UHGV virus genome: UHGV-1709118 | From: a virus | Strand: one strand, 5' to 3' | DNA length: 61,628 bases | Part shown: positions 1 through 61,628 of the stretch, one piece after another | Numbering within the stretch: the stretch's first letter is position 1 | How the letters are laid out: each line of letters starts with the position of its first letter | Position numbers and translations under genes: made by a program | Notes under the pieces: generated by a model | Told to the model about the DNA's origin: nothing | The model's input: only the letters and a program-made list of their open reading frames with translations | Databases searched by the model: none

Positions 1-32
1 ATTACCTCGCGCCCGCTTTCGTTATTGGATAA
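1..32 (+). CDS. 3-prime end of DGR target gene (variable region, partial; gene body upstream of window)
   Basis: 1-15 matches TR 3-prime end attacctcgcgcccg; in the TR-equivalent frame the ORF reads YLAPAFVIG then TAA at 30-32. Confidence 0.55.
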   Translation, partial: YLAPAFVIG

Positions 33-59
33 CTGTAAAGTTACACAGTAAGGTTATAT

Positions 60-87
60 TGGCATTGGCCCTTTTGGGCCAATGCCA
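60..87 (+). promoter_or_regulatory. GC-rich stem-loop just downstream of VR (candidate DGR homing hairpin)
   Basis: perfect inverted repeat tggcattggccc-tttt-gggccaatgcca, 12-bp stem, no U-tract so not a typical terminator. Confidence 0.5.
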
Positions 88-148
88 TAGTATAAAAATG
101 CTTTCACCTTTTCTGGGAAAAATTTTTCTAAAAAAAATTTTTTTTCTT

Positions 149-177
149 TTGACTTTTTAAAAATTTTCTGATATAAT
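149..177 (+). promoter_or_regulatory. sigma70-like promoter upstream of avd-TR-RT operon
   Basis: TTGACT 149-154, 17-bp spacer, extended -10 TGaTATAAT 169-177; RBS aaggagg 197-203 before TTG start at 212. Confidence 0.5.
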
Positions 178-211
178 ATTACTTGTACGTTATTTAAAGG
201 AGGTTTTTAAT

Positions 212-676
212 TTGTCAGTAAGAAAAAAAGATAGGCATCAATCTAAAAATGATTATTTAAATGATGCAAGAAAGTTAGTTCATCAAGTATTGATTTTAGT
301 TCGTCCATATCAAGAATTAGATGATGGTTCTCATATAAAACCAGGCATTCTTGGTAATCCATACTATTATTCAGCCTTTGGCGCAGATATTTTAAAATGT
401 GCTAAAAACGCACATGGATATGCTTTCTCTGCTAGTTTAATCAATCTAAAAAATAAAAAAACTTTAGTTGAAAGAGCGGATTACTTTAATAAATCAATAA
501 GATATTGTGATTCAATTTTAAGGCAATTAGATTTATGTATTTATGAATATGGGTTAAATAATAAAAAGAAAAATAAATCTTTCAAATATGTTGCTAAACT
601 TACTTACAAATTAAAACAAAATCTTCTTGATAGAATAAATAGAGATAATCTAATTTATTCTCAGCGATACAAATAA
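212..676 (+). CDS. DGR accessory protein, Avd-like (accessory variability determinant) candidate
   Basis: 154-aa basic ORF (TTG start with good RBS) located between VR and TR as in avd-TR-RT cassettes; assignment is by position, not sequence identity. Confidence 0.4.
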   Translation: MSVRKKDRHQSKNDYLNDARKLVHQVLILVRPYQELDDGSHIKPGILGNPYYYSAFGADILKCAKNAHGYAFSASLINLKNKKTLVERADYFNKSIRYCDSILRQLDLCIYEYGLNNKKKNKSFKYVAKLTYKLKQNLLDRINRDNLIYSQRYK

Positions 677-699
677 TTTTTTATTCGGTTAAATTCTAA

Positions 700-814
700 A
701 AATATCGCGGGTCTCGCTACTACAACTCGAACAACACGAACAATGTGTGCAATGTCAACTCTGATGGTAATGCGAACAATACCAACTACAACAACAACAA
801 TTACCTCGCGCCCG
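700..814 (+). repeat. DGR template repeat (TR); 5-prime boundary approximate
   Basis: 3-prime end 800-814 identical to window 1-15; adenine-rich with many AAC codons in the VR-equivalent frame and no stop; GC-rich terminal block cctcgcgcccg. Confidence 0.7.
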
Positions 815-1121
815 ATTAGATGAGAACTCTAACTGTCTCTGGTGATGGAGCCGCAGGCGACATCGGCTGAGACGACTAAGTGTTACCCCAGAAAATTATA
901 ACCTATGTTATAACTCATCTATTTTTGGTATTTTCTGGACGCATTGGTTTTAAAACCAAGAAGGAGAGGAAATATTAAATAAAAGACTTAGATTATAATA
1001 GATAGCTTTCATTTAAGGAGAATTTAACCTTTTATCTATACAGATAATTAATTAAGATTGCGGATGTGCGTGTCAGAGCACACAATCTAGCACCGCATGA
1101 TAAAAAAAAGGAGAATTTTTT

Positions 1122-2354
1122 ATAGAAGAAAATCTTTTCCAGCGTTTTTGTAATTTTGACGCTTTTTATGATTCTTCTTATTCTATTTGCCGAAACGTAA
1201 GATGGAAAGATAGTACAGTTAATTTTGAAGAAAATAGATTAAATAACATCTTAACGCTTAAAGAACAATTAGAAAATGACAGTTATGAACAATTAGTTTT
1301 TAACAGTTTTAGTATAATTGAGCGGGGCAAACCTAGAGATATAAGAGCGTGCCATATTTATGACAGATTGGCACAAAATACATTATGTTCGCAAGTTCTT
1401 ATTCCAGAACTAACTCCAAAATTTATTTATGATAATTGTGCTACATTAAAAGGAAAAGGAATTGATTTTGCTTTGCTAGAAGTGCGTAAACATTTACAAG
1501 CAGCGCACAGAACATATGGTTTAGGAAAATCTTTTTATGGTTTAAGAATTGATATTCAAAAATTTTTTGATTCAATAGACCATAATTCTTTAAAGCAAAT
1601 GGCAAAACATTATATTAAAGAAAAACGAGTATTTAAATTAATTGATTATATTATTAATACCTTTTGTTTTTCAGTCACGAAAGATACAGTTCCTATTCCT
1701 GATAAACAATACTATATCATCAAAAAACAAAAATATAAGATAATTTATCCTAAACAATTTTATAAAAATTGTACTTATTATGAATTTAATCATAAAAGTT
1801 TAGGTTTAGGTAGTCAAGCATCTCAATTATTAGCTTTATTGGCATTAAATGGAATTGACCATTATGCAAAAGAGCATTTGCATTTAAAATATTATGGACG
1901 TTATATGGACGATATTTATATTTTGCATAATGACAAAGATTATTTAAAAGAATGTCTTAATAAAATTGAAAATGAATTAAATAAAATACATTTAAAATGT
2001 AACAAAAGAAAAACTAAAATAATTAAAATTAGTCCAATAAAACTAGATAAAAATAATTATCCTCATAAAAGACGTTCAGATAAACATAATCCATTTAAAT
2101 ATTTAAAATGGGATTTTTATTTAACTAATACGAATAAAATTATTCAAACTCCATTTAAAAAGAAAATAAAGCGACAATATAGAAAAATGAGAAAAATGCA
2201 CCAACTTTGGCTACAAGGTAAAATAACTGATATAGAAATTCAAGAATCATATCGAGGTTTTAGAGAACATATAAATAAAGGTACTACTTTTTATATTATA
2301 CAAAATCTTGATAATTATTTCCATTCATTATTTAAAGGAGTTGAAATATTATAA
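1122..2354 (+). CDS. DGR reverse transcriptase
   Basis: ORF track 1368-2354 has YMDD at 1902-1913 and LGSQASQ; open frame continues upstream to stop at 1101-1103 and encodes conserved N-terminal RT region (ERGKPRDIRACHIYDRLAQ); only ATA at 1122 follows RBS aaggaga, no ATG/GTG/TTG before 1368. Confidence 0.85.
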   Translation: MEENLFQRFCNFDAFYDSSYSICRNVRWKDSTVNFEENRLNNILTLKEQLENDSYEQLVFNSFSIIERGKPRDIRACHIYDRLAQNTLCSQVLIPELTPKFIYDNCATLKGKGIDFALLEVRKHLQAAHRTYGLGKSFYGLRIDIQKFFDSIDHNSLKQMAKHYIKEKRVFKLIDYIINTFCFSVTKDTVPIPDKQYYIIKKQKYKIIYPKQFYKNCTYYEFNHKSLGLGSQASQLLALLALNGIDHYAKEHLHLKYYGRYMDDIYILHNDKDYLKECLNKIENELNKIHLKCNKRKTKIIKISPIKLDKNNYPHKRRSDKHNPFKYLKWDFYLTNTNKIIQTPFKKKIKRQYRKMRKMHQLWLQGKITDIEIQESYRGFREHINKGTTFYIIQNLDNYFHSLFKGVEIL

Positions 2355-3013
2355 TGTATTTATTAATCAATAGAGAAAATATAGTAGTCGATATCCTCAC
2401 GGAAATCCGCTACATCAAATTACAATCCAACCCAAGTATTGTCATTGCTTGCTCGGAAGGTGAAGCTACAGGGGTAATAGGCTCAGATTGCAATAGCCAT
2501 TTCATTTTGGCTAATTCAGATATGACAGGTTCTATTGATGCAGTAAGAATTTTATCTTTTGATGGTAATATTCCAGAAGATTATGAACCTAATTTTTATA
2601 AATATGATAATGAAAAAAATGAATTAACATATTACTATTCTTTAGAAGAATACCAAAAAATGAAACAAGAAGAAAATAAAAAAGCTTTCGCTAATTTCCT
2701 TGTTAATCATCCTTTAACTTGGATTGATGGAAAGCAATATGGAGTTACAGAAGAAGACCAGGCAGAAATTAGCCTAAATATGAACCAATATTCTATGGCA
2801 ATTCAAGCTGGAGCCGAGAATCCTAGATTAGAATGGCATGCTCGCCAAGAAGAATGTACATCTTGGACAGTTGAAAATTTGACTGCTTTAACTTTAGCTA
2901 TTTCTGATTTTGTTTATCCTTATTATAGAAAAATGCAACAATATAAAACACAAATTTATACTGCTAAAAATTATAAGGAAATTAAAGCCATAGAATTAAA
3001 ATATGAAAATTAA
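2354..3013 (+). CDS. hypothetical protein, translationally coupled to RT (TAATG overlap)
   Basis: 219-aa ORF; ATG 2354 overlaps RT stop 2352-2354. Confidence 0.5.
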   Translation: MYLLINRENIVVDILTEIRYIKLQSNPSIVIACSEGEATGVIGSDCNSHFILANSDMTGSIDAVRILSFDGNIPEDYEPNFYKYDNEKNELTYYYSLEEYQKMKQEENKKAFANFLVNHPLTWIDGKQYGVTEEDQAEISLNMNQYSMAIQAGAENPRLEWHARQEECTSWTVENLTALTLAISDFVYPYYRKMQQYKTQIYTAKNYKEIKAIELKYEN

Positions 3014-3440
3014 TTCTTTTTTTAAAAATTCTATATTATTTTTGATTGGCGGAAGTATTTACTGGTTAATTGAATTTGTTTACAAAACATATATAAATTC
3101 AGGAAATACTCATTGGTCAATGTTTATCTTAGGCGGTTTATCTTTTTTAATTTTAGGTAGCTTAAATGAAAATATTCCTTGGAATTGGTCTTTATTAGCT
3201 CAAGGATTAATTGGAACCGCAATTATAACAAGTTTAGAATTTTTATTTGGATATATTTTAAACATTCAATTACAACTTAATATTTGGGATTATTCACATT
3301 TACCTTTTAATTATAAAGGACAAATATGTTTATCTTTTAGTTGTCTTTGGTTTATTCTAGGTCTAATAGGAATTATTTTAGATGATTTTCTTAGATGGAA
3401 AATCTTTGATGAAGAAAAACCTTATTATCATATTATATAA
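3003..3440 (+). CDS. small integral membrane protein (about 4 predicted TM helices)
   Basis: 145-aa ORF with four hydrophobic segments; overlaps previous gene by 11 nt. Confidence 0.5.
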   Translation: MKINSFFKNSILFLIGGSIYWLIEFVYKTYINSGNTHWSMFILGGLSFLILGSLNENIPWNWSLLAQGLIGTAIITSLEFLFGYILNIQLQLNIWDYSHLPFNYKGQICLSFSCLWFILGLIGIILDDFLRWKIFDEEKPYYHII

Positions 3441-3451
3441 AACAAAAAAAT

Positions 3452-3476
3452 GGGTAAGAGCATTTAGCTCTTACCC
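3452..3476. terminator. bidirectional rho-independent terminator between convergent DGR operon and tail operon
   Basis: gggtaagagc-attta-gctcttaccc with A-run upstream and T-run downstream. Confidence 0.65.
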
Positions 3477-3488
3477 ATTTTATTTTTA

Positions 3489-4091
3489 TTAACAATTATC
3501 TACGATAATAATGCCTATGCTATCAGTAGGTTTTTCTTTTATCTCAAAAGTAACTCCAAAGCCAGGAGTAGCAGTAGCCTTTTCAATTTTAGAATATTCT
3601 TCTAAATTACTGGTATAAGTAATAATTGGCGGAACCGTACCATCAGCACCACATTTCAAAGTTTCAATTAAATAAGACATTTTATAAACTTCTCCATCTA
3701 ATGTCCAAGCTCCTACGGACAATGTAGCAGGATAAGCCTTAGAAGTGACCTTATCAGTAGCAGTTTTAATATTATCACTTACTTCTGTTTTACTATAAAC
3801 ATCTAAATTGGTTCTTGCTTCAGCCGCAGTTTTACCACCAGTGCCACCATGTTCTATATCAATAATATCAGAATTTAAAACCAATTCTTCTGGATCAATT
3901 TCTATTTCAACTGTTCCAGCCGCATTAAATTTCCGAAGTTTCTCTGCATATCCCGCATTTAGTTTATGTCTAGCATTATTAAAATCGACATACATACAAT
4001 CATTTTCTTCTAGGATATAAGCATAAGACTCTTTGACTGCGACTTGGTTCATTTCAGCTTCTGTTCCATAAAAAACTTTAAATAAAGCCAT
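3489..4091 (-). CDS. tail-fibre-associated protein (last gene of tail operon)
   Basis: 200-aa ORF at distal end of minus-strand structural operon. Confidence 0.4.
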   Translation of the reverse strand: MALFKVFYGTEAEMNQVAVKESYAYILEENDCMYVDFNNARHKLNAGYAEKLRKFNAAGTVEIEIDPEELVLNSDIIDIEHGGTGGKTAAEARTNLDVYSKTEVSDNIKTATDKVTSKAYPATLSVGAWTLDGEVYKMSYLIETLKCGADGTVPPIITYTSNLEEYSKIEKATATPGFGVTFEIKEKPTDSIGIIIVDNC

Positions 4092-4162
4092 AATTTTCCT
4101 CCTTATATAAAAACATAAGGGGAAGAATAAAATCTTCCCCTTAGAAAAGAATATCTTATTCT

Positions 4163-6352
4163 TTAGTTTAATAAATCTGAAATTCTACCCCATGTATTAA
4201 TACTATTAATTTGGGTAATAATTTCTTCTATTTTTGTATCTAAAGTTTTAGCATTATATGTTTCTTTATCTTTATCTACTGGATTGGAATTAATTCTATT
4301 GCCGACAGTAGTAATTAAATTATCTATTACTTTAGCAGTGTAAGTACCTTTTGTTTTATCAGCAGGTTCATCACTGATTAAAGCTGCAACTTCATTTATT
4401 TTTGTTTGTAATGCTTCATTTTTCTCATTAATAGCTTTTGCGGTATAGGTTTTTCGCTCTAAATCCGCAGCTAAAATTTCATTAACAATTAAGTTATTAA
4501 TATAATTAGCCGTATATGTTTTATTAGTGCTATTATCTATATCATACTTATCTTGTAATAAGCTGGCTACACCACCAGTTAATTGCGCTCTTCCCCAAGC
4601 ATTATTTGTATAATAATACCAATATGCAGTATCACCATTTTCAACAGAAGAATAAGTCACTTGTAAAATTTCATCTGAACTTATACCATTAGGATAATAA
4701 GCTTTTAATTTATTTCCAATATTTTCAAGTGTATCAACACCATCTGCTTCAGTAAAAGTATATGAATTTTTAATATTAAGAGCTTTACCAACTGGGCCTT
4801 CTATGTTTTTATCAGTTTTAGTCCAAGCTGTACCATTAAATAAATATATATTACCTCTAAAATCATCTGTCATATCATCAACAGAATAAAGGTAATAGTC
4901 CCCATTTTGAGCGCCTTCAATAATAGTATTTAACTTATTATCATTCACTTCATCGCCGACAAACCAACGTGCGCCGCTAGGTAGTATAAATTTAAAATTA
5001 ATAGTATCAGTACCGACAATACTTTTTTCTACTGTTCCTTCATCTGCGGAACCAACATCTTCATAGGTAGAAGTAATATTTGGAATTGTTGGAAAAATAA
5101 ACTTATGAATAGGGCCAGTTTTTTCAATAGGGTCTTTATAACTAGACTCAATAGTAACGTCTACTCTTTCTCCTGATTCAGTAAATGGATCTTTTATATC
5201 AGTTTGTACTTCAGGAGTTTTACCAGCCAAACAAGCACAATAAACAAAAGTAGTAGAAGTTTCAGTAATCTGACTAATATAATAAATAAAACCAGTATCT
5301 TTATTTATATAATAATCTCCTACCTTCGCGTTAGGAACAATAGTACCTAAAGAATAAGTTATATCTTTTGATTGTCCTAATAAATCTCCATAAAAAAATT
5401 CTGCTGATTCTGGCAAATTAAAAGTAAACTGCGGATTATCGGGATCAGCAGAGATTTCAACTGTTGGTAATTCCGCAGGAGCTAAATGATTAGTAATAAC
5501 ATCAGTGCGGAATTTTTGTGAGCGTGGAATCTTTAAATGAATTGTTACTATGTGGTCATTATCATAGGTCAAAGAACATTCAGGTGTTTGACCTGGTTCT
5601 AAAGTGCTAAAATCAATAGGAGCAAAATCATAACCTTTAGGCAACCACATATTCAATTTTTTTGTTTGTTTATCTTCGTCTAAAGTAATCGTTGCCCTTG
5701 GCTCAGAATCCGCAGAAATATATTCAATATTTCCAATTTCAAATTCCCACATCTCTGGTAAAGTAAAAGTAATAATAGGATGATTAATATCATCTTCATT
5801 ATAATTTAATGTAGGAATAACAGTTTCGCCAGGTTTTTTGGTAATTAAATCTGCCATAACCATTACTTGACTTTGTGGCAAACTGAATAAAACCGAAGGG
5901 AAATCTGTATCGTTATTATCTACATCTACTGTTGGTTCTTGGTCTGCATTAAGAACAGTAGATGGCAAAATAATTTTAATTCTAGGAGTTTCACCAGTTA
6001 AAGAAGTAATTAATTTATAACCAAGACCATAATTTTTGTCTGACAAATATAAAATTTCTATCCCTCTAATTGGTTCTTCTCCTGCATGTTCTTCTTCAGT
6101 AAAAATTTTTTGCCAAAGAGTAGAATTATAAGCTCTTTTATATTTCGCAGTATCCACATCTTTATTAGCATCATAAATTGCTCGTTGCTCAGGAGTTCCA
6201 CCAGGTAGGCCATAAGAAATCATTACAATTTCTCCAACTCCAATAGGAGATTGCCATCTTTTGTCTAAATCGGCTACCATAGCAACTTTATTTTTAAATA
6301 TTTGTTTTATCTCAAAGTTTTTTCCTTGCTGTCCACCATAAAAACTAAACAA
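4163..6352 (-). CDS. tail fibre protein
   Basis: 729-aa ORF; C-terminal repeated motif K-x-Y-T-A-K-x-I-[DN]-x-x-I (4 copies); position in tail module. Confidence 0.55.
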   Translation of the reverse strand: MFSFYGGQQGKNFEIKQIFKNKVAMVADLDKRWQSPIGVGEIVMISYGLPGGTPEQRAIYDANKDVDTAKYKRAYNSTLWQKIFTEEEHAGEEPIRGIEILYLSDKNYGLGYKLITSLTGETPRIKIILPSTVLNADQEPTVDVDNNDTDFPSVLFSLPQSQVMVMADLITKKPGETVIPTLNYNEDDINHPIITFTLPEMWEFEIGNIEYISADSEPRATITLDEDKQTKKLNMWLPKGYDFAPIDFSTLEPGQTPECSLTYDNDHIVTIHLKIPRSQKFRTDVITNHLAPAELPTVEISADPDNPQFTFNLPESAEFFYGDLLGQSKDITYSLGTIVPNAKVGDYYINKDTGFIYYISQITETSTTFVYCACLAGKTPEVQTDIKDPFTESGERVDVTIESSYKDPIEKTGPIHKFIFPTIPNITSTYEDVGSADEGTVEKSIVGTDTINFKFILPSGARWFVGDEVNDNKLNTIIEGAQNGDYYLYSVDDMTDDFRGNIYLFNGTAWTKTDKNIEGPVGKALNIKNSYTFTEADGVDTLENIGNKLKAYYPNGISSDEILQVTYSSVENGDTAYWYYYTNNAWGRAQLTGGVASLLQDKYDIDNSTNKTYTANYINNLIVNEILAADLERKTYTAKAINEKNEALQTKINEVAALISDEPADKTKGTYTAKVIDNLITTVGNRINSNPVDKDKETYNAKTLDTKIEEIITQINSINTWGRISDLLN

Positions 6353-6365
6353 TTATAGCACCTCC

Positions 6366-6974
6366 TTAATAAATAAAATCTATAATTACATTATATAAAT
6401 CTTTATATGGATTTTCTGCATCAAGTTTATATACACCATTAATACCAGTATTATATTGCGCTAACGCCACTCGATAAGCTTCATCATATACAGCCTGAAT
6501 CTGATTATATTCAGCCCAGTAAGCATTATTATGTTCAGGATATTTTTTTTCAAGCTCTGCCATAGAAACTTTTCGAGCTGTTTCCGCAGCTTCTAATTTT
6601 TTCTTACCATCTGAAAGATTTTTTTCTGTTGTTTCAGTATCTAATATGTAATTTTTAGGGCGAAGAAAATATAATCCAGTAATAGCAATATCTTCATCCA
6701 ACTCATAAACTCCCGTGCGGCCTATCATAATATTTTTATTAGTATTCATTACTAATTTAGTACCAGGAGGAGCCTGTATTCCTACTTTAGAAAATTGTTT
6801 ACTTGCATAAATTTCTACTAGATTACGAGTAAAAATATCTATTTTATTAGTTTCATAATCTGGATCAGTAGCAGAAGTAATAGTTTGAGTAGTATTGCCA
6901 TTAGCTGTAGAAATATATCCGCCACTAGAATTATAATCTTCTAAATTATAAATTATCTGACCAACATTTGCCAT
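6366..6974 (-). CDS. tail/baseplate protein, hypothetical
   Basis: 202-aa ORF in tail module. Confidence 0.4.
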   Translation of the reverse strand: MANVGQIIYNLEDYNSSGGYISTANGNTTQTITSATDPDYETNKIDIFTRNLVEIYASKQFSKVGIQAPPGTKLVMNTNKNIMIGRTGVYELDEDIAITGLYFLRPKNYILDTETTEKNLSDGKKKLEAAETARKVSMAELEKKYPEHNNAYWAEYNQIQAVYDEAYRVALAQYNTGINGVYKLDAENPYKDLYNVIIDFIY

Positions 6975-6989
6975 TTAATTTATTCCTCC

Positions 6990-8885
6990 TTATACTCTAG
7001 TTAGCACTTCTGTAGCTGTAATTGACATTGTGCCTGAATAAGTTAAAGGTAAAGTAATTTGAGAAATCGCATAATTTCCTATAATATTACTTTCCATATC
7101 TTCTATATAAATAATATTATTTGGTTCTAAATAATACTTGGGTACTCCTTGTATAGTAACTTGAGTATTATAACTTAAATTTTGATATAATAATTCTCGA
7201 ATTTGATCAAAAGCACTAGAACCAGTAGAACTACTAGCAAAAATAGATTTATAATTATCAGTAATTCTAAAATATTTTTGACCAATAGAATCATAATATT
7301 TTCTTTTTTCTACATTTTCCCATTGTTCTTGGGTCATAAAAATAACATCAGGAACTTCTGTATTATATATACAAGTTACTTCAGAACTATTAATAACTTT
7401 TGTGCGACGTCCAATCATATTGACTGAGTATTTACCAATTGCTGCACCAGTATCTATAAAATCTAGCCAATAATTTAAATTTCTAGGGTCAGAATAAACT
7501 TTTGGATTCCAATTATCTGTTGCTTTCCAATCTGCATTTTCAGGGTCATATAAATTACGCCATTCAGCTAATAGTTCCATATCATAATTACTATTTGTTA
7601 AATTATTTAAGGAAGCAATTAAAGCTTGTCTATATAATTCTTCTCGCCATTCTTTACAAGGACTAGCTATTAATTTACCATTAACAGGAGGATTATTTGT
7701 ATAAGTAAATTCATATCTTAATAAAACTTCATTCTCATAAATACCCCACATATATTGTAAACAATAATTAAGAATTGGTTTAGCATCAATAGCTAAATGA
7801 TAACGAATATCTATTTCTGCACCATCTGTTGTTTTTCTTTTTCCCCATACAATAAAATCATTTTTAATTTCATCATATTTTGGAGCAATAGCAAGAGAAG
7901 TAATATTATCTAAATCAGTTAAACTATAAGCATATTTTGTGTTTGAATAATTCTGCACATAATCTTCAATATTTAAATCTAATAGCGGACTTCCAGTGTT
8001 TAAATAATTTTTCTTTTCTTGAAAAATAAAACGTCCATCTATATCATAAAAAAATTCAAAATTGCCTAAAATATCGCAAATCTTATTTAATAAAGTAACT
8101 ACACTATCGCCAGCTTTTAAAATCAATTCTCCAGGATAAGTAAAATCTGTTTCTTTATATCCAATATCTTGTCCATTTATAAACATATAAGGATAAGTAT
8201 CTCCAGGAGTATAACTTAAACTAGAATAATTATTACTTAGATATATAGGTTGTTCTCCAATATATTTTACTAAAAGTTTTGCGGTTTCCTCTAAATCTGT
8301 AATAAAAATATTGTTTATTGGCTCTTCTCCCCAATGATTAACTGCTTCTTGAATAATTTGGTAAATAGTAGGGTAATTAACTACTGCTTCTGTTTTATCC
8401 TTATTATACACATATGATTCATGGAAAGTAACAGAAGCAGGTAACATTCCACCTACACTACCATCTAGCATTACCATTTTATCTTTACCAGAAATACTAA
8501 TAGTCCAACCACCAGTTGCTCTAGTAATACTAGCAGTAGAAACCAAAAAAACCCCGCAAGGAAACCAAATAATTTCTCCATATTTTTGATATTCTCTTAA
8601 AGGATTATTATATCCAATTAAAATTTTAATTTTTTTATTTAAAGAAATATCATTATCTAAATTTGTTAAATCATTATTATTTAAATTAGCCAACATAGTT
8701 AAGCTAATAGTTCTTCTAATTGCGGAAGAACCATTAATTGATAATGAACCGGCAGTAATATTACCTTGAATTTCTTTAATAGGTTTTTCATCAAAAGAAA
8801 GAAGAATAAGTTTTGCATATTGAACGCGAACTCGCAATTTATCTAACTTGTTTAAAAAATCATAATCTTTAAGATATTCAAACAT
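6990..8885 (-). CDS. baseplate or tail-fibre protein
   Basis: 631-aa ORF in tail module. Confidence 0.45.
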   Translation of the reverse strand: MFEYLKDYDFLNKLDKLRVRVQYAKLILLSFDEKPIKEIQGNITAGSLSINGSSAIRRTISLTMLANLNNNDLTNLDNDISLNKKIKILIGYNNPLREYQKYGEIIWFPCGVFLVSTASITRATGGWTISISGKDKMVMLDGSVGGMLPASVTFHESYVYNKDKTEAVVNYPTIYQIIQEAVNHWGEEPINNIFITDLEETAKLLVKYIGEQPIYLSNNYSSLSYTPGDTYPYMFINGQDIGYKETDFTYPGELILKAGDSVVTLLNKICDILGNFEFFYDIDGRFIFQEKKNYLNTGSPLLDLNIEDYVQNYSNTKYAYSLTDLDNITSLAIAPKYDEIKNDFIVWGKRKTTDGAEIDIRYHLAIDAKPILNYCLQYMWGIYENEVLLRYEFTYTNNPPVNGKLIASPCKEWREELYRQALIASLNNLTNSNYDMELLAEWRNLYDPENADWKATDNWNPKVYSDPRNLNYWLDFIDTGAAIGKYSVNMIGRRTKVINSSEVTCIYNTEVPDVIFMTQEQWENVEKRKYYDSIGQKYFRITDNYKSIFASSSTGSSAFDQIRELLYQNLSYNTQVTIQGVPKYYLEPNNIIYIEDMESNIIGNYAISQITLPLTYSGTMSITATEVLTRV

Positions 8886-8899
8886 ATTCTTCCTCCTCT

Positions 8900-11638
8900 T
8901 TATCCACCAACATTTTTAGTAGTTTGCATTGTAGCACATTTATAATTTATAATTGCATAGGTAGGTTTTTCAAAACGAATACCTTTTATTAAAGTATCAG
9001 AAGGGTTCAAAATATATTTTTCAGTCGCACCGATTGTTATTTGAGTAGTTGAACCATCATTATTGTCAAGTAATAATACACTACCTTGGTCTGCTTCAAT
9101 TTCCATAGATAATATATCAGTAAAATTATAAAAAATAGTTCCATTATCCCAAGTATCAGTATCTTTATCATAATTAGAAAAACCATTTTCTATATCATAA
9201 ATTTCTTCTATTTGAAATCTACTTTTTTCTTTAACAATATCAAAAATATTTTCAGATTTAAATAAATCAAAATTAATATTATCATAGTCCCCATTTATAT
9301 CAGGAATTTGATATTGCTTTATATCATTATATCTAAAGTTATAACTCAATAAAGTTTTATCAGTAGAAGTAAAAATTCCAGCTAATTGACCCCATACTAA
9401 AGAAGTTTCAATAGCTTGAACTGTTTTAGAAATATCTTCCACTTGTGTAACTTTACAAGTATAATTTATAATAATAGGGCCACTGTATTTTAAATAGATA
9501 TTAGATAAATTATCAAAAACATCTTGTAAAACAAAAACTTTATTCTTGCCTAAAGAAAAATCTTTACCATTAATAACTAATGTAATTAAAGGATAAGTTT
9601 GTTCAGTAGTTATAAAATTAATTAACTTATTATATTCAGCGATTTTTTCATCAACTTCTTTTGTTGATAATCCCTGATGTGCTAAATCTGCGCGTTCCGC
9701 ATTTAATTCTCTTAATTCAGCTTCAAAAGTTAATACAGGATATTGTTCTACCCAAATTGAAGTTAAATTATTAAATTTATATCTATAACCACCGCCAACA
9801 TTATATTCAACTTGTTCTTTTATTTTTTCCAAAAGATTTTCTTTAGTATTATTATTTATAATACTTGTAGGTCTATCAGTATTTAAATTATTATTTAAAC
9901 TTAAAGTGCCAATATACATTCCACTTAATTGACCAAATAAATCTACAGTTTCTTCAGCAGAAAATTCTTCAAAATTACCTATATCAATAATATTTAAATT
10001 ATTTAAATTACTTAAATTAAAATCCGCAACTTCATAAGCAGTAGCAGAAAATTTGTAAATCATTCTACTTAATGTTTTTTCAGGACTTAAAGAAATATTC
10101 ATTAAATTTATAATAATATTTCCTTCTGTCGCAGATTTATATAATTTACTACTTCCATCATTTAAAAATTCTTCTACTTTATCTCTAAAAATTTTTTCAA
10201 TAAAAATATTACTATGTGTTAGATTAGTATCTATTTTTCTTTCAATAGTAGTATCTTCAATATTATCAAAAGGAATAATCAACTTATTTTTATAATAATA
10301 CCCATCTCTTCTAAGTTCAAAGAAAGTATTATCATCATCCATGTGAAAAGAAATTAATCCTGAAACAGGAAATTCTGCATAATAAGCATGACCATTGCGG
10401 AAAATGGTAGGATACTTAGAACCCAATGTATCACTCTTTGACTCTAAGACACTATGTTTAAAACTGGATAACTCAAAATTATATTCTAATTTTAATTGAA
10501 CTCCATCTTTATATAAATAACTATGTTCAAAGTTAATTCCTCTAGCAGGTTTATCAATTTCAAATAAAGGAGAAGTCCGCAATCTTGCACTATTTTCTTG
10601 CTGAAAAGCATATTTATATTTAATGCCATTTTCAATAGTGTAATCAGTATAAATTAATTCATTGACAAAAGTATGGTTAGAATATAAGAAATAACTTAAA
10701 TCTTCCCATATTGTATAATTACTTTTTTCAGAAGTTCTAATTAATACATAATTACCACTTAAAGGAGAATCAGAATTTATATATATCTTTAAACAAGCAT
10801 TTTCTATACATGAAATATCTGAATCATCAACATTAAGGGTTACTCCAACTAATTGACTTAAATATGTCTCTCTTGCCTGAAAATTATATCGTGCAGAACT
10901 AATTTCATAACCATTTATTGAAACAATTTGATAAATAACACTATAATCTTGTCCATTTTCTAAAACAGTAGAAAAACGATGTGAATCTGTATTATCTGCG
11001 GAAGCATTATGTTGCAACCAACCACTATCTTCAATTTTATCACCATGCGAATTATATAAAATAAATTTATATTTATCTACTGACTCCCTATTACTTGTAA
11101 CAAAATTGCAAGCTCCTATAATCAGTGGTGTTAAAGAAGTTTCAAGATTTTTTGCTGATTGAACGCTTTCTTTCACAGAAGTAGCATTTTTTATTTCAAT
11201 TACTGGCTCATTAATAGCTTTTATTGCCATAACTGTTGACCATTCAGAAAATGCACTTTTTTCTATTTGCTGTTTTTTCCAATTAGCAAAATCTGATATT
11301 GAATTATAAAGTGTATTTATGCCAAAACGCAATTGTACCTTATATAATTCTCCAGCACTCCATCCAGATTCTAAATCTTGTAAATTTATAGAAATAGTAT
11401 ATTGTGAGCCTTTTTGACCAATTTCATCTTTCGATTTATAAATAATTCCATCTGGATAAATAGAAGTATTTACTATTGTTCTGTTATTAGTTTGTTTTAC
11501 TAATCTAATTTGAATATGTTTTATACTACTTAAAGACATCAAATCAGGTAATGTAAAATAAATAATATAGTCAGAAACATCATAAGTAAAAGCAGGCTGC
11601 GAACTATTTATCAATGGAGGAAAAATACCAGTTGCCAA
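8900..11638 (-). CDS. large tail/baseplate protein
   Basis: 912-aa N/Y/I-rich ORF downstream of tail tip gene. Confidence 0.45.
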   Translation of the reverse strand: MATGIFPPLINSSQPAFTYDVSDYIIYFTLPDLMSLSSIKHIQIRLVKQTNNRTIVNTSIYPDGIIYKSKDEIGQKGSQYTISINLQDLESGWSAGELYKVQLRFGINTLYNSISDFANWKKQQIEKSAFSEWSTVMAIKAINEPVIEIKNATSVKESVQSAKNLETSLTPLIIGACNFVTSNRESVDKYKFILYNSHGDKIEDSGWLQHNASADNTDSHRFSTVLENGQDYSVIYQIVSINGYEISSARYNFQARETYLSQLVGVTLNVDDSDISCIENACLKIYINSDSPLSGNYVLIRTSEKSNYTIWEDLSYFLYSNHTFVNELIYTDYTIENGIKYKYAFQQENSARLRTSPLFEIDKPARGINFEHSYLYKDGVQLKLEYNFELSSFKHSVLESKSDTLGSKYPTIFRNGHAYYAEFPVSGLISFHMDDDNTFFELRRDGYYYKNKLIIPFDNIEDTTIERKIDTNLTHSNIFIEKIFRDKVEEFLNDGSSKLYKSATEGNIIINLMNISLSPEKTLSRMIYKFSATAYEVADFNLSNLNNLNIIDIGNFEEFSAEETVDLFGQLSGMYIGTLSLNNNLNTDRPTSIINNNTKENLLEKIKEQVEYNVGGGYRYKFNNLTSIWVEQYPVLTFEAELRELNAERADLAHQGLSTKEVDEKIAEYNKLINFITTEQTYPLITLVINGKDFSLGKNKVFVLQDVFDNLSNIYLKYSGPIIINYTCKVTQVEDISKTVQAIETSLVWGQLAGIFTSTDKTLLSYNFRYNDIKQYQIPDINGDYDNINFDLFKSENIFDIVKEKSRFQIEEIYDIENGFSNYDKDTDTWDNGTIFYNFTDILSMEIEADQGSVLLLDNNDGSTTQITIGATEKYILNPSDTLIKGIRFEKPTYAIINYKCATMQTTKNVGG

Positions 11639-11715
11639 AAAATCACACTCCTTTATCTCATTTATCTATTTATTTTAATTTTTTAATTTAAAATATGAAC
11701 TATCCTTGTCCAATA

Positions 11716-11747
11716 AAAAGAAAAAGAGGACGATTAATCGTCCTCTT
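11716..11747 (-). terminator. rho-independent terminator overlapping 3-prime end of 11734-12093 gene
   Basis: minus-strand hairpin aagaggacga-ttaa-tcgtcctctt followed by T-rich run; stop codon lies in the loop. Confidence 0.5.
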
Positions 11748-12093
11748 TAATAATTGGCATTAATTTTCTTACAACATCAATAGGTAAATTAATATATGAT
11801 ATATCCTTTAAACTAATTATATATAAATCAAGCTCTTCTTTTATCATTCCTAATTCTCTAAGCTTTTGATTTACTTCATTCATTTTATCAGTTGGTATAA
11901 TATCATTCTCATCTACATAAACTTTAAATAAATTTCTTCTAGCTTCTTCAATAGCCATATACAAAGGTTCTAACTTTTGCATATTTCTAACTAATTGATA
12001 AGCTAAAGTAACTGGTAAAGAAATTTCATTTTTTTCTTTTAGTTCATATAATGCTTCATATAAACCATAAATTTCATCATTTAATAATGTCAT
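11734..12093 (-). CDS. hypothetical small helical protein (tail module)
   Basis: 119-aa ORF. Confidence 0.4.
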   Translation of the reverse strand: MTLLNDEIYGLYEALYELKEKNEISLPVTLAYQLVRNMQKLEPLYMAIEEARRNLFKVYVDENDIIPTDKMNEVNQKLRELGMIKEELDLYIISLKDISYINLPIDVVRKLMPIIKEDD

Positions 12094-12111
12094 CTTATTA
12101 TCTCCTTTTTC

Positions 12112-15100
12112 TCATTTAAATTTAGCATAAACAATAACATCTGGATCTATTTTACTATTTTTATTCAAATGGCCTTCACCACTAAAATAACCTGTAAGTC
12201 TACCATCCATAGTCCCTTTTACTGTTATAGTACCAGTTTCATTGCCCACTGGTTGAATCTTATCAGTTTGTATGGTTGGGGTTGAAATATAACCATTTCC
12301 AGATAAACTTAATTTTTTATTAGCAGAAATTGTTACATCACTTGTAATTGTTGTAGGCTTTTTAATAGTCATTCCGTCATCTTTTAAAACCAACCAAGAA
12401 CTTCTAATATACAACTGGTCAGCATCTGTTTCTGCACCTAATCTAATAGTTCTATTTTCAACAATAAATTTTTTATCTAAATTATCAATATTAGAACTAT
12501 TTCCACAATAAAAACCTTTTCTTGCCATTATATTACCATGCATCCAAATACTACCTGTTGAAACAGACATAGAAATATCACTAGAAGCTACTACTCTTGC
12601 GCCTCCAAAACTATATATACCTACGTTAGATGTTTTTGAAACACCATTATCGCCACCTACTAATCCCATATATCCTATTTGACTACCTTCTCCTCCACTT
12701 GCTCCAGGTAAATTAAAAACTAAAACTTTATTAGTCTTAATTTCTCCACCTTTACACAATTCAGTAAATAATGTACCAGATACCATTTGAACTTCTCCAG
12801 TTACTGAATCTTGAGAAGCATATTCAGAAGTAATTTCCCCTCTTAAATTAGTAGGATTAATTTTCCAACCAGCAATATCTCCACCACTTGCATACAATTT
12901 CTGAGTATAAATTTGTCCACTACTATTTAAAGTAGTACCTGTCCAGGTTGGTACTCCTCCTGCTTCTGATGGTTGATTTACTGAAGCGCCAGGACTTTTT
13001 AAACTTTGCCCAGTAATTTTCCAACCAGCAATTTCTCCATCAGTGTTAGCAACTAAATTTCTACAAGTAATTGAACCTCCTCTTAGTCCAGTTGAATCAA
13101 TAGTAAAATCAGCTATCTTGCCGCTTTTAGTTGCCGTTAAAGTGGTTGCTTCAACATTACCTTTTATTTTAACATTGTTAGCATACATATAGCCATTATA
13201 AGTTACATGAAAAGCAGATTCACCTTTTGAATCATTAATATTAATAGCTTTTGTACTACCAGTCATTCGCATATCAGATAAAGTTAATTTCATACTATTT
13301 GCGCCATTTTCTGTTAAGCCACCATAAATATTTGCTTTTGTTCCATCAATATTAATTCTTCCGCTAGTAGAAGCACCAAAAAATGCAGAACCATCTTGCA
13401 TTAAACCAAAAGTAGTAATACCATTTTGATAACCATATAAACCAATTTTTTTCTGCCCGCTATCTTTACCCATAACAACGCCGGTAAATTGATTTTGTTC
13501 ATTTTTAGTACCTGCGCCAACCTGCGGGGCAAAAACATATTGGCCTTTGTTATCTATATCTAACTGTGTTCCATCCCAGCCATTAATAGCTTCATTACCG
13601 TATGTATCAAGATACATAACAATAGAATGTAATAAATATCTAGTATTATATTGCGGGTCGGGGCATTTTAAAATACCAATACTACTATTATTTTTAGCAG
13701 AATCTCTTTCAAAAATAAAATTAGAAGAAGGTACTAAATATCTATCTATAATTTCAGATTCCTTTTGCTGTTTATCTTCAATTACTAAAATATCTTTATT
13801 CAATGATTCTACTAATTTAGTTTGGTCTATTTCATCAAAAGTGTATTTCAGAGCGTTACTATAAAAAGAAGGATTTAAACCAGAAGAATTATATTTAATA
13901 TAAGAAGGAATTTCATTTATGTCAACTCTATTATATTCAAAACCATTAACTGCAACATCAATAGGATAAATAGAATAAAGATAAACAGTAGAATCTCCTG
14001 CTTTTTCTCTAACAGTTATTTTAATTTTTATATAAAATTCATATTTATCAGAAGTAGAATAAAAATCTATAACTGGATCACTACTGCCGGAAATACTAAT
14101 ATATTCATCATCAGTCTCTGCTTCAGGCAATTTTATATTTGTTCCAGACCATTCATATTTAATAGTATATTTATTACCATTTAAATTATTAATTAATTCT
14201 CCATCTTTATAAACATAAACCCTTAATTTTAAAGTATTCCATCCTCTTTTTCTAACTTCTAAAATTTGTTTTATCTTTTCTTCATTAGAAAGAGTATTAT
14301 CATTTCTAATTCTTTCTTGTTCATCTAAAAGTTCTTTAGTTAAAGGATTAAAAACTAAAGGTTGTAAACCACTTAATTTAATACCATTATCATCACAAGG
14401 ACGAATAGCTGCGATATAAGTAGTACCATTAGTACCTTGATCACCATCTTTAACAAAAAGAATTTCTTTATTAAAAATATATTCCTTTTGGTCTAAAGTG
14501 GTAACTTTAATTTGAATGGTATTATTGTTAAAATTTATTTTATACTTCTGTTTAATAGTATAATGTAAAATATTATATTTGTCAACCCAGAGATTTTCTA
14601 TCATCGAATCAATAGGATTAACTCTTTCACCTGTTGTTAATAAACTTCCATCTGGACTATACCATGTCATATCATAAGAAGTGCCGACTCCATCTTTCCA
14701 GACAAATTGGCACTCAATGGTACGCTCTTTTTCAGAATCCTCAATAGTTATATCACCATTAGAATCATATCTAAAAGAATCTTCTCCAATATACTTTATA
14801 CTTAAATCTTCTTGTGATTCAGTATTAGTAATTGTATATTCTTCAGTGGCAATAATATTTTTTCTATCTTTATCATAAATACTACAATAAAAAGTTACAG
14901 CAGAATATAAAAGATATTGCTTAACTTCTATTTCAGATTTTTGTTTACCATTAGGTACCTCTTGATAACTTCCATCAGGTAAAGATAAATACCAATCACC
15001 AACTAATTCATCTTCATCTCTATTATTTTTAATATGTAAATCAATAGTATCTCCAACAGTTAATTGCTCTAGCCAACAATTATAATCAGTATTATAATTG

Positions 15101-16386
15101 CTGATAACTATCTCTTCAGACATTACAACATTATCAGAATAAACTACCATTAATTTTAATACTTTTTTATATATCACATCTTCATCTTTTAAAACAAGAG
15201 TATCAAAATTTGCGGAAATTGGTCGCCATCCAAAACCAGCATTTTTATCATAGGCTTCATCACCTATCATCACAGAATAATCTCTTTCATACCAATAACA
15301 GGTACTATTCTTTTCTGTTAAAACTGAATTGCCATTATAAATTAATTGTCCTTGTAAAGTAATTTCATCTATTTGGTCTGTAAACATTTGACCGTTAGGT
15401 GTTTTAATTCTTAAATAATATAGATTATCTATTAAATTTTTTACTTCTACATACTGCACTTCAATATTTTTAACAAAAATATTCGGTGATTTATCATTTA
15501 TTTTTTCTATTCTATTCTCTTGATTTACAATTATTTTTTCATTATTATCATTTAAATAATAATATTCATTAGTTTCATTATCATGTATTAATTCTTTGCC
15601 TGTTGCTTTATCTAAATAAATATATTCACCATTAGATAAATATTTATCGTATTGAAATCCTTCTTCAAATAACTTAATACTTTTTAAACCAGTTAAAAAT
15701 TTTGTTTGTATTTTTACTGTAACTGATTGTGTGCTATAAGTATTAAAAGAATAAGGGCTACCATTAAAATTTGAAACATCAAGTCTATAAAAAACATCTT
15801 CTCCATTAGATGAAAATGCCAATTCTAAGCCATAATTTCCCTCAGAATGAATATCACTAAAGAGTGTTAAAAAATCGGCCTGAATTTTAATATATTCATA
15901 TTTATTAGCATATTGTAAAAAAGGAATATCGGAAAAATTACTTGCAGTTTCTCTGTTGAAAATCTCTGTAATAGACAATTTATCATCTTTGGGTGCTCCT
16001 GCAACTACCCCATATTCTTTTATTTTATCATAATTATAAAAAACATCAAAAGTAGGCCCAACAGGAGAAACAGAATTTTCTAGCTCATTTAAATTATTTT
16101 CAGTTAAAGACTTATCAGTAACTTTATTTTCAATTAATTTTTTATTAGAAAAATCTCCTTCTGGAATTTTTATATAAATATTATCTCCAATTCTATAAGT
16201 AGTTTTTAAATCATTACTAAAAGCAGAAAATATATTACCATTATATTTAACTTTATATTCACCAGTATTTAAATTAACTAAAGACTCAACAGTGCCTTGA
16301 ACTGTTATATCATATTTTAATTCGGATAATCTTTTTTGCGCTAAAATATCAGCTGCTTGAAGAATTTGCTCTGATATATTATTCAT
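12112..16386 (-). CDS. tail tip / distal tail protein with C-terminal repeats
   Basis: 1424-aa ORF immediately after tape measure; C-terminal repeats of IAGWKI...L(R/K) type. Confidence 0.5.
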   Translation of the reverse strand: MNNISEQILQAADILAQKRLSELKYDITVQGTVESLVNLNTGEYKVKYNGNIFSAFSNDLKTTYRIGDNIYIKIPEGDFSNKKLIENKVTDKSLTENNLNELENSVSPVGPTFDVFYNYDKIKEYGVVAGAPKDDKLSITEIFNRETASNFSDIPFLQYANKYEYIKIQADFLTLFSDIHSEGNYGLELAFSSNGEDVFYRLDVSNFNGSPYSFNTYSTQSVTVKIQTKFLTGLKSIKLFEEGFQYDKYLSNGEYIYLDKATGKELIHDNETNEYYYLNDNNEKIIVNQENRIEKINDKSPNIFVKNIEVQYVEVKNLIDNLYYLRIKTPNGQMFTDQIDEITLQGQLIYNGNSVLTEKNSTCYWYERDYSVMIGDEAYDKNAGFGWRPISANFDTLVLKDEDVIYKKVLKLMVVYSDNVVMSEEIVISNYNTDYNCWLEQLTVGDTIDLHIKNNRDEDELVGDWYLSLPDGSYQEVPNGKQKSEIEVKQYLLYSAVTFYCSIYDKDRKNIIATEEYTITNTESQEDLSIKYIGEDSFRYDSNGDITIEDSEKERTIECQFVWKDGVGTSYDMTWYSPDGSLLTTGERVNPIDSMIENLWVDKYNILHYTIKQKYKINFNNNTIQIKVTTLDQKEYIFNKEILFVKDGDQGTNGTTYIAAIRPCDDNGIKLSGLQPLVFNPLTKELLDEQERIRNDNTLSNEEKIKQILEVRKRGWNTLKLRVYVYKDGELINNLNGNKYTIKYEWSGTNIKLPEAETDDEYISISGSSDPVIDFYSTSDKYEFYIKIKITVREKAGDSTVYLYSIYPIDVAVNGFEYNRVDINEIPSYIKYNSSGLNPSFYSNALKYTFDEIDQTKLVESLNKDILVIEDKQQKESEIIDRYLVPSSNFIFERDSAKNNSSIGILKCPDPQYNTRYLLHSIVMYLDTYGNEAINGWDGTQLDIDNKGQYVFAPQVGAGTKNEQNQFTGVVMGKDSGQKKIGLYGYQNGITTFGLMQDGSAFFGASTSGRINIDGTKANIYGGLTENGANSMKLTLSDMRMTGSTKAININDSKGESAFHVTYNGYMYANNVKIKGNVEATTLTATKSGKIADFTIDSTGLRGGSITCRNLVANTDGEIAGWKITGQSLKSPGASVNQPSEAGGVPTWTGTTLNSSGQIYTQKLYASGGDIAGWKINPTNLRGEITSEYASQDSVTGEVQMVSGTLFTELCKGGEIKTNKVLVFNLPGASGGEGSQIGYMGLVGGDNGVSKTSNVGIYSFGGARVVASSDISMSVSTGSIWMHGNIMARKGFYCGNSSNIDNLDKKFIVENRTIRLGAETDADQLYIRSSWLVLKDDGMTIKKPTTITSDVTISANKKLSLSGNGYISTPTIQTDKIQPVGNETGTITVKGTMDGRLTGYFSGEGHLNKNSKIDPDVIVYAKFK

Positions 16387-16414
16387 TATAAACTCCTTTC
16401 TCTCAAAAAAATAA

Positions 16415-16435
16415 AGGGGAGAAAAATTCTCCCCT
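16415..16435 (-). terminator. rho-independent terminator after tape measure gene
   Basis: hairpin aggggaga-n-tctcccct then T-run on minus strand. Confidence 0.55.
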
Positions 16436-16440
16436 TTAAA

Positions 16441-19400
16441 TTATTTTCTAATACTAGCATATTGAGCCGCATCATTAACAATATTATTAAGAGCTGCTTC
16501 GATTTCTGCTGCACTGGATACACCAGGGAAATCAGCTTGAATATGCACTATCTGTTCAACTATTTGCCCATCACTAGAAATGGTAGTAGAACTAGCCATA
16601 CGAGCGTTTAATAAATTTTGCCCTGCCATTATATTATTATCCAAAATTCTTTCTATTTGTTTAAACAAATTAGGCCCTAATGTTCTAACTGCGGAAACCG
16701 CAGAAAGAATATTTTCAGTATCCTCTTGATTCAAAACTAATTCTTTCTCATGTAAAAATGCTAATTTGCCATCTTCATTATCAAAAGAACCAGTATATCC
16801 TCCTGTTGCATAACCTATTGTATGACTTTTAACAAAATCCTCATATTTGCCAGTTCCGCCATTATCTTTTAGCCATTTCTGAAACTCTGGATCATTTTGC
16901 TTATTATAATAATCTTCATTAGAATAAATATACTGTTTACCTTGTTCAAAATTTTCTCCAAGAATTTTCAAATATCTTTGATATTCTAAACTCTTAAATA
17001 TTTCATCTCCAACTTGTCCACCTTGGCTTAAATAATCATTCATAACAGAAGAATAGTCAATATTAGAATTATACCCTTTCATATCACCAACAGAAGCGGC
17101 AACTGTTCTAGTAGTTACAAAGTTAGACATTTCATACAAAGTATCTAATGCTTGACGTACACACGCTGCATAATTAGACCATTGCTCTGAAGCTTGGCGA
17201 ACTTCTTCAATTTTCTTCCAAACAGCATCTGCGGCTTGAGTACCCGCAGTAGTTAAATCTTGAGTAGATTTAGTAGTATCATCAATAATTTGTTTTAAAG
17301 CATCTACATTTGAACCAGTAGTCCCAGTGACTTCTTCCATAGTGCTATTATAATTATCAGCCGCATTTTCCATTTCATCAAGAGCAGTTTCAAAATATGC
17401 AGTAAAATCAGAAGTACCCATTTGCATAATTTTCATTACATCATTATAAGTATTTCCATATTCTGTAATTATCTCTCCACCTGCATCTGTCATATCTTCT
17501 AAAGATACTTGATATTCTTGCTGAATATAAAGGATTTTATCATTTGCATTTCTACGAATTTCTGCAATCTTTTCTCCACGTTCTTCCTCAGTTAAACTTT
17601 CATCTTCATAAACATCTTTAATTTGGTCTAAAGTATCTTGTTTTAATTGCAGAATTTCATCCATCATATTTTTAACTTGATCTTTCGCTATATTGTAATA
17701 GTTATTTGCCGCATCTTCATACTTTTGTGTAGCTTCATCAATTTTAGACTGATCAGCTGTAAATTGATAATCCCAGTTGCCGGATTCATTGCGGACTAAC
17801 CGCACTGAATTTTTAGCGTTTTGAGCTTCATCCAAAGCATTTTGAGCAAGAGTCATTTGATATTTTGCTTCTAAAATATCCAAATCATATTTAGATAATT
17901 TATTACCTTCACGTCTTACTTCAATTTCTTTTTGTAATGTTTTTAATCTATTCTTAGAAGCTTCATTAGTTTCTTCATCTATTGCTTTTTGAAGTTGTCT
18001 ATTCCATTTACTTACTTCATATGTTTCATTAACTTTATCTAAATATCTTTCTTCTTTACTAATTAAATTATCATATTTTTGCTGCAATAATTCTAAACCC
18101 ATTCCGCCACTAATAGCTTGCTCAAAATCATAAGCAGCTTTCTCAATAGCATTAGTATAATACTCTCTTGCCGTTTCCATAGCTTCTTTAGCTGCATCTA
18201 ACATAGCTTCTTGAGATTCATTAAATTGTTTTAATAAAGCATCACGATTATTTTTAAGAGTATCATAAGCTGCATCTTCTTCAGTAACTCCAGCCAAAGC
18301 TTTTTCTGCTTCTGCTAATTGTTCCGCAGCTTTTTCCATCCATTGCTTTTGTAATTTGGCAGTAGATGTAGCTGTTTCTAATCTTCCTTGAATAGTTTTC
18401 TGTAAAAGTTCAAAATTCTTACCAGTTTTATAAGTTATTCCTTGTAAATCTAATAATTCTTTTACTGAATCTAATACAGTACCATTATGATCTAATTGAT
18501 CAGTAAATTGTGCAAATCTGTCAGCTGCCGCATCAATAACATCAGTTAAATACTCTCTAAGATTTTCTAACCAATCTTTTAAATCAGAAACAGTATCAGC
18601 AATATTACCATGTAAATCTTCTAAAGAATCTATAACACTTTCAAAATCAGCACTGTCTTCAGACTCAGACATAAGATTAAATATTTGATTCATATGTTCT
18701 TCTAAGTCTTTGGCTTTAGCTAAATTGTCTTGCATACCAAAGAAATCAATTTGTCCAGGTTTTTTACCCCAACTAACAGCATCGCCAAAAGCTTCAACAA
18801 CATTTTTACCTATTTCTCTATTAGTATCTTTAAAATCTTTAATCTTTAATTTAACTTCTATAACAGCATTAATACTGCTTAATTTTTCATCAAATTTCTT
18901 TCTAGCCTCTTCGGCAATATTTTCTAAAAGTTCAACTCTTTGCTTTTGATCATTTTCATATTGTTCTAAGATTTCTTTTCTTAAATCAAGCGTTTTCTTT
19001 GCAGCATCAAGAGTATCTTTAAAAGATTCCTGTGCGGTTTTAGAACCTAAAGCATTATATTTTCTTACTACTTTATTATATTCTTCTATTGCCCATTTTT
19101 CTAAATCTTCATAATTTAATAAAGCTTTACTATCAGAATCTATATTTAATTTAACACCAGAAAAATTCTTTTGTAAATCAGTTAAATCTTCTTTTAAATA
19201 TTCTTCAGTTTTTTCTAATTTTTCTTTATATAATTCTTGCTCTTTGTTAATTGCTTCAATTTTTTCTTTATATTTTTCTAATTTCTTAACACCAAAAGCT
19301 CTATCTTTAGCAGTGTCAATCTTATCTAGTAGCTGACTTTGCTCTTCTAGTCTATTATTAATATCGTGATATCTATCATCAAAAATTTCTTCATCTTCGA

Positions 19401-22400
19401 TTTCAGGAGAATCATCTGAGCCAGAGCCGCCACCTCCGCCTTTTCCTTTTCCTCCCTTTCCTTTACCACCTTTGCCTTTTCCTCCTCCTCCACCAGAAGG
19501 ACGATTATTATCAGTAGAAATACCATGAGGATTAAGAGTTCCACTGCCAGTTCCTCCTCCCGAAGGGGCAAAGGCTTTTAAACCATTGGCTAAAACTTGT
19601 TGTTGACCAAACTTTTGTAATTCTTGACCTAATAACTCTAAATTACCGCCCACACTATTATCTTTATTAGGAATAGTAACTGTAGGTTTAGCACCTTTAA
19701 TACTTTTAGAATGACCAAGACTAGCATCCATACTAAACATAGGGCTTCCGCCAGAACCACTACCCTTTAAATCAATATGTGCAGAAGGCATATCCCATTC
19801 AAAAGGAATTTTTCCTCCGGTGACTAAAGCTCCAATTTTATCCTTTAGTCCCCCGCCTAAGCCAATACCACCAGGATTATCAACAACGCCAGTTGCCTGA
19901 ATTGAATAATTAAAATTATTAATAGCTTTTCCCAAAGACACCAAAAGTTGTCCTGCTATTTGACACAAACTACCAATACTAGCCTGTGATTCAGCGGCTA
20001 GACCATTAACTGCAGAAGAAGCAATACTTGTATTTCCTTGCATGGCACTGGCTAATTGACTTTGAGAAGTAATTAAACTAGAATCAAAACCTGCGTTTTC
20101 TGCTTCCATATGGGCCATGATTGCACTAAAAGCTTCAGCATTTGTATCTTTTAAAGACCAAATATCAGCAGCCATAGTGTTACACATATTTTTGAATTTC
20201 GTTGTTGTTGTATCAAAATTATCAGGAAACTCAAGCCAATTTTCATCATTTATATAATTTTTAAAATAATCATAATAAGAAGTAATATCATCTATTGCCT
20301 TTTTAAATCCTTCGGCTTGATCAACTTGTTTTTCCCAAGTATTTAAATTTTGAACTTTTTTCTGAGCATCTTTATAATCTTGTGTAGCTTTAGTTGCATC
20401 ATCAATATTATCAGTAACAACTTTATAACCATCTGCTGTTTTGGTAATATATTTATTAGATTTAGCAGTAATATTCATTAAAGTTTTAGTGCTTTTGACT
20501 GCACCAGCATAATATTCCTGCATATTAGTGCCGCCAGCTTCAACTTCACTAATTAAATCTCTAAAACCATCTGCCAAAGCAGAAGTAGAAGAAATCATAG
20601 TTTTTGCATAATCAAATTCTTTAAGATTATCTATACCATCACTTAATTTTGCAAAATTATCTCCAGTTTCATTAACTCTTTGATTTATTGCATCAAAATA
20701 TTCACTAGCGCTAATCTTTCCCTCTTGAAACGCTTGAGCCTGTCTTCTAAGTGTTTCAGTATTTTTATCAAAATCTTCTCCACTATCTGCACGCTCTTGG
20801 TCAGACCAATTTTTACTACTTTCAATTAAACTACCATAAAGATCAACATACTGCTGAGCATATTCTCTATCAACTTTACCTTTATTTTGCATAGATTCAA
20901 TAGCTTGATCTAATGCCAATTTCTCAGCTTTTTCCATTTCAGTAAAGTCGGTTAAAGATTGAGTAGTTAAAACATACTCATCTCCAACTTTTTTAATATA
21001 TTGAGCATATTCACTATTAGCTTTAATTAGCTCATAGGTTTGATCCATAGTAAGATAGCCCTGTTCTTTATAAGACATCAAAGCTTTTTCTAACGGCTCT
21101 TCACTGGTATTTAAATTTTCTATTTTAGCTTTTGCTGCATCTAATTCAGAAGTATCTACCTTAACTTTAAGGTCTGTATTTTTAGCATTTTCAATAGCTT
21201 CCATTAATTCTCTAAAAGAACCAATGTTTTCTAAATCTAAAGTAAGAATAATATCCCAATCTTCAGCAGTTAATTTATTTAATTGCTCTTCAGTTCCACC
21301 CATTTCAGATTTAATGGTTTCTCTAGCTTGAGACATTCTTTCTGCAATTTGATTAAATAAATCATCAACAGAAATTCCCGCAGCTTCAATGGCAGAACGC
21401 ATTTCATCTGTTAGAGCTAATCCAGCACCTTTAATATCTCCAGAAGATAAAGCTCTAAAAATCTTATCTCTTACTTCATCAAAAGATTCATCATCTAATA
21501 CTGGACGAATAACCATTTCATAATACTGGTTATCAGTAGGATATATTAATTTTCTTAATTCTGCTAATTTATCCTGCATATCTGCAATCATTGACGGATC
21601 GGCCACAATTGCGCCAGAATCAACAGCACCTAAGTAATTAGCATAGTCTTGTTCTAATTCAGCTAAATCTTCTCCTACTTCAGAAGTCATTTGTGCGGTA
21701 GCTTCTGCTATTTGTTGCGTCCAATTCTGATATTGGTCTAATGCTTTTGCCTGTTGGTCAGAATTTAAACTATTATACCATTTATCTAAATCTTCTTGCG
21801 TTTTGAAGTTAGAGGTATCGGCACCAGTTTTACCTTTTGGTTCTACCTTATAAGTCTTGTCATATTTTTTGTCAAAATTATCCGCAATAGCATAAGCCAT
21901 TTCTGCTTGTTTAGCTTTAACTATACGCTCTCTTAAAGTAGCTTGTCTCTCTAAAGAAGCTTCTTGCTGTTTTAAATTAGCTAGCTCATCTTGTTCAACA
22001 AGAGACAAAGAATCTTTAGACTCTAATTCTTCTATCTTTTGTTTAGTTTGCTCTAAAGAACTATTTAACTCATCTAATTTGCTCTTTTGGTCAGTATAAT
22101 TTTGAGTAGCATCCGTAATAGCTTGGCTAGCTTCTTTTTGGGTTACAACTAAAGCATCAACTATTTTTACAATAGCAACTATTGCAAGCGGAATACCTAC
22201 CAAAACACCTAAACTTGCTAAAACCGCCGCTGCAAAATTTTGTTCTGCTAAGGTCGCAAGTCTAGTAGCTGCTGCATGAGCTAATTTCGCAGCTATATTT
22301 CCTTCTTCCGCGGCAGTTGCTAATTTTGTGACAATAGTTCCAGCTAGAGTGGTTGCATTAGCACCAGCCTGAACTGCTTTTAAATCAGCTAATCCTTTAA

Positions 22401-25014
22401 TTAAACCATTAAAAAGACTACCACCACTCATCGCAATCATACCCAAATTGGTTAAAACTTGAGTAAAAGCTTGACCAACAGTAATATTACCTTCTGTAAC
22501 ATCTTGAAAAACTTTGCCCATATTGCTTGCCGCAGAAAGAGCCATTCCAAAATTCATAAGATGATTAGACATACTTACAACTGCTGTAGCCCAATTTTGA
22601 TTACTACTATAACCAGTTTGCAAAGTTTGTACAAATTGTTTCACTTTTTCTTCTAATAATCGAGTCTTATCTGCTGCATCCATTTCTGATGCAGACAACT
22701 CTTTCATTGAAATAATAAACTGATTAATAGCTTCAGGATTACCTCCTAAATCCATTAAAGCTTGTTTTAAAACTTGTAAACCACGAGTTGCTTCACCAGA
22801 TTGAACACCTAAATTGCCAAGAAATTCCTGTAATTTTGGTGTAGACCAATTTTGCATTTCTTCTTTCCATAAGCCAGTTTTTTGAATTAATTCTTGTAAA
22901 ACATTTGAAGTTTCTTTTTGATCTAAATTTAAATTGGCATAAGCTCTTCTAACAGAATCAATAGAAGCAGCCTGAGAAGCAAGTTTTTGCATATTAGCAG
23001 TAATCTTTTCAACTGTTGTATTTACGTCGGTAAAAGCTTGACCGTTTTTAAATATATAAGGAATATCAATATTTATTTTTGCGCTATTAGATACACTAGA
23101 ATTAAATTGTTGAATCCTTTGTTTGAACTTATCTTCCCATCCTGGTTTTGGTTCTATATCTAATAATATAGTAGTTTTATATTCTTCCATATTACCAAGT
23201 AAAGAAGTCTGCTTTTGAGCAGAAGCTACCACTTGCTGACGTAAAACTTCAATGGTACTTAAATCTTGATTAACCTTAGCCATTTGACTTTGATCATAAT
23301 TTTTAGTATATTTATTAATCATACCTTGCAATTGAACTTTTTCTCGCATTAGAGAAATTTCAGTTTCTAAAGCACGATTACCACCAATTATAATATCAAG
23401 ATTTTCCGCTTCAGCGACAGTTTGTTCTTGTAGGCTTCTTGTTAATTTTCCTTGATAACCTGTCATAATCTGAATATTAGTAGCAAAATTTTGTAAACCA
23501 TTTATCAATTTACCGCTATAAACAGAAGTAAGAACAGAACCAACAACCAAAGCAATACCTTTTAATCCACCTAAAGCATTAACAACTTGTGCTATTCCGC
23601 TTAAAAGTGGAGTTAAAACATCATCAATAGCAACAATGCTCTCAGGATTCAAAATGCTATCATAAATATCTTCAGCCGCAGCTTTAACTCTTTTTCTTGC
23701 AGCTTCCCAAGATTCTGCATAAATATCAGCTTGTTTATTTAATTCACCCTCAGAATTTTGAGCAACTTTTAAATTATCTTCAAAGAAATCCCAGTTATCC
23801 ATTAAAGAAACTAGCTGATTATATTGACGAACACCAGCTACTGTTTGTGCTAATGCTACTTGCTGGTCTTTTGCTAAAGTACCCCATTTTGCGCCTATAT
23901 CATCTAAGATAGAATCCATATTACGCAATTCACCATTAGAATCTTTAATTAAAATGCCAACTTTACTTAAAGCTTCCGAATATTTATTTAAATCAGTACC
24001 ATCTTCAAGAGTTTCCCCTAAATTTAAACCTTGAATACGAGCAAAGATAGTTTTTAAAGCAGTACCAACGACATCTTCACTTTGACGAGTTGTAGCAGTA
24101 ATTGTTGCCAAAGCAGAAGCAGCATAATCAAAGCTCAATCCAATCATGTCTGCGATTGATGCAAACTTCTCTAAACCACCTGCAATCTCATCCGAACTAG
24201 AAGCAGTAGCAGCACCTAATGCCACCATCGCATCAGCATAATGCTCTAATGATTGTGAACCATCATAGAAGTTATTCCAAACCGCAGTTAATTGGTCAGA
24301 AACTACTTGAGCACTTTCATTTGCGGCATTAGCCATTTTAATAGTAATATCAGTTCTATCAAGAACTTCTTTATCATTTAAACCTTGCTGATAATATATC
24401 AATGCTGCGTCCGTATAATCTGTTGTTGTTGTACTTAAATTTTTTGCAGCACTATTAGCTTGAACTGCAAAATCAGCCATTTGTTCAGCTGACTGTCCAG
24501 TAACAATTCTAATAGAATTTAAAGATTTGTCTAAAGCTTTAGAATACCCAACACAAGTATTTAAAGCTCCCATAAATCCATGTAACGCACTTGAAGTTAA
24601 TTGCCAACGAGCAGTATTTTTCATTGTTGTCCACAATTCATCTAATACTTTATTAGTACGTCTCATCGGTAATTCCGCAGAAGTAACTGCTTGCGCAACT
24701 TTCATAAAAGCTTGCTGACCAGTAGGGCCTAATTGAGATAATTGCTTAGCATAATCACTAATGGTCATCTTACTATTAGCTAAATTTCTATTAAAAGTTA
24801 CTAAATCTAATTTTCCTGTTTCTTGATTAGTAGCAGTTTTTAAATTATTAGCTAATTCTAATGCAGATTTAGATGCTTCCCGCATACCCTGAGTCATTTG
24901 AGTAGTTGAAGAAGTACCTAATTTTTGTAAAGCTTTTACAGCATCATTTAAAGACGCTTTTAATTGTGAAGTATCGCCAGTAAAGCCTACTTCATAATTA
25001 AGTCTTTTAGCCAT
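16441..25014 (-). CDS. tail tape measure protein
   Basis: 2857-aa, largely helical/coiled-coil ORF between chaperone-like gene and tail tip genes; internal Gly/Lys low-complexity tract. Confidence 0.8.
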   Translation of the reverse strand: MAKRLNYEVGFTGDTSQLKASLNDAVKALQKLGTSSTTQMTQGMREASKSALELANNLKTATNQETGKLDLVTFNRNLANSKMTISDYAKQLSQLGPTGQQAFMKVAQAVTSAELPMRRTNKVLDELWTTMKNTARWQLTSSALHGFMGALNTCVGYSKALDKSLNSIRIVTGQSAEQMADFAVQANSAAKNLSTTTTDYTDAALIYYQQGLNDKEVLDRTDITIKMANAANESAQVVSDQLTAVWNNFYDGSQSLEHYADAMVALGAATASSSDEIAGGLEKFASIADMIGLSFDYAASALATITATTRQSEDVVGTALKTIFARIQGLNLGETLEDGTDLNKYSEALSKVGILIKDSNGELRNMDSILDDIGAKWGTLAKDQQVALAQTVAGVRQYNQLVSLMDNWDFFEDNLKVAQNSEGELNKQADIYAESWEAARKRVKAAAEDIYDSILNPESIVAIDDVLTPLLSGIAQVVNALGGLKGIALVVGSVLTSVYSGKLINGLQNFATNIQIMTGYQGKLTRSLQEQTVAEAENLDIIIGGNRALETEISLMREKVQLQGMINKYTKNYDQSQMAKVNQDLSTIEVLRQQVVASAQKQTSLLGNMEEYKTTILLDIEPKPGWEDKFKQRIQQFNSSVSNSAKINIDIPYIFKNGQAFTDVNTTVEKITANMQKLASQAASIDSVRRAYANLNLDQKETSNVLQELIQKTGLWKEEMQNWSTPKLQEFLGNLGVQSGEATRGLQVLKQALMDLGGNPEAINQFIISMKELSASEMDAADKTRLLEEKVKQFVQTLQTGYSSNQNWATAVVSMSNHLMNFGMALSAASNMGKVFQDVTEGNITVGQAFTQVLTNLGMIAMSGGSLFNGLIKGLADLKAVQAGANATTLAGTIVTKLATAAEEGNIAAKLAHAAATRLATLAEQNFAAAVLASLGVLVGIPLAIVAIVKIVDALVVTQKEASQAITDATQNYTDQKSKLDELNSSLEQTKQKIEELESKDSLSLVEQDELANLKQQEASLERQATLRERIVKAKQAEMAYAIADNFDKKYDKTYKVEPKGKTGADTSNFKTQEDLDKWYNSLNSDQQAKALDQYQNWTQQIAEATAQMTSEVGEDLAELEQDYANYLGAVDSGAIVADPSMIADMQDKLAELRKLIYPTDNQYYEMVIRPVLDDESFDEVRDKIFRALSSGDIKGAGLALTDEMRSAIEAAGISVDDLFNQIAERMSQARETIKSEMGGTEEQLNKLTAEDWDIILTLDLENIGSFRELMEAIENAKNTDLKVKVDTSELDAAKAKIENLNTSEEPLEKALMSYKEQGYLTMDQTYELIKANSEYAQYIKKVGDEYVLTTQSLTDFTEMEKAEKLALDQAIESMQNKGKVDREYAQQYVDLYGSLIESSKNWSDQERADSGEDFDKNTETLRRQAQAFQEGKISASEYFDAINQRVNETGDNFAKLSDGIDNLKEFDYAKTMISSTSALADGFRDLISEVEAGGTNMQEYYAGAVKSTKTLMNITAKSNKYITKTADGYKVVTDNIDDATKATQDYKDAQKKVQNLNTWEKQVDQAEGFKKAIDDITSYYDYFKNYINDENWLEFPDNFDTTTTKFKNMCNTMAADIWSLKDTNAEAFSAIMAHMEAENAGFDSSLITSQSQLASAMQGNTSIASSAVNGLAAESQASIGSLCQIAGQLLVSLGKAINNFNYSIQATGVVDNPGGIGLGGGLKDKIGALVTGGKIPFEWDMPSAHIDLKGSGSGGSPMFSMDASLGHSKSIKGAKPTVTIPNKDNSVGGNLELLGQELQKFGQQQVLANGLKAFAPSGGGTGSGTLNPHGISTDNNRPSGGGGGKGKGGKGKGGKGKGGGGGSGSDDSPEIEDEEIFDDRYHDINNRLEEQSQLLDKIDTAKDRAFGVKKLEKYKEKIEAINKEQELYKEKLEKTEEYLKEDLTDLQKNFSGVKLNIDSDSKALLNYEDLEKWAIEEYNKVVRKYNALGSKTAQESFKDTLDAAKKTLDLRKEILEQYENDQKQRVELLENIAEEARKKFDEKLSSINAVIEVKLKIKDFKDTNREIGKNVVEAFGDAVSWGKKPGQIDFFGMQDNLAKAKDLEEHMNQIFNLMSESEDSADFESVIDSLEDLHGNIADTVSDLKDWLENLREYLTDVIDAAADRFAQFTDQLDHNGTVLDSVKELLDLQGITYKTGKNFELLQKTIQGRLETATSTAKLQKQWMEKAAEQLAEAEKALAGVTEEDAAYDTLKNNRDALLKQFNESQEAMLDAAKEAMETAREYYTNAIEKAAYDFEQAISGGMGLELLQQKYDNLISKEERYLDKVNETYEVSKWNRQLQKAIDEETNEASKNRLKTLQKEIEVRREGNKLSKYDLDILEAKYQMTLAQNALDEAQNAKNSVRLVRNESGNWDYQFTADQSKIDEATQKYEDAANNYYNIAKDQVKNMMDEILQLKQDTLDQIKDVYEDESLTEEERGEKIAEIRRNANDKILYIQQEYQVSLEDMTDAGGEIITEYGNTYNDVMKIMQMGTSDFTAYFETALDEMENAADNYNSTMEEVTGTTGSNVDALKQIIDDTTKSTQDLTTAGTQAADAVWKKIEEVRQASEQWSNYAACVRQALDTLYEMSNFVTTRTVAASVGDMKGYNSNIDYSSVMNDYLSQGGQVGDEIFKSLEYQRYLKILGENFEQGKQYIYSNEDYYNKQNDPEFQKWLKDNGGTGKYEDFVKSHTIGYATGGYTGSFDNEDGKLAFLHEKELVLNQEDTENILSAVSAVRTLGPNLFKQIERILDNNIMAGQNLLNARMASSTTISSDGQIVEQIVHIQADFPGVSSAAEIEAALNNIVNDAAQYASIRK

Positions 25015-25052
25015 AATTAATCTCCTTTCACTCTTTGTGCATATAAAAAATT

Positions 25053-25080
25053 AAAGCTCTGAGAAATTTCTCAGAGCTTT
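25053..25080 (-). terminator. hairpin terminator/attenuator between chaperone-like gene and tape measure gene
   Basis: 12-bp stem aaagctctgaga-aatt-tctcagagcttt followed by T-run on minus strand. Confidence 0.55.
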
Positions 25081-25132
25081 AAAAAAATTCTCTATAAAAT
25101 TTTAATATTTATTAGAAATATATTATCTTAAT

Positions 25133-25681
25133 TTAGCCAACAATATTCTTAATTTCAGAAAGAGTCTCTAAACCTTCACCATTCTTAATCTTCTCTAAAA
25201 TTTCAGTAAACTGCTCATCCATGCCACCCGCATTATCAGAAATCATATTTAACATTCCGGCAAAAGAATTATTAAATCTTGCAATATCGGCAATAGTTTT
25301 ACTAACAGCATTAGTTAAAAAATTGAACTCAGACTCAGGAATGGCACTCATAATTCTAGTAAAAACTCCATTACTTTCTAACACATCATAAGTTTTAGCT
25401 GCATTTTCAATTTGCTTATCAGTAAAAGTAATTCCTGCGTAATATTTAGCAATAGCAAGAGCAAAATAAGTCTCAATTCTAATTTCACTAAAACAACCAG
25501 TCTTTTCATCAATCGTATTTTCCGCAACAAAAGTAATTAAAGCCGCCTTTTGCTCAATCGGTAAGTATTGACGCACTTCTACTTTAAGTTCCTCATCAAG
25601 TTCTGGATTAAGATAAATAGTTGTATATTCATCTTTCATCTTCATTTTCATATTTAATTTACTAAAAGTAACTTTAGACAT
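25133..25681 (-). CDS. tail assembly chaperone candidate
   Basis: 182-aa acidic helical ORF directly upstream of tape measure. Confidence 0.4.
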   Translation of the reverse strand: MSKVTFSKLNMKMKMKDEYTTIYLNPELDEELKVEVRQYLPIEQKAALITFVAENTIDEKTGCFSEIRIETYFALAIAKYYAGITFTDKQIENAAKTYDVLESNGVFTRIMSAIPESEFNFLTNAVSKTIADIARFNNSFAGMLNMISDNAGGMDEQFTEILEKIKNGEGLETLSEIKNIVG

Positions 25682-25745
25682 TTTTAAATCTCCTTTTTAT
25701 CATTTCTATTTTTATTATACTACTTATTTAACAAAAAAGCAAATT

Positions 25746-27152
25746 TTAAATAGATATTCCATTCGCTGCTGTTAAATATTTTCTTAAATTAGAACTAACA
25801 TATCTACCACTAATATGACCTTGCATTGCAATACTATTAATTTGATTATAAGCTCTTTTTACACGAACAGCTTTATTCGCTTTATTTGTTATATCTTTTT
25901 GACCAACCCAACTATTATCAACAGCACTTTTAGTCAAAGAAATACTAAATAAATCACCACTACTTAAAGAACCATATAAATTTCCTTCTCTAACCGCATT
26001 TTTAGCATCATTAACTATATCAGCTAATATAGCTAATATTGGATATGCTCTAAAATTATATACTAATACTCTTTGTGCTTCAGCAGTATTAAAACCAATT
26101 AAAAAGTTTTCTGCAAATTTAGCAATTAAATCCTGCCGAATAATTCTAAAGTTAGTATCCAATGCTCCTGATTCTTGTCCGGCGCTAAAAGCTAAAGTAT
26201 TATATATTTGATAATCAATTGAGTTTCCACCACCATACAATTGATGTAAAGCTGGAATTAAGAAAGAATTTTTTCCAGAATAACTTGTTAAAGACAAACC
26301 TCCCGCTGTTCTATAAGTCTTTACAGTAGCAAAAGTTTCTACATCAAAAGTATCATAAAGTTCAACACCTTGGCTGCCTTGTGAACCGCCCATATCATAA
26401 GAAAAATATGAATTTCCTAAACTAATATCCGCGGATTTAGATTGAATTTCCTTAAATTCTCCACTAAAACTTACTCTAATATTTTGTGATTGAGTACCAA
26501 GTAATAAGTCTTTTACTTCTGTGTCACTTTTAGCTTCAGCGTATGTCCCTATTAAAGCCGCTAAAGCTTCTGAAGGTTTAGTTAAAATTGAATTTAGAGT
26601 ATTCCGATAATTTTCTCCATTCATAGCAGCTTCAATAACTTTCATAAAAGCTTGAACATTAATTAATTCATTTATAGAAATATCAGAATAAATTTGTTGA
26701 GGATTATCTTTTAACATTTCATATAAAGCAACAGCATCTTTATTTTGATGGAAAACAGCTATTATTTGAGCCAATGATTTTATTGCCCCATCTTTATCTC
26801 CTGATTTTAAAGCTGCAACATATCCATCAACTCCCATATTATATCCACCAATATTTCCTCCTAATTTGCTTGCAGCTTTATTATATTCTTCAACAATTTT
26901 ATTTTCTATTTGTTTTTCCATTTTTTCAAATTTTGCTAATTCCATACCTTCTATAAAAGCTTTCTTTTTAGCATCTGTTTGTTGGCTAGCGAGTTGCGCC
27001 TTCATCATATTTAAATATCTTGTTTTAATAGCTGCCATTTTATTTGTTGTTTGAGCATAAGGAGTTAAAGTTCCTCCTATATAATGTTCAGGTTTACTAT
27101 GAATATTAGGATAGCTAGTTCCATCATATTCAAAAACAAAATCACTACTCAT
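25746..27152 (-). CDS. tail structural protein, role unknown
   Basis: 468-aa ORF between major tail candidate and chaperone. Confidence 0.35.
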   Translation of the reverse strand: MSSDFVFEYDGTSYPNIHSKPEHYIGGTLTPYAQTTNKMAAIKTRYLNMMKAQLASQQTDAKKKAFIEGMELAKFEKMEKQIENKIVEEYNKAASKLGGNIGGYNMGVDGYVAALKSGDKDGAIKSLAQIIAVFHQNKDAVALYEMLKDNPQQIYSDISINELINVQAFMKVIEAAMNGENYRNTLNSILTKPSEALAALIGTYAEAKSDTEVKDLLLGTQSQNIRVSFSGEFKEIQSKSADISLGNSYFSYDMGGSQGSQGVELYDTFDVETFATVKTYRTAGGLSLTSYSGKNSFLIPALHQLYGGGNSIDYQIYNTLAFSAGQESGALDTNFRIIRQDLIAKFAENFLIGFNTAEAQRVLVYNFRAYPILAILADIVNDAKNAVREGNLYGSLSSGDLFSISLTKSAVDNSWVGQKDITNKANKAVRVKRAYNQINSIAMQGHISGRYVSSNLRKYLTAANGISI

Positions 27153-27205
27153 ATTTTCTCCTTAAAGCAAAAAATAGGGAAGAGTAAAACTCTTCCCTAT
27201 TTTTA

Positions 27206-27454
27206 TTAATCAGTTAATTTAGAACCATCAATAATATATTTAGTATCATTAATAGTAACTTCCGCAGTAGAACCAATCTTAATTAATAAAGCATAATCAG
27301 AATCAGTTCCATCATACTCCTTAGTCTTGGTATAAATGCCACCAACTTCAGTGATATTAACATCACCTTTATTATAATAATATTTTAAAGCTTCATTCTT
27401 TTGAATAATAGTAGCACCATTTTTAGGAATAATATTATTTAATCTAACAAGCAC
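27206..27454 (-). CDS. hypothetical small tail-module protein
   Basis: 82-aa ORF. Confidence 0.35.
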   Translation of the reverse strand: MLVRLNNIIPKNGATIIQKNEALKYYYNKGDVNITEVGGIYTKTKEYDGTDSDYALLIKIGSTAEVTINDTKYIIDGSKLTD

Positions 27455-27594
27455 ATACTTATTTAAAGTATCTTCTGTTGCTATATCCCCAAATAGCCCT
27501 TGATATTCTGCGGGAATATCAGTTTTATCTACAGTACCAACTAAAGAATAGGTATTCCCTAGTTGACTAATTTTAACATTACTATTTGGGGTAA

Positions 27595-28536
27595 TTAAAA
27601 AACCGCCTTACAATTCTCGCGGTAAGCGGTATCTTCACCAGTGCTATCTTCAATTACCTGAATAGCAGCAAGAACCTTTTTAGTAGGATCAAACTTAGTG
27701 TATCCAGGGAAAGCATCCATAGTAAAGGTAAAGGTAGAAGGATCGCCAGAACTTGCCATAGAGAAAGTAAAGTTAGACTGAATCTTACCATTAGGAATGA
27801 TGAACTCAGCAGGCATGTCAACACCATCAGACTCTCTACGGAATAAAGTAGAACCTTCTAGGTAATAACTACCAGCAAATTCATCAGGAGTAATTTCAAT
27901 CATCTTAGCATTGCCAGTCTTCTTAACATAATAGTCAACAAGAACAACAGAACCTTCAGCTAATTTCTCAACACCTTCAGCATCAGCGTAACAAACAATA
28001 GTAGTTTTCTTCTTAGTGTCATCATAAGTCATAGAAGCAGGGACACAAGGCTCAACTTTAACTTCACCGGCATCATCAAGAGCCATGCAGAAAACATCTG
28101 CTTCCTTATGGAAATCATAATTTGTTCCTGACTTATCCCCTTCTTGCGCACGTCCGCCATTCCAGCAAATTTTACCATCAACAGCAAATTTGCCTTCAGC
28201 ATCAACCTGCACTTGAGAAGTAGTATGAACATAAATAGGGGCTTCTGCAGAAGCATCCATCAAACCAGCACCGGAAAGAATTGCAAAACTTTCAGGGGAA
28301 AGCAATGCATCTTCCATTGTAAATGTAAGAGTCTTCTCACCTTCCCAGGCAATTAATCTAGAGTTACCACGTCCGCCTTGAGCATAAACTGTGGTAGCTT
28401 GACCTTCTAAGCTAGAAGTCTTTAAAGTATCAAAATAAAGAACAGGCTCATTCTTATAAAAAGTACGAGCACCTAGAGTTTGTCTTGCTTTAGCACGTAA
28501 CACAACATCACAGATCTCGCGTACACCAAATCTCAT
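27595..28536 (-). CDS. major tail protein candidate
   Basis: 313-aa ORF, GC-rich relative to neighbours like the capsid gene, located between connector genes and tape measure. Confidence 0.45.
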   Translation of the reverse strand: MRFGVREICDVVLRAKARQTLGARTFYKNEPVLYFDTLKTSSLEGQATTVYAQGGRGNSRLIAWEGEKTLTFTMEDALLSPESFAILSGAGLMDASAEAPIYVHTTSQVQVDAEGKFAVDGKICWNGGRAQEGDKSGTNYDFHKEADVFCMALDDAGEVKVEPCVPASMTYDDTKKKTTIVCYADAEGVEKLAEGSVVLVDYYVKKTGNAKMIEITPDEFAGSYYLEGSTLFRRESDGVDMPAEFIIPNGKIQSNFTFSMASSGDPSTFTFTMDAFPGYTKFDPTKKVLAAIQVIEDSTGEDTAYRENCKAVF

Positions 28537-28557
28537 GTTTATTTTCCTCCTTATAAA

Positions 28558-29292
28558 TTAATGAATGTTTTTCATCCAATTTTCCGCATCTTGTTTGGGG
28601 TCTCCACCTGCGAGCCTAACCCGCAAATTTAAATCCCATTCAATAAACAGATTATATCTTTCAACCAAATCAAATAGTTGATATATTGTTAAAGCCAGAC
28701 AATTTTCTAAAGACATAGAGGAAATCCCTATTGTTAAAATAGAAACATATCTGCTTAACACGCTTTCTTGATTTTTTCCCTTTAATTCCGCAACTCTTTT
28801 TCTGCCTTTCATTAATTTATCAGCAATTTTTTTTGCAGCTTCATTCGCAGGATTATAAACAACATTATCTCCCTGAAAAATACTACTTATACAAAACATT
28901 TGTTTTAATATTTCTTGTAAAAAAACATAATTATTATCATCTATTAAAATGCTTTGTTTTGTTTGCAAATTATTAAGAATAATGCTCTTTGGAGTAATTA
29001 TTGGTTTAAATCCTGGAAACAAAAGAGAAAGTAAAGTTATTAAAGCTATTTTCTTCTCAGCATCTTCTGATTGTTCAATAACTTTCATCAATACTTGAAA
29101 ATTTGTTAAACTCTGTAAAAGACTTTCGTCCTCTAACAAAGCTTCTTTATTTAAACATAAATAATGAATTGCCATAAAAAAATTTTGTTCACCCATCCTC
29201 GCAATTTCTTTTAATTGCGGTTGATGAATAATTGCTTGTAACTCAGGTATAGGAATATCTACACCTGCCATTAATGCTAATTTAATATCCAT
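28558..29292 (-). CDS. head-tail joining / tail completion protein candidate
   Basis: 244-aa ORF in connector region. Confidence 0.35.
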   Translation of the reverse strand: MDIKLALMAGVDIPIPELQAIIHQPQLKEIARMGEQNFFMAIHYLCLNKEALLEDESLLQSLTNFQVLMKVIEQSEDAEKKIALITLLSLLFPGFKPIITPKSIILNNLQTKQSILIDDNNYVFLQEILKQMFCISSIFQGDNVVYNPANEAAKKIADKLMKGRKRVAELKGKNQESVLSRYVSILTIGISSMSLENCLALTIYQLFDLVERYNLFIEWDLNLRVRLAGGDPKQDAENWMKNIH

Positions 29293-29293
29293 A

Positions 29294-29830
29294 TTAATTC
29301 AAAGGATTAACCTTATCTTCATTACCTCTAACGGCCCAATATCTTAAATTAATTCCTGCAAATTCATTATCTATGAGAATTTGTTCTGCACTAAGAAACT
29401 GTAATTCTCCAATCCCAGTTAAATGTTGTCCATCTAAAATAGAATCTAACTCCCCAGCTATGCGATAAGGTCTTAACTCAAAATCTCCTAAATCCCATGA
29501 ATCATAATGACAAATAATTTTAATATCTATCATATGATTTCTATAATAAGGATTAGTATCATTCGGAACAAAATCATCATAACTAATTCTCAGATAAGTA
29601 GCTTTATCTGGAAAAACAGTAATCTTAGGTATATTAGATATTTGTTTATTTTCAAATAGCTCTTTTATTTGTTGATTATTTAAATCAGGTTTATCTTTCC
29701 AATCCCTAGAAGTATAATAAATTAATTTTAAAATATTTTTATTGGTTAAAATTTTATTTATAATCAAAGCTGTATCTTTGGCCATACCCAAAAAACTAGA
29801 CTTTGGAAATTCATATAAATTTTTTTTCAT
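29294..29830 (-). CDS. head-tail connector protein candidate
   Basis: 178-aa ORF. Confidence 0.35.
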   Translation of the reverse strand: MKKNLYEFPKSSFLGMAKDTALIINKILTNKNILKLIYYTSRDWKDKPDLNNQQIKELFENKQISNIPKITVFPDKATYLRISYDDFVPNDTNPYYRNHMIDIKIICHYDSWDLGDFELRPYRIAGELDSILDGQHLTGIGELQFLSAEQILIDNEFAGINLRYWAVRGNEDKVNPLN

Positions 29831-29849
29831 TCCTTTTTCTCCTTTAGCT

Positions 29850-30815
29850 TTAGAATAATGATTCTACCACTATTGTTTTTGTTTCTACAATATAGTCTTT
29901 ATACCATTCTAAAGTAAATTGTCCACTAACCGATTTTTGCCAAATTACTTTAACCCGCAAATCATCGACAGGAATTAAACAAACTGGATAATTTTCAACA
30001 ACTTTCCATTTTCCTCCCACATCTGGGGCTTCATATATTTCAGCAATATTAGGTTTAATAAAAGTTTCTCCCTTTATAATTGTATCAGGAGATGGATCAA
30101 CAGGCTCTATAACTAAACCATTTTTAATTTCTTCTATTTTATCATCTGTTTCCTTATTAATATAATATTCTTCCGCATTAACTTCAATAATATTCTTCAT
30201 TGAAATTGAATCTGGAGCTTGTACTTGCCAGCATTTTCCAGCAAATAAAAATTCTGAATATCTATCAAAAGCAAATAAAGTTTGTTCATTTTTAGGTAAT
30301 AAAATATTTAAACTTAAATTTGGTTTATCAACTCGGACTTGTCCTTTTTGGATAGATTCAATTTGTGTTTCCACAGGGCCTCTAATCGCCGCCCAAGTAG
30401 AACAAATATTTCCTTTTTCATCCTTAAATTTTATTTTATGGCGACAAAGCCTAATTTCACCTCTAAAATAAGCGTCCTCTGTTAAGGCTCTTAAATAAAT
30501 AATCCAATTAGTATCAGTGCCAACCCACTTAAAAATATCTCCTAAATCATAATTATATTTATAATCAATAGAAAGAACTTTATCATCATAGTCTTGTTTT
30601 AATTTATCAGGATTAATCAAAGCTCTATATTGCGGTTGAATCTCTTCTAATTCAAAACAATCTGTATATTTTTGAACTAATTCTACATTACAACCTTGAT
30701 AAGAATATAATAAACTTTTTAAGAAAGCTCTATACTTATCATTTATCATTCTATCCTCTTGCTTTAATCCACCAAAATATTCAAGACGTTTGTGCATTAA
30801 TTCTAAATTATTCAT
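29850..30815 (-). CDS. structural protein, hypothetical
   Basis: 321-aa ORF. Confidence 0.35.
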   Translation of the reverse strand: MNNLELMHKRLEYFGGLKQEDRMINDKYRAFLKSLLYSYQGCNVELVQKYTDCFELEEIQPQYRALINPDKLKQDYDDKVLSIDYKYNYDLGDIFKWVGTDTNWIIYLRALTEDAYFRGEIRLCRHKIKFKDEKGNICSTWAAIRGPVETQIESIQKGQVRVDKPNLSLNILLPKNEQTLFAFDRYSEFLFAGKCWQVQAPDSISMKNIIEVNAEEYYINKETDDKIEEIKNGLVIEPVDPSPDTIIKGETFIKPNIAEIYEAPDVGGKWKVVENYPVCLIPVDDLRVKVIWQKSVSGQFTLEWYKDYIVETKTIVVESLF

Positions 30816-31113
30816 AAGGCATTAACCTCACTAATAAATCTATACAACGAAAAACTGTTTTTCTATATATCATAAAATCATTACAAACTTCAGATTTTAA
30901 TCCTTCAAGTTTAGATAATAAAACTAAAAAATCAATTTGATTTTGATATATTTCATTTAATCCACTAATTTCTTCTATCATTACTGATAAATGTGTATCC
31001 CAAGGTTCATTATTTTCTCTCATTGGAATTAATTTCCATAATTGATTAACCAATCTATGAGTGTCTGCTTTAATCACTTTTTTATCAAACTCAAAATTAT
31101 ATTTATTAATCAT
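30808..31113 (-). CDS. head-tail adaptor candidate
   Basis: 101-aa ORF, overlapping neighbours. Confidence 0.3.
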   Translation of the reverse strand: MINKYNFEFDKKVIKADTHRLVNQLWKLIPMRENNEPWDTHLSVMIEEISGLNEIYQNQIDFLVLLSKLEGLKSEVCNDFMIYRKTVFRCIDLLVRLMPYE

Positions 31114-31600
31114 TAAAGGTACTTATCTCCGCAAGAGTAGACCAATTAGATTTAATTGACCCCTTAGAATCAATAATTTTTCTACGTTTGTATAAACGTT
31201 GCATGTGGCGATCTTGTCTTTCGCCTTCTTGTTTAAGTTTGATAAGTTTATCTAAATGATTAGCTTGACTGGTCATTTTGAAATCAGAACCTGAAAATTT
31301 TTGCCTAGTATTTTCAATAGAAGCTACTTGTCTTTGAAGCCAAGTATTATACATTAAAATAGCGAGGATATTTATTTCCTCGCTAGTTAAATGACAATTA
31401 TAAGAATCTTCATTGTAATCATATAAAGGAAAACGTGGAAATTCAAAACCAGGAATAGCATCAATTAAAATATTTTTTACATCTTTTTCAGTATCCTCTT
31501 TTGTCCATTCCACATACATATCATCAGTAATTTTGCCAAAAAATCTATCATAAATTTCTTTAAAAGTAGTATTTGGCCCAGTGATAGGATAATCTGACAT
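31106..31600 (-). CDS. head completion protein candidate
   Basis: 164-aa ORF. Confidence 0.3.
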   Translation of the reverse strand: MSDYPITGPNTTFKEIYDRFFGKITDDMYVEWTKEDTEKDVKNILIDAIPGFEFPRFPLYDYNEDSYNCHLTSEEINILAILMYNTWLQRQVASIENTRQKFSGSDFKMTSQANHLDKLIKLKQEGERQDRHMQRLYKRRKIIDSKGSIKSNWSTLAEISTFND

Positions 31601-31620
31601 AATAATGTCCTCCTTTATAT

Positions 31621-32178
31621 TTACTCGTCTTTCTTTACAATCTTTTTATAAGTAGGATTAGAGCGACGCTTAGTTGTCTCTATCTGCTGACCAGGGGCGA
31701 CGGTTTTTCCATCTTCTGTTTCAACAGAAGCATTAATAATCGCTTTATCAACATCAAATTTTAACTGTTCTTTTAAAGCTTCTCTTTTATCTGCGGCATT
31801 AAGAGGAACCTCAACTGCGTACTTTTTAATTAAGCTAATGATTCCTTCGGGAGCAAAATCAAGAGCATCCTTAAACTCATTAAGAGAACAAGAATTAATC
31901 CACTTAGGAATATCGCTTTCCTTTAACCAATATTCGGGTTGTTCTTTAATATTTAAAGCACTTTCTAAAGCTTCTGCATTTTGAACAAATAAATAATTAT
32001 AAATTAATTCTCTACCTCCAGGCTGCTGCGCTAAAGCAAGAAGTTCACCATAAGGAATTTTTTTAGTTTCTTTGCGGTTAAACTCTCTACTTACATGCAT
32101 GTCTGGAACAGAATAAATCACAATACCATTACTACGATTAGTCACCTGTAAAATAGTATCTTTATTAAAATTTTCCAT
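31621..32178 (-). CDS. hypothetical structural protein
   Basis: 185-aa ORF downstream of capsid terminator. Confidence 0.3.
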   Translation of the reverse strand: MENFNKDTILQVTNRSNGIVIYSVPDMHVSREFNRKETKKIPYGELLALAQQPGGRELIYNYLFVQNAEALESALNIKEQPEYWLKESDIPKWINSCSLNEFKDALDFAPEGIISLIKKYAVEVPLNAADKREALKEQLKFDVDKAIINASVETEDGKTVAPGQQIETTKRRSNPTYKKIVKKDE

Positions 32179-32210
32179 TATAAATTCTCCTTTTTCTCAA
32201 AAAAAATAAA

Positions 32211-32238
32211 GGGGAGAAGGGAAAATCCCCTTCTCCCC
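32211..32238 (-). terminator. rho-independent terminator after major capsid gene
   Basis: 11-bp GC stem ggggagaaggg-aaaat-ccccttctcccc followed by T-run on minus strand. Confidence 0.65.
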
Positions 32239-32270
32239 TATTATTATTATATCTTATTTTTCAGAAATAA

Positions 32271-33308
32271 TCAAGATAGATCAACCTTATTATCAAGTTT
32301 ACCAGCAAGAGTGGTATCAACATAGGAGCAAATGTTATTAGTCAACATAACACCCACGCCAACCTTACGGTAAACCTGAATATCACGAGACCAATCTTCA
32401 TTCTCGCGCTCACGGACATGGGTAACACCCTCAAAAGCAATCTTGACAGGACGGCTATCTGCACCTGCGGGAATCACCCAAGCATAACCAGGATCAATGA
32501 CCTTACGGCTATTGGTTTCATCCTCAAAAGACTGAGGAAGAACAATAACTTGACAACCCTTGTAATTACCAAGATAACCCTGGCTCCACATCTCATCACG
32601 CATATTATCAGAAACCCAACCAGTAGCAGGAATCATTTTAACGGCGAACTCATAAGTACAGTAAATAGTAGGCTTACCATAAGCAGAAGCAGTCTGAATC
32701 AAATGATCCATACCAACCTCATTAAAGCCATTAGTCTGAACAGTATTGGCTTGAGGCAACTGAGAAATAGAACCCATTAGAGCTGCGGCAATCTCACGAT
32801 AAATCAGCTCATCCATGCCTTCCATAATAATATTGGTTAGCTCTGCAAAATCAGCACGACCATCCAAAAATTCCTCAAAACCGATCTGAGCAGCTCCGCC
32901 GATAGCGCTTGTCTGAACTTCAAAGCTCTCTTGACCAAGCTTAAAGACTTCATACACGCCAGCCAGACCAACACGAGTAACGAACTGCTTAGCTCTCATA
33001 GTACCCATCTTACGAGTAAAGACAGGACGATCACCCTGGTTAAAAGTCTTAGACTCAGCAAATTGACCATAGCGCTCTAAAACACGAGCAGGAAGAACCT
33101 CATTCATAGTCTCTTCTAATAAAGAGAAAATTAAATTCTTATTTTCACGATATAAAGAATAAGTACCAGCAAGAGCATTTAGCTCATCACGCAAAGTATT
33201 ATTCATTTCTTCATAAGTCATAGAAACTTTTTGAAAACTATAAGTCTTTGAAGGCTCACTCTTAGCAACAGCCTTCATTAAAGCTAAAAGATCATTCTTC
33301 TGTAACAT
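32271..33308 (-). CDS. major capsid protein candidate
   Basis: 345-aa ORF after scaffold-like gene, followed by strong terminator; elevated GC. Confidence 0.6.
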   Translation of the reverse strand: MLQKNDLLALMKAVAKSEPSKTYSFQKVSMTYEEMNNTLRDELNALAGTYSLYRENKNLIFSLLEETMNEVLPARVLERYGQFAESKTFNQGDRPVFTRKMGTMRAKQFVTRVGLAGVYEVFKLGQESFEVQTSAIGGAAQIGFEEFLDGRADFAELTNIIMEGMDELIYREIAAALMGSISQLPQANTVQTNGFNEVGMDHLIQTASAYGKPTIYCTYEFAVKMIPATGWVSDNMRDEMWSQGYLGNYKGCQVIVLPQSFEDETNSRKVIDPGYAWVIPAGADSRPVKIAFEGVTHVRERENEDWSRDIQVYRKVGVGVMLTNNICSYVDTTLAGKLDNKVDLS

Positions 33309-33326
33309 TTACACTTTCTCCTTTCA

Positions 33327-33989
33327 TCAAGCAATACGCTGTAATTTAACTGCGGGCTGATTATCGGCTAAAGTATAAACCTTAACAACAATCCACTTCA
33401 TATCGCCAGCACCGGCGGAAGCAGCAGAAGCCTTATTCAAAAAGCCCTTCTCGTTAGGAGCTAATTCATCGCCCTCTTGTAGGCTAGTTTCATCAACACC
33501 ATTGGTAGTATAAATATCGCCGACATTAGTCTTGATAACACGAGGAACCATAGTAGTGCCATCAGCCATATTCTGAGGATAACTTAACTTAGGAATATCC
33601 CAAGTAAAGCCCTCGCTGGAACCCTCACGGAAAGCAGCCTTACTATAATCCATCACATGTTCTAAATCAGAATTACTCTGACCAACAGGACTATAAACAC
33701 GAGCATTATAATTCTGCTTAATCATAGCAAAATCTTCATAAGTCTCACGGTCTCTATAAGTCTTAACTTCATTAAAGACCATCATCCACTCGCCCTTACC
33801 AGTGAAATTAACTTCTTTATTCACATAGTCATACTTCACAAACTGGCCATTTTCCAAAACTTCAATATCACTCTTAGCGGGAAGCTGTGCGTAAATCTGA
33901 CCAGTGCGCTGAGCAGATAAATGGTTAGGCTCGACCTGGCTATAACCACGCTTAACAAACTGAGCACCGCTTAATCTTTTAATTGCCAT
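33327..33989 (-). CDS. capsid-associated protein (decoration or scaffold) candidate
   Basis: 220-aa GC-rich ORF immediately upstream of capsid gene. Confidence 0.35.
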   Translation of the reverse strand: MAIKRLSGAQFVKRGYSQVEPNHLSAQRTGQIYAQLPAKSDIEVLENGQFVKYDYVNKEVNFTGKGEWMMVFNEVKTYRDRETYEDFAMIKQNYNARVYSPVGQSNSDLEHVMDYSKAAFREGSSEGFTWDIPKLSYPQNMADGTTMVPRVIKTNVGDIYTTNGVDETSLQEGDELAPNEKGFLNKASAASAGAGDMKWIVVKVYTLADNQPAVKLQRIA

Positions 33990-34006
33990 TTGTTATATCC
34001 TCCTTA

Positions 34007-35305
34007 TTACATTCCTTTTACAGCTTTCACCCAATCAGGTAAAGCATTAGTATCTTCCTGCTTAGCAATATTATTTAAATTAAAGCTAGTAGGAGCAGAA
34101 TCATCTTTTTTAGAAGCATTGTCAGGATCTAAATCAAAATTAACTTTCTTACGGAAAGCAATAACAGATAACTTAGATTCAATATCTTCTAAACTATATT
34201 TATCAATATTTTCAGAAACATCTTTCTTATCTTCATCAGAAAGCATAAAGAATTTACTAATAATATCTTCCTTACTCTTTCTATCAGCTTTAAGCTTAAA
34301 ATCTCTTAAAGGCTCAATTTCAGCAGTTAAATCTTCATTTGTTTTCTTTAAAACTGCAAAATCGGTAGCAAGATTATCATATTTAGCTTTTAGCTCAACA
34401 TATTCTGTAATCTCAGATAAGTTATATTCCTTCTTCTTCTTATCCTCATTTTCATCCTTATTTTCTTGCTCAGAATTGCCCTCAGACTTTTGATTTTTCT
34501 TAGAATCATCAGGTTCATTAGTAGTTTTATTCTGATCCTGGTTCTTCTCAGGCTCTTCGTTCTCTTTATTTTTAGCATAAGAGTTATCAGGTTCAACAAT
34601 CTGATTCTCAGGCTCATTATTTAAATTCTTGTTCTCAGCCATTTGATTTGCCAGACCTCCTTTTATATTATCAAGTAATGTATATATATTTTGTCGTAAT
34701 TGCGTAATTTGACCTAAAGCAAACTCTGACATTATTTGAGCGCCTTCAAAACAAGGCTCAAAATTTTCGCCTAAAATACAGAGTTTATCAATTACCGCTT
34801 CATTGATAATAAAGAATCTCTCATTAGAATTGTTACTTCCTGTCCAAGAACCTTGAACTTTTCCTAATTCCATAGATTGATTATTACCTTTCTCTATAAT
34901 TCTTTGACTTTCTGGATAAATACCTGTCCAAATTTGTCCTTCAGTCATTAAATATTCTCTAATTACTCCATCAGCATCTTGAAATTTTTGAAACCAAACC
35001 TTAGCTTGTGAGTCAATATAACCATAAGGCTTAGTCATATCAATTAAAGCAAAAGTACCATTATCATTAATTTGAATATCTCGATTATGCTCTTCAAAAT
35101 CCTGAGAGTCAAAATTATAATATCCAACAATAGGCGAACCAGGTAATTTACTACCCATTTTCCAAGCTACTTCTTTAGATATGTTAGTATGGTTGCGGTT
35201 ATCGCCCACATATAATACTTTTATTTGACAATAAGAAACATTAGGATTATCTTCTCGAATATTAATAAGCTCGACTGAATTTTCTATTGGTATACTTGTA
35301 TACAT
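34007..35305 (-). CDS. head morphogenesis/scaffolding protein candidate
   Basis: 432-aa ORF with highly charged (K/E/D/N-rich) central region, between portal and capsid. Confidence 0.45.
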   Translation of the reverse strand: MYTSIPIENSVELINIREDNPNVSYCQIKVLYVGDNRNHTNISKEVAWKMGSKLPGSPIVGYYNFDSQDFEEHNRDIQINDNGTFALIDMTKPYGYIDSQAKVWFQKFQDADGVIREYLMTEGQIWTGIYPESQRIIEKGNNQSMELGKVQGSWTGSNNSNERFFIINEAVIDKLCILGENFEPCFEGAQIMSEFALGQITQLRQNIYTLLDNIKGGLANQMAENKNLNNEPENQIVEPDNSYAKNKENEEPEKNQDQNKTTNEPDDSKKNQKSEGNSEQENKDENEDKKKKEYNLSEITEYVELKAKYDNLATDFAVLKKTNEDLTAEIEPLRDFKLKADRKSKEDIISKFFMLSDEDKKDVSENIDKYSLEDIESKLSVIAFRKKVNFDLDPDNASKKDDSAPTSFNLNNIAKQEDTNALPDWVKAVKGM

Positions 35306-35320
35306 ATTATTTTTTCCTCC

Positions 35321-36943
35321 TTAATTCATAGCTGCTCTATTGGCTATTGTTTTATCACTTTTCTGTTCATCTGCTTTTTCAGGTCTGCCAGCTCCAGTTT
35401 CTTGCTGTTGTTGTATTTTAGCCTGAGCATTATTATTATCTTTATTATTATTATTAAGGTTTTTACTACTCATAGTAGAACTCATCATAGGAGGAATCAT
35501 AATATCAGAAAGCTTCAATATATCATTCTCAAACTGAATAGAAGCTAAAATACTTGATTGAGAATGTCCTAAAGCAATTTGCGGTAACATTTTTGAATAA
35601 CCAATTTGAGTTTGTTCTTTATACATTTTGGACAAATCTTTATAATTATAAATAGTTGTCTCTAAAATGCAAACTTTAAAATTATAAGAATTTTTATTAA
35701 ACTTTTTAACAATTCTATTTAAAAGATTTTGATATTGATAAATCAAATCTCTCATTACTGCTTCATCATTGGCTATTGATTTTTCCAAAGATAAATTACC
35801 ATCTGTATTAAATAGATTTTGAGACACACCCAAATTATTATAAACAGTACGTTCAACTTTTTCTAAATCATCAGTTTTAGTTGTACTATTAGAATCTTGC
35901 ATATCTGCAACATCAATATCAGCAAAAGTAGTAAGAACATCCACTCCCACTGCCCGACGAAGCATCGCAACCGCATTATTATGTATATCTTTTGCTTCAT
36001 CAACGTCAAAAATTAAATCACCATTTTTATCTAATGGTAATTTTTGAATAACAATTTTTAATAATTGCTGCATAGTTTTTTTTCTATCTAATTCTTGCGC
36101 CTGGTCTAAATCTATAATTGAAGGAATTGCTCCTACCAACATAGGAAAATCATTATCGCCTAAATTAAATTTTACAGTACAATCTGGGTCTAACATTGCC
36201 CAACCCATTGAATCTCCAGGATAATCACCTTTAAGTCTATTTTCTTCATAATCTACATAAGCTTTTTGAATTTCTTTAGGAAACATTTTTAAAACTTTTA
36301 TTCTATACTGCGGATCAGTAAAATAAACATTAAAAAAACTCATATGCAATTCAACAACAGGATCAATACCTCTATTAAATCTACTGCGGCAATACTTTGC
36401 AGGTAACTGTTGTATACTAAATTTATCATTAAATTCTAAAATATAACCATAATAAGAACCACATTTAATTACTTCTAATGCAATATTTCCAAAAAGACGT
36501 TTAATATCAGAATTATCTAAATAATCTAAAGCTTTCATAAAATCATTTAATACTTTTTTTGATTCTTTAGCTCGATTATTATTAACAAAAGAAGTAGTAA
36601 CAAACCAATCATATTTATACAATAGAGCTAAATATTTACACATTCTTTGATAAATACCGCTAGCCTCATAAAAATATTTAGAAACTTCTCTTAAAGTTTC
36701 ATAATCATGTTTATCAATAGCATTAAGAATAAAAGCCTTATCGCCATAATTGCGGTTTACTTTTCTATAAATACCTAAGTTCATTACCGCATCATCTAAA
36801 GTTTTTAAGCCTACTCGAATTTTTGAAAAATCTTCCGGCACACTATCTTTTCCAAATTGAGCTTCATATTCTGATTTAGTAATAGGATTTCCGCGTAGCA
36901 TATTAAAACCTTTATTTTTAATTTCTACTTGTCTATCTCGCAT
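35321..36943 (-). CDS. portal protein candidate
   Basis: 540-aa ORF immediately downstream of terminase/endonuclease. Confidence 0.6.
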   Translation of the reverse strand: MRDRQVEIKNKGFNMLRGNPITKSEYEAQFGKDSVPEDFSKIRVGLKTLDDAVMNLGIYRKVNRNYGDKAFILNAIDKHDYETLREVSKYFYEASGIYQRMCKYLALLYKYDWFVTTSFVNNNRAKESKKVLNDFMKALDYLDNSDIKRLFGNIALEVIKCGSYYGYILEFNDKFSIQQLPAKYCRSRFNRGIDPVVELHMSFFNVYFTDPQYRIKVLKMFPKEIQKAYVDYEENRLKGDYPGDSMGWAMLDPDCTVKFNLGDNDFPMLVGAIPSIIDLDQAQELDRKKTMQQLLKIVIQKLPLDKNGDLIFDVDEAKDIHNNAVAMLRRAVGVDVLTTFADIDVADMQDSNSTTKTDDLEKVERTVYNNLGVSQNLFNTDGNLSLEKSIANDEAVMRDLIYQYQNLLNRIVKKFNKNSYNFKVCILETTIYNYKDLSKMYKEQTQIGYSKMLPQIALGHSQSSILASIQFENDILKLSDIMIPPMMSSTMSSKNLNNNNKDNNNAQAKIQQQQETGAGRPEKADEQKSDKTIANRAAMN

Positions 36944-36962
36944 TTAAATAATTCACCTCCTA

Positions 36963-37331
36963 TTAATATCCAGCTTTTTTCATAATATAATCATAACTGA
37001 TTAAATTTTCTTCGGTATAGGGAATTTCTATCAAATTTATATTTTTTAATGCACAAAATCTACGCTTTTGCTTATCATTATAATTCTGTTGATGTAATCC
37101 TCTACTACCACCAAATTTACTAACTGGCATGTAATGCTGTTTTCCTTGATATTCAATTAAAAAATCTAAATTATCATCATCATCAAAAACAGCAAAATCA
37201 AATCTAAGAGGTCTTCCATTTGAACTTGCTAAACCAGGAAACTCATATTCTTCTTTAAAATTAAGATTATTATTTCTTAAAATTTCTTCAATTTTAATTT
37301 CTGCTCTTGAAGCCCTCATTATTTTCACCAC
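36963..37331 (-). CDS. small endonuclease-like protein (possible homing endonuclease)
   Basis: 122-aa ORF with R-F-D-F ... L-I-E-Y-Q-G-K-Q-H motif reminiscent of PD-(D/E)xK / Vsr-type nucleases, inserted between terminase and portal. Confidence 0.35.
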   Translation of the reverse strand: MVKIMRASRAEIKIEEILRNNNLNFKEEYEFPGLASSNGRPLRFDFAVFDDDDNLDFLIEYQGKQHYMPVSKFGGSRGLHQQNYNDKQKRRFCALKNINLIEIPYTEENLISYDYIMKKAGY

Positions 37332-37340
37332 CTTTTAAAT

Positions 37341-37371
37341 TTATGAACTAAGAGTTTTTACTCTTAGTTCA
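37341..37371 (-). terminator. hairpin between terminase and endonuclease genes
   Basis: atgaactaagagt-tttt-actcttagttcat 13-bp stem. Confidence 0.4.
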
Positions 37372-39109
37372 TAAACATCAAATCTGCTACCTTAAAATGT
37401 TTGCGCTTACGTCTATTATCTTCCTCTTGTTTAATGTAATATAAACCATATTCTAAAGAAGATACTTTATCTTTTTTAATTTTTCTATTTACTTGTTTGA
37501 GAATAATATTAACACCTTCGTTTTCTTCTCGAAGGTTAGTTAGCTCTTCTTTAAGTATGGAAGTTAGACTAAATGGAATAACATATTTTGACCTTTCTCG
37601 TGGAGTCATACCTTGGCCCAATTTAGTTTCCATTAATTTCATCATTGCTTCACGTTCATCAAGTAAAAATTTTACTTTACCAGCATTTAATTGTGTTTGC
37701 AAATTAGCATGAGCTTCAGTATTAATTGTAGCATTTGCTTTAATTAAATACATTGCTTCATCTTCTGTATCATCAGTTCTAAATTTTTTATAATAATTTT
37801 CTTCATCATTATAAACACCAAAAGGTGGATAATATTCACCTGTTTTATCATCTTCTTGGACTTTTATCATATAATCAATAAGTCCAATACCTAAGCCATT
37901 CGCGTCTATTACCAAACGTTTTGCTTTATATTTATAATATAATTTTTTCAACATAATAGCTTGATTTTCAAAATGCTCATCTTCCATAGTTACTATATTA
38001 ACTAAGGATTTAATGGATGGGCCTTGTGGTTGCGGAATGACCTTTAAAATGCAAGCAACTGTATCGCAACCTTTACGTCCAACGTCTACAGAAACTACAT
38101 AATAAGAAGAAGCAGATGATCTTCCAGAATATTCATATTCTGGTTTTTGAATTTTTCTGTTTCTATCAAAAACCTCACTGTTAAAGAAAGCATCTTCAAC
38201 TGTTCCACTCCAGATCGACTCGTACTCTCGACCAAAGGAAGCTTCATTAAAAGTAGGGTCACGCTTTAAATTAATTAAGAAATCAGAATCTAATAATCCG
38301 ACTAACACAGGTATACGCCAAGAACCACCCATAACAATACTTTGCCCTGGATCAACCACCATACGTACTAACAAAGTAATAAGTTTTTCATAGGGAAATG
38401 TATTCTTCCAACCGGCTGTTGTAACGTATATCTGCGACTTATTTAAGGATTCTTCGGGGTGGACAGAACCATCCATACATCTACGTGAAACGTTCATTGT
38501 AGGGATTATCACTTCATTTAGTATAGTTCCATCTACACCAACGCATTCCTCAACTAGTCCGCCATGTCTACGTTTACCACGTGAACTTTCTTTAGCCGCT
38601 ACAATATCAAAATAACTACCACTTTTAAATTTATATATACAATAATCTTTACTAATTTGAGTTTGTCCTCTTCCCCAATCAATTTCTTTTTTAAAAGCTG
38701 GTACAAGTTTACATATTTCTTCTACCTTTTCTTTCACAATTGTAGCTGCCTGCTCTTTACCACCGGAAGTAACAAACAACTTTGCACCAGGGTAAAGTAC
38801 ACAACGACACATTAAAACCAGAATCGAAAGAAAAGATTTACTGTACGCTCGAGGAAAGGTCATGTATACATATTTATAACGCATCGCAGCTCTAAGAAAG
38901 ACCCGCTGATAGTAGTAAAATTCTAGTTGTTTTTTACGAGAACTATCTCCTCCGTCCTGTAAAAAATCCACAAATAAATCTGGATATTCTCGCCAAAAAG
39001 AAATATATTGACGAGCAACAGGTAAAATAGCTCTTATTCTCTCTTCTGAAATACCTATTTTTTTTCTATTATTAGATAATTCTAATAATTGTTGTAATGC
39101 CATTATCAT
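37364..39109 (-). CDS. terminase large subunit
   Basis: 581-aa ORF; Walker-A-like PRAYSKSF, nuclease-like VSVDVGRKG and LVIDANGLG segments; sits before portal. Confidence 0.7.
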   Translation of the reverse strand: MIMALQQLLELSNNRKKIGISEERIRAILPVARQYISFWREYPDLFVDFLQDGGDSSRKKQLEFYYYQRVFLRAAMRYKYVYMTFPRAYSKSFLSILVLMCRCVLYPGAKLFVTSGGKEQAATIVKEKVEEICKLVPAFKKEIDWGRGQTQISKDYCIYKFKSGSYFDIVAAKESSRGKRRHGGLVEECVGVDGTILNEVIIPTMNVSRRCMDGSVHPEESLNKSQIYVTTAGWKNTFPYEKLITLLVRMVVDPGQSIVMGGSWRIPVLVGLLDSDFLINLKRDPTFNEASFGREYESIWSGTVEDAFFNSEVFDRNRKIQKPEYEYSGRSSASSYYVVSVDVGRKGCDTVACILKVIPQPQGPSIKSLVNIVTMEDEHFENQAIMLKKLYYKYKAKRLVIDANGLGIGLIDYMIKVQEDDKTGEYYPPFGVYNDEENYYKKFRTDDTEDEAMYLIKANATINTEAHANLQTQLNAGKVKFLLDEREAMMKLMETKLGQGMTPRERSKYVIPFSLTSILKEELTNLREENEGVNIILKQVNRKIKKDKVSSLEYGLYYIKQEEDNRRKRKHFKVADLMFMN

Positions 39110-40301
39110 TCTCCCCTCTCAAGAGAAGCATAAAAAGCATCATCCTCTTCTTGTTGTTTTTGTTCCATTTTCTTAAATTCTAAATAATCTTCATCTTTAA
39201 TAGGTTCAGCTTCATCTTTGAATAATTGTTTTTCAAAAGTTTCTTCTGAATCTACTTCATCTGTATTTGCTAATGCTTCTCTTTCTTTATCTCTTTGAAT
39301 TTCTTTCATAGAAGCTTCAATCATATTACCCAAATTAGTCTCTTCCAAAACTAAACGTCTTGTATAATTTTGAATATCTTCTAATGTTCTATCAACTTTA
39401 TCTTTTGGTTGATCTACATAATATTTAGGAATAAAACCATCTTTTTCACAAATACTAACTAACTCACCGATTGAATCAATAAATTCTCCATCTGCTTCTT
39501 TATTCTGAGCAGCAGTAAAACGACCACTCTTCATAAGTGAATCATATACTTTAGATATTTTTTGAAATCCTTCAACGTCATTAACATCAATAAGTTGATT
39601 AGCTTTCAAAGATGCTTTACAAATCATAATAAGAGTATCTTTATGACCAGCACTTTGAATATCATAAGAAGCCATCATATCTTCATACAACTGTTCCATT
39701 TTAATCCATTCTTCTGGTCTATAACCCTTACCCCATTTTAATCGCAAATAAGTTTTATCTTCTTCAGTAAGTTTATCAGAAAAGTCATCCTCTTCTTCGG
39801 GAAAATCAGAAGAAGAAATATCAGCGTTTTTAGAATCTAAAATTCGTGTAAGATCCGGTTTATCTGGTCGATGATCTACTTTAAGTTCTTTTTCAATCTC
39901 TTCTCCTGACAAACCAGCAGCTTGCATTATTTTAATTTTTTCTTGCCGATTTTCTTCTTGAAGTCTTTCTGTATCTTCCCAATGGTAACTTTTCCATTGC
40001 TTTAATTTCATTTTAGAAAGATAGCGCCCAAGAATAGTAGTGCCTGTAAGTTTTTTGGGGTCTGCACTATATTTTTCTAATACTTTATTCCACTCATCTT
40101 CTATATATGGTACATCAATTTCTTGTAAAATCCACTTGAAAGTTTCTGGATCCCAATTATCTACATGCATAGTGAGACATTTTTTACATTGTCTCATCAC
40201 ACCGCCATTAGGATATTTTTCAAGATTTTTAGACAAATAAAACTGATTAACTGACATGGTGCGACCACATTTTTCGCAATAAGCTGTTTCTCCCGCCATA
40301 A
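39106..40301 (-). CDS. Zn-ribbon protein, possible terminase small subunit
   Basis: N-terminal CxxC...CxxC, acidic C-terminus; start placed at MAGETAY with RBS (track ORF extends to 40410). Confidence 0.35.
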
Positions 40302-40303
40302 CT

Positions 40304-41350
40304 TTAACCTCTTTTCTTATTTCTACAACATTTACATATACTGTACCAACCATCTTTACTTGTTTTATTTTTTGAAAAGAAATCATTATGGGCTGGTTTA
40401 AGTTGACCACATTTTGAACATTTTTTTAAAGGTTTATTTAAAAGTTTATATTGCCAAAAAATAAAATCTTCTTTAGCAGCTTGCGCTATTAACTTAGGAA
40501 TTTTATTCCGCCATAAACTAGAAATATATTCCAAACTATGTTTAATACCAAATTCTGTTTGTAATAATTGCTGAATTTCAATATTCTGCTTTCCATCAAT
40601 TTTATATTCAACTAATCTTTCATATAAGGGAAAATTAGCTAAAGCTAACTCACTAATTTCGTCAAAAGACTGAATTAAGTACCAAGTATCTCCTTCAAAA
40701 TTATCATAACTATCTTGTTTTAATCGTGAATAGTTACATAAAATCGCAGAACATATTTCAGGGTTCATTAATGAAACTCCACTAATATGTACTTCTCCAT
40801 CTTCATCAATAGTAGAATTATCTTCCAATTTAATAAAACCACTTAATGAACGAGTTAATTTATTAAAAATAATTGGACGTTGATATGCTTGTTTTATTAT
40901 ATATTGGTCTTTCCGCATATCTATTAAAGCCTTTTTCATAATATACGCATCTCTACCTGAAGTGCGTTTAAGGACGGCATCCCAATCATTAATTGTATTT
41001 CTTAATTGTTGCAAATAAGGTATATTTTCTAAATCTTTTTTAGTAATTGAAATTTTAGGTTGAAAAATTGTATTTTTATTTTCAGAAATTAAATTATAAA
41101 TGCCGTCTTCGCCATTTTCTAACTGGCTGACAAGACCCTCAAAAGAAGTTTCACGTTTATTAACTGTAGTTAAACGATTTTCTGTTAAAATTTTCTTTTC
41201 TTTTTTCTCTTGCTTTTCCATACAAAGAATTAAATAATCCGCAAGCACTTCTAAATAAGAAGAATTTAGATCAGGGTTTTCTGCGATTATTTTTTCAACT
41301 AATTCTTTACGCTCTTCAGGAGATTCTAATGTATAATCTAATTTAATCAT
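40304..41350 (-). CDS. hypothetical protein with C-terminal Zn-ribbon (first gene of late operon)
   Basis: 348-aa ORF ending CSKCG...CKCC. Confidence 0.35.
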   Translation of the reverse strand: MIKLDYTLESPEERKELVEKIIAENPDLNSSYLEVLADYLILCMEKQEKKEKKILTENRLTTVNKRETSFEGLVSQLENGEDGIYNLISENKNTIFQPKISITKKDLENIPYLQQLRNTINDWDAVLKRTSGRDAYIMKKALIDMRKDQYIIKQAYQRPIIFNKLTRSLSGFIKLEDNSTIDEDGEVHISGVSLMNPEICSAILCNYSRLKQDSYDNFEGDTWYLIQSFDEISELALANFPLYERLVEYKIDGKQNIEIQQLLQTEFGIKHSLEYISSLWRNKIPKLIAQAAKEDFIFWQYKLLNKPLKKCSKCGQLKPAHNDFFSKNKTSKDGWYSICKCCRNKKRG

Positions 41351-41384
41351 ATTACAATAATCATCTCCTTTATCTTATACTATT

Positions 41385-41414
41385 ATTATACTACATCGCA
41401 ACTACAAAAGTCAA
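41385..41414 (-). promoter_or_regulatory. sigma70-like promoter for minus-strand morphogenesis operon
   Basis: on minus strand TTGACT, 18-bp spacer, TATAAT. Confidence 0.4.
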
Positions 41415-41454
41415 AAAATTTTTAGATATATTAATTAAAAATAAAAAAAAATTT

Positions 41455-41485
41455 TAATAAAACTCGCCTTTGGCGAGTTTTATTA
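41455..41485. promoter_or_regulatory. 14-bp-arm palindrome between divergent promoters
   Basis: taataaaactcgcc-ttt-ggcgagttttatta. Confidence 0.45.
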
Positions 41486-41498
41486 AAAGTAATTATTT

Positions 41499-41527
41499 TT
41501 GACAAAACAGAAAAATAATGTTATAAT
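41499..41527 (+). promoter_or_regulatory. sigma70-like promoter for plus-strand early genes
   Basis: TTGACA 41499-41504, 17-bp spacer, TGtTATAAT. Confidence 0.5.
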
Positions 41528-41575
41528 AATTTTAAAGATTAAAGAAAATAACTTTTTAACAAAGGAGAATTAACA

Positions 41576-41923
41576 ATGACTTATCAGGGTTTTGTCAAAG
41601 AAGATTTTCCGCGAGGAACGCAATTTTACTATGGAATTGATATAGTAGAAATTATTTATAGAAAAACAAAAGATCAAAGAAATAAAGTAATTGACTATTG
41701 GGATTTATCTAAAATTACTTCATTTGAGCCTTTTGCTGTTCATATGCGGCAGGCGGATGATTCAGAATTCCGCAAACCTAATAAATTAATTAATGTAATA
41801 GGAAAACCTTTAATGGTTTTAGTTATTTATCCAGATAATTCTATAAATTATTTTTATCCAGAAGAAATTGAAAGTTCTTCTTTTGAAGAAGAGAATGAGG
41901 AGGATTTTGAAGATTATGAGTAA
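41576..41923 (+). CDS. hypothetical early protein
   Basis: 115-aa ORF with RBS aaggaga. Confidence 0.45.
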   Translation: MTYQGFVKEDFPRGTQFYYGIDIVEIIYRKTKDQRNKVIDYWDLSKITSFEPFAVHMRQADDSEFRKPNKLINVIGKPLMVLVIYPDNSINYFYPEEIESSSFEEENEEDFEDYE

Positions 41924-42467
41924 ACCTATTCCAACTTACCGCAATATTTTTTTAAGTGAAGATATTAAAGCAGAATCAGTTAAAAATATTATTGAGACAA
42001 TTATGAAAATTAATTATGATGATGACTGTAAAGAAGAAGATTATAAAGACTGGAAGAGAGAACCTATTAAACTCTTTATCAACTGTTTTGGCGGTAGTGT
42101 TTATGATGGACTTAGCTTAGTAGATGTTATTAAGCAGAGTAAAACCCCAGTCCATACTATTTCTATTGGTTCTAGTATGAGTATGGGTTTTTGGATTTAT
42201 CTTGCAGGCCATAAGAGATATGTAGGTGAACATTCAACTTTAATGTTCCATGATATTGCTTCGTGGATTTGGGATAAAACTGCGGGTATTAAGCAAGAGT
42301 TAGATGAAACACTAAGATTACAAAAAATTATTTGTAAAGAAATTACTTCTACTTCTGCTATTGAGCAAGAGACATTAGATGATTATATTAATAGAAAAGC
42401 TGAATGGTATATTCATGCAGATAAAGCCATTGAATTAGGCTTGGCTAACGGTTATTATAAAAATTAA
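41916..42467 (+). CDS. ClpP-like serine protease
   Basis: segment TISIGSSMSMGFWIYLAG...HDIASW read as ClpP/S14-like by eye (no HMM run); ATG 41916 overlaps previous stop. Confidence 0.5.
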   Translation: MSKPIPTYRNIFLSEDIKAESVKNIIETIMKINYDDDCKEEDYKDWKREPIKLFINCFGGSVYDGLSLVDVIKQSKTPVHTISIGSSMSMGFWIYLAGHKRYVGEHSTLMFHDIASWIWDKTAGIKQELDETLRLQKIICKEITSTSAIEQETLDDYINRKAEWYIHADKAIELGLANGYYKN

Positions 42468-42480
42468 AGGAGAGAAATAA

Positions 42481-43053
42481 ATGAAAAGAAAGTTTCGACG
42501 ATGCGGCCTCATTGCCGCAAGTATTTTTTGTATTTTGACTATGTGCAGTTTCACTACTGCTGAAAAAGCAGCGCAATTAGATAAGGCGCATAATATCGCA
42601 GAAACCGCACGTTCTATGGGATTGCCGGAAAGCGACCCTATTATAACAAGAGCTAAAGAAATTTGGTGGGAAGTGTATAACACTAAAACTTATTCCGATG
42701 AAGATTTGCGAATTCTTGCTACTGTTATTCATTATGAAGCTGGTAATTGCCCGGATCGCCATCAGCAATTAGTGGCGCAAGTAGTTTTGAATAGAGTTGC
42801 AGATTCCAGATTCCCAAGTACTGTTAAGGCTGTTGTTATGCAGCCTCGGCAATATGCCGCATGGTATGTAACTGCAAGACCGCAAATTTCGCAAAGATGT
42901 TATGATAATGCTAGATTGGCGCTTGAAGGTAGGGTTAATTGCCCCAAAAACGTAATTTATCAAGCACAATTTCGCCAAGGAAAAGGAACTTATGAGGTGA
43001 GCAAAGTTGACACAGGTTGGTGGAAGTCTACCACGTACTTTTGTTATGGATGA
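42481..43053 (+). CDS. cell-wall hydrolase, SleB/Hydrolase_2 family, with N-terminal signal/anchor
   Basis: IHYEAGNCP...QVVLNRV...QYAAW...GWWKS motifs typical of SleB-like hydrolases; hydrophobic N-terminus. Confidence 0.65.
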   Translation: MKRKFRRCGLIAASIFCILTMCSFTTAEKAAQLDKAHNIAETARSMGLPESDPIITRAKEIWWEVYNTKTYSDEDLRILATVIHYEAGNCPDRHQQLVAQVVLNRVADSRFPSTVKAVVMQPRQYAAWYVTARPQISQRCYDNARLALEGRVNCPKNVIYQAQFRQGKGTYEVSKVDTGWWKSTTYFCYG

Positions 43054-43288
43054 AACAAAGAAAGCTAGTCAATTACATTTATTAATGACTTGGAATACTA
43101 TGAAGCTGTATTGTGGTGGAAAAATTAAAAGTTTTAAAGAATGGGAAGAAATTGTTAAGGAAAATAGTGCTAAAATAAGTATGCAATATGATAGAAATAT
43201 TCAGCAAGAAAAATTAAGATTGATTAATGAAAGAATTAAGAAACACAATAAATCTATTTATGATTCTAAGGGAAGATTATTAATATGA
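43046..43288 (+). CDS. hypothetical protein
   Basis: ORF track 43007-43288; start moved to first ATG after upstream stop. Confidence 0.35.
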   Translation: MDETKKASQLHLLMTWNTMKLYCGGKIKSFKEWEEIVKENSAKISMQYDRNIQQEKLRLINERIKKHNKSIYDSKGRLLI

Positions 43289-43659
43289 CGATTAATGATA
43301 TACTAAATTTTGCAAATAAATATAATTTGTCTGATGAAGCTAGAGATGAATTAATTACTATGTTTATCTTAAATGATAAAACTAAATTTAATACCACTCC
43401 TTATAATCCTAAATTAGGGCCAAGTGATAGTATTCTGCAAGAAAGTTTGATTTTATCATCGCAAGGAAAAGTATCTTCGGCACCTAAAAAGGTTGTAGTA
43501 TCTTCGCATAAATATAGTAATAACGATAGATTGGCAGGAATTCTTTGCTTGAAGGATAGAAATATTATTGATGAAAAAATTGATTTAATGAGAAAAGGTT
43601 ATTATAGTAATAAAACAAAAAGTAAAACAGGATTAACACCTGTTGTATGGAGGGATTAA
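43285..43659 (+). CDS. hypothetical protein
   Basis: 124-aa ORF. Confidence 0.4.
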   Translation: MTINDILNFANKYNLSDEARDELITMFILNDKTKFNTTPYNPKLGPSDSILQESLILSSQGKVSSAPKKVVVSSHKYSNNDRLAGILCLKDRNIIDEKIDLMRKGYYSNKTKSKTGLTPVVWRD

Positions 43660-43661
43660 AA

Positions 43662-44360
43662 ATGGTAATATGTGGTTTTCCAGGAATAGGAAAAACTTTT
43701 ACAGTTCAAAATTGGATTTATTCAAATATAAAAATTTATGATTCAGATAGTTCAAATTTTTCATGGATTGATAAAAATGACCACTCCAAAGGTCGCAGCC
43801 CAGATTTTCCCGCAAACTATATCGAGTATATTAAATCAATAGATAATGAAAATAGTGTTGTTTTAACAAGTTCGCATAAAGAAGTGCGGGATGCCCTTAA
43901 AGCCGCAGGAATTGACTACTATGTTGTGTACCCCAATTTGGAAAGTTTTGGCAAAGATTTTTATTTAGATAGAATCCGCAGGAGGGAAAACGGCATTAAT
44001 TCTGATTCTTTTGTTTCTTTGATTGCGGAAAATTGTGAAGATTGGATTAGAGATATTGAAGAAACAACAAATAAAGAAAATATTATTGCTATTAATAAAA
44101 ATGCAAAATTAGAGGAAGTTATTTTAAATATTGTTCAGAAAGGAAAAGATATTTTTGTAGTTGAAACTATTTTATATGATGGTAATAATATTTTAGAAAT
44201 AGAAAAATTTTTAGGAAAAAATTACACGATTGCAATAGAAAAAAGGCCCAATGGATATTGTCATATTTATCCTGGAGACATTCGTTTTAAAGTAAATGAT
44301 TGTTTTTGCAAAAGAGACAATGTAATTTGGATAGAAAAGGGAAGTTTTGATGAGGGATAA
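43662..44360 (+). CDS. P-loop NTPase / nucleotide kinase-like protein
   Basis: Walker A GFPGIGKT at N-terminus; ATG 43662 preceded by ggaggg. Confidence 0.5.
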   Translation: MVICGFPGIGKTFTVQNWIYSNIKIYDSDSSNFSWIDKNDHSKGRSPDFPANYIEYIKSIDNENSVVLTSSHKEVRDALKAAGIDYYVVYPNLESFGKDFYLDRIRRRENGINSDSFVSLIAENCEDWIRDIEETTNKENIIAINKNAKLEEVILNIVQKGKDIFVVETILYDGNNILEIEKFLGKNYTIAIEKRPNGYCHIYPGDIRFKVNDCFCKRDNVIWIEKGSFDEG

Positions 44361-44694
44361 CAAATATTTTAAAAATCTTAAAGAAATTCCTTTTCCCTAT
44401 GCGGAAAAAACTTATGCGAAATTAGACCAAAGAGATTGTTTTAATTTGGATACTTCTTTATTTGCTTGGCTTTATGAGCACTTACAGGCTTATTATGATG
44501 AGGCTAGTGTTAGTATTGATTTAATGGAATATAAATATAACATTAATGGAGAAGAACTGAATGAAAAAGAATGTATCTTTAGAATGATTGAAGATTGTAA
44601 AATTATTCTTGACACTTCTGAATATGAAAATTTTGCTGAAAGAAATGATTTATTTGATGTTTTGAAGGAATGTATTTGGAGTTTATGGTATTGA
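44347..44694 (+). CDS. hypothetical protein
   Basis: 115-aa ORF. Confidence 0.4.
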   Translation: MMRDNKYFKNLKEIPFPYAEKTYAKLDQRDCFNLDTSLFAWLYEHLQAYYDEASVSIDLMEYKYNINGEELNEKECIFRMIEDCKIILDTSEYENFAERNDLFDVLKECIWSLWY

Positions 44695-45077
44695 TTTTAA
44701 ATTTCTGCGAAATTTAAAATCAGAAGGAGAGAAAATATTTTAGAAATTCGTTTTTTGAATTTAAAATTGATTTGTATCCTTTTTCAAATTTAAAAATAGT
44801 TTAGAGAGGGAAATGTCCAGGCCAAATGGTTTTTAATAACAAATATAATTTTTTTCCCGAAAACTACCCCGGAGTACGCCAAACCATTAAACTATCTTTC
44901 ATTGGTAAATATCCATTGACCCCACAAAGGCCCCATCAAACAGTATCTTCTGTAAACAACCATTCATTAATCAAAAGAGAAATGATCTTGTCAATAGGCA
45001 AATTAAACAAAATTATTCTTCAGCAAAACGCATAAAGAAGAACTCTTAATTTCTTTTTCTTTTGTTCAATGTGTCAA

Positions 45078-45106
45078 TAGACAAAAGGCTATCTCGATGG
45101 TATAAT
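45078..45106 (+). promoter_or_regulatory. early promoter
   Basis: TAGACA, 17-bp spacer, TGgTATAAT, then conserved leader acagaaattaagg. Confidence 0.45.
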
Positions 45107-45140
45107 AAATACAGAAATTAAGGAAAGGGGTCAATGACCT

Positions 45141-45488
45141 ATGAAAAAGTTCTTCTCTATCATCGCTATTCTAGCAATCACTATCTCTGCTCTCACTACT
45201 TCTGCTTGCGCTCTTAGCACTCCTGCTGAAAATGCCAGATACTGTGCAACAAACAGCATCCACTATGGTATGAATACTGTTCGTCTGGTTCGCGCTACTG
45301 TTACTGCAACTCATGATGATGGATGTGTGACATTGAAAGACATGCGTGATGGCAACCTGTACGCCATTGATGATGATGGCCTTGTGAAAGGTGAGGACGT
45401 TCTCATTGCCATTGACGACAATGCTACACCAGGTTTTGTCTATGATGACATGATTCTTGGCTTCTGGAATGGTTCTGCTCTTAAATGA
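45141..45488 (+). CDS. secreted/lipoprotein-like small protein
   Basis: signal-peptide-like N-terminus MKKFFSIIAILAITISALTTSACA; GC-rich. Confidence 0.5.
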   Translation: MKKFFSIIAILAITISALTTSACALSTPAENARYCATNSIHYGMNTVRLVRATVTATHDDGCVTLKDMRDGNLYAIDDDGLVKGEDVLIAIDDNATPGFVYDDMILGFWNGSALK

Positions 45489-45496
45489 GCAGAACC
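45471..45496 (+). terminator. rho-independent terminator
   Basis: ggttctgctc-ttaaat-gagcagaacc then T-run; stop codon in loop. Confidence 0.55.
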
Positions 45497-45538
45497 ATTT
45501 TTCTTTTTTATTTTATAAATAAATAAATGAAAAAGGTA

Positions 45539-45567
45539 TTGACATTCTGGTTAAGATATGGTATACT
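45539..45567 (+). promoter_or_regulatory. early promoter
   Basis: TTGACA 45539-45544, 17-bp spacer, TGgTATACT. Confidence 0.55.
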
Positions 45568-45594
45568 ATAGATAGTAAAAGGAGGAAAGATCAA

Positions 45595-45798
45595 ATGAAA
45601 AAGACTTTTGAGTTCTATGCTTGCTCACCTGTTAAGACATGGCGAAACAACTACCAGGGAGAAAGTTGGCAGTGGGCTAAAGTTCAATGGTTTCGCTTTC
45701 CTTCTGGTTTGCGCAAGTGCTTAGTCTTTCCTGATGGTCAGGCAATCAAGATTGAACTTTGTAAGGTTAAAAATAAAAGAGAGGTTGGAGAAGTATGA
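45595..45798 (+). CDS. hypothetical early protein
   Basis: 67-aa ORF with RBS aaaggagg. Confidence 0.45.
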   Translation: MKKTFEFYACSPVKTWRNNYQGESWQWAKVQWFRFPSGLRKCLVFPDGQAIKIELCKVKNKREVGEV

Positions 45799-46010
45799 AG
45801 AAATACTGGATAGACAATGAATGTATGATAGATTTTATTGAAATGTATTGTGAGGGTAAAAGCTTTCTATGGAGATGCTTCTTTGGTTGGAGAAAGACTT
45901 CTTTCAAACCTAATGGAGACTTGCACTGGAGAGCTTACATTATACCAAAGAGAATATATCAGAAAGCATTAGTCTTGGCTAAGAAGTATGATGAGTATGA
46001 AGTAGTATGA
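45795..46010 (+). CDS. hypothetical early protein
   Basis: 71-aa ORF overlapping previous stop. Confidence 0.45.
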   Translation: MKKYWIDNECMIDFIEMYCEGKSFLWRCFFGWRKTSFKPNGDLHWRAYIIPKRIYQKALVLAKKYDEYEVV

Positions 46011-46252
46011 TGGGAGAAGAGGTAAGCTTAGCTTATCTCTTTTCTTTTGTTTAATATACTTGTTATAAACGAATGTCTTCGTTTTACAAGGCAACTTTCC
46101 GAATCAGTATACCACAAAGTCTGCTCAAAATCAATAGTCAAAATAGCTAAATTTAGAGAGAGAATTGGGATCCCGAATTGTGCAGTATACCTATTGACCT
46201 ATTGCGGCAAGTATGCTATTATATAATTACAAAAGGGAAGGAGATAAAACAA

Positions 46253-46438
46253 ATGAAGAACATCAAGAAGATCATTGGTGTTAAGATGGACAAAGCTAAC
46301 AAGGCGATCCTTGACAAGTGGAAGGAATGAATCAAAGAAGAGGGCCGCGACAAAGAAAGCAAGAATAACTTCGCTAACTACTACGCTAACTCTTATGAAG
46401 AGTATCAGCAGATTTGGGAAGTGGTTGAATGTTTGTAA
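46253..46438 (+). CDS. small ORF interrupted by a single in-frame TGA (46328-46330); possible readthrough or two short ORFs
   Basis: promoter and RBS upstream; 25 codons, TGA, then 36 further sense codons in frame. Confidence 0.25.
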
Positions 46439-46507
46439 AAAAAAGTCTTGACAAGAAGCTCAGTCTGTGGTATTATATAATCAAGATAAAGAAAGGGGAA
46501 ACAAAAG

Positions 46508-46840
46508 ATGACTAACAAGGAATTATTCGACAGTCGGTACACCGCAACCTACTATGAAAGCGCTTATGTGCTTCACAATGGAGACTTGACTCTCTACTAT
46601 CCCAACTGCGGTTATGACCCTGAGAAAATCATGGTCTGGAAGATCACTGCTGAGGACTACCGCTTTTATGGCAAAGGCGCTCTGAAAGAACTGCTGGAAG
46701 TTCTTTACAAGGAAGCTGCTCCTGAGCTGGTGGCTCTGGTTGATAGTAAACTCCGGTTGGCAACCGATGATGAGGAATGTGCTACGCTTGTTAAACACAA
46801 GTATCCCAACGACAAACAGCACTACATTGATATGTGGTAA
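46508..46840 (+). CDS. hypothetical early protein
   Basis: 110-aa ORF after promoter TTGACA-17-TGgTATTAT. Confidence 0.5.
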   Translation: MTNKELFDSRYTATYYESAYVLHNGDLTLYYPNCGYDPEKIMVWKITAEDYRFYGKGALKELLEVLYKEAAPELVALVDSKLRLATDDEECATLVKHKYPNDKQHYIDMW

Positions 46841-46861
46841 AAAGTAAAGGAGCTGATTAGA

Positions 46862-47083
46862 ATGATAACAATCCTTCACAAAGCAGGTATTGCTTTCAGG
46901 GGAGAATATCTCCGGGAAGCTTGCAGGAAGAACTACGATTGGCTTACTTTAATGTATGCCGTTGAAGATTATAACCGCGCTGTGAAGCGTTACTACAAGT
47001 ATGTTTCTCGCCACCACGCAGTTATCCTTAACAAATATCCTTCTGGCGATGTTATCGCTCTTGAAGAAGGGGTAATTCTATAA
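46862..47083 (+). CDS. hypothetical early protein
   Basis: 73-aa ORF followed by terminator 47084-47104. Confidence 0.45.
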   Translation: MITILHKAGIAFRGEYLREACRKNYDWLTLMYAVEDYNRAVKRYYKYVSRHHAVILNKYPSGDVIALEEGVIL

Positions 47084-47199
47084 GGGCCGCAAGGCCCTTT
47101 TTCTTTTTGTTATATGCTTATATGGTGAAACTTCTAGGCTTCTAGCAGTAAAAAAAAAAAAAAATAAATAAATAAAAATTTTTTTTGTTCAATTTACCT

Positions 47200-47228
47200 A
47201 TTGACAGCAAAGCAAAAGTATGGTATAA
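47200..47228 (+). promoter_or_regulatory. early promoter followed directly by GC-rich hairpin (no ORF)
   Basis: TTGACA 47200-47205, 17-bp spacer, TGgTATAAT 47220-47228; hairpin 47238-47272. Confidence 0.5.
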
Positions 47229-47462
47229 TAATTGCGGCGGCGCGCACACGACCATGGCCTCCCAGTGTGCGCCGAAATTCTGTCAATACGCAAATTGCAC
47301 AAAAATTTAGAGGAAAGTTTGGTGATTTTGCCCAGAAGTATTCATCCCGAAATGGTGTTTGTTTATAAAAAGTATAGCGGCAAAATATCATCAAAATTGA
47401 TTATTGAATTTCTTAAAAATTTTTGTTATAATAATTACAGAAAACAAAAGGAGGTCAAAAGT

Positions 47463-47624
47463 ATGACTGAATACCGTGACTGGTTGGTAGTTTTCCCCAA
47501 TGGTGGACAGATACACTTTGATAACAAGGGTATCGCAATGCGGAACGCGACTCGCAAGAAAGGCTCTGTTTATGAGTGTCATCTGGAAGAGAATGGGAAT
47601 GAAACTCTCATTCATATCTTTTGA
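47463..47624 (+). CDS. hypothetical small protein
   Basis: 53-aa ORF from ATG 47463 with RBS aaggagg; track ORF 47232-47624 N-terminal extension spans promoter/hairpin and is rejected. Confidence 0.4.
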   Translation: MTEYRDWLVVFPNGGQIHFDNKGIAMRNATRKKGSVYECHLEENGNETLIHIF

Positions 47625-47639
47625 TAGGAGGTATTATGT

Positions 47640-47819
47640 ATGAAGCAAACTTATTCTATCTATCATGCTGGCGATGAAGAAATTATCGGGCCTTTTGATT
47701 CCTTTTCATTGGCAGAGGATTTCTTTCATAGGTTAGCTCAGTATGCTACTACAATGTATTACTTGGTAGATGATTCTACTGGTGAAATTCTTCTTGATAT
47801 TGAAGAAATTAAGGCTTGA
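47640..47819 (+). CDS. hypothetical small protein (59 aa, not in ORF track)
   Basis: ATG 47640 preceded by ataggagg; open to TGA 47817-47819. Confidence 0.35.
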   Translation: MKQTYSIYHAGDEEIIGPFDSFSLAEDFFHRLAQYATTMYYLVDDSTGEILLDIEEIKA

Positions 47820-47877
47820 CATTTGGGCCTTACCGTGGTATAATTACCATAGAAACAAAGGAAAGAGGTTGATACTT

Positions 47878-48333
47878 ATGACTGACAAGATGTTGGCTTT
47901 TGATATGGACGGCACTATTGCTGACCTGTATGGAGTTAATGGTTGGCTGTCTAAACTGCGGAAGGAAGATGCAAGCCCTTACCTGGAAGCTAAACCCATG
48001 TGGGATGTGGATAAGCTCAACGAGCTTATCAATAAACTAAAGCAGGCTGGTTGGGAGATTGCAATCATCACTTGGCTTTCTAAAGAAAGCAGTCCTGAGT
48101 ATGCAAAGGCTGTGCGAGAAGCTAAAAAGGCTTGGCTCTTGAAATGGGGTTTCCCCTATGATCATTTTCATGGTCTAAAGTATGGAGCTACTAAAGCGAA
48201 TGCTGTTCGTAGAAAAGCATCTAAGGCAATTCTTATTGATGATAATAAGAAGGTTCGTGATAGTTGGCATTTGGGAGAAACTGTCAATCCTGAAACTTGT
48301 GACATCATTGATTTTTTGGCTTCCCTGCTTTAA
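47878..48333 (+). CDS. HAD-superfamily phosphatase, 5-prime(3-prime)-deoxyribonucleotidase-like
   Basis: N-terminal FDMDGTIADL motif (DxDGT); start at ATG 47878 after promoter and RBS. Confidence 0.55.
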   Translation: MTDKMLAFDMDGTIADLYGVNGWLSKLRKEDASPYLEAKPMWDVDKLNELINKLKQAGWEIAIITWLSKESSPEYAKAVREAKKAWLLKWGFPYDHFHGLKYGATKANAVRRKASKAILIDDNKKVRDSWHLGETVNPETCDIIDFLASLL

Positions 48334-48353
48334 GCAGGGAGTCAAAAAAGTTC

Positions 48354-48382
48354 TTGACAAATGAGAAAAAATCTGGTATAAT
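48354..48382 (+). promoter_or_regulatory. early promoter
   Basis: TTGACA 48354-48359, 17-bp spacer, TGgTATAAT; leader acagaaattaagaaagaggt. Confidence 0.55.
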
Positions 48383-48415
48383 GAGTACAGAAATTAAGAA
48401 AGAGGTAGATGCAAC

Positions 48416-49123
48416 ATGAGCATTGATAGGCGCAGACATTATGTTCTGCTTCTGGACACTGAGACAGCAAACACCATCACTGACCAAAAAGGCCGATTAG
48501 ACATGACCTCAGTTCTTGTCTATGATTGCGGGTGGTGTGTTATGGACACAAGAGGAAATATCTACAAGGAACAATCCTTTGTTAATCGAGATATTTTCTT
48601 TGATGAAAGTGAGCTTATGAAATCCGCCTACTATGCGGAAAAGATTCCCCAGTATCTGGAAGATATTCGACAGGGTATCCGGCAAGTAGCTAACACTTAC
48701 CAGATTCGACAGGCTATGCTTGCAGACATGGCAGAATATGGTATTACAGAGGTAGTTGCCCACAATGCAAGATTCGACCTGAACGCATTGAATTTACTTC
48801 AACGCTGGACTACCAAAAGTAAATATCGCTATTGGTTCCCCTATGGTACCGATATTTGGGATACTCTCAAAATGGCAAGAGACGTTATTCTAAAGATGCC
48901 TACCTATAAAAGGTTCTGTGAACAACACGGTTTCTTAACCAAAACTGGTAAACTCTCAGCGACAGCAGAAAATTTGTATAGATTCATCTCCAAAGACCCT
49001 ACTTTTCAGGAAGAACATAAAGGTCTTGACGATGTGCGAATTGAGCGAGAGATTATGGTCTACTGCTATCGGCAAAAGAAGAAAATGCGGAAAAAACTTT
49101 TTGAAAATCAAAAAACCGCTTGA
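48416..49123 (+). CDS. DnaQ-like 3-prime-5-prime exonuclease (DEDDh)
   Basis: Exo motifs LLLDTETAN, VAHNARFDL, EHKGLDDV. Confidence 0.6.
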   Translation: MSIDRRRHYVLLLDTETANTITDQKGRLDMTSVLVYDCGWCVMDTRGNIYKEQSFVNRDIFFDESELMKSAYYAEKIPQYLEDIRQGIRQVANTYQIRQAMLADMAEYGITEVVAHNARFDLNALNLLQRWTTKSKYRYWFPYGTDIWDTLKMARDVILKMPTYKRFCEQHGFLTKTGKLSATAENLYRFISKDPTFQEEHKGLDDVRIEREIMVYCYRQKKKMRKKLFENQKTA

Positions 49124-49232
49124 CAAAACAAAAGGAAAATGATATAATATAAGAGAAGTGAGGGAGATAAAACCCTCCCCACTTCCTTAACAATTAGGGT
49201 AGCGACCTACCGCACAGAAAGGAATTGATATT

Positions 49233-49589
49233 ATGACTAACGAGAAGAAGATTACTAACAAGGGCGCCCTTCAGTATGTTCTGGACAACTGCGAGATTCC
49301 TGCCGACGTTCGTGCCAAGATTGAGATTCTGCTCCATCAGCAGGAGAACAAGAGCCGCGGTAGTGGTAAGCCTACTGCAACTCAGACTGAGAACGCACGT
49401 CTGATTGAGGTGATTGCCGACACTCTGCCCAAGGGCGAAGCTTTCACCATCTCCGACATTACCAAGACCATTCCTGAGCTGAACGGCTTTACCCCTCAGA
49501 AGGTTGGCCCCATGCTCAAGAAGCTGGTTGAAACTGGTCGAGCCACCCGTGACACCAACAAGGGCAAGGCATACTACACTATGGTGTAA
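49233..49589 (+). CDS. hypothetical protein, paralog of 55318-55734 (possible winged-helix)
   Basis: shared motifs with 55318 ORF (QTEN...LI...KTIPEL...TPQ...PM.K.LV..G.A..DT.KG.A); about 50 percent GC. Confidence 0.5.
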   Translation: MTNEKKITNKGALQYVLDNCEIPADVRAKIEILLHQQENKSRGSGKPTATQTENARLIEVIADTLPKGEAFTISDITKTIPELNGFTPQKVGPMLKKLVETGRATRDTNKGKAYYTMV

Positions 49590-49648
49590 TAATTAAATAA
49601 AGAGGGGCATTAAGCCCCTCTTTATTTTCTCAAAAAGGATGGTGTTTA

Positions 49649-50011
49649 ATGATAGATGAGACTAGGGTTAAACATCTTCAAAAGGTGTTAGACCTTGATA
49701 GAGAACAAGCTTTAGCAGTTATTGCCGATGATGAAGCAATAGATAAAGGTGCAGATCTTTTCCCACTTACTGATGAACAAAAGAAAGTAGAAAAGAAAAT
49801 GCGGTTATCCGGCAAAGAGAAAGGCAAGTATACTATGAATGCTCCCCGACAGCGCAAGGTTGACAATGACAAACATCGCTTGATTGAGATTATTGCGGAA
49901 TCTCTTGAACAACTTGAAATTGAAACTACCATCAATAACCCAGAACGAGAAATTGAGATAGTTTTTAATGAAAGACGTTTCAAAATTACATTAAGCGCTC
50001 CTAGAAAATAA
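49649..50011 (+). CDS. hypothetical protein, paralog of 55759-56148
   Basis: shared DKG...LT-EQ-KV-KK ... LI ... NPER-I ... F ... TL motifs. Confidence 0.5.
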   Translation: MIDETRVKHLQKVLDLDREQALAVIADDEAIDKGADLFPLTDEQKKVEKKMRLSGKEKGKYTMNAPRQRKVDNDKHRLIEIIAESLEQLEIETTINNPEREIEIVFNERRFKITLSAPRK

Positions 50012-50263
50012 TAATAAAACCGGCTTATTTTTTATAGGCCGGTTTTCTTTTTTGCCCAATACTTTTTAATGGCAAATGTTTGACGGCCCGCGCATGGTCA
50101 AGCGCTGCCGCATTTCAATTATACCAGGTAATCCGACTTTTGTCAATGGGCAAACCGCACAATTATTTGACTTTTTGTTTTCCCAAAATTGGTGATTCTG
50201 CCTATTGATTTTTTTATTAAAATTTTATATAATATAATTGTTCCAAGGGAAAGGAGAAACAAA

Positions 50264-50458
50264 ATGAAGATTAATTATAAATCTTTCAGCGTGGAAGTTT
50301 TTGGTGAAAATATTTGGGGCCAAACCTATCTGAACAGAGTAGGCTTTGATTCTGAGGAAGAAGCCGATAAGTTCATTGAATCTCTGGAAAAGGAAGAAGG
50401 AATTTATTCGGCAATTAAAATTGTAAATACAAGTTACAATTTCAGAAAAAACCCTTGA
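50264..50458 (+). CDS. hypothetical small protein
   Basis: ATG 50264 with RBS aaaggaga. Confidence 0.4.
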   Translation: MKINYKSFSVEVFGENIWGQTYLNRVGFDSEEEADKFIESLEKEEGIYSAIKIVNTSYNFRKNP

Positions 50459-50515
50459 CAAACAAACCAAGACGTGTTATAATAAACACAGAAATTAAGA
50501 AAGAGGTTGATAATT

Positions 50516-50737
50516 ATGAAAGCAAGCACTAACACAAAAATCAATATCGACATCACCGGCATCTGCATGTGGTTCCTCTCTTCCCTCTTCATTTGGCTGG
50601 GCTGGAAAGTTCTGGTGGCTCACTTCGGCTTGCCTTACTTTACCTATCTGGAAATCTTCGCCATGCGTATGGGGCTGGATGGTCTTGCAAGCATCTTCCG
50701 CAAGAAAAAAGAAGTGGAAGGCGAAAATAAGGCTTGA
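50516..50737 (+). CDS. small membrane protein
   Basis: 73-aa ORF with hydrophobic core; promoter TTGACA 50455-50460. Confidence 0.45.
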   Translation: MKASTNTKINIDITGICMWFLSSLFIWLGWKVLVAHFGLPYFTYLEIFAMRMGLDGLASIFRKKKEVEGENKA

Positions 50738-50762
50738 CAAACGTCAAGCCGAATGGTATAAT
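50734..50762 (+). promoter_or_regulatory. early promoter with palindromic -35 region
   Basis: TTGACA 50734-50739 inside palindrome ggcttgac-aaac-gtcaagcc (50731-50750); TGgTATAAT 50754-50762. Confidence 0.5.
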
Positions 50763-50786
50763 AATAACAGAAAGAGGTTGATGTAA

Positions 50787-50930
50787 ATGATTTCTACTAT
50801 TGCTCTGGCTTCCCTGGCTGCTATTATGATGGTGAAGGTGTTCGTTGCGGTTGAGCGTGAGGATTACCGCAAAATGTTCGCTAGCGGATTTGAGTTCGCT
50901 CTTCTGCTTCTGACTTTGGCTAATATTTAA
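50787..50930 (+). CDS. small hydrophobic peptide (47 aa, not in ORF track)
   Basis: ATG 50787 after agaggttgatg; open to TAA 50928-50930. Confidence 0.3.
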   Translation: MISTIALASLAAIMMVKVFVAVEREDYRKMFASGFEFALLLLTLANI

Positions 50931-50943
50931 GGAGGTAAATATA

Positions 50944-51192
50944 ATGAGAATTTATTCTATTAAACATCTGTTCGACAAAGAAGTTGCTGGTTTTTATCGA
51001 GAAATGAAAGAAAGCGTTGAAACAAAAGAAGAAGTAGAAAATGCCGTTTATCTGGTAATGGGTATGCAGGTTATGGCAAGTATTATCGCCGAAGGAAGTG
51101 ATGAAGAGGTTCTTGCCATTGAACATGAAACTTGGGATTATTGGATTCCAAAGTTTAAGAAACTTCTGGAAAATCTTCCTGAAAAGACTTGA
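50944..51192 (+). CDS. hypothetical early protein
   Basis: 82-aa ORF with RBS aaggaggt. Confidence 0.45.
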   Translation: MRIYSIKHLFDKEVAGFYREMKESVETKEEVENAVYLVMGMQVMASIIAEGSDEEVLAIEHETWDYWIPKFKKLLENLPEKT

Positions 51193-51217
51193 CATACGTC
51201 AAGTTCTATGATATAAT
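51189..51217 (+). promoter_or_regulatory. early promoter with palindromic -35 region
   Basis: TTGACA 51189-51194 inside palindrome acttgac-atac-gtcaagt (51187-51204); TGaTATAAT. Confidence 0.5.
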
Positions 51218-51248
51218 AAAGCCATAATAAAGAAAGGAAGTCGATATC

Positions 51249-51446
51249 ATGACTAAAGAAGAACTTTTAAACACTTTGCAGGAGGTCGGCTATGAATGGA
51301 GCAGAACGCTCAATGAGCACAAGTATGACTACTCGGATTTCGAGTGGAAGATGCTCGGCTGGGTAGCTGGTGAATTGATTGACCATTTCGATCAGGCAAT
51401 TGATTCAATTCGTGATGAACTTCAGGAGGAGGAAGAAGAAGAATGA
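51249..51446 (+). CDS. hypothetical acidic small protein
   Basis: 65-aa ORF. Confidence 0.45.
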   Translation: MTKEELLNTLQEVGYEWSRTLNEHKYDYSDFEWKMLGWVAGELIDHFDQAIDSIRDELQEEEEEE

Positions 51447-51691
51447 GAATGACAGAAAGAATCGAGAGATTTTTCAATCTTGATGAAGAGGAGAAGGAAA
51501 TTCTCAAAAAGGCTAGTTATATTCTCTGCGACATGGCAGAAAATGTTGATGGTTTAGGAAAAATTTCCTTAACTTATGAGAATTTTACTGAACCATTCGC
51601 AAAAACTCGGAGTTATGATGAAGGGAATCTTTATGATTTCTCATACCTATTAGCTGTTCTTTCTAAGGCAGAAACAATTGAAATTGAATAA
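51443..51691 (+). CDS. hypothetical early protein
   Basis: 82-aa ORF overlapping previous stop; terminator 51695-51719 follows. Confidence 0.45.
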   Translation: MRMTERIERFFNLDEEEKEILKKASYILCDMAENVDGLGKISLTYENFTEPFAKTRSYDEGNLYDFSYLLAVLSKAETIEIE

Positions 51692-51776
51692 AAATAAGGG
51701 CCTTTGGCCCTTATTTTTTACTTGACAGATTTTTCTTTCTATGTTATAATAACAATAGAAAAGGAGATGAAGCAAA

Positions 51777-51980
51777 ATGACAGATTTTGCAAGAACTGAA
51801 ATTCTTCTTAAAGCTTTACAGGAAGCAGGAAGATACATGCGGAAATATTTACCCGCAGAAATGCCATTAGGCGAAGATGCTGATATTACAAGATACTGTT
51901 TAATAAATGGTAATCAAGACCCGGAAGGCTCTAAGTTTGTAGAATACTTCATTCTTAAAGCATTTGATAATTATAAGTAA
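51777..51980 (+). CDS. hypothetical early protein
   Basis: 67-aa ORF after promoter TTGACA 51722-51727 and RBS aaggaga. Confidence 0.45.
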   Translation: MTDFARTEILLKALQEAGRYMRKYLPAEMPLGEDADITRYCLINGNQDPEGSKFVEYFILKAFDNYK

Positions 51981-52226
51981 GGGCTAAAAGCCCTTACTTT
52001 TTTATTTCTATATTTATTATAAACAAAAGTCAAGTGATAGTAAAGTTTGGCGGCGCGTTGATGGCTGACATGCGCCGCAATTTAATTATACCTCAAGCCA
52101 CGCCTTTTGTCAAGAGCAAAAGTGCATAAAAACAAGGCAGACAAAAATCCCGAATTTGTGCATTTCGCCAATAGACAAATAAGACCTGCCGTGTTATACT
52201 ATAATCACAGTAAGGGAGGAGATAAC

Positions 52227-52871
52227 ATGACAGAGATGGAACAGACTGTTCTTCAGTGGCTTGAAGATTTGGCGATTGACCCTTCAATGACCGATTGGGA
52301 CATTCAGAACCGGATGAAAGAGATTAAGCTTGGAAGCGAAGCTGCTATGGATTGCGGTTCTAGCAAGATTTGTCTCATCCCTCACAACGCCAACTTTGTT
52401 ATTAAGTGGACGTATAGCGACCCTGACGAGCTTACCAATGATGAAGCTCTGAAAGAGGTTGACATGTATAACAAAGCTGTCGAAGCAGGTTTAGGCATGT
52501 TCTTCCCCAAGACCGAGCTTTTCTGCACAATGAACGGAATCAATTTCATCAAGCAGGAGAAGATTGATTTTGCGGTTTGTGGCTGTTCCTATCAGACCTT
52601 TAAGCGGTATAAAACCAAGACCAAAACCGCAAGTGACCAGAAAGCGCAACTCATGAACAAGTGCTTCAAGAAAGCGGCTCCTAATGGGCGCTATGCAAGA
52701 AACTTAGACCCTCTTTGGGCTAAGATGGCTCTTGTTATCTATGGCAAAAGACTTTGCAAAACTCTTTGCGAGTTTGTCATTGAGAACAGAATCAATGACC
52801 TGCACGAATCCAACATTGGTTACAAAAATGACCGCCCAATCATCTTAGATTTTAGCGGTTTTGATAGATAA
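52227..52871 (+). CDS. hypothetical protein
   Basis: start at ATG 52227 after RBS aagggaggag; track ORF 52107 start lies in promoter/hairpin region. Confidence 0.45.
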   Translation: MTEMEQTVLQWLEDLAIDPSMTDWDIQNRMKEIKLGSEAAMDCGSSKICLIPHNANFVIKWTYSDPDELTNDEALKEVDMYNKAVEAGLGMFFPKTELFCTMNGINFIKQEKIDFAVCGCSYQTFKRYKTKTKTASDQKAQLMNKCFKKAAPNGRYARNLDPLWAKMALVIYGKRLCKTLCEFVIENRINDLHESNIGYKNDRPIILDFSGFDR

Positions 52872-52876
52872 AAGGC

Positions 52877-52905
52877 TTGACAAAGACCGGACTGTATGGT
52901 ATAAT
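52877..52905 (+). promoter_or_regulatory. early promoter
   Basis: TTGACA 52877-52882, 17-bp spacer, TGgTATAAT. Confidence 0.55.
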
Positions 52906-52937
52906 ACAGGTACAATAAAAGAAAGGAAGTAAAAAAC

Positions 52938-53336
52938 ATGAAAGCTACTGGTATCATTCGCCGCATCGATGACCTGGGTCGGGTGGTCATCCCCAAGGAA
53001 ATCCGCCACAATATGCACATCTGGGAAGGAGACCCTTTGGAGATTTATACTGCTTCGGATGAAATTGTTCTCCGCAAGTATGTTCCATCCGCAGAAAACA
53101 AGGCTTCTATTGCTCAGAAGTGGTTAGAGGACAATGCTCATATGTTATATGGCACTTCTGCAAAGTTCAGTATTGAGGGCAGAACTACTGTTTGCGAAGT
53201 TATCAGCAATAATCATCGCCTGACTGGAAAAGCAACAGCCACAACAAATGACACTTTCATTCCCGCGGTTGGTATGGTTATTGCTTATTGCCGAGCCGTT
53301 GGTTGGACTATTCCCAAAGAACTTATTGAGGATTAA
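52938..53336 (+). CDS. AbrB/SpoVT-family transcriptional regulator-like protein
   Basis: N-terminus GIIRRIDDLGRVVIPKEIRHNMHIWEGDPLEIY...IVLRKY matches AbrB swapped-hairpin domain signature. Confidence 0.6.
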   Translation: MKATGIIRRIDDLGRVVIPKEIRHNMHIWEGDPLEIYTASDEIVLRKYVPSAENKASIAQKWLEDNAHMLYGTSAKFSIEGRTTVCEVISNNHRLTGKATATTNDTFIPAVGMVIAYCRAVGWTIPKELIED

Positions 53337-53658
53337 AAAATTGCAAAAAGGCTTGACAAAGCTCTTCTTCTGTGATATAATACAAGTACAGTCAAGGGAG
53401 GTGATAAAGTGCTTTAGTGGTAAACAAATGAATAAAAAGGAGTAAAGCGAATGATAGATATTACTAGACACCCGCCGCCATGCTAACCCAATTATTACAG
53501 AATTTTGTTTGCACTGTTGTTTTACATGAACGAAATAAAACCATATAGTGCTGCGGAGATTTTCTTAGCTTTTTCTATTGCTCCAAAGTAATAAACAACA
53601 AGAAAGCTATCAGAGTAGGCGCCGCTCTGATAAAATAAAACAAAAGGAAGTTTTACAA

Positions 53659-53946
53659 ATGACAAAACAGGTATTATTTCTTGACCTTGAAGGAACTGTC
53701 CATGCCGGTTTGCTTTTGGATGATGGTAACATTATCTGCGGATGTTGTGGTTCTTTGATAGAACTTGGTGATTATTTACTACTCCATGTTTACAAAGAGT
53801 GGGTAGATATTGAGGAAGAAATCTGTGGGGATGATTTACTCCTTAAAGATTTCCAGAGAAAAGTAGACAGCTTATCTGTTAAAGAGATAGAAAAAATTCT
53901 TACTGAAACAGATGCAAGTAATTTGATAAAATCTCTTGACAAGTAA
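53659..53946 (+). CDS. hypothetical Cys-containing small protein
   Basis: ATG 53659 after RBS aaaggaag; preceded by about 250-nt ORF-free leader. Confidence 0.4.
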   Translation: MTKQVLFLDLEGTVHAGLLLDDGNIICGCCGSLIELGDYLLLHVYKEWVDIEEEICGDDLLLKDFQRKVDSLSVKEIEKILTETDASNLIKSLDK

Positions 53947-53990
53947 GTAAAAGCATGATATAATAACAATAGAAAACAGGAAAGGAATTG

Positions 53991-54524
53991 ATGATTATGT
54001 TCTCTATCAAAAATTGTAATAGCGTTCTGGAAGGTGCTGCTCAGGTCGTTAAACTGTTCGGGGATGAACCCTTCACTTCTGATAGATATGATGCGGCTCG
54101 TGGTAAGGGACGCTCTAAGGCGGAAACTCTCTTCAACCACAACATCATCAAAGTGGTGGGTAAAGCGCCGGTCTATGATACAAATTGGCCTAGATGCAGA
54201 GAAACTGCTCCTTATGTAACAAACCGTGCCGGCGAACTTCTTATGAAGTATAAGGAATACAGAGAGCTGCCGGTAGCGGCAAAGGAAGCTCTAATTGCAG
54301 CCAATGGTGGGGAAGAGTTGGGCATCCACTATGATAGAAGTGATATTACTATCTGCTATCGAGATACTTTTGCCTTTAATGCAAGCGGGTATCAAGAATA
54401 TCTCCAGGAAGTTTATACGAATCTTCTTTTTCAGATAGAAAGTAAGAAACAGGAAGTTCTTAAAATGGAGGATTGTTTTGGTAAGGTAGTTAAAGCATTT
54501 CAAGCAAATGCAATGAAGTTATAA
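53991..54524 (+). CDS. hypothetical protein
   Basis: ORF track 53988-54524; promoter TTGACA-TGaTATAAT overlaps previous gene end. Confidence 0.45.
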   Translation: MIMFSIKNCNSVLEGAAQVVKLFGDEPFTSDRYDAARGKGRSKAETLFNHNIIKVVGKAPVYDTNWPRCRETAPYVTNRAGELLMKYKEYRELPVAAKEALIAANGGEELGIHYDRSDITICYRDTFAFNASGYQEYLQEVYTNLLFQIESKKQEVLKMEDCFGKVVKAFQANAMKL

Positions 54525-54613
54525 AAATCTTTCACTTTGTGCAATTTATCTATTGACAAAACAAAGCAAAGATGCTATAATGAATACAGAAATTAAGAAA
54601 GGAACTGATAGCT

Positions 54614-54835
54614 ATGCTGTGTATGAAGAACGTGTTCAATGTCATGAAAGGTATCACTCGCGTAAGAGATAAGTTCAGAGGAAAAGGGTTCACTTTTTCT
54701 GAGTATAGCACCGATGACTATCAGAATTACTTACGTTATTTACAGACTGCGTTTGAATTAAAAACTATGGACAAAGAGCAGGAACTTGACAAATTGAAAG
54801 CTAATCTTGACAAAGTGGAAAAGGAAATGAGATAA
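54614..54835 (+). CDS. hypothetical small protein
   Basis: 73-aa ORF; bidirectional-type terminator 54841-54867 follows. Confidence 0.45.
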   Translation: MLCMKNVFNVMKGITRVRDKFRGKGFTFSEYSTDDYQNYLRYLQTAFELKTMDKEQELDKLKANLDKVEKEMR

Positions 54836-54881
54836 AAAAATGAGGGATTTTTCCCTCATTTTTTTTTGTACATTTTGCCTA

Positions 54882-54910
54882 TTGACAAAACCGCAGCTTT
54901 ATGGTACAAT
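54882..54910 (+). promoter_or_regulatory. promoter driving ORF-free GC-rich hairpin transcript
   Basis: TTGACA 54882-54887, 17-bp spacer, TGgTACAAT 54902-54910. Confidence 0.5.
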
Positions 54911-55020
54911 GGCGCGGCGCCCACGGCTGTGGAGCGCCGAAATTTCAATTATACCACGCGGCACAAAATTTGTCAAGAGTTAAACTGCACAAAATCTATT
55001 TGGGAAAAATCCCACTTTTT
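54911..55020 (+). ncRNA. candidate small RNA (5-prime GC hairpin, weak terminator)
   Basis: promoter immediately upstream; hairpin 54911-54939; gggaaaaatccca + T-run at 55001-55020; no RBS-ATG ORF. Confidence 0.3.
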
Positions 55021-55317
55021 GTGCAATTTGCCTATTGCAATTTGGGTGAAATCTGATATAATAAATAATGTCAGGAGGGAGTAGCCCAAGAAATCCTAGG
55101 GCGGCCGACTTAGAGAAAGTATAGGAAGTAAACGGAATACATCAAGTGGTAAGTCTTATATCATGTGGTAATTGTTATTGCCCAACATGCTCTGGAAGCC
55201 GTAAATCTTGTGAAAAGTTTGCGAAACCTCTTGACAAACCCCAAGAAACATGCTATAATAAGCATGTAATCAAGAGAAGGACAAACTCTTAAAAACCAGA
55301 AAGCGAGATAGGTGTTT

Positions 55318-55734
55318 ATGGAAAATACTAACAAGAGAATTACTAAGCGTGAGCGTTTCCAGTCTTTGATTGAGCTGGTGGAACTGTGCGAAGGCCGTGA
55401 GGATGAAGGCTTTGACTTTGAGGGTCTGACCGATTTCCTTTCCAATGAGATTCGCCTGCTGGACGCTAAGAAGGGTTCCAATTCCCGCAAGCAGACTGCC
55501 CGCCAGACTGAGAATGAGCATTTTAAGGCTCTGATTGCCGAGCGGTTGACCGAAGAGGGCATGACTATTGCAATGCTCCGCAAGACCATTCCTGAACTGG
55601 AGGATTTGACTCCCCAGCGTATTGCCCCTATGTGCAAGGCTCTTGTCTCTGAGGGTATTGCTTACAAGGATACCTGCAAGGGTATCGCCCACTTTTACAA
55701 GGCGCAGGCCGTAGTAGAAGAGGAAGAGGGCTAA
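55318..55734 (+). CDS. hypothetical protein, paralog of 49233-49589
   Basis: see paralog; ATG 55318. Confidence 0.5.
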   Translation: MENTNKRITKRERFQSLIELVELCEGREDEGFDFEGLTDFLSNEIRLLDAKKGSNSRKQTARQTENEHFKALIAERLTEEGMTIAMLRKTIPELEDLTPQRIAPMCKALVSEGIAYKDTCKGIAHFYKAQAVVEEEEG

Positions 55735-55758
55735 GGCCCTCTTCCCTAGAAGGGAGGT

Positions 55759-56148
55759 ATGTTTTTGGATAAAGCAAAAGAAGCAATCGCAAGAATCCAA
55801 GCCGGCATCAAATGCAGCTATGAAAAAGCAGTAGAAATCTATAAGACAGATTGCGAGGTTGACAAAGGCATCCCGCATGAATGGGATTTGACCGAGGAAC
55901 AGCAAAAGGTAGCAAAGAAATATACTATTACCGGGCAACATACTAAGAAGCATGACCGCAAGGCTCCGGTCAAAAGAGAAAGAAAAGAGAACCCCACTAA
56001 AGCAAATTTGATTGCGGAACTTGCAGGTTTTCTTGAATCTTTGGGGATTTGTGACGTAAAAATTGCAAATCCTGAGCGACAGATTGCTTTTTCTGTGGAT
56101 AATAACGCCTTTGAGCTGACTTTAGTTCAAAAAAGGGCCAAAAAGTAA
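55759..56148 (+). CDS. hypothetical protein, paralog of 49649-50011
   Basis: see paralog; RBS gggagg. Confidence 0.5.
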   Translation: MFLDKAKEAIARIQAGIKCSYEKAVEIYKTDCEVDKGIPHEWDLTEEQQKVAKKYTITGQHTKKHDRKAPVKRERKENPTKANLIAELAGFLESLGICDVKIANPERQIAFSVDNNAFELTLVQKRAKK

Positions 56149-56205
56149 AGTTTTTGGCCCTTTTCACTTAAAAAAGAGCTAATTTTGACGAAAAAGGTGA
56201 TGTAA

Positions 56206-56550
56206 ATGCAACAAAAGAAAGAGTATTTGTATGTAGGTCACTATTTTGACATAGAAGGCAACTACATTCTCAAAATAGGCACTACTAACGATTTAGCCCG
56301 GAGACAGCAAGAGCATACCAGAAATTATAAGCGTTCACCTAAGTTTACTATGCCGAAATCCGCTAAGTTTGTCTATGATTGGCATCTGCCTTTATCTAAG
56401 TATTCAACTTTGCGGTATGAGGATAAGAATCGTGCAGCATGGCAGGAATCTTCTATCGGCGAATTTGTCCGCAATGACAGATTTTGCTGTAAGCAAAAGC
56501 CCAAGAAAGTAAAGGTTACTATCCGCAAAACTTATGAGATCGAGTTATAA
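56206..56550 (+). CDS. GIY-YIG-like nuclease domain protein
   Basis: YLYVGHY...ILKIGTTNDLARRQQEH resembles GIY-YIG motif (GIY ... YIG-T-N-L-R ... E/H). Confidence 0.4.
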   Translation: MQQKKEYLYVGHYFDIEGNYILKIGTTNDLARRQQEHTRNYKRSPKFTMPKSAKFVYDWHLPLSKYSTLRYEDKNRAAWQESSIGEFVRNDRFCCKQKPKKVKVTIRKTYEIEL

Positions 56551-56563
56551 GGAGGAAGAAAAC

Positions 56564-56782
56564 ATGGTTGTTATTAAAAAGCAGTGCGAAGTTCACTTAT
56601 CCCAGGAGGAAATTGACTGTCTTGAAAAAGCAGCTGACATTCTCAATGAAATTTGGTCAGTAATGCCTGCTGAAAGTTATATTGGTGATAAGAAAGTAAT
56701 GTATGCTGAGGATGTCGGAGAAATGTCAGATAATCTGCAAGACTTGGCAACTATCGGAGAAAATATTGTGGTTGAAGATTAA
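56564..56782 (+). CDS. hypothetical small acidic protein
   Basis: ATG 56564 after RBS aaggagga. Confidence 0.4.
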   Translation: MVVIKKQCEVHLSQEEIDCLEKAADILNEIWSVMPAESYIGDKKVMYAEDVGEMSDNLQDLATIGENIVVED

Positions 56783-57101
56783 CGGTTACCAAAGGATAGT
56801 GGTTAATAGCCACTATCCTTTTTTATCCCTATACTTGTTATAAGCAAAAGTAAAGTAATAACAAAACTCAGCGGGCCGCACTTGGTGGATGCGGCCCGAA
56901 TTCGCGTCAATACACATTTTCCACAATTTTTCTGCTTTTGATTTGTACAATTTTACTTATTGACATTTTCCTAAAATTATGTTATTATATAATCACAAAA
57001 GGAAAGGGGATTTAAAAATTTCAAAAAAATAAAAAAGGTCTTGACAAACCAGGGCAAAGATGCTATAATGAATACAGAAATTAAGGAAAGAGGTTGATAG
57101 T

Positions 57102-57377
57102 ATGAATGAACGCAGAGACTTCATTGCAAAGAACTGGGGTGAGGATGTTCTTGAAGCTATTGATAGCTGTGAGCCGTTAAACATTACCTTTGGCCAGTTT
57201 TTGGACAAGTGCGTTGCTTGCGGTGGCAACTGGGGCGGTATGCTTCTAACTGGCCTGAAGAAGTTGCGGCCTGAGATTTGGGAAGCCATTCCCCAAAATA
57301 TGGGTCTTTATGCTTGGCAGTGCATCTGCAATACTTTAATCCTTGCTGGTGTGGTTATGGAAGAAGAAGAGGGCTAA
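57102..57377 (+). CDS. hypothetical early protein
   Basis: 91-aa ORF after promoter TTGACA-TGcTATAAT and conserved leader. Confidence 0.45.
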   Translation: MNERRDFIAKNWGEDVLEAIDSCEPLNITFGQFLDKCVACGGNWGGMLLTGLKKLRPEIWEAIPQNMGLYAWQCICNTLILAGVVMEEEEG

Positions 57378-57410
57378 AAAGCCCTTTTCCATAAAGAAAG
57401 GAAGGTAGAA

Positions 57411-57692
57411 ATGGAAATTAGAAAACCTACGAATTGGTTGGATGCTAAAGGGATGCTTGACAAAACACTACAAGCAAGATCTACAGTAATCACTGAAGCC
57501 CTTGGGCAAATTATGTTTAATCTTCTAAGTGCCGCAGAAGATGGAAAATTTGCTACTACTATTAATCTTCTAGAAGATACAAAAATTATTACTCAAATAC
57601 TTGAGGAAGCAGACTATAAGGTTCAATTTCTTAAACCAAATGGTGAATACTCACAATATATTGTTTGCTGGGAAAAGGAGGACGAAGAATAA
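57411..57692 (+). CDS. hypothetical early protein
   Basis: 93-aa ORF. Confidence 0.45.
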   Translation: MEIRKPTNWLDAKGMLDKTLQARSTVITEALGQIMFNLLSAAEDGKFATTINLLEDTKIITQILEEADYKVQFLKPNGEYSQYIVCWEKEDEE

Positions 57693-57883
57693 TGATTATC
57701 AAAATTACTGACCGCTACAACGGCGATTTCGCGAAGTTTGATTCTTTGCAGAAAGCCTATGACTACTTCATGGACTATGACAAAGAATGTGAGGGAGATT
57801 GGTGGCCATTGATTACTATTGATGGGGCTTGGGTTCCTCTGGAAGAGTTTTTCGTGATGTATAAAGAAAAGGGGTGCAAATGA
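57692..57883 (+). CDS. hypothetical small protein, tandem paralog A
   Basis: MIIKITDRYNGDFAKFDSLQKAYDYF... similar to next ORF. Confidence 0.4.
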   Translation: MIIKITDRYNGDFAKFDSLQKAYDYFMDYDKECEGDWWPLITIDGAWVPLEEFFVMYKEKGCK

Positions 57884-58074
57884 TAATGACTATCAAAATT
57901 ACTGAGTTATACGATGATGATGTGGCAGAGTTTAAGTCTCTGCCAGAAGCATGGGCTTATTATTGTTATTGGGAAAAAGAATCTAAAGGGAAATGGTTGC
58001 CACTGATATTTATCAATAGAAAGATGGTATCACATGAAACGTTCTATAAGATGTGTAGAAAGGTGGGTGTTTAA
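57880..58074 (+). CDS. hypothetical small protein, tandem paralog B
   Basis: MTIKITELYDDDVAEFKSLPEAWAYY... similar to previous ORF. Confidence 0.4.
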   Translation: MIMTIKITELYDDDVAEFKSLPEAWAYYCYWEKESKGKWLPLIFINRKMVSHETFYKMCRKVGV

Positions 58075-58542
58075 TTGTCTTTACTCTTGTTATTCATTGG
58101 TCTTTCTATCGCCAATGTGGTTTTTTCGACAATCAAAAGCATTGTAACTATTAACGGCACACCATTTTCCGCAAGCATGATTTCCGCTTTATACTATGGT
58201 TATTATAACATAGTTCTTATTTACACAGTCGCGGATTTCCCTCTGTGGCAGAAGGTATTAGTTACCTTTGGCTGTAATCTGGTTGGCGTGTATGCGGTTA
58301 AGTGGGCGGAAGCAAAAGGAAGAAAAGAAAAGTTGTGGCGAATTGAGGTTACTGTCCCTAGTGAATTTACAAAACAACTTCACGAAAGATTAAACCCAAT
58401 CCCGCACAACTATATTGAAAATGTAGGTAAATATTCAATTTTTAATATTTACTGTGCTACACAAATGGAGAGTAGCCAAGTCAAGAAAATTCTGGTGGAT
58501 TACAATGCCAAATACTTTGTGACAGAAACTAAAGAACTCTGA
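58075..58542 (+). CDS. membrane-associated hypothetical protein
   Basis: 155-aa ORF (TTG start) with hydrophobic N-terminal half; terminator 58532-58570. Confidence 0.4.
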   Translation: MSLLLLFIGLSIANVVFSTIKSIVTINGTPFSASMISALYYGYYNIVLIYTVADFPLWQKVLVTFGCNLVGVYAVKWAEAKGRKEKLWRIEVTVPSEFTKQLHERLNPIPHNYIENVGKYSIFNIYCATQMESSQVKKILVDYNAKYFVTETKEL

Positions 58543-58623
58543 GAATACTCAGAGTTCTTTTTTTGTTTTTTCTAAAAAATTATGTTATAATATATATAGA
58601 AATTAAGGAAAGGAGCTTTTCTA

Positions 58624-58740
58624 ATGACCTGTGAATTATTAAAGGCACTTGCGGTGATTATTGAATACTGCTTAAAGCAGGATAATTGCAAAGTTTGTGT
58701 TATGCGTGATTTCTGTTCTAAGATGCCTTGTGAGTGGTAA
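58624..58740 (+). CDS. Cys-rich mini-protein (38 aa, not in ORF track)
   Basis: ATG 58624 after aaggaaaggag; CxxxxC...CxxC pattern. Confidence 0.3.
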   Translation: MTCELLKALAVIIEYCLKQDNCKVCVMRDFCSKMPCEW

Positions 58741-58827
58741 ATTACTTTAAAGATTTTAGAGATAGAAAGGCCCGTTTTAGGGTCGAAATTTCGCACGTCT
58801 AGGTCATCAGAAAAAAAATATCTGGAT

Positions 58828-59028
58828 ATGTTGAAAACTGAATTTGCCAGAAAGCTGGACTCGACTGGTCGATTAGTTATCCCTTCTAAGTTAAGAGATT
58901 ATCTAGGAATGGAAACCGGCCAGTTATTTACTTTTTATATTCAAAAAGAAGAAAATGGAGATGTGTATTTGTGTGTGAAGTGTCCTAGTAATAAAATAAA
59001 ATTTACTTTTGGTGAAAATGCCGATTGA
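58828..59028 (+). CDS. AbrB/MazE-like small DNA-binding protein
   Basis: RKLDSTGRLVIPSKLRDYLGMETGQLFTFY matches AbrB/SpoVT swapped-hairpin signature. Confidence 0.5.
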   Translation: MLKTEFARKLDSTGRLVIPSKLRDYLGMETGQLFTFYIQKEENGDVYLCVKCPSNKIKFTFGENAD

Positions 59029-59053
59029 CATAAGGCTGGTTTTATGGTATACT
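59025..59053 (+). promoter_or_regulatory. promoter for ORF-free transcript
   Basis: TTGACA 59025-59030, 17-bp spacer, TGgTATACT 59045-59053. Confidence 0.55.
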
Positions 59054-59059
59054 ATATAT

Positions 59060-59205
59060 AAGGAGTGGCGGGCTGTGGACAGTGGTCACAGCCCGAAATC
59101 CCCTTTCCACTAGCATATGGCGATTTTTCTAGACTTCTAGCGACCCTTCATATGGCCGGGGTTTTTCCCGAAAGTGGCTCACCCGCTCGGGAAAAATTTT
59201 TTTTA
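59060..59205 (+). ncRNA. candidate small RNA (about 145 nt)
   Basis: consensus promoter upstream; 9-bp GC hairpin 59069-59095; terminator-like hairpin plus T-run 59156-59204; no plausible ORF. Confidence 0.35.
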
Positions 59206-59408
59206 ATTTGTCAAGTCAAAGCCCGCATTTGACTTTTTAAAAATTTAAGGCATAAAAAAAAATCAACTTGACTTTTCAAAAAATAAAAGAAAAAATAAAG
59301 TCAAGTTGATTAATAATTAAAAATATTATATAATATTTATATAAACAAAAGGAAAAAGAAAAAGAGATTGCATATGCCCGCTCGGTTTGTTGAAAGTGAG
59401 GTTAGAGC

Positions 59409-60116
59409 TTAAAATGCGGATTCATACAAGTCATGATCGGTTGATCTAACTAACATTTTTCCAGTCTCATCTCTAAATTTGAATATTACATCCTGAAATG
59501 TACCTTCAAAAGCAAGGCGATCCGCGTGATTTAAATATTCTTCTTTAGTCATGTCAGTTTTTCTAAATTCTTTTTCTAGTAATACCATACGTTGAATAAT
59601 TTCTGGCTTATCACCAAAAATAGCGGTAGTATATTCATCAAAGATTCTTTGCTCCTCTGGAGTTAAATCTCGATAGGGTTTGCCGTTTACTGCTTTATCA
59701 AGCTTAATACCCCACTGATATTTGCGGGTTCCATAGATACCCTTGCTGATTTCATCAGCGGTAACTCCAAATCCTATCACTCCAGCTTTGGTCATACGGC
59801 GTCTTCTTTGACTATCAGTTAATTTAGCATATTGTGGCAAAGAACTAATTTCTTCTGCTATATTAGAAATAGAATTAAGAGGATATTTACGCACTTGGTC
59901 TAAATAAACTTGAACATCTTGTGATAAATCACCTTGATATTCATCAATATAAATTTCTTTTACAATAATACCTCCATATACTTCTTCATAATCACAGTAA
60001 TCTTTTAAGAAAGGCATTACTTGTGATTTCTTTTTGCTTTTAAAAAAGTTATAAGTATAACCAAACCAATCGGCTAACTCTCTTGACGTAATTTTACCTA
60101 ATTGTAATTGTTTCAT
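59409..60116 (-). CDS. helix-turn-helix regulator-like protein, divergent from early genes
   Basis: 235-aa ORF; N-terminal LGKITSRELADWFG resembles an HTH. Confidence 0.45.
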   Translation of the reverse strand: MKQLQLGKITSRELADWFGYTYNFFKSKKKSQVMPFLKDYCDYEEVYGGIIVKEIYIDEYQGDLSQDVQVYLDQVRKYPLNSISNIAEEISSLPQYAKLTDSQRRRRMTKAGVIGFGVTADEISKGIYGTRKYQWGIKLDKAVNGKPYRDLTPEEQRIFDEYTTAIFGDKPEIIQRMVLLEKEFRKTDMTKEEYLNHADRLAFEGTFQDVIFKFRDETGKMLVRSTDHDLYESAF

Positions 60117-60283
60117 TTTATTTTGTCTCCTTTTAAAAAAATTTTTTATATTTGGGCAAAACCTAATAGTGGATACTATTTATGCACTCTCTTATATTTC
60201 TCTAACGGTGTGCATGTTTGATATCTACTATCTTAATTAAATAAAATTGCTACTTTTACTTCACTACTCTACTTATAATAACG

Positions 60284-60355
60284 TAAATAAGTCATCCTTT
60301 GGATGACTTATTTACTAAGGAATAATAAATCGACCTTTGGTCGATTTATTATTCC
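60284..60355. repeat. two tandem perfect AT-rich palindromes (14- and 17-bp arms, each with ttt centre)
   Basis: taaataagtcatcc-ttt-ggatgacttattta and ggaataataaatcgacc-ttt-ggtcgatttattattcc. Confidence 0.6.
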
Positions 60356-60528
60356 ATTAACTTTTCTCTCTCACTTTCAATTTTCCCTTCAGAAATTGTG
60401 AGTTCCATTCCCCAATTTTTTCCAAATGAAAATTCAAAATAACTACTCCCCTATATCCACAATTGAAAATATTAAAAAATTATTATATAATATATATAGA
60501 AAAACAAAAGGAAAGGAATTAAAAATTT

Positions 60529-61083
60529 ATGTCTACTTATAAGGTTAATGATTGCTGTAACGCCTCTACTGCCGAGCTTAACTCTTCTTGCAACTGCAAG
60601 ACTACTATGAAGTTTGAGGACTATATTGTGGACGAGCTGCGCAAGGGCAAGTCTATGGATGAAATTATGAAGTATATCTCTGAGCGAGCTAATGCCGCGG
60701 AGTCTACTTTTAAAGCAGAGCAAAATAAAAAGAAGAGTTTTTGGTTGGTGAAGACTCCTGTTGAGGGTGATAGAGATTTCATTTTTGGTAATCTGCATGT
60801 AAAGATTAATGATGCTCTTGTTCATTTGAGTAATGGTAAGATTACTACTGAAGATTTCATTATTCTTTTGATTGAGGGTCTTTATCAGATTGCTCCTGCT
60901 ATGCGCCCTATGCTTGATGAGATTAGTCTTGATGATGATAGTATTAATCTTCTGGCTGAGAGCATGAATAAGGAATTGAGCAAGATGGATAAGCTTTTCT
61001 CTGTTGCTAAGGCTTTTAGTAATGAGACTGATGATGACGCAGAAAGAATTAATAAGTTTTTGGACTCTCTCACTCTACTGTAA
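60529..61083 (+). CDS. hypothetical protein
   Basis: 184-aa ORF; terminator hairpin 61082-61101. Confidence 0.45.
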   Translation: MSTYKVNDCCNASTAELNSSCNCKTTMKFEDYIVDELRKGKSMDEIMKYISERANAAESTFKAEQNKKKSFWLVKTPVEGDRDFIFGNLHVKINDALVHLSNGKITTEDFIILLIEGLYQIAPAMRPMLDEISLDDDSINLLAESMNKELSKMDKLFSVAKAFSNETDDDAERINKFLDSLTLL

Positions 61084-61162
61084 AAGGGGATAACCCCTTT
61101 TACAGGGGTAGGTGCGGTTGACAAGAATTGAAAATGAGTAATAGGTAGGTGAGTGCTGCGCA

Positions 61163-61275
61163 AAGCACCTCTCCATTTTAGAATATTTTAAGAGATTTTA
61201 TTATAAGCACCTCTCCATTTTAGAATATTTTAAGAGATTTTATTATAAGCACCTCTCCATTTTAGAATATATTTT
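61163..61275. repeat. 42-bp direct tandem repeat, about 2.7 copies (iteron-like)
   Basis: unit aagcacctctccattttagaatattttaagagattttattat at 61163, 61205 and partial at 61247. Confidence 0.7.
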
Positions 61276-61628
61276 AATAAAAACACTTCTCTAATTCGTA
61301 AACCCTTTCTTTTAATCTTCTTTATTTCCATTGAAAAAATAACTTTCAAGGTGATTTTCCCCACTACTTCTTTAAAAACCATTGCAAAAAATCTCTCCTC
61401 TAGTGTCTTTTGATGAGAAAAAACGCTATATCACAATTCGCCAATTAGAAAAAAAATCAACTCAAACTTTTAAACTGGCATCCTCACGAACCTATCTCCT
61501 TTCCGAAGATAATTCCTCTTTGAAAATAGAACGAATCCACGTCTTTAAAAACCGAGAGAATAAACATTTTCTCTCCTTCAAATACACTAATCCCATTGAT
61601 TTCCAAATCTGGGTAAAAGAGTATACTA

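Follow-up and report, generated by a model that had tools for sequence, protein, structure and literature searches.

Gene modules of the window

The window analysed here, a stretch of 61,628 nucleotides, belongs to a phage genome of about 137.6 kb that is circular in assembly. From its sequence we assign this phage, found in gut metagenomes, to the SPbeta-like siphoviruses, its structural genes matching the Yon/Yom Pfam families of SPbeta. The MAG labels for its host are mutually inconsistent. The AT-rich virion module (3489-41350, minus strand; 30.5% GC, GC3 0.16) encodes, according to PHROG and Pfam matches (YonB/YonD/YonG/YomU/V/W), tail fibres, a 2857-aa tape measure, tail and head proteins, the portal and TerL. 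Next to it lies a low-GC operon on the plus strand (41499-44694) with a single perfect promoter at 41499, whose products, from family matches, include a ClpP-like protease, a SleB-like hydrolase and a P-loop protein; its small genes (41576-44694) have 31.0% GC and a GC3 of 0.22. To the right of the window runs a series of about 25 small plus-strand genes (30.7% GC, GC3 0.23), and this right flank (L106; GC3 0.226) has one consensus promoter.

Flanked by these two low-GC small-gene operons, the GC-rich DNA forms a single discrete island of about 14 kb (approximately 45,080-59,050), with 39-40% GC against 27-31% on either side. Its left edge is sharp, at about 45,100, and its right edge lies at about 59,050 and not at 57,400.

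The promoter-cassette array

The island is a plus-strand promoter-cassette array (45078-59053), in which about 30 small genes are joined by a few non-coding units of about 100 nt. A scan for TTGACA-N14-TGnTATAAT (17-bp spacer), allowing at most one mismatch, returned 25 matches in the window, 23 of them inside the island (chance expectation, 0.05), or roughly one promoter per island gene. These promoters combine an A-tract, TTGACAAA, the 17-bp spacer, TG and TATAAT with a strong RBS downstream, and they share a conserved leader and a regular distance to the start codons. Terminator-like hairpins numbered 35 in the scanned region that contains the island (41200-59500), where 11.7 were expected, and many cassettes also have a hairpin terminator. 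Since nearly every island gene or gene pair has its own predicted maximal-strength sigma-A-type promoter, and terminators are many, the island is a bank of autonomous expression cassettes. Its consensus sigma-A promoters also make the block look early.

At the left edge, the first array promoter (45078-45106, plus strand, as are the following unless stated; 11/12, extended -10) lies 35 nt upstream of ORF 45141, and ORFs 45595-46010 and 46508-46840 are served by two more 11/12 promoters with TG, at 45539-45567 and 46448-46476. The perfect class-II promoter at 47201-47229 is preceded by a TTGTnCAnTTT motif and reads into a GC-rich hairpin (47236-47275). Three perfect promoters at 47816, 48354 and 49120 (47816-49148) serve HAD-like, exonuclease and wHTH-like genes. 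The HAD-like phosphatase/nucleotidase (47878-48333; 151 aa; PHROG matches) is among the few clade-conserved array genes, and the DEDDh-type exonuclease-like protein (48416-49123; 235 aa) matches phrog_20187 (E=3e-44) and the PADLOC DEDDh model (E=2e-5). A two-gene cassette (49233-50011; 118 aa and 120 aa) has as its first gene the ORF with the highest GC in the window (51.8%, GC3 0.64), and there is a paralogous cassette at 55318-56148 (40% and 36% amino acid identity). The GC3 ordering is the same in both, 0.64 versus 0.28 and 0.58 versus 0.39. For the former cassette, one source names a homolog "predicted transcriptional regulator".

At 50455, 50734, 51189 and 51722 (50455-51750), four perfect promoters with the conserved leader ACAGAAATTAAGAAAGAGG precede a small ORF each, at a distance of 24-32 nt, and further perfect promoters stand at 52877, 53353, 53936, 54553 and 55231, together with one at 54882 (11/12; all within 52877-55259). 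A 214-aa protein (52227-52871; GC3 0.52) has a large family that is confined to this phage clade: its more than 219 clusters derive without exception from metagenome assemblies, and homologs lie within the promoter arrays of other clade members. The protein is followed by an AbrB/MazE-fold DNA-binding protein of 132 aa (52938-53336; PF04014, E=2e-8; phrog_4681). Tandem promoters at 56960 (11/12) and 57041 (12/12; 56960-57069) precede ORF 57102; a second AbrB/MraZ-like small protein of 66 aa lies at 58828-59028, and the last array promoter (59025-59053; 11/12), at the right edge, fires into about 150 nt of hairpin-rich sequence. On the minus strand, two antisense units of about 100 nt were recognised, one at 50016-50146 (class-II promoter 50118-50146, 5' GC hairpin, terminator 50016-50046) and one at 51975-52113 (promoter 52085-52113, terminator 51975-51999). 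A face-to-face promoter pair (54834-55014), formed by 54882 (plus) and 54976 (minus) with predicted starts about 24 bp apart, is closed by terminators at 54834-54865 and 55001-55014.

The host-takeover module of Bacillus phage SPO1, a terminal region of 12.4 kb that holds 26 small early genes with strong promoters and strong RBSs (PMC6873191), resembles this array: both cluster some 25-30 small genes, most without a known function, within 12-14 kb, in many short operons with near-consensus sigma-A promoters and strong RBSs, and both are presumably expressed immediate-early. However, SPO1 is a myovirus of the Herelleviridae and its module sits in the terminal redundancy, whereas the present SPbeta-like genome assembles as a circle; the same scan gave only five sites of at least 11/12 across the 13-kb SPO1 module (4397, 6740, 7486, 9529 and 13088), the module is just 2 GC points above its neighbours (42.1 versus 39.9), and no protein homology to it was detected. 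In SPbeta itself, whose virion proteins are homologous to those of this phage (Yon/Yom families), a long minus-strand virion operon likewise faces plus-strand small unknown genes, the early cluster yonR-yop-yoq, but there is neither an array of consensus extended -10 promoters (0 sites in 134 kb) nor a GC step (early 33.7%, late 35.9%).

Base composition in the window and across the clade

A strong compositional shift, from early genes of about 45-50% GC to tail genes of about 25%, had been claimed in the preliminary description. The shift is real and far beyond chance, but its size was overstated: the block 45141-57400 has 39.5% GC and the tail genes 8900-16386 have 27.0%, and the three ORFs named as examples (51.8%, 50.1% and 45.6% GC) are extremes of a block whose ORFs range from 31% to 52%. 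As anticipated there, the GC and GC3 profile is not uniform, and the island stands out in it. The difference between block and late genes is almost wholly synonymous, with pooled GC3 of 0.411 (32 block ORFs) versus 0.159 (26 late genes; Mann-Whitney p=1.2e-11), GC2 of 0.330 versus 0.329 and GC1 of 0.470 versus 0.432; intergenic GC is 0.344 versus 0.279. Two components (means 0.163 and 0.385) describe the per-gene GC3 better than one (BIC -77.9 versus -66.1), and neighbouring cassettes differ widely in GC3 (chi-square 150 on 30 df). To frame this as early versus tail genes is imprecise: the block does differ from the virion genes at the codon level and looks early, but the small-gene operons on both sides of it are low in GC. 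Nor is such bimodality unusual within one phage genome, as had been supposed, since lambda is more bimodal by the same measure: its GC also follows functional modules, with 57.0% in the left arm versus 37-38% in the b region (GC3 0.61-0.69 versus 0.27-0.35). The polarity is reversed, however, the virion genes of lambda being GC-rich and its accessory b region AT-rich, whereas here the deviant part is the promoter-cassette array.

Among 28 dereplicated relatives, the block shows a GC excess in 22 by GC and in 27 by GC3, and the excess coincides with the promoter array in 25; promoter density on the array strand is 1.01 per kb, versus 0.009 per kb in the structural modules. The array lies 5.0 GC points above the structural module (n=25, p=8e-7) and 5.3 above the single-promoter operon between them (n=21, p=1e-5), an operon that is level with the structural module (+0.4). 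Three further arms hold 21-41 promoters, with GC3 up to 0.72, and three or four relatives (L028, L060, L075 and partly L043) have an array without GC excess. Across the relatives, block GC rises with backbone GC (slope 1.24, r=0.83). In relatives of about 70% TerL identity, homologs are missing for most array ORFs. Those array genes that are shared have diverged further than TerL (35-57% versus 66-75% identity). Of 29 pairs of conserved array genes, 26 show the offset; the HAD-like gene has homologs in nine dereplicated relatives, and in all nine its GC3 is above that of the relative's own TerL and portal (mean +0.21). Therefore, with array and GC excess persisting across the clade despite different genes, the GC-rich array is a standing compartment property of the whole clade, and neither a one-off foreign import nor the expression of an early-versus-late rule.

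Cassette turnover and the GC excess

A segment of four to five cassettes (50155-52036, plus strand) is present here and absent from L001, a relative of about 95% identity, to which the nucleotide identity is 92-96% in the block and 95-98% in the backbone. L001 is a chimera with its crossover within the repeated class-II promoter element (1.97-kb indel), and the antisense units at 50016-50146 and 51975-52113 are the left and right recombination repeats of this indel. This relative of about 95% identity also has one extra cassette and one swapped ORF. Recombination at repeated promoters is thus demonstrated for one event, and we infer that cassettes are in general gained, lost and swapped in this way; no case of recent inter-phage cassette transfer was caught. 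The morons of temperate phages, a concept from HK97 and HK022 (PMC3594210), are similar in being autonomous units with their own promoter and terminator, in having a GC unlike that of neighbouring genes, in being present or absent between close phages and in encoding small accessory proteins. Morons, however, are isolated insertions inside conserved operons, each importing its promoter with its gene and having its own idiosyncratic GC offset, whereas here 20-40 units stand in one dedicated array at a fixed genome position, with near-identical consensus promoter copies and an offset that is systematic and clade-wide; moreover, morons belong to temperate phages and the cultured relative PMBT24 is virulent.

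Regarding the origin of the GC excess, acquisition from a higher-GC lineage had been proposed, namely that the block was imported whole from a higher-GC phage or host and that its drift is incomplete. Its atypical GC and GC3, its sharp left boundary, the raised intergenic GC and a codon shift towards GC in general, such as a different background composition would give, all fit a single import. Yet the same compartment and offset are found in about 25 dereplicated relatives with mostly different genes, conserved array genes share the offset, block GC co-varies with backbone GC, divergence from L001 is similar in block and backbone, and GC3 varies strongly between adjacent cassettes. Furthermore, the dinucleotide signature of the block is not foreign (delta* 84 between block and late genes, 85 among late genes), neither an integrase nor a tRNA turned up in the island, and the two array gene families searched, both clade-restricted, occur in metagenomes only. 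The import is largely refuted, and we regard it as very improbable. That the assembly is a chimera of two phages unlike in GC has nothing in its favour beyond the sharp step itself; assemblies made independently from different samples show both the 45.1-kb junction (ENA ERZ27261223, Logan ERR1137710 and IMG/VR 3300045988_145614) and the entire arrangement, and the arrangement is found again in dozens of relatives, whereby this artefact is ruled out, its probability being practically nil.

The other proposal of the preliminary description, different codon selection, found slight support. If very high expression from maximal promoters fitted synonymous sites to the host tRNA pool, one would understand why block genes of higher GC3 also show a stronger GC-independent preference for T over A at fourfold sites (rho 0.69, p=3e-5) and why the cassettes rich in GC3 shun codons ending in A and share with the capsid genes the use of AAG, CAG, GAG and CGT (the bias of capsid, scaffold and tube genes being towards T-ending fourfold codons and AAG/CAG/GAG); differing early and late codon usage is, besides, reported for about half of the phages studied (PMC5683454). 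The pooled T-over-A preference of the block (0.70), however, is near that of the late genes (0.67) and not that of the capsid set (0.89), in three relatives the within-block correlation comes out weak, with no significant value (rho 0.12, 0.31 and 0.27), and the general GC rise of the block includes codons that capsid genes avoid (CTG, 0.20 versus 0.04; CCC, CGG, GGG), with depletion of capsid favourites (CGT, 0.12 versus 0.68; GCT, GGT, CCT). The operon 41576-44694, moreover, is low in GC3 despite a perfect promoter, and translational selection alone appears to us unlikely. Distinctly unlikely, too, is a recombination-associated bias, by which the array, a hotspot through its repeated promoters, would have its weakly selected sites raised by GC-biased conversion or repair. 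The documented recombination at promoter elements, the high cassette turnover, a shift spanning synonymous and intergenic sites in all codon families and its clade-wide persistence whatever the gene content speak for it; arrays without GC excess (L060, L075, L028) speak against it, as does the difference in GC3 between adjacent genes of one cassette, which, repeated in the same order in the paralogue, looks gene-specific and not regional. Tuning for the host polymerase, whereby a raised GC would limit spurious promoters, early transcription stops or AT-targeted silencing where unmodified host RNAP has to read at once, agrees with the coincidence of the island with the sigma-A promoter array and with the 2.3 promoter-like sites per kb in block coding sequence versus 5.9 per kb in late genes, but these sites are not depleted beyond the prediction from codon usage (z=+0.8 versus synonymous shuffles), sigma-A-like promoters also stand at the head of the low-GC operon 41576-44694 and of the operons in the right flank, and arrays without excess exist here again; we therefore hold this tuning to be improbable.

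With modest confidence, we lean towards a clade-wide cassette array that turns over by promoter recombination and whose composition lies nearer to a host-like mid-GC. The cultured relative PMBT24 has 32.1% GC and a core-gene GC3 of 0.17-0.22 (PMC11035940). The phages of this group appear to lie far below the GC of their Clostridia hosts, and their backbone may be at an AT-rich mutational equilibrium. "Host-like" would here refer to this one distant cultured relative and to the GC of its host, which we take to be about 49-50%. That strong host-type transcription alone need not entail high GC follows from the low-GC operon 41576-44694 with its perfect promoter, which goes against the favoured cause, and the equal pooled GC-independent codon preference in block and late genes counts against the favoured explanation as well, as do the three or four relatives whose array shows no GC excess and the divergence of shared array genes, which surpasses that of TerL. 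Under the cassette-array explanation, the array would be held, or continually reset, nearer to host-like mid-GC codon usage, probably because unmodified host machinery transcribes and translates it directly at the onset of infection, and probably also because of its fast turnover. Through cassette exchange at repeated promoters, the array would thus evolve as a compartment apart from the clonally inherited virion module.

Size and edges of the compositional step

Along the window the 1-kb GC profile is non-uniform, lying at 24-35% over most of its length and rising to 36-45% at about 45-58 kb. The shift that the preliminary description had drawn between an early block at 45141-57400 and the tail genes is real and significant, but it amounts to about 10-12 points rather than 20-25 and its bounds are different. 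GC is 39.5% in 45141-57400, 27.0% in the tail genes 8900-16386 and 30.5% in the minus-strand virion module 3489-41350, and the three ORFs originally picked out (49233-49589, 55318-55734 and 46508-46840, with 51.8%, 50.1% and 45.6% GC) are the extremes of the block and atypical of it. At third codon positions (GC3), pooled GC was 0.411 in 32 block ORFs versus 0.159 in 26 late genes (Mann-Whitney p=1.2e-11), and the distribution of per-gene GC3 fell statistically into two components, with means of 0.163 and 0.385. Nearly all of the shift is synonymous: GC at second positions was equal (block 0.330, late 0.329), and intergenic GC was 0.344 in the block versus 0.279 among the late genes.

The left edge of the GC-rich stretch is sharp at about 45,100, and the right edge lies near 59,050, not at 57,400. 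The 45.1-kb junction was found again in independent assemblies and so is no chimeric artefact. On the left, the plus-strand operon 41576-44694 (ClpP-like protease, SleB-like hydrolase, P-loop protein) has 31.0% GC and a GC3 of 0.22; on the right of the window, a contig fetched via a window protein carries about 25 further small plus-strand genes in tight operons, with 30.7% GC and a GC3 of 0.226. Because low-GC operons of small genes flank it on both sides, the GC-rich DNA is a discrete island, and the contrast is not one of early against tail genes, as had been proposed. The idea that high GC simply goes with early or small genes is ruled out by these two operons together with Bacillus phage SPbeta, which has a homologous virion module and a flat composition (late 35.9%, early 33.7%).

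Inside the left-hand operon, the SleB/CwlJ-type cell-wall hydrolase at 42481-43053 (Pfam Hydrolase_2, signal peptide-like N-terminus) is the lone GC-rich gene (41.4% GC, GC3 0.31); it may be host-derived, and a "spore cortex-lytic enzyme precursor" is encoded as well by PMBT24, a cultured distant relative. The interval 41351-41575 (18% GC) is a divergent control region separating the virion operon from the plus-strand operon, with a perfect plus-strand promoter at 41499, an 11/12 minus-strand promoter at 41414 and, at 41452-41488, a bidirectional terminator-like palindrome with a 17-bp stem. Relatives have back-to-back near-consensus promoters at the matching position.

Promoter cassettes of the island and their turnover

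Scanning for TTGACA-N14-TGnTATAAT with at most one mismatch returned 25 matches in the window, where shuffled sequence would give 0.05; of the 25, 23 fall within 45078-59053. By sequence prediction, a start codon mostly follows 24-35 nt downstream of the match with a purine-rich RBS in between, and the leader ACAGAAATTAAGAAAGAGG is common to one promoter subfamily. Terminator-like hairpins in 41.2-59.5 kb number 35 versus 11.7 expected, a three-fold excess; several stand directly after cassettes, and some cassettes have none. The nearness of the promoters to start codons and the excess of terminator-like hairpins point to the island being a row of some 30 autonomous mini-cassettes. Recognisable products are few, namely a HAD-like phosphatase, a DEDDh exonuclease-like protein, two AbrB/MazE-fold proteins and a T5orf172 fragment, and PADLOC returned no defence system, the DEDDh exonuclease domain apart. 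Two-gene cassettes at 49233-50011 and 55318-56148 are paralogous (40% and 36% identity), and the ORF 57692-57883 is similar to 57880-58074.

Several listed ORFs or N-termini (54866-55084, 47232-~47440, 50189-~50260 and 47770-47877) are probably non-coding, because a consensus promoter or a GC-rich hairpin lies within them. The TTGACA inside these doubtful ORFs translates as "..LPID..", and gene calls in public assemblies begin downstream of the promoters or hairpins, e.g., the HAD gene at 47878 and a 64-aa ORF at 50264. The last promoter of the array, at 59025, reads into about 150 nt of hairpin-rich sequence (59054-59400) closed by a terminator-like stem with a U-run; the sole ORF there is a doubtful 55-aa GTG ORF, and the folding z-score of -1.8 is not compelling.

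A second promoter class (class II), marked by an upstream TTGTnCAnTTT motif / TTGTnCAnTTTnnCTn, belongs to units of about 100 nt that join the promoter to a conserved 5' GC-rich hairpin (GCGGCGC...GCGCCGC) and an intrinsic terminator. Such units occur at 47201-47275, 50016-50146, 51975-52113 and 54834-55014, three of them antisense to cassettes; none matched an Rfam family at or near the gathering threshold. One pair stands face-to-face with predicted transcription starts about 24 bp apart, and this promoter pair could act as a switch.

Comparison with L001, a relative of about 95% identity, captured cassette turnover. A stretch of 1.97 kb in the window (4-5 cassettes, 50155-52036) is absent from L001, and a three-way alignment shows that the two class-II promoter units flanking this stretch are fused in L001 into one chimeric unit, the crossover lying within their shared promoter; L001 has in addition one extra promoter-ORF-terminator cassette and one swapped ORF. 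The crossover inside a shared promoter, together with the extra and swapped cassettes, suggests that the repeated regulatory elements act as recombination linkers, and the single documented cassette event looks like homologous recombination.

The cassettes are moron-like (PMC3594210) in having their own predicted promoter, a deviant GC (GC3 0.41 versus 0.16-0.23 in the flanking operons) and presence/absence differences relative to L001; the terminator that also belongs to the definition of a moron may be present in many of them. Morons, however, are isolated insertions in conserved operons, whereas the units described here form one dedicated array. [quoted passage not shown] It is nevertheless far denser in consensus promoters, GC in the SPO1 module is a mere 2 points higher than in the neighbouring DNA, and neither PHROG nor Pfam scans gave any homology to SPO1 gp37-60. 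Integron cassette arrays also come to mind, but Pfam and PHROG scans found no integrase in the island, and the repeats at its cassette borders are promoters, unlike attI/attC.

Recurrence in the clade and the cause of the GC excess

To place the island among relatives, TerL homologues (62-75% identity) were fetched with 10-kb flanks, leaving 28 loci after dereplication. The arm upstream of the packaging genes exceeded the structural genes in GC in 22 of the 28 loci and in GC3 in 27 of them (mean +0.144, Wilcoxon p=1.5e-8), and promoter density was 1.01 sites per kb on the arm strand versus 0.009 per kb in the structural modules. Measured over the array span, the excess was +5.0 GC points over the structural genes in 25 relatives (p=8e-7) and +5.3 points over the intervening single-promoter operon (n=21, p=1e-5), which is itself close to the structural genes (+0.4). 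Three further arms, reached via homologues of an array protein, have 21-41 promoters, 36-51% GC and GC3 up to 0.72, with a low-GC first operon ahead. In all clade members examined the units are gathered in one dedicated array whose genome position is conserved; in three or four relatives the promoter array lacks the GC offset. Outside the clade pattern, SPbeta has no such promoters in 134 kb, and PMBT24 has neither the array nor a GC island. The pattern is thus not peculiar to the window phage.

This recurrence bears directly on the proposal that the block was horizontally acquired from a higher-GC lineage. Most array ORFs have no homologue in relatives with about 70% TerL identity, so gene content turns over while the GC offset persists. 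Array GC tracks backbone GC across relatives (slope 1.24, r=0.83), a covariation that a fixed external donor pool would not predict. Clade-conserved array genes exceeded their own TerL and portal in GC3 in 26/29 pairs (mean +0.12), and the HAD gene did so in 9/9 (+0.21); since conserved array genes also carry the offset, the notion that high GC marks recently acquired ORFans is ruled out. Identity to L001 is similar in block (92-96%) and backbone (95-98%). The GC-independent dinucleotide distance delta* was 84 between block and late genes and 85 among late genes, with power limited by the 7-kb segments. The family of the GC-richest gene (15 clusters) and that of a 214-aa GC3-rich protein (>219 clusters) occur in metagenome assemblies only; a search for close relatives with the GC-richest gene returned the same phage species only, and megablast of block and tail region against 50,697 deposited phages gave no match. 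No tRNA was found, nor, in Pfam and PHROG scans, any integrase or transposase domain in the island. Of the usual signs of a horizontally acquired island, atypical base composition is present; the GC-independent dinucleotide signature does not look foreign at the power of 7-kb segments, mobility genes and tRNA were not found, and, instead of absence from relatives or matching donor homologues, the compartment is seen in all relatives examined. Given the clade-wide offset, the GC covariation, the dinucleotide signature, the metagenome-only families and the lack of tRNA and integrase, a single import from a higher-GC lineage is not supported.

Different codon selection, the other cause put forward at the outset, fares somewhat better, and the original interpretation as a whole is supported in part. 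The tail-tube-like (27595-28536), capsid-like (32271-33308) and scaffold-like (33327-33989) genes stand out with GC3 of 0.26-0.35 versus about 0.10-0.20 in other late genes. They use T-ending fourfold codons, AAG/CAG/GAG and CGT (share 0.68) and avoid A-ending codons, a bias typical of translational selection on highly expressed genes. In the block, GC rises in every codon family, including codons that the capsid set avoids (CTG 0.20 vs 0.04; CCC, CGG, GGG), and CGT, GCT and GGT are less used than in the capsid set. T-over-A at fourfold sites, a GC-independent marker, correlated with GC3 within the block (rho 0.69, p=3e-5), weakly in three relatives (rho 0.12-0.31), and the pooled values were 0.70 for the block, 0.67 for ordinary late genes and 0.89 for the capsid set; as a marker of selection it was set aside, being significant in the block only, unreplicated in the three relatives and absent when pooled. 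Capsid-type selection may explain some of the heterogeneity from cassette to cassette, but the offset of the block as a whole is left unexplained by it. Active avoidance of spurious promoters was likewise rejected: the density of promoter-like sites is 2.5-fold lower in the block than among late genes, a deficit fully predicted by composition (z=+0.8, no signal beyond it). Recoding of stop codons, known from the related phAss-1 group (PMC10607447), does not apply, since the late genes are long standard-code ORFs (e.g., 2857 aa).

What, then, raises the GC of the array? Enterocloster bolteae, the host of PMBT24, has about 49-50% GC. PMBT24 itself is a virulent phage of this species with 32.1% GC (PMC11035940); its core-gene GC3 is 0.17-0.22 and that of its capsid gene 0.36. 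Related gut phages have been assigned to Eubacteriales hosts (PMC10607447), and a TerL scan of species genomes returned MAG contigs only, with inconsistent bin labels (Bacteroidales, Treponema, Oscillospiraceae, Eubacterium, Tenericutes, Gastranaerophilales), several of the contigs (L087, L088) being of phage-genome size (~148 kb). If the phages of this group lie far below their hosts in GC, the backbone would be the strongly AT-shifted part of the genome and the array, at about 40%, the more host-like part. Most likely, the array is maintained at, or repeatedly brought back to, a composition closer to mid-GC, as a separately evolving, rapidly recombining compartment that would be expressed directly by the unmodified host machinery. 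GC-biased conversion and selection tied to host transcription or silencing are both live alternatives for what raises its GC. Strong promoters alone are insufficient, as arrays without the offset exist in three or four relatives and the low-GC operon has a perfect promoter. A bolder reading, which we put forward as speculative and rather unlikely, is that SPbeta-like gut phages of about 100-190 kb maintain a standardised expression platform, in which 20-40 near-identical promoters of maximal strength (1-2 per kb) would double as homologous recombination linkers that shuffle tiny early genes, the GC excess arising from GC-biased conversion or from selection against AT-targeted host silencing. 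Were this so, a recombination or expression regime, not ancestry, would set base composition in a natural phage system.

The phage and the significance of the array

The window represents about 45% of an uncultured SPbeta-like gut siphovirus. Its minus-strand genes are the virion module (TerL, portal, capsid, tail tube, 2857-aa tape measure, tail fibres), and pre-computed Pfam matches on identical genes in public assemblies name the SPbeta families YonG, YonD, YonB, YomW, YomV and YomU. The best deposited TerL matches, among them large Enterococcus and Geobacillus siphoviruses and the human-gut phage phAss-1, are less than 60% identical, so the phage is not a member of any named genus. The same sequence lies on a 137,652-bp ENA contig, and a ~95%-identical 137,669-bp IMG/VR contig is known. 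The window showed no direct terminal repeat; the ends of the ENA contig overlap and the assembly is circular. An AT-rich intergenic region of 355 nt (60117-60471), where the ENA contig ends overlap, is also where four independent assemblies break (~60,180-60,420); it could be a repeat, a strain-variable spot or a packaging/termini region.

At the other end, a complete diversity-generating retroelement (DGR) occupies window positions 1-2354 and reaches left into L099 6902-8665, L099 being a contig that extends beyond the window. Its reverse transcriptase is at 1368-2354 (Pfam RVT_1) and its template repeat at ~710-817; the gene of a 587-aa Big_3-domain protein, immediately to the left of the window, carries the variable repeat at its 3' end, and the last part of this repeat makes up the window's first 18 nt. 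All 19 of the 19 template-to-variable mismatches are at template adenines, and a 154-aa ORF (212-676) occupies the usual place of the Avd-like accessory gene. The only recombinase seen is a 205-aa resolvase-family serine recombinase near the DGR (L099 3628-4245, ~5 kb left of the window), which is too small for an SPbeta SprA-type integrase. The TerL gene of L001 (L001 2638-4854) has two insertions of ~1.1 kb, equivalent to window 38422-38500 inside TerL 37364-39109 and absent from the window, which are probably introns, inteins or homing-endonuclease insertions; the TerL match is also stretched (~1970-2010 bp) in four other loci (L079-L082), and in Enterococcus phages EF1 and EF5 the region of the TerL match holds an HNH homing endonuclease.

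That GC can be bimodal within one phage genome is textbook knowledge, and the view that this is unusual is not supported: lambda, by the same measure, shows 57.0% versus 37-38%. Early and late genes are reported to differ in codon usage in about half of the phages studied (PMC5683454). What the shift marks here is a clade-wide, high-density array of consensus-promoter cassettes with systematic GC elevation, of which we found no description in the literature searched. Intragenomic GC shifts are routinely taken as horizontal transfer; in this clade the shift belongs to a conserved functional compartment with gene turnover, which calls for caution in island-calling and in host prediction from composition. 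Furthermore, the array offers natural promoter/RBS modules of maximal strength for poorly tractable Clostridia hosts, and a system for testing how base composition is set where a phage genome is much more AT-rich than its host. The roughly 30 small, strongly promoted, predicted-early genes per genome, hundreds across the clade, are prime candidates for host takeover and anti-defence in gut Clostridia.

Follow-up and report, generated by a model that had tools for sequence, protein, structure and literature searches.

What is encoded where a promoter of maximal strength fires directly into a GC-rich hairpin, an inverted copy of its own upstream element follows, and no ORF with a ribosome-binding site and an ATG begins before position 47463? 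A preliminary description of this arrangement had offered three readings: a small RNA, an attenuator or the relic of an inverted promoter cassette. We analysed the locus within the 61.6-kb stretch of DNA in which it lies (hereafter, the window), in related phages and alongside known promoter and hairpin elements.

The window has a GC content of 32 %. Its large terminase gene is located on the minus strand (37364–39109), and the product is 33–60 % identical to the terminases of a phage record from a human fecal sample and of large phages of Enterococcus and Geobacillus, of the gut phage Phass-1 and of SPbeta-like phages. Late genes occupy the minus strand up to ~41 kb, and small early genes, each with its own promoter, are found on the plus strand from 41.5 kb onward; the interval 42–61.6 kb contains 17 perfect TTGACA-17-TATAAT promoters, nearly all of which have an extended −10. 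A megablast search of the region against deposited phages returned no match, distant blastn returned a partial match in Phass-1 only, and an exact scan for the hairpin recovered a single IMG/VR relative and nothing from the JGI metagenome collection. Further relatives were gathered through the 53-aa product of the ORF at 47463–47624, an identical protein being encoded on at least 24 metagenome contigs, and conservation was judged from an alignment of 12 close relatives. The locus, referred to here as unit 1, is composed of the following parts:

47149–47187, plus strand: pure A/T tract separating the upstream gene's terminator from the box
47185–47206, plus strand: composite upstream box and −35 (TTGTTCAATTTACCTATTGACA) of the rightward promoter, with 2 mismatches to the 22-mer motif
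47201–47229, plus strand: sigma-70/sigma-A-type promoter P_B, TTGACA-17-TATAAT with TG, scoring 12/12
47238–47274, no strand assigned: GC-clamped stem-loop, recognised by RNA fold, covariance model match and GC island
47281–47302, minus strand: inverted composite box and −35 (TTGTGCAATTTGCGTATTGACA), 6 nt from the hairpin, without spacer or −10, 0 mismatches
47318–47338, plus strand: decayed box and −35 (TTTGGTGATTTTGCCCAGAAG), aligning with the box and −35 of the gene-proximal promoters of units 2–4
47344–47353, plus strand: ATCCCGAAAT motif, read from the sequence without a statistical test
47404–47432, plus strand: second, weaker promoter, TTGAAT-17-TATAAT with TG, scoring 10/12 and directly serving the 53-aa ORF
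47463–47624, plus strand: 53-aa ORF, with ribosome-binding site AAAGGAGG at 47449–47456

Each of the elements originally reported is present. P_B is a 12/12 promoter with an extended −10 (−35 TTGACA, 47201–47206; 17-bp spacer; TG, 47221–47222; −10 TATAAT, 47224–47229) that is kept in the 12 relatives, and its spacing predicts a transcription start at ~47234–47237, 1–4 nt ahead of the hairpin. In the computed fold of 47234–47282 (−19.8 kcal/mol), 47238–47247 pairs with 47265–47274 above which a 3-bp inner stem forms; the gcgcacac/gtgtgcgc register first described (47242–47249/47265–47272) is an equally valid alternative. Beyond the hairpin, the minus strand of 47281–47302 reads the composite motif TTGTGCAATTTGCNTATTGACA with 0 mismatches, and this motif has 7 matches in the window at ≤3 mismatches against 0.01 expected. 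The region up to 47463 is indeed free of an ORF with a ribosome-binding site and ATG, but the promoter at 47404–47432 had been overlooked; it is invariant in the 12 relatives and lies ~30 nt upstream of the ribosome-binding site of the ORF, whose 53-aa product has no family match. The ATCCCGAAAT motif also occurs upstream of box promoters elsewhere in the window and in relatives, including Phass-1.

The fold energy of the unit-1 hairpin is not significant in its own right (z = −1.5 only against dinucleotide shuffles), because any GC-rich 49-mer folds well. Its significance comes from context, since the window contains only five 30-nt stretches of ≥72 % GC and all five are such hairpins beside promoter elements, four of them directly adjoining a consensus promoter. 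Conservation in related phages, which the preliminary description had made a test of its proposal, was found both for the unit and for the wider family described below. Unit 1 is kept in 12/12 relatives, at an identity about that of the genome as a whole; the 8-bp inner stem is constant but for one T to C change (L290), while the loop and outer 5′ arm vary, as does the length of the A/T tract.

The three other regions that had been suggested for comparison (50086–50160, 52049–52120 and 54911–54990) proved to be true homologues, all matching the covariance model on the minus strand at 40–52 bits, and a further copy brings the number of units within 47–57 kb to five:

Unit 2, 50074–50162, minus strand: box and −35 at 50141–50162, −10 at 50118–50123, hairpin at ~50081–50111; 39.9 bits
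Unit 3, 52041–52130, minus strand: −35 at 52108–52113, −10 at 52085–52090, hairpin at 52049–52078; 48 bits
Unit 4, 54866–54993, both strands: two convergent promoters, P_B at 54882–54910 (plus, TACAAT) and P_A at 54976–54948 (minus, 12/12), around one hairpin (54915–54939); 52.2 bits
Unit 5, 56872–56926, minus strand: hairpin at 56872–56898, then 6 nt, TTGACG at 56905–56910 and a box at 56921–56926, without a −10

The hairpins fold at −14 to −20 kcal/mol across the units, and the surrounding ORFs (50–250 aa) are mostly without a family match. Three layouts can be distinguished. Units 2 and 3 have a single promoter firing into the hairpin (from 50146 and 52113, minus strand), in the order box, −35, TG, −10, an A/T-rich discriminator of 6–8 nt (TGAAAT/TAAATT) and a hairpin starting (G)CGGC. 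Both are oriented opposite to the genes around them, and transcription from them would meet the terminator of the gene upstream, which for unit 2 is the bidirectional terminator at 50016–50046. Unit 4 has convergent promoters on both sides of its hairpin (54882, plus; 54976, minus). Units 1 and 5 are 'one-and-a-half' promoters, in which the opposing promoter keeps its −35 and box and is without its spacer and −10; the layout of unit 5 is that of the minus strand of unit 1. Alignment of four modules presented unit 1 as the unit-4 module from which the spacer and −10 of the opposing promoter are missing, followed by the decayed third box at 47318–47338. In units 2–4, the distance from the minus-strand −35 to the gene-proximal plus-strand −35 is exactly 59 bp.

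The same anatomy is found well outside the window. In IMG/VR, scans with degenerate patterns picked out dozens of low-GC contigs of 80–200 kb carrying it, from which, followed by a search with covariance model R1, we gathered the family. A seed alignment of 32 sequences (A1, MAFFT) is a nearly gap-free 51-nt unit, TATAAT-GGAAATTT-CGGCGC-NNN-(7-nt loop)-NNN-GCGC(GC)CG-CCAAA, whose inner pairs covary (GC 12/CG 9; AU 10/CG 8). R1 detected 93 copies at E ≤ 0.01 in 84 loci (777 kb) of related gut and rumen Clostridia phages, with 3–5 copies per locus, or 3–5 per 10–14 kb. CGGCGC/GCGCCG forms the base of the stem, above which the inner stem and loop vary, and even the pairs of this base switch type (CGCCGC/GCGGCG, CCGGGC/GCCCGG). 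In the R1 alignment, 83 % of cells are paired, against 27–57 % when partners are slid, and 84 cells have changes in both partners, where shuffles give 26.8 ± 3.6; this alignment was fitted to the model and so leans toward structure, but the independent MAFFT seed agrees. A maximal-strength host-type promoter abuts a GC-clamped hairpin of which the pairing, not the sequence, is conserved. On the unit-1 hairpin itself, the model returned 17.4 bits on the minus strand (47228–47280), where there is no −10, versus 10.3 bits on the plus strand.

Among 101 non-redundant promoter and hairpin units, an inverted −35 lies within 16 nt after the hairpin in 20, and a convergent −10 is present in 16. Units of the B type, which have a short GC-rich discriminator like that of the promoter at 47201, have T-rich tails (3.7 T per 10 nt, e.g. 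AGTTTTTGTCAA), and those of the A type (GGAAATTT type) have A-rich tails (1.6 T and 3.9 A per 10 nt). The intact promoter is antisense to its neighbours in 3/5 window copies and apparently often elsewhere, although the latter is a trend only, as flanking genes were oriented there by the longest ORF, which is too noisy for small early genes.

The inverted motif of unit 1 is the −35 and upstream box of an opposing promoter, the promoter that is intact in unit 4 (54882/54976) and that here lacks the 17-bp spacer and the −10. It is most simply read as the remnant of a convergent partner, because one-and-a-half, convergent and single layouts recur in the family and because the family model gives the hairpin its higher score on the minus strand, from which the −10 is missing. 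A possible route can be proposed from the sequences. Intact units carry A/T-rich strings that are alike after the −35 and after the −10 (in unit 4, TTGAC-AAATTT...TATAATTG-AAATTT-CGGCGC), and the opposing promoter may have lost its spacer and −10 through a ~23-bp deletion between these short repeats 3′ of the −35 and of the −10 (compare unit 4, TTGACAAATTT...TATAATTGAAATTTCGGCGC, with unit 1, TTGACAGAATTTCGGCGC). Such a slippage deletion in unit-4-like sequence would predict TTGACAAATTTCGGCGC, where the minus strand of unit 1 reads TTGACAGAATTTCGGCGC; the leader variant GGAAAACTCGGCGC (L141, L167 and L283) would likewise predict TTGACAAAAACTCGGCGC, which is found in the L125 clade. We infer this microhomology step from these comparisons. 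Repeat-mediated deletion would allow the same layout to arise repeatedly, with either convergent partner being the truncated one, and the truncated partner does differ between L132 and L188 on the one hand and L125 and the window on the other.

The earlier suggestion of a relic of an inverted promoter cassette is therefore largely borne out by the alignment with unit 4, the strand fit, unit 5 and the recombination described below. As the one-and-a-half layout occurs in 20/101 units and in many distant phages, however, it is a recurrent state of a conserved family and no single accident. An inverton was also considered and rejected: inverted repeats are present (19/22 identical), but the orientation is the same in 12/12 relatives, the segment spans just 74 bp and the neighbouring genes include no recognisable recombinase.

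Comparison of near-identical genomes located gene gain and loss at the cassettes, most clearly at one block of the early region:

50155–52120, plus strand: block of five small ORFs, 1,966 bp, bounded by units 2 and 3 and missing in two relatives that have a single chimeric unit

In the first of these, IMG/VR contig L065+L034 (93–96 % identical to the window), the two pieces abut exactly at one chimeric unit that takes its upstream half from unit 3 and its −35, −10 and hairpin from unit 2, with 50155–52120 absent. The second, L297, which was found via the identical 53-aa protein, has the same unit-3/unit-2 fusion and also lacks 50155–52120. The crossover lies at TTGACA in L297 and 5 nt further on, in 'gcaaa', in L065+L034, and the differing points indicate two independent events. 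L034 additionally carries a 480-bp cassette of gene, terminator and promoter at the window promoter 46448–46476, with the crossover in the two −10 boxes ('tggTAT'). Three relatives have lost the ORF that follows unit 2, and in 4/11 relatives the gene preceding unit 1 has been exchanged, at least three versions of it occurring among the 12 relatives; these swaps break at the ribosome-binding site and terminator of that gene, not in unit 1, and homology resumes right after the terminator. As read from these junctions, cassette copies are crossover points for the gain and loss of blocks of small early genes.

On balance, and with moderate confidence, we favour the view that a composite early-promoter/stem-loop cassette, of which this segment is one of five copies in the early region, provides transcriptional punctuation and portable homology in a PeSL-like manner. 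Under this composite-cassette reading, host RNA polymerase would start at ~47234–47237, which would place the hairpin at the very 5′ end of the RNA. The hairpin of unit 1 would then act as a 5′ structural cap and at most as a leaky stop, because the tail that follows it (GAAAUUCUGUC) is a poor U-run. Read-through RNA would run on for ~190 nt and join the transcripts from the ORF's own promoter (47404–47432). At the level of the genome, the cassettes would punctuate transcription between early-gene modules and supply portable homology for their shuffling, as PeSLs do.

The closest known kind is the promoter-early stem-loop (PeSL) cassette of T4-like myoviruses, in which a strong sigma-70-like early promoter is combined with a G+C-rich stem-loop whose position varies, including just after the −10; PeSLs repeat in hyperplastic, orphan-ORF-rich regions, where modules are shuffled at them (Arbiol et al. 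2010, PMC2839356; Comeau et al. 2014, PMC4122927). Effective termination at the stem-loop and the excision of mini-circles are further PeSL traits. The present family shares with them a strong early promoter (12/12 with a 17-bp spacer and TG at 47201–47229, and the same at units 2–4), an adjacent stable G+C-rich stem-loop (−14 to −20 kcal/mol, with covariation in 93 copies), numerous copies within a plastic, orphan-ORF-rich early region, and indel or replacement crossovers inside cassettes between near-identical phages (L034, L297 and 46448–46476). It differs in belonging to large Clostridia phages rather than to T4-like phages of Proteobacteria, with no sequence relationship between the two, and in its stem base, CGGCGC/GCGCCG here as opposed to the GGGG...CCCC stem motif of PeSLs. 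In addition, the hairpin is transcribed here from position +2 to +5, many promoters point against genes, convergent pairs are common and include perfect promoters around one hairpin, and there is an extra conserved upstream box. On this comparison, the family is an analogue of PeSLs and not a homologous member. That an analogue unrelated in sequence exists in about a hundred copies in large uncultured phages of gut and rumen Clostridia, with two independent recombination events at one pair of units, suggests that phage early regions have a general solution in the cassette-mediated shuffling of modules.

Strong antisense promoters that would transcribe no more than a hairpin and a terminator are retained, which punctuation by itself does not account for. 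A tentative alternative, which we consider possible but unlikely, is that each cassette is a tiny gene and that the GC-clamped hairpin RNA (fixed stem of ~27 nt, 7-nt loop) is the product that matters. Such RNAs would constitute a new class, minute and highly abundant, transcribed by perfect promoters from one strand or the other and acting in trans early in infection as a ligand or decoy of a phage or host protein, for instance a host factor that binds or senses RNA. Their 3′ ends would be set by a U-tract of their own, by the bidirectional terminator of a neighbour or by the promoter facing them; the convergent and one-and-a-half units would then differ in how the RNA is ended, and unit 1 would be the copy read from the other side. 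Single-promoter copies, combining promoter, hairpin and a shared terminator, would give RNAs of ~60–110 nt, and those of units 2 and 4, which run into bidirectional terminators, are predicted at ~100–110 nt. Terminators within 40 nt are enriched after these copies (A type, 14/48 versus 54/505 control positions), the maximal promoters have GG discriminators, and promoters that are antisense to flanking genes make no mRNA. The near-constant length (27–28 nt) and semi-conserved 7-nt loop (~WSRRMCG) of single-promoter hairpins hint at a specific ligand. Against a trans-acting RNA, the copies share no conserved single-stranded seed (the sole linker is the A-tract of the shared terminator), their inner stems are unlike one another, and units 1 and 5 have no promoter on the strand that matches the model. 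G-U and A-C pairs are also equally frequent in the stems (22 versus 23), so that there is no strand-specific RNA signature and RNA is not separated from DNA as the selected form. Rfam 15 gave no match for the whole window at the gathering threshold, and at E up to 10 gave only chance-level, terminator-like matches within 44.5–55.4 kb. Of the hallmarks of an independent small-RNA gene, promoter and structure are present, and a terminator is present at units 2 and 4 but not at unit 1.

Short constitutive phage transcripts of this general kind are familiar from phage λ, where very strong promoters give short terminated RNAs (PR′-6S RNA and oop RNA), and the pR and pL promoters of coliphage 186 form a face-to-face switch, 62 bp apart. 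The window units resemble these in coupling a strong promoter to a predicted short terminated RNA and in having convergent promoters tens of bp apart. However, neither elements nor genes of the Q, N or put type were identified here, and the units occur as five copies per region, mostly antisense to local genes, rather than as one switch. The perfect promoters that converge on one hairpin lie ~45 bp apart, and a literature search for phage elements combining convergent promoters and a hairpin returned nothing specific.

The perfect consensus match of the inverted motif is odd for a decaying relic and is not explained by a repeat deletion, and the recurrence of the one-and-a-half layout could equally reflect selection for a second protein-binding site. 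This leads to a distinctly unlikely alternative, in which TTGTGCAA-N8-TTGACA is the binding site of a regulator and the inverted copy is a second operator that brackets the promoter core, acting through looping or as a roadblock, such that early promoters of this class would be switched on or off together. A precedent for a box acting as operator is provided by SPBRE of SPbeta, a short promoter-associated element that this large Firmicutes phage carries at about ten early promoters and to which the repressor MrpR binds; its description includes no hairpin (PMC10516654), and we liken it to the box here by description, not by sequence. The 22-mer is strongly over-represented and occurs in both orientations at a subset of promoters, other phages have promoterless arrays and palindromic pairs of it (L138 and L164), and it extends to the distant relative Phass-1. 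The perfect consensus of the inverted copy, the constant 59 bp between divergent −35 boxes in units 2–4 and a gene for an AbrB/MazE-type DNA-binding protein at 52938–53336 would also suit an operator pair. However, the 9-mer box alone is not enriched (36 versus 32) and only its fusion to the −35 is, as expected for duplicated promoters, and remnant boxes have diverged in the L125 clade and among close relatives. No binding protein was identified, and PDB sequence searches with the candidate regulator paralogues 49233 and 55318 returned no match.

Attenuation of the ORF at 47463, with the hairpin acting as a promoter-proximal terminator that restrains the strong promoter until a factor relieves it, had been among the original suggestions and is very unlikely to account for unit 1. 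The order of promoter, hairpin and ORF would suit it, as would the B-type copies of other phages, whose hairpins precede genes, have AGUUUUU-type tails richer in T than those of single-promoter copies (3.7 versus 1.6 per 10 nt) and look like promoter-proximal terminators, unlike the window copy. Unit 1 itself has no U-run within 0–2 nt of the hairpin, which the terminator scan does not list, and in single-promoter copies an A-run follows. No antiterminator or other competing fold stands out (47234–47480, z = −1.47, with the hairpin arms pairing in no other way), an invariant promoter of its own serves the ORF, and three sister units point away from genes.

The −10/+1 region of the A-type units (TATAAT-N7-TCGGCGC), and this region only, bears a striking likeness to host stable-RNA promoters, which we regard as a lead and not a finding. 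The scan of host genomes recovered ~35 Oscillospirales promoters of the form TGnTATAAT-N6-7-(G)TCGGCGC with a small hairpin at +1, upstream of tRNA genes and 16S leaders and in taxa carrying phage units. That the cassette copies or mimics such a promoter, and thereby couples the phage units to the host growth state or titrates a factor, is nevertheless extremely unlikely. The search pattern forced CGGCGC, the host hairpins are shorter and paired in another register, and the host leaders score ≤21 bits with R1 (E 0.3–0.6), too low for the phage units to be placed in a stable-RNA leader family. A role as tRNA promoters was likewise rejected, as tRNA genes were found neither in the window nor next to phage units.

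The chance that the locus is a DNA-level element, either a replication origin or a cruciform recombination site, is close to negligible, as the 39-nt A/T tract beside unit 1, the boxes in both orientations, the palindrome with its conserved base and variable interior, and the recombination at units are set against five copies within 10 kb, the lack of long A/T tracts at the other units, crossovers that fall in promoter boxes and not in the hairpin, and no association with an initiator or HUH-type gene. Mimicry of a CRISPR repeat (RNA anti-CRISPR) was rejected by reasoning, since stem interiors differ within one phage and the loops are long.

Finally, for the composite cassette as we favour it, the covariance model together with the 22-mer box offers a searchable signature for the early regions, and likely hosts, of such phages. 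The cassette occurs widely among related large phages whose hosts are gut and rumen Clostridia of the Oscillospirales type, and a scan of one genome per species identified phage-type units in MAGs labelled, among others, Oscillospiraceae, Lachnospiraceae, Acutalibacteraceae, Eubacteriales and Clostridia, which came from human, rabbit and ruminant guts.

The following genes lie around the promoter and GC-hairpin cassettes (units):

47878-48333, HAD-type nucleotidase-like protein
48416-49123, probable DnaQ-like exonuclease (weak PHROG match, with DEDD-type motifs recognized by eye)
52938-53336, AbrB/MazE-type DNA-binding protein (match 1e-9), encoded among the units
56206-56550, T5orf172-domain protein, encoded among the units

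The nucleotidase-like and DnaQ-like genes have units no more than a few kb away in 46 and 48, respectively, of the 83 family loci from related gut and rumen Clostridia phages, and mark a conserved early/DNA-metabolism neighbourhood. The AbrB/MazE-type protein is a candidate regulator binding the box, the conserved upstream promoter element. The window also carries two paralogous gene pairs, one ending at unit 2 (49233-50011) and the other following unit 4 (55318-56148), with products of 118/120 aa and 138/129 aa; these paralogues have homologues in 13–25 of the 83 family loci and returned no match in Pfam or PDB.

Comparison with relatives of 93–97 % identity revealed further differences at the level of cassettes. 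The 64-aa ORF after unit 2 (50265-50446) is missing by deletion from three relatives (L291, L293 and L298), and the 73-aa ORF before unit 1 (46862-47083) is replaced in four (L294, L297, L295 and L034) by unrelated ORFs of 116 or 85 aa, where called. L034 additionally carries a 480-bp gene, extra relative to the window, at 46468-46496.

The nearest named relative having the promoter grammar of the window is the gut phage Phass-1 (Acc: OQ749652), which is filed under the 'Caudoviricetes code 15 clade', with TAG recoded (PMC10607447). Recoding is not evident in the window, as its long late ORFs are uninterrupted under the standard code.

Reading the sequence, we noted a motif, (A)TCCCGAAA(T), directly 5′ of the TTGTGCAA boxes of gene-proximal promoters; its conservation reaches Phass-1 (about 1090, 3095 and 5300). 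This motif and further promoter elements of the window are:

47344-47353, 50185-50195, 52147-52156 and 55008-55014, (A)TCCCGAAA(T) copies
44989-45010, minus strand, another inverted box and -35; its sole -10 (ATTAAT) is weak, and a GC hairpin is absent
45078-45106, plus strand, TAGACA-17-TATAAT promoter
55035-55062, box promoter

The inverted box/-35 and the plus-strand promoter, 84 bp apart, constitute a divergent module in a hairpin-less version. The 55035-55062 promoter is followed by ~170 nt lacking an ORF (55035-55230 with the promoter included), a stretch that starts aataatGTCAGGAGGGAgtagccc; the same 'TATAAT...GTCAGGAGGGcaagag' occurs downstream of a promoter in Phass-1 (about 7120-7230). 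The stretch may represent another case of a conserved leader or non-coding RNA.

Finally, a genome scan whose pattern required CGGCGC returned tRNA/rRNA operon promoters of hosts (L194-L288, e.g. L225 2567-2702, L231 and L252), mostly from Oscillospirales-type Clostridia MAGs, with the arrangement TTGACA-17-TGnTATAAT-N6-7-(G)TCGGCGC. These promoters have a short hairpin where the transcript begins, 20–35 nt 5′ of the first tRNA.

Follow-up and report, generated by a model that had tools for sequence, protein, structure and literature searches.

Winged-helix DNA-binding proteins (of the ArsR, PadR, MarR, and Fur types, together with Z-alpha and the Hop2/Mnd1 winged helix) are the closest known fold group to a phage protein family, called A here, whose genes lie upstream of those of a second family, B, in two gene pairs of an uncultivated gut phage. 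Unlike those proteins, A carries additional helices at its N terminus and a basic linker marked by an invariant motif of its own, is encoded by a multicopy phage early gene, and belongs to no Pfam, NCBIfam, or PDB sequence family. The predicted layout of A resembles that of the H-NS-like nucleoid protein Rok, which consists of an N-terminal dimerizing helix, a linker, and a C-terminal winged helix. In Bacillus subtilis, Rok is an abundant protein whose activity a small partner, sRok, modulates (PMC9757077). Among phage proteins, Gp27 of SPO1 is a small protein that has N-terminal helices that self-associate and a disordered, Lys-rich linker that binds DNA, ends in a small effector domain, and drives the early-to-middle switch (PMC13401047). 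SPO1, like the phage described here, relies on a sigma factor of its own and on numerous strong early promoters of the sigma-A type. The C-terminal domain of Gp27 is a two-helix RNA polymerase (RNAP) binder, whereas A and B have a winged helix and an alpha+beta3 domain, respectively; moreover, Gp27 is not described as a duplicated two-gene cassette (PMC13401047), and its likeness to A and B is an analogy by description. The same holds for T7 Gp5.7, a small winged-helix-turn-helix-like protein that acts as a repressor of those promoters of the phage genome that host RNAP uses (PMC5569994); unlike A, it is a 7-kDa, single-domain, single-copy protein without a dedicated partner gene.

The window (the whole 61,628-nucleotide stretch of DNA analyzed here) is part of a large tailed phage. 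Its late block lies on the minus strand and encodes a 2,856-aa tape-measure protein and a portal. A sigma-factor-family gene (40304 to 41350, minus strand; 347 aa; phrog_5767, E = 1.3e-40) heads this block, which implies a switch from host-sigma to phage-sigma transcription. The C-terminal ~50 residues of its product also match HNH/endonuclease VII-like zinc-finger profiles. The match of the tape-measure-family protein (16441 to 25014, minus strand) to phrog_4211 (E = 7e-70) is confined to the N-terminal ~500 residues, and the 1,423-aa protein that comes next has no PHROG match; this implies a tail of exceptional length or a tape-measure protein with several functions. The early block, on the plus strand, is made up of small genes with consensus sigma-70 promoters and additionally encodes ClpP, a cell-wall hydrolase, an AbrB/MazE-like protein, and a T5orf172 protein. 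A 137.7-kb IMG/VR contig represents essentially the same phage. A comparison of portals places phAss-1 (38%) and Enterococcus and Bacillus phages of about 140 kb closest among deposited relatives; the predicted hosts of the phAss-1 group are Clostridia/Eubacteriales (PMC10607447), in agreement with the metagenome-assembled genome (MAG) bins that hold B homologs. A megablast search of the region against GenBank phages gave no match, and tblastn searches with A1, B2, and a consensus-like A member returned a sole match, the unannotated fecal phage fragment MT835855.

All four plus-strand open reading frames (ORFs) that an earlier note on this DNA had reported as two paralogous gene pairs are present (Table 1). 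Since the family N terminus reads MENT.KRITK, the ATG at 55318 is the correct start of A2. Pairwise alignment, the check that the note had proposed, gave significant similarity for both proteins and bore out the paralogy: in BLASTP comparisons, A1 and A2 were 47% identical over 76 aa (E = 2e-19), with an alignment that covers only the C-terminal two thirds, and B1 and B2 were 34% identical over 117 aa (E = 1e-15). The two pairs have the same gene order and lie on the same strand. Family hidden Markov models (HMMs) found exactly two A genes and two B genes in the window (E values of 1e-33 to 1e-41; next best, E > 0.1). Both pairs had also been described as about 50% GC, which is true of the A genes but not of the B genes, whose GC content is near that of the surrounding early block (0.35 to 0.42). 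We also considered whether A and B are paralogs of each other. A1 and B1 alone yielded a pairwise E value of 3e-4 over a 46-aa stretch, and they have a locally similar helix (RLIEVIADTL in A1 and RLIEIIAESL in B1). Profile comparison with hhalign did not support mutual paralogy (E = 0.12 to 0.17, probability of <1%), though the alignment was collinear, and it likewise gave no support to a version in which the B C-terminal domain is a winged helix without H2-H3.

Table 1 Positions of the two gene pairs and of the expression signals and hairpin units around them
Feature	Position in window	Strand	Description
A1	49233-49589	+	118-aa ORF; N-terminal helices, basic linker, C-terminal winged helix; GC 0.52, GC3 0.64
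B1	49649-50011	+	120-aa ORF; partner protein, B type 1; GC 0.37; groups with B genes of relatives' upstream pairs
A2	55318-55734	+	138-aa ORF; winged helix, acidic C-terminal tail; GC 0.50, GC3 0.58
B2	55759-56148	+	129-aa ORF; partner protein, B type 2; GC 0.41
Promoter of pair 1	49120-49148	+	TTGACA-17-TGnTATAAT; 12/12 consensus match; in repeat family D1 of early promoters
Promoter of pair 2	55231-55259	+	TTGACA-17-TGnTATAAT; 12/12 consensus match
A1-B1 hairpin	49595-49627	+	14-bp perfect stem and T-run; inverted repeat I10; terminator pattern
Terminator past B1	50016-50046	+	A-run and T-run on flanks; bidirectional in appearance
A2-B2 hairpin 1	55722-55745	+	10-bp stem with A2 stop codon within loop; read from sequence
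A2-B2 hairpin 2	55741-55757	+	Overlaps hairpin 1; pairs with B2 ribosome-binding site; listed by scan
Terminator past B2	56131-56164	+	Overlaps last codons of B2; inverted repeat I14; terminator pattern
Minus-strand units	50010-50146, 51970-52113, 54830-54976	-	Perfect sigma-70 promoters at 50146, 52113, and 54976
TTTGTGCA promoter subclass	52155-52181, 54536-54562, 54865-54891, 55018-55044	+	Reverse complement inside the three minus-strand units

Protein A begins with N-terminal helices, which are followed by a basic linker that contains the invariant motif K-x-T-x-x-Q-x-x-N and by a C-terminal domain whose H1-b1-H2-H3-b2-b3 topology and structural similarity to solved winged-helix domains identify it as a winged helix. 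The prediction for this domain is confident, which makes the suggestion in the earlier note of a DNA-binding protein plus a partner plausible; the N-terminal helices, modeled with pLDDT values of 43 to 66, probably mediate self-association. Residues N87, N88, Q89, K90, R96, K110, G111, and K112 of the recognition helix and wing are conserved, and A may, in view of this pattern, bind nucleic acid through these elements. Searches of Pfam, PHROGs, NCBIfam, and PADLOC gave no functional family for any of the four proteins or for any member of their families. None of 58 A members reached the Pfam gathering threshold of a winged-helix regulator family (MarR, PadR, ArsR, Fur, or Rok); the best subthreshold matches were SAMD1_WH (E = 0.006; 11 members) and WH_Rok (E = 0.009; 1 member). 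Profile searches against PDB sequences returned noise, with no winged-helix family at an E value of 10 or below. We rejected membership of A in the Rok family on the basis of the Pfam, structure, and PDB-profile comparisons. Forty-three of the 58 members match phrog_19455, a PHROG without an assigned function (best E = 1.3e-8), so A is a catalogued phage protein family, although by way of the family and not of the window proteins alone (E = 0.17 for A1 and 0.021 for A2). Eight of the 58 also match phrog_12880 ("head scaffolding protein"; E of about 2.5e-5) over A residues 11 to 65, which span the N-terminal helices and the KKN..KPT.TQ..N linker (e.g., in member P0132), versus positions 164 to 216 of the 228-position profile. 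We rejected a scaffolding role because this match is local only and because A genes sit in the early block and not in the head module. The gene at the scaffold position of the window (33327 to 33989) falls into other PHROGs and shows no relation to A.

The AlphaFold2 (AF2) model of B2 (pLDDT, 83.7) consists of a three-helix N-terminal domain, a disordered linker, and an alpha+beta3 C-terminal domain. The linker is conserved and basic and contains R-K-E-N-P-T-K. No structural match to the B2 model was found. One of 51 B members weakly matches phrog_9462 (E = 7e-4), and this single match leaves B essentially uncatalogued. In a deep B profile search, the best 150 matches were all 106 to 158 aa long, and none was a domain fusion.

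The earlier note had also proposed looking for the pair in other genomes, and the pair proved to be widespread among related phages. B2 has 1,707 homologs in a 90%-clustered database, B has 1,392 representatives at 50% identity, and a profile search found at least 307 A homologs without a Pfam domain or a meaningful name. We mapped both families by HMM in 105 related loci and counted pairs in the 89 nonredundant ones. The A-B cassette occurs in essentially all 105 loci, most of which have two pairs a few kilobases apart. A gene of family A lies immediately upstream of, and on the same strand as, 137 of 140 B genes, with a median gap of 63 nt. Solo B genes are rare, whereas 29 of 166 A genes stand alone; B thus follows A, and A does not need B. 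A third, solo A gene without B is common in relatives (e.g., at 6818 to 7252 in L001, 8982 to 9416 in L013, and 7764 to 8135 in L104), and the window has none. Gene content between and around the pairs differs from locus to locus, but the A-B junction is constant. The presence of A next to nearly every B and of two pairs in most loci indicates that the cassette is ancient and conserved, as is its duplication. In the B-profile scan, matches were limited to viral contigs and phage-size MAG contigs (up to ~176 kb), mostly from Clostridia bins, and included no isolate chromosome or plasmid. The pairs are conserved, syntenic core early genes of this clade, not sporadic accessory genes.

The B tree has two deep clades, with 40 type 1 and 75 type 2 members, and the B types follow each other in the order 1 and then 2 in 31 of 37 two-pair loci. 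Relatives whose B2 orthologs are only 45 to 50% identical already hold both a B1-type pair and a B2-type pair. These observations agree with the ancient duplication of the whole pair that had been proposed. Distances between the two B proteins of one genome are 0.63 to 0.68, versus 0.47 to 0.54 within a type, and the C-terminal domain is the most divergent part (0.73 between types versus 0.38 within type 2). The A proteins behave differently: their distances show no type structure (0.59 for 1-1, 0.62 for 2-2, and 0.63 for 1-2 comparisons), and the two A copies of one genome have a mean distance of only 0.34 (range, 0.11 to 0.64) across all three protein regions. The A1/A2 pair of the window (0.64) is the most diverged within-genome case. 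The subfunctionalization that the earlier note had suggested for the pair therefore fits B, with its two deep subfamilies and divergent C-terminal domains, but does not fit A across the family. This evolutionary asymmetry of A and B is unusual. The distance matrices of A and B are correlated (Mantel r = 0.44; permutation maximum, 0.13), a correlation confounded by shared phylogeny.

Recent gene conversion does not explain why A copies are alike within genomes. Synonymous sites of these copies are saturated and their upstream regions are unrelated, which excludes it, and the fraction of identical codons at conserved residues is about 0.5 even in A pairs that are 80 to 89% identical as proteins, the same as in the old pair of the window. 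The likeness reflects either old homogenization followed by strong purifying selection or coevolution at the protein level.

The divergence of B1 and B2 bears on an alternative reading, in which A and/or B would be host-takeover or anti-defense effectors that target host proteins instead of DNA, by binding and inhibiting a host factor such as an RNAP subunit, a nucleoid protein, or a restriction or immune protein. The winged helix would be a protein-interaction or DNA-mimic-binding module, and two B isoforms would be directed at two host variants. That B1 and B2 differ most in the C-terminal domain is expected of a target-recognition surface; in addition, B lacks a known fold, A2 combines an acidic tail with a pI of 5.1, and the pairs sit among small early genes with strong promoters, like the SPO1 host-takeover module. 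However, anti-defense genes are typically sporadic and turn over fast, whereas A-B is syntenic and nearly universal in about 100 relatives, and its two B types are ancient and conserved. Nucleic acid contact would suit the polar and basic residues that are invariant in the A recognition helix and wing, and neither protein matches a known anti-defense or defense family. We therefore consider the effector reading unlikely.

The pairs had been credited with their own promoters and terminators. Perfect promoters and hairpins are indeed present (Table 1), but they do not set the pairs apart: about 17 equally perfect promoters of this type are spread over the plus strand from 47.2 to 57.1 kb, which amounts to roughly one for each small gene or operon, so that having a promoter of its own is a property of the whole block. 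Each A-B pair resembles a moron in having a separate promoter and terminator and in the deviant composition of its A gene (but not of its B gene); however, every gene of the block has such signals, and morons are sporadic, accessory elements, whereas the A-B cassette is conserved and syntenic clade-wide. A near-consensus promoter precedes A in 107 of 114 pairs, and B has a separate one in 37 of 115; tight coexpression of A and B is thus not universal. The A-B intergenic region folds with a mean energy of -32.5 kcal/mol versus -18.7 kcal/mol in shuffled sequences (z < -2 in 99% of cases). This region holds a hairpin that is found family-wide, has a G-run and a C-run and a median energy of -26 kcal/mol, and mostly lacks a U-tail. 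The hairpin downstream of A1 does carry a T-run, unlike the usual family member, and may be an intercistronic terminator or an RNA-stability element. No operator-like DNA repeats common to both modules were found; the modules have only promoter hexamers and A coding similarity in common.

Codon composition suggests strong expression of A. Although they are mutually only 30 to 40% identical, 166 A genes have a GC content of 0.50 and a GC3 of 0.63 in loci with a GC content of 0.41, and the GC3 of B genes in these loci is 0.48. A deviation that outlasts such divergence argues for selection and against recent import. The likeliest cause is codon or mRNA optimization for high expression, of which GC3 is an indirect proxy. 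The genes of the two families look like the most expression-optimized genes of the early block, and A is probably abundant. That A copies are alike within a genome, are codon biased, and are often joined by extra solo copies suggests selection for dosage, and the overall A pattern looks like either dosage or concerted evolution.

The organization of the pairs bears on two further readings. In the first, A and B would be mere neighbors, i.e., two independent early genes caught in a segmental duplication and held together by synteny alone. The separate B promoters, the strong hairpin between the genes, the solo A genes, and the different evolutionary modes of A and B would all be compatible with this idea. 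Nevertheless, A is directly upstream of nearly every B in very divergent genomes and in both paralogous copies, the junction is constant where flanking genes vary, and solo B genes are almost absent, so that mere adjacency seems distinctly improbable. The second is a type II toxin-antitoxin system, with A as the DNA-binding antitoxin and B as the toxin. Two small adjacent genes with their own promoter, the first of which encodes a protein with a DNA-binding fold, would fit such a system, and the B C-terminal domain shows a nonsignificant likeness to a HicA-like toxin in BFVD (E = 0.43). However, no toxin or antitoxin family was found in Pfam, NCBIfam, or PADLOC, the upstream gene is apparently far more highly expressed, and B is preceded by a strong hairpin or terminator and, in one third of cases, by a promoter of its own. 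In addition, the pair consists of two-copy core early genes, and the matches of the B-profile scan were confined to phage-like contigs and to MAG contigs no longer than about 176 kb, with none in an isolate chromosome or plasmid. The toxin-antitoxin-like or anti-defense pair that the earlier note had given as examples conflicts with this phage-only, core, and syntenic distribution, and we regard a toxin-antitoxin role as extremely improbable.

By analogy with the systems described above, we tentatively favor a reading in which A and B are an abundant early DNA-binding protein and its isoform-specific partners, acting in transcriptional takeover or DNA organization; it is a possible account, and we hold it with reservation. 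The two modules are old paralogous copies of a conserved early cassette from a clade whose members are large tailed phages of gut Clostridia. Under this proposal, A would be an abundant nucleic-acid binder made off host sigma-A promoters directly upon infection, and it would serve as a common winged-helix subunit of which several copies are held for dosage. B would be an accessory partner dependent on A, with B1 and B2 as two ancient isoforms that lend the A-B complex different specificities. Together, A and B would reshape transcription or DNA organization in the takeover; for example, they might shut off or retarget the many consensus early promoters before the phage sigma factor drives late genes. 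Paralogy, conservation, synteny, folds, expression signals, codon bias, and evolutionary asymmetry come directly from the analysis, whereas DNA binding, the abundance of A, an A-B interaction, and the transcriptional role are inferred. Points against the proposal are that neither family matched a functionally annotated one, that winged helices can also make protein-protein and RNA contacts, that an acidic pI such as that of A2 is unusual in a DNA-coating protein, that one third of B genes have a promoter of their own, and that the two modules share no repeated operator-like motif. A and B are uncharacterized families within a known general kind, that of small phage early DNA-binding or regulatory proteins. 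Both are large, conserved, and absent from Pfam, and they come from a widespread uncultivated clade of 100- to 200-kb gut Clostridia viruses. Should A prove to be an abundant takeover protein that binds DNA and has two alternative partners, the cassette would offer an entry point to phage silencing or redirecting of host transcription, and it would illustrate cleanly how, once a cassette has been duplicated, one gene stays homogeneous, presumably for dosage, while the other subfunctionalizes.

Another reading would make the pairs organizers of replication origins, with A as an origin-binding winged-helix initiator (compare phage replisome organizers and the DnaD N-terminal domain), B as a loader or adaptor, and the two cassettes serving two origins. 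Besides the fold of A, this reading draws on nucleotide-metabolism-like and exonuclease-like genes just upstream of pair 1 (47770 to 49123), recognized by the motifs DMDGT and LLDTETA, and on a structured noncoding region that adjoins each pair. Pfam searches with these upstream genes did not confirm the motif readings. The A genes contain and adjoin no iterons or repeated boxes, no replisome-organizer, DnaD, or helicase-loader family was matched, no AT-rich unwinding element was identified, and initiators are not usually multicopy and codon optimized. We accordingly give an origin function little credence.

Three paralogous minus-strand units of about 100 nt lie inside the plus-strand early block (Table 1), one of them 54 nt past B1 and another about 375 nt ahead of A2. 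Each has a promoter with an upstream TTGTGCA motif, a GC-rich 5' hairpin of 27 nt (CGGC...GCCG), a short stretch that is conserved, and a terminator about 100 nt downstream, and their RNA folds have z scores of -3.4 to -7.4. A covariance model found 197 copies of the hairpin element (E <= 0.01) in 65 of the related loci (L001 to L105), all opposite to the early-gene strand. The outer helix is paired in 94% of cases, with double-sided changes at all six pairs, and its covariation score was 0.39 versus 0.16 in shuffles (0 of 500 reached 0.39) and at most 0.17 for slid partners, in an alignment that was fitted to the model and so favors the structure. RNAalifold on a MAFFT alignment undercalled the hairpin owing to register shifts, and we used anchored counting and the covariance model instead. 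A near-consensus promoter ends 3 to 4 nt upstream of 76 of 147 copies, compared to 0.5% of controls; other copies have a TTGTGCAAC motif about 25 nt upstream. Fifty-two of 124 copies lie 200 to 600 nt upstream of an A gene, and others are often found just past a B gene. A search of the whole window against Rfam gave no match. These units are a candidate new class of phage noncoding RNA, and any functional tie between the hairpin element and A-B is putative.

A promoter subclass in the same region carries, about 9 nt ahead of the -35 box, a conserved TTTGTGCA(A/T)TT element. A regulator of the phage might use this motif as its operator. Promoters of this class on the plus and minus strands overlap back-to-back, and each falls within the transcript of the other. 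The approximately 480 nt upstream of A2 (54836 to 55317) hold no convincing ORF, three plus-strand promoters, and one minus-strand promoter. A bolder extension of the proposal for A and B would make A a dosage-selected phage "chromatin" or global DNA binder with two to three homogenized copies per genome and B1 and B2 its ancient isoform-specific modulators, which together with the hairpin antisense units on either side of the cassettes would form an undescribed early circuit governing the switch from sigma-A to the phage sigma factor in this large clade of gut Clostridia phages; we think it rather improbable.

In the same early block, an AbrB/SpoVT-type DNA-binding gene at 52938 to 53336 (plus strand) has a Pfam MazE_antitoxin match (E = 1e-9), and a second putative one at 58828 to 59028 (plus strand) is recognized only by the N-terminal motif LDSTGRLVIPSKLR read from its translation; the two would be another duplicated small regulator. 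Acidic C-terminal tails are encoded by A2 (...VVEEEEG, 55719 to 55734) and by the genes at 57102 to 57377 (...VVMEEEEG; tail at 57360 to 57377), 51249 to 51446 (...EEEEEE, 51426 to 51446), and 57411 to 57692 (...EKEDEE, 57680 to 57692). At least two of these tails are encoded by the purine-rich 5' arm of a terminator hairpin that overlaps the stop codon, and acidic tails may thus be by-products of RNA structure.

Follow-up and report, generated by a model that had tools for sequence, protein, structure and literature searches.

What is a GC-rich island doing in a gene-free stretch behind a terminator? The question arises at positions 50012-50263 of the window, i.e. the whole stretch of 61,628 nucleotides of the virus genome UHGV-1709118 that we analysed. 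The preliminary description had seen there an ORF-free interval in which a terminator, placed at 50017-50046, is followed by an island sharing sequence blocks with 52049-52130 and 54911-54990, and had proposed a repeated structured element that might be an sRNA, a protein-binding site or the remnant of an inverted promoter. The sequence is as quoted, with a terminator-like hairpin at 50016-50046, and the interval is free of genes: public gene calls of the same contig are empty at 50012-50263, where only mechanical ORFs occur. Downstream of the terminator come tttgac and GGCCCGCGCATGGTCAAGCGCTGCCGC (21 of 27 positions are G or C, in a region of about 37% GC), then catttcaattatacc...ttttgtcaatgggcaaaccgcacaa. 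What had escaped recognition is that the GC island folds into a hairpin, and that this hairpin sits where the transcript of a backward promoter is predicted to begin. The features of this cassette, hereafter E50, are the following.

50016-50046, plus strand: T1, intrinsic terminator of the upstream gene (49649-50011), from the terminator scan
50084-50110, no strand assigned: GC-rich hairpin, the 'GC island', from sequence, fold and a match to covariance model R1
50118-50146, minus strand: P_rev, antisense sigma-A/sigma-70 promoter TTGACA-17-TGgTATAAT, from the promoter scan (12/12) and an exact-pattern search
50156-50162, minus strand: TTGTGCG, lying 9 nt upstream of the -35 of P_rev; the consensus of this upstream motif in the family is TTGTGCA
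50005-50113, minus strand: predicted antisense transcript from P_rev, about 108 nt, from the minus-strand fold
50181-50233, plus strand: P_fwd2, forward promoter of the next gene, from the promoter scan (10/12), with the same layout in relatives

The hairpin has 9 bp, a small internal loop and an 8-nt loop; it received no call in the terminator scan, and its tail reads ATTTCAAT (the family consensus tail is AAATTTCC). P_rev has its -10 at 50118-50123 and its -35 at 50141-50146, which puts the predicted start at about 50111-50115, at the base of the hairpin. No gene is served by this promoter: its predicted transcript starts at the base of the stem-loop and heads into T1, and would contain three hairpins in this order: the GC one at its 5' end, one in the middle, and that of T1 in reverse. 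The minus-strand fold of 50005-50112 has -35.6 kcal/mol and z = -3.15, a score in which the terminator hairpin is counted. On that strand the T1 hairpin is followed by the U-rich tail AUUAUUAUUUU, and T1 could also halt the antisense transcript. On the other side, P_fwd2 comprises the motif TTCCCAAAA, a degenerate TTGGTGA (50189-50195), a -35 TTGATT (50205-50210) and a -10 TATAAT (50228-50233), and is followed by the RBS AAGGAGA (50251-50257) and an ATG at 50264. It is well supported that 50016-50263, in a large gut phage using the host sigma-A RNA polymerase, makes up a complete regulatory cassette between two genes, and equally well supported that its order is T1, GC stem-loop, perfect backward promoter with TTGTGCA, and a weaker back-to-back forward promoter with its RBS.

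Is this arrangement particular to one gene boundary? The shared blocks that the preliminary description had noticed form, in an independent repeat search, a single 51-nt family (D5: 50112-50162, 52079-52129 and 54942-54992, 65-73% identity), each copy of which also pairs with forward promoters as an inverted repeat (I3, I7-I9). Their similarity goes far beyond chance. The exact pattern TTGACA-N17-TATAAT occurs 18 times in the window, against 0.03 expected from shuffles; 15 of these sites lie on the plus strand before genes, and the three on the minus strand are those of E50 and of the modules E52 and E54; the genes of that region are all plus-strand genes. Likewise, TTGTGCA-N9-TTGACA with at most one mismatch is found at 9 sites against 0.11 expected, on backward and forward promoters alike, and the 'cgcacaa' block is this TTGTGCA motif reversed, exactly 9 nt upstream of the -35. 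The other modules of the window are listed below; E47 and E56 are additional to the copies described before.

52050-52129, minus strand: E52 module, with hairpin 52050-52078, P_rev 52085-52113 (12/12) and TTATGCA 52123-52129; the best R1 match (E = 5.6e-4)
54882-54992, no strand assigned: E54 module, face-to-face form, from the promoter scan, the repeats (inverted repeat I2) and R1, with forward promoter 54882-54910 (11/12), hairpin 54915-54939, P_rev 54948-54976 (12/12) and TTGTGCA 54986-54992
47201-47302, no strand assigned: E47 module, short form, from sequence and exact pattern, with forward promoter 47201-47229 (12/12) firing into hairpin 47238-47274 and, 6 nt past the hairpin, the reversed half-site TGTCAA-N9-TGCACAA (47281-47302) without -10
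56872-56926, no strand assigned: E56 module, short form, from sequence and as the fourth match of R1, with hairpin 56872-56898 and, after 6 nt, the reversed half-site CGTCAA-N9-CCACAA (56905-56926) without -10; no promoter fires into it

The five modules thus lie at 47.2-56.9 kb, and there are none in 42 kb of late genes. The P_rev of E50, E52 and E54 are all 12/12 with 17-nt spacing, two of the three have a TG-extended -10, and in all three the hairpin begins 6-8 nt past the -10. On its downstream side the module has the promoter of the next gene, often with a weakened -35 and preceded by TCCCGAA(A)T and another TTGTGCA, the two TTGTGCA copies being 16-26 nt apart. The distance from T1 to the hairpin ranges from 0 to about 45 nt, hence the two are not rigidly coupled.

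Several minor observations concern the same region. What looks like a degraded sixth module, lacking the GC hairpin, is found at 46040-46140, where a backward promoter-like site has a -10 AGTATA (46106-46111) and a -35 AATCAA (46129-46134) separated by a 17-nt spacer, and where the upstream flank (TTATAAaCGAATG) resembles those of E52 and E56. The third conserved motif, TCCCGAA(A)T, occurs at 46171-46178, 47345-47353 and 52148-52155, with a variant at 50181-50188, directly upstream of the forward TTGTGCA; in distant relatives it is also present inside promoter spacers (L008 680-720), and it may be an operator. Just 5' of E47, at 47147-47190, a long run of A is followed by a run of T (aaaaaaaaaaaaaaataaataaataaaaattttttttg).

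The window belongs to a phage genome of about 137.6 kb (ENA contig k119_16178). Its late genes, including those for the portal and a 2857-aa tape measure protein, occupy 1-41 kb on the minus strand, and 42-61 kb contain many small plus-strand genes, almost each of them preceded by a consensus promoter. The best named match of the portal is in phAss-1 (38% identity), followed by 140-kb Enterococcus siphophages (about 30%). phAss-1 is a 136-kb human-gut genome whose authors guessed its host to be among the Clostridia/Eubacteriales; their paper mentions no promoters, terminators or hairpins. The exact module pattern is also present in 53 stretches of metagenome-assembled genomes, binned mostly as Acutalibacteraceae, Oscillospiraceae, Ruminococcus and unclassified Clostridia. 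Phages with the module are siphovirus-like, related to phAss-1 and likely hosted by Clostridia. A scan of the window for tRNA and tmRNA found none, and Pfam and PHROGs searches on the genes flanking the element were uninformative except for one 132-aa protein (52938-53336) with an AbrB/MazE (SpoVT-type) DNA-binding domain (Pfam PF04014, E = 1e-9), which is a candidate regulator of the module motifs. In a GC-richer stretch at 55270-55953, a minus-strand ORF of 227 aa lies opposite two plus-strand genes that have promoters; the ORF has probably arisen by chance, and public gene calls take the plus-strand genes.

How far does the family extend? A search with the flanking proteins returned one close relative (L001/L003, 91-98% amino acid identity) and several distant ones (about 45%), all IMG/VR contigs of 80-194 kb, and a pattern scan of viral contigs added 49 stretches. 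The same modules are abundant in all relatives retrieved by the flanking proteins. In phAss-1 they lie at 129-136 kb, with face-to-face forms at 130.71-130.80 kb and 132.92-133.01 kb, and the first 50 kb are nearly module-free. Searching GenBank phages by blastn with the region and the consensus module gave only tiny matches, one of them a 24-nt match to the early region of phAss-1. A GC hairpin lies no more than 12 nt from the -10 in 149 of 893 distinct near-consensus promoters and in only 0.23% of shuffled windows; among promoters with TTGTGCA the fraction is 51%. Hairpin-linked promoters are mostly backward: 117 of 161 are antisense to the local genes, these 117 being spread over about 55 loci, with the hairpin typically at +7/8 from the -10, and the other 44 are co-directional, with the hairpin about 4 nt past it. 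Seen from the hairpins, 144 have a clear gene direction; 70 of them have a full backward promoter, 21 are short forms, and a forward promoter fires into 30, in addition or as the only one. A full P_rev is found on about 70% of the module hairpins, and 19 modules are face-to-face, with a forward promoter also aimed at the hairpin from the opposite side.

The hairpins themselves are held together by pairing and not by sequence. Stem sequences vary among copies, and yet the outer eight pairs are Watson-Crick in 97.3% of cases over 99 distinct copies, compared with 46% when the 3' arms are permuted (maximum 52.7% in 1000 trials). In a near-gapless alignment of 24 copies, 97.4% of the cells are paired, both sides have changed in seven of the eight pairs, and the covariation score is 0.654 against 0.185 in shuffles, none of 500 reaching it; sliding the partner by 1-3 columns lowers pairing to 21-52%. 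The covariance model R1 was made from these 24 copies, all of other phages, and contains no sequence of the window. Its top four matches in the window are E52, E54, E50 and E56 (rough E of 5.6e-4, 0.018, 0.066 and 0.19). Hence the idea of a repeated structured element family was right: to the D5 repeats can be added about 100 covarying copies in related phages, and both the alignment of the copies and the covariance-model search across related genomes bear it out.

Which strand is read? Few G.U pairs occur in the stems, which are palindromes of near-perfect Watson-Crick pairing and often consist of GC runs that alternate purine and pyrimidine between AT-rich flanks, and the loops are heterogeneous (usually 7-11 nt, range 3-17 nt). 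A first census of G.U against A.C by strand was ambiguous (14 vs 15). A cleaner one gave 29 G.U-type pairs for the gene-direction RNA against 15 for the opposite RNA in module hairpins (15 vs 10 in those with only a backward promoter), and 44 vs 16 in favour of the coding strand in ordinary terminators of the same loci. This points to a role for the hairpin in the gene-direction RNA, with the opposite strand probably constrained as well, because non-Watson-Crick pairs are rare, as expected if both transcripts must fold.

Some other identities for the hairpin were considered and set aside. A tRNA-like minihelix with a 3' CCA does not fit, CCA being found within 5 nt past the stem in just 33 of 99 copies. 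The hairpin promoters of N4 are used by a virion polymerase and have loops of 3 nt; the loops of the module hairpins are of 3-17 nt, and their flanks carry canonical -35 and -10 boxes. Loops resembling a Shine-Dalgarno or anti-Shine-Dalgarno sequence occur in some relatives only, are absent from the window copies and are not general. Mobile repeats of MITE or REP type are at odds with stem sequences that differ among copies and with the lack of terminal repeats. The hairpin is no terminator for the direction of P_rev, since the tail on that side is C- and then A-rich.

The backward promoter is also under constraint. In nine orthologous module pairs, 1-15% divergent, none of 108 positions in the -35 and -10 hexamers has changed, compared with 4 of 154 in stems, 7 of 63 in TTGTGCA, and 7-11% (about 9%) in spacers, linkers, loops, the initial transcribed region and tails. 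By our own arithmetic, 108 positions changing at about 9% would all stay the same with a probability of about 5e-5. Since the hexamers stay unchanged while the flanks diverge, P_rev is maintained by selection and is no remnant. The inverted promoter of the preliminary description is therefore there, three times on the minus strand with 12/12, and it is the word remnant that has to go. The protein-binding site must likewise be divided: it is unlikely for the hairpin, the sequence of which varies, and possible for the flanking TTGTGCA motif.

Why would a phage keep a perfect promoter that serves no gene? We favour, tentatively and somewhat short of calling it probable, the idea that the cassette insulates adjacent early transcription units by the combination of a hairpin and head-on transcription. 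Polymerases reading through T1 would meet the stem-loop plus polymerases loaded at a high rate from P_rev; the stem-loop of the nascent RNA would position these head-on encounters, and read-through would be prevented. As the early genes all have one direction, the phage would be providing a dedicated gene-less convergent promoter. In the short forms, lacking the -10, the same hairpin has a U-richer tail and might act as an ordinary terminator: at least 5 T within 8 nt past the hairpin are found in 10% of the P_rev forms and 54% of the short forms (p = 1.6e-4), a contrast that is partly a matter of promoter anatomy, given that the reversed TTGACAAAA puts T's beside the hairpin in short forms.

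We favour insulation because head-on collision of RNA polymerases is reported to be necessary against read-through between convergent genes of E. coli, with the nascent stem-loop placing the collision, a case of bidirectional termination by 'programmed collision' (Wang, Watters, Ju, Liu, bioRxiv 10.1101/2022.10.23.513370). The cassette resembles that arrangement in its sequence architecture, with convergent transcription across a boundary stem-loop that lies between the upstream gene and P_rev, and its palindromic hairpin would form in both transcripts. In the convergent pairs described in that preprint the partner is a real gene, whereas here, as far as sequence goes, it would be a dedicated gene-less promoter placed 6-8 nt from the hairpin.

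Insulation would account for the perfect promoter without gene, the fixed distance to a palindromic hairpin, the location at unit ends and the U-richer tails of short forms, the last point being partly built into promoter anatomy. It explains less well the face-to-face forms and the additional TTGTGCA and TCCCGAAAT motifs. The face-to-face modules (19, e.g. E54) look wasteful for a pure insulator, and the conserved TTGTGCA and TCCCGAAAT suggest a regulator of which insulation makes no use. T1 being always present, a second device needs a reason, e.g. leaky termination, and a constitutive convergent promoter should also reduce the expression of the upstream gene. A more radical version is that almost every early gene boundary has a gene-less 'anti-promoter' that would exist solely to send host RNA polymerases head-on against a palindromic hairpin. 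We regard this as doubtful, if worth stating: were it true, the 'anti-promoter' would, in a self-contained way, trap polymerases or terminate by collision and represent a new class of transcription insulator, and its face-to-face form might be a sink sequestering host polymerase during takeover.

The rival that survives best, and which we still consider rather unlikely, is that the module is a cis-antisense RNA gene. P_rev would make a stable RNA of about 110 nt that opens with the GC hairpin and ends at T1, used backwards as terminator. By pairing with read-through transcripts or with the upstream mRNA at its 3' end, this RNA would lead to double-strand-specific cleavage or decay. The hairpin, starting 7-8 nt past the -10, would be complete within the P_rev transcript, and a U-tailed hairpin follows on the minus strand about 105-110 nt downstream of P_rev in E50 and E54, where the upstream terminator is bidirectional enough for an RNA of about 108-110 nt; in E52 a promoter and terminator of its own delimit a short transcript only weakly. 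The minus-strand folds have z-scores of -3.2 to -6.4, values to which the terminator hairpins contribute and which are inflated for that reason. In the family, the first 150 nt downstream of P_rev are enriched in terminator-like sites (26% vs 9% at random positions), but this leaves about three quarters of the family without one, and 53 of 101 backward promoters have none within 400 nt. Past the hairpin, the P_rev transcript has no conserved sequence; loops and tails both vary, hairpin shape is all that is conserved in this RNA, and short forms retain the hairpin without any promoter. Rfam gave no match at the gathering threshold and, at E<=1, only weak terminator-driven matches, none of them on the hairpin.

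Such an RNA would work like the OOP RNA of phage lambda, which acts against cII mRNA. The likeness lies in a strong constitutive convergent promoter predicted to give a structured RNA of about 80-110 nt overlapping an mRNA 3' end. OOP is a single conserved gene with a defined terminator, whereas the module has many copies per genome with unrelated stem sequences, mostly with no terminator nearby. With so few downstream terminators and no conserved RNA, a discrete sRNA is possible for E50 and is not the common denominator of the family; the sRNA put forward in the preliminary description may thus hold for this copy and does not generalise.

If insulation leaves the motifs without a use, they are the core of a second rival, a regulatory switch, in which [TGTCAA-N9-TGCACAA]...[TTGTGCA-N9-TTGACA] and TCCCGAAAT would form an operator array controlling the weak forward promoter. 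The regulator might be encoded by phage or host, and P_rev would be a divergent partner acting as competitor, source of supercoiling or decoy, in an arrangement resembling the divergent early and late promoters of phi29 under p4 control. The excess of TTGTGCA and its presence on both P_rev and the forward module promoters argue for a switch, as do the often degraded -35 of the latter (TAGACA, TTGATT, TTGCAA) beside a perfect P_rev, the reversed half-site that stays 6 nt from the hairpin even without a -10, and the AbrB/MazE-type protein encoded nearby. Yet the covarying hairpin and its fixed place at the start of P_rev would go unexplained, the spacing of the TTGTGCA pair varies, and TTGTGCA has changed in close relatives as often as its surroundings. 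We therefore find a switch unlikely.

Less probable still is that the backward promoter has no function at all, and that the cassettes are repeats spread and inverted by recombination, useful only as homology for shuffling. Recombination does occur at the module. By blastn, the close relative aligns to 47093-50154 and 52037-57860 of the window, with an overlap of 86 bp, and lacks what lies in between.

50155-52036, plus strand: six-gene cassette (genes 50264-51980) between E50 and E52, absent from the close relative IMGVR_UViG_3300045988_145614

In the alignment, L001 has a single module made of E50 up to TTTTGTCAATGGGC and of E52 onward, with the crossover in the TTTTGTCAA block. As a chimeric E50/E52 module replaces 50155-52036, the copies act as recombination joints, and the six genes are a cassette gained or lost by recombination inside a shared promoter block. 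On the evidence of these alignments, repeated conserved blocks are shown to serve, as a side effect, as homologous recombination substrates by which gene cassettes are added or removed. Other indels, in this and other close pairs, fall at plain promoter/RBS repeats, and shuffling at repeated regulatory sequence is therefore general and not specific to the hairpin. These joints are what speaks for a functionless repeat. But homology alone requires neither 12/12 hexamers, a TG extension and an exact 17-18-nt spacing, nor a hairpin at a fixed 7-8 nt with compensatory changes in its stem, and it does not predict invariant hexamers among diverging flanks. Since stems differ among copies, pairing, the most conserved feature of all, adds little sequence homology.

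The last rival, an element read as DNA (a cruciform, a Z-DNA-prone GC palindrome or a transcription-primed replication origin), would suit the near-perfect, G.U-poor palindromes and their alternating GC runs in AT-rich flanks, and is very improbable given loops usually of 7-11 and up to 17 nt, unfavourable for cruciforms, dozens of copies that are all at early-region gene boundaries with none in 42 kb of late genes, and G.U-type pairs that lean to the gene-direction RNA as in true terminators. Antitermination of the Q type, from P_rev into the late genes of the same direction, was considered as well and had no supporting evidence.

Insulation remains the reading we prefer. Among described systems, a known type of cassette comes closest to the module. 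Promoter-early stem-loop cassettes (PeSL) of T4-type phages (Arbiol et al. 2010, PMC2839356; Comeau et al. 2014, PMC4122927) also combine a consensus host-type early promoter and a GC-rich stem-loop in a short intergenic space, repeated among small early genes of unknown function, and there too the copies recombine, so that flanked genes are gained or lost and a chimeric cassette stays behind, as in the E50/E52 chimera of L001. Terminator and promoter activities were measured for PeSL (PMC2839356; PMC4122927); for the present module they are predicted from sequence. A PeSL promoter runs in the direction of the downstream gene, whose Shine-Dalgarno closes it, and the position of the stem-loop is variable; here the hairpin-linked promoter is mostly antisense and gene-less, stands at a fixed distance from the hairpin, and leaves the gene to a separate forward promoter, with a TTGTGCA motif and a separate ordinary terminator in addition. 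PeSL are found in T4-type myoviruses, and the phage studied here has its long tape measure protein and a portal nearest to phAss-1 and Enterococcus siphophages. A backward promoter and a different phage lineage make the module a variant of PeSL and no member of it.

As far as we found, composite promoter/stem-loop cassettes had so far been described only in T4-type phages of Gram-negative hosts. The module is a structurally distinct version of them in an uncultured clade of large gut and rumen phages that includes the published phAss-1, its defining oddity being a gene-less perfect promoter aimed back at a covarying hairpin in more than 100 instances. The module is real and conserved, a regulatory cassette of this large clade that had not been described, and the mechanism given above is a plausible one. 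Should programmed collision be true, it would offer a natural, compact and portable insulator and a test bed for collision-termination outside E. coli. For annotators, such intergenic stretches are to be seen as regulatory cassettes and recombination joints and not as junk, and antisense transcription might be expected at the early gene boundaries of these phages.

Further differences from the close relative IMGVR_UViG_3300045988_145614 and further non-coding stretches were noticed along the way. At 46448-46496 this relative has about 480 extra bp inserted where a forward promoter is duplicated, and at 46859-47093 it carries unrelated sequence instead of the 73-aa ORF 46862-47083. At 55063-55292, about 170 nt without a clear gene come after the forward promoter of the E54 module, and these begin with GTCAGGAGGGAGTAGCCCAAGA; leaders similar to the GTCAGGAGGGAGTAGCCCAAGA stretch follow module promoters in L008 (at about 8578) and phAss-1 (at about 128.87 kb), and a Cys-rich 48-aa ORF (GTG at 55146) overlaps the following promoter. 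In phAss-1 (OQ749652.1), a plus-strand 'hypothetical protein' is annotated at 130698-131642 with its start within a face-to-face module; it runs antisense to the early genes around it and may be a spurious gene call. Non-coding starts driven by promoters of the TTGTGCA class are common to several sets of contigs (L011/L014/L044, L029/L032/L055, L024/L053 and L040/L045), e.g. ttttcGGGCAGCAGACCAAGTGTTCGA... and ttttcGGCCTGCAGCG..., and these may be further small RNAs.
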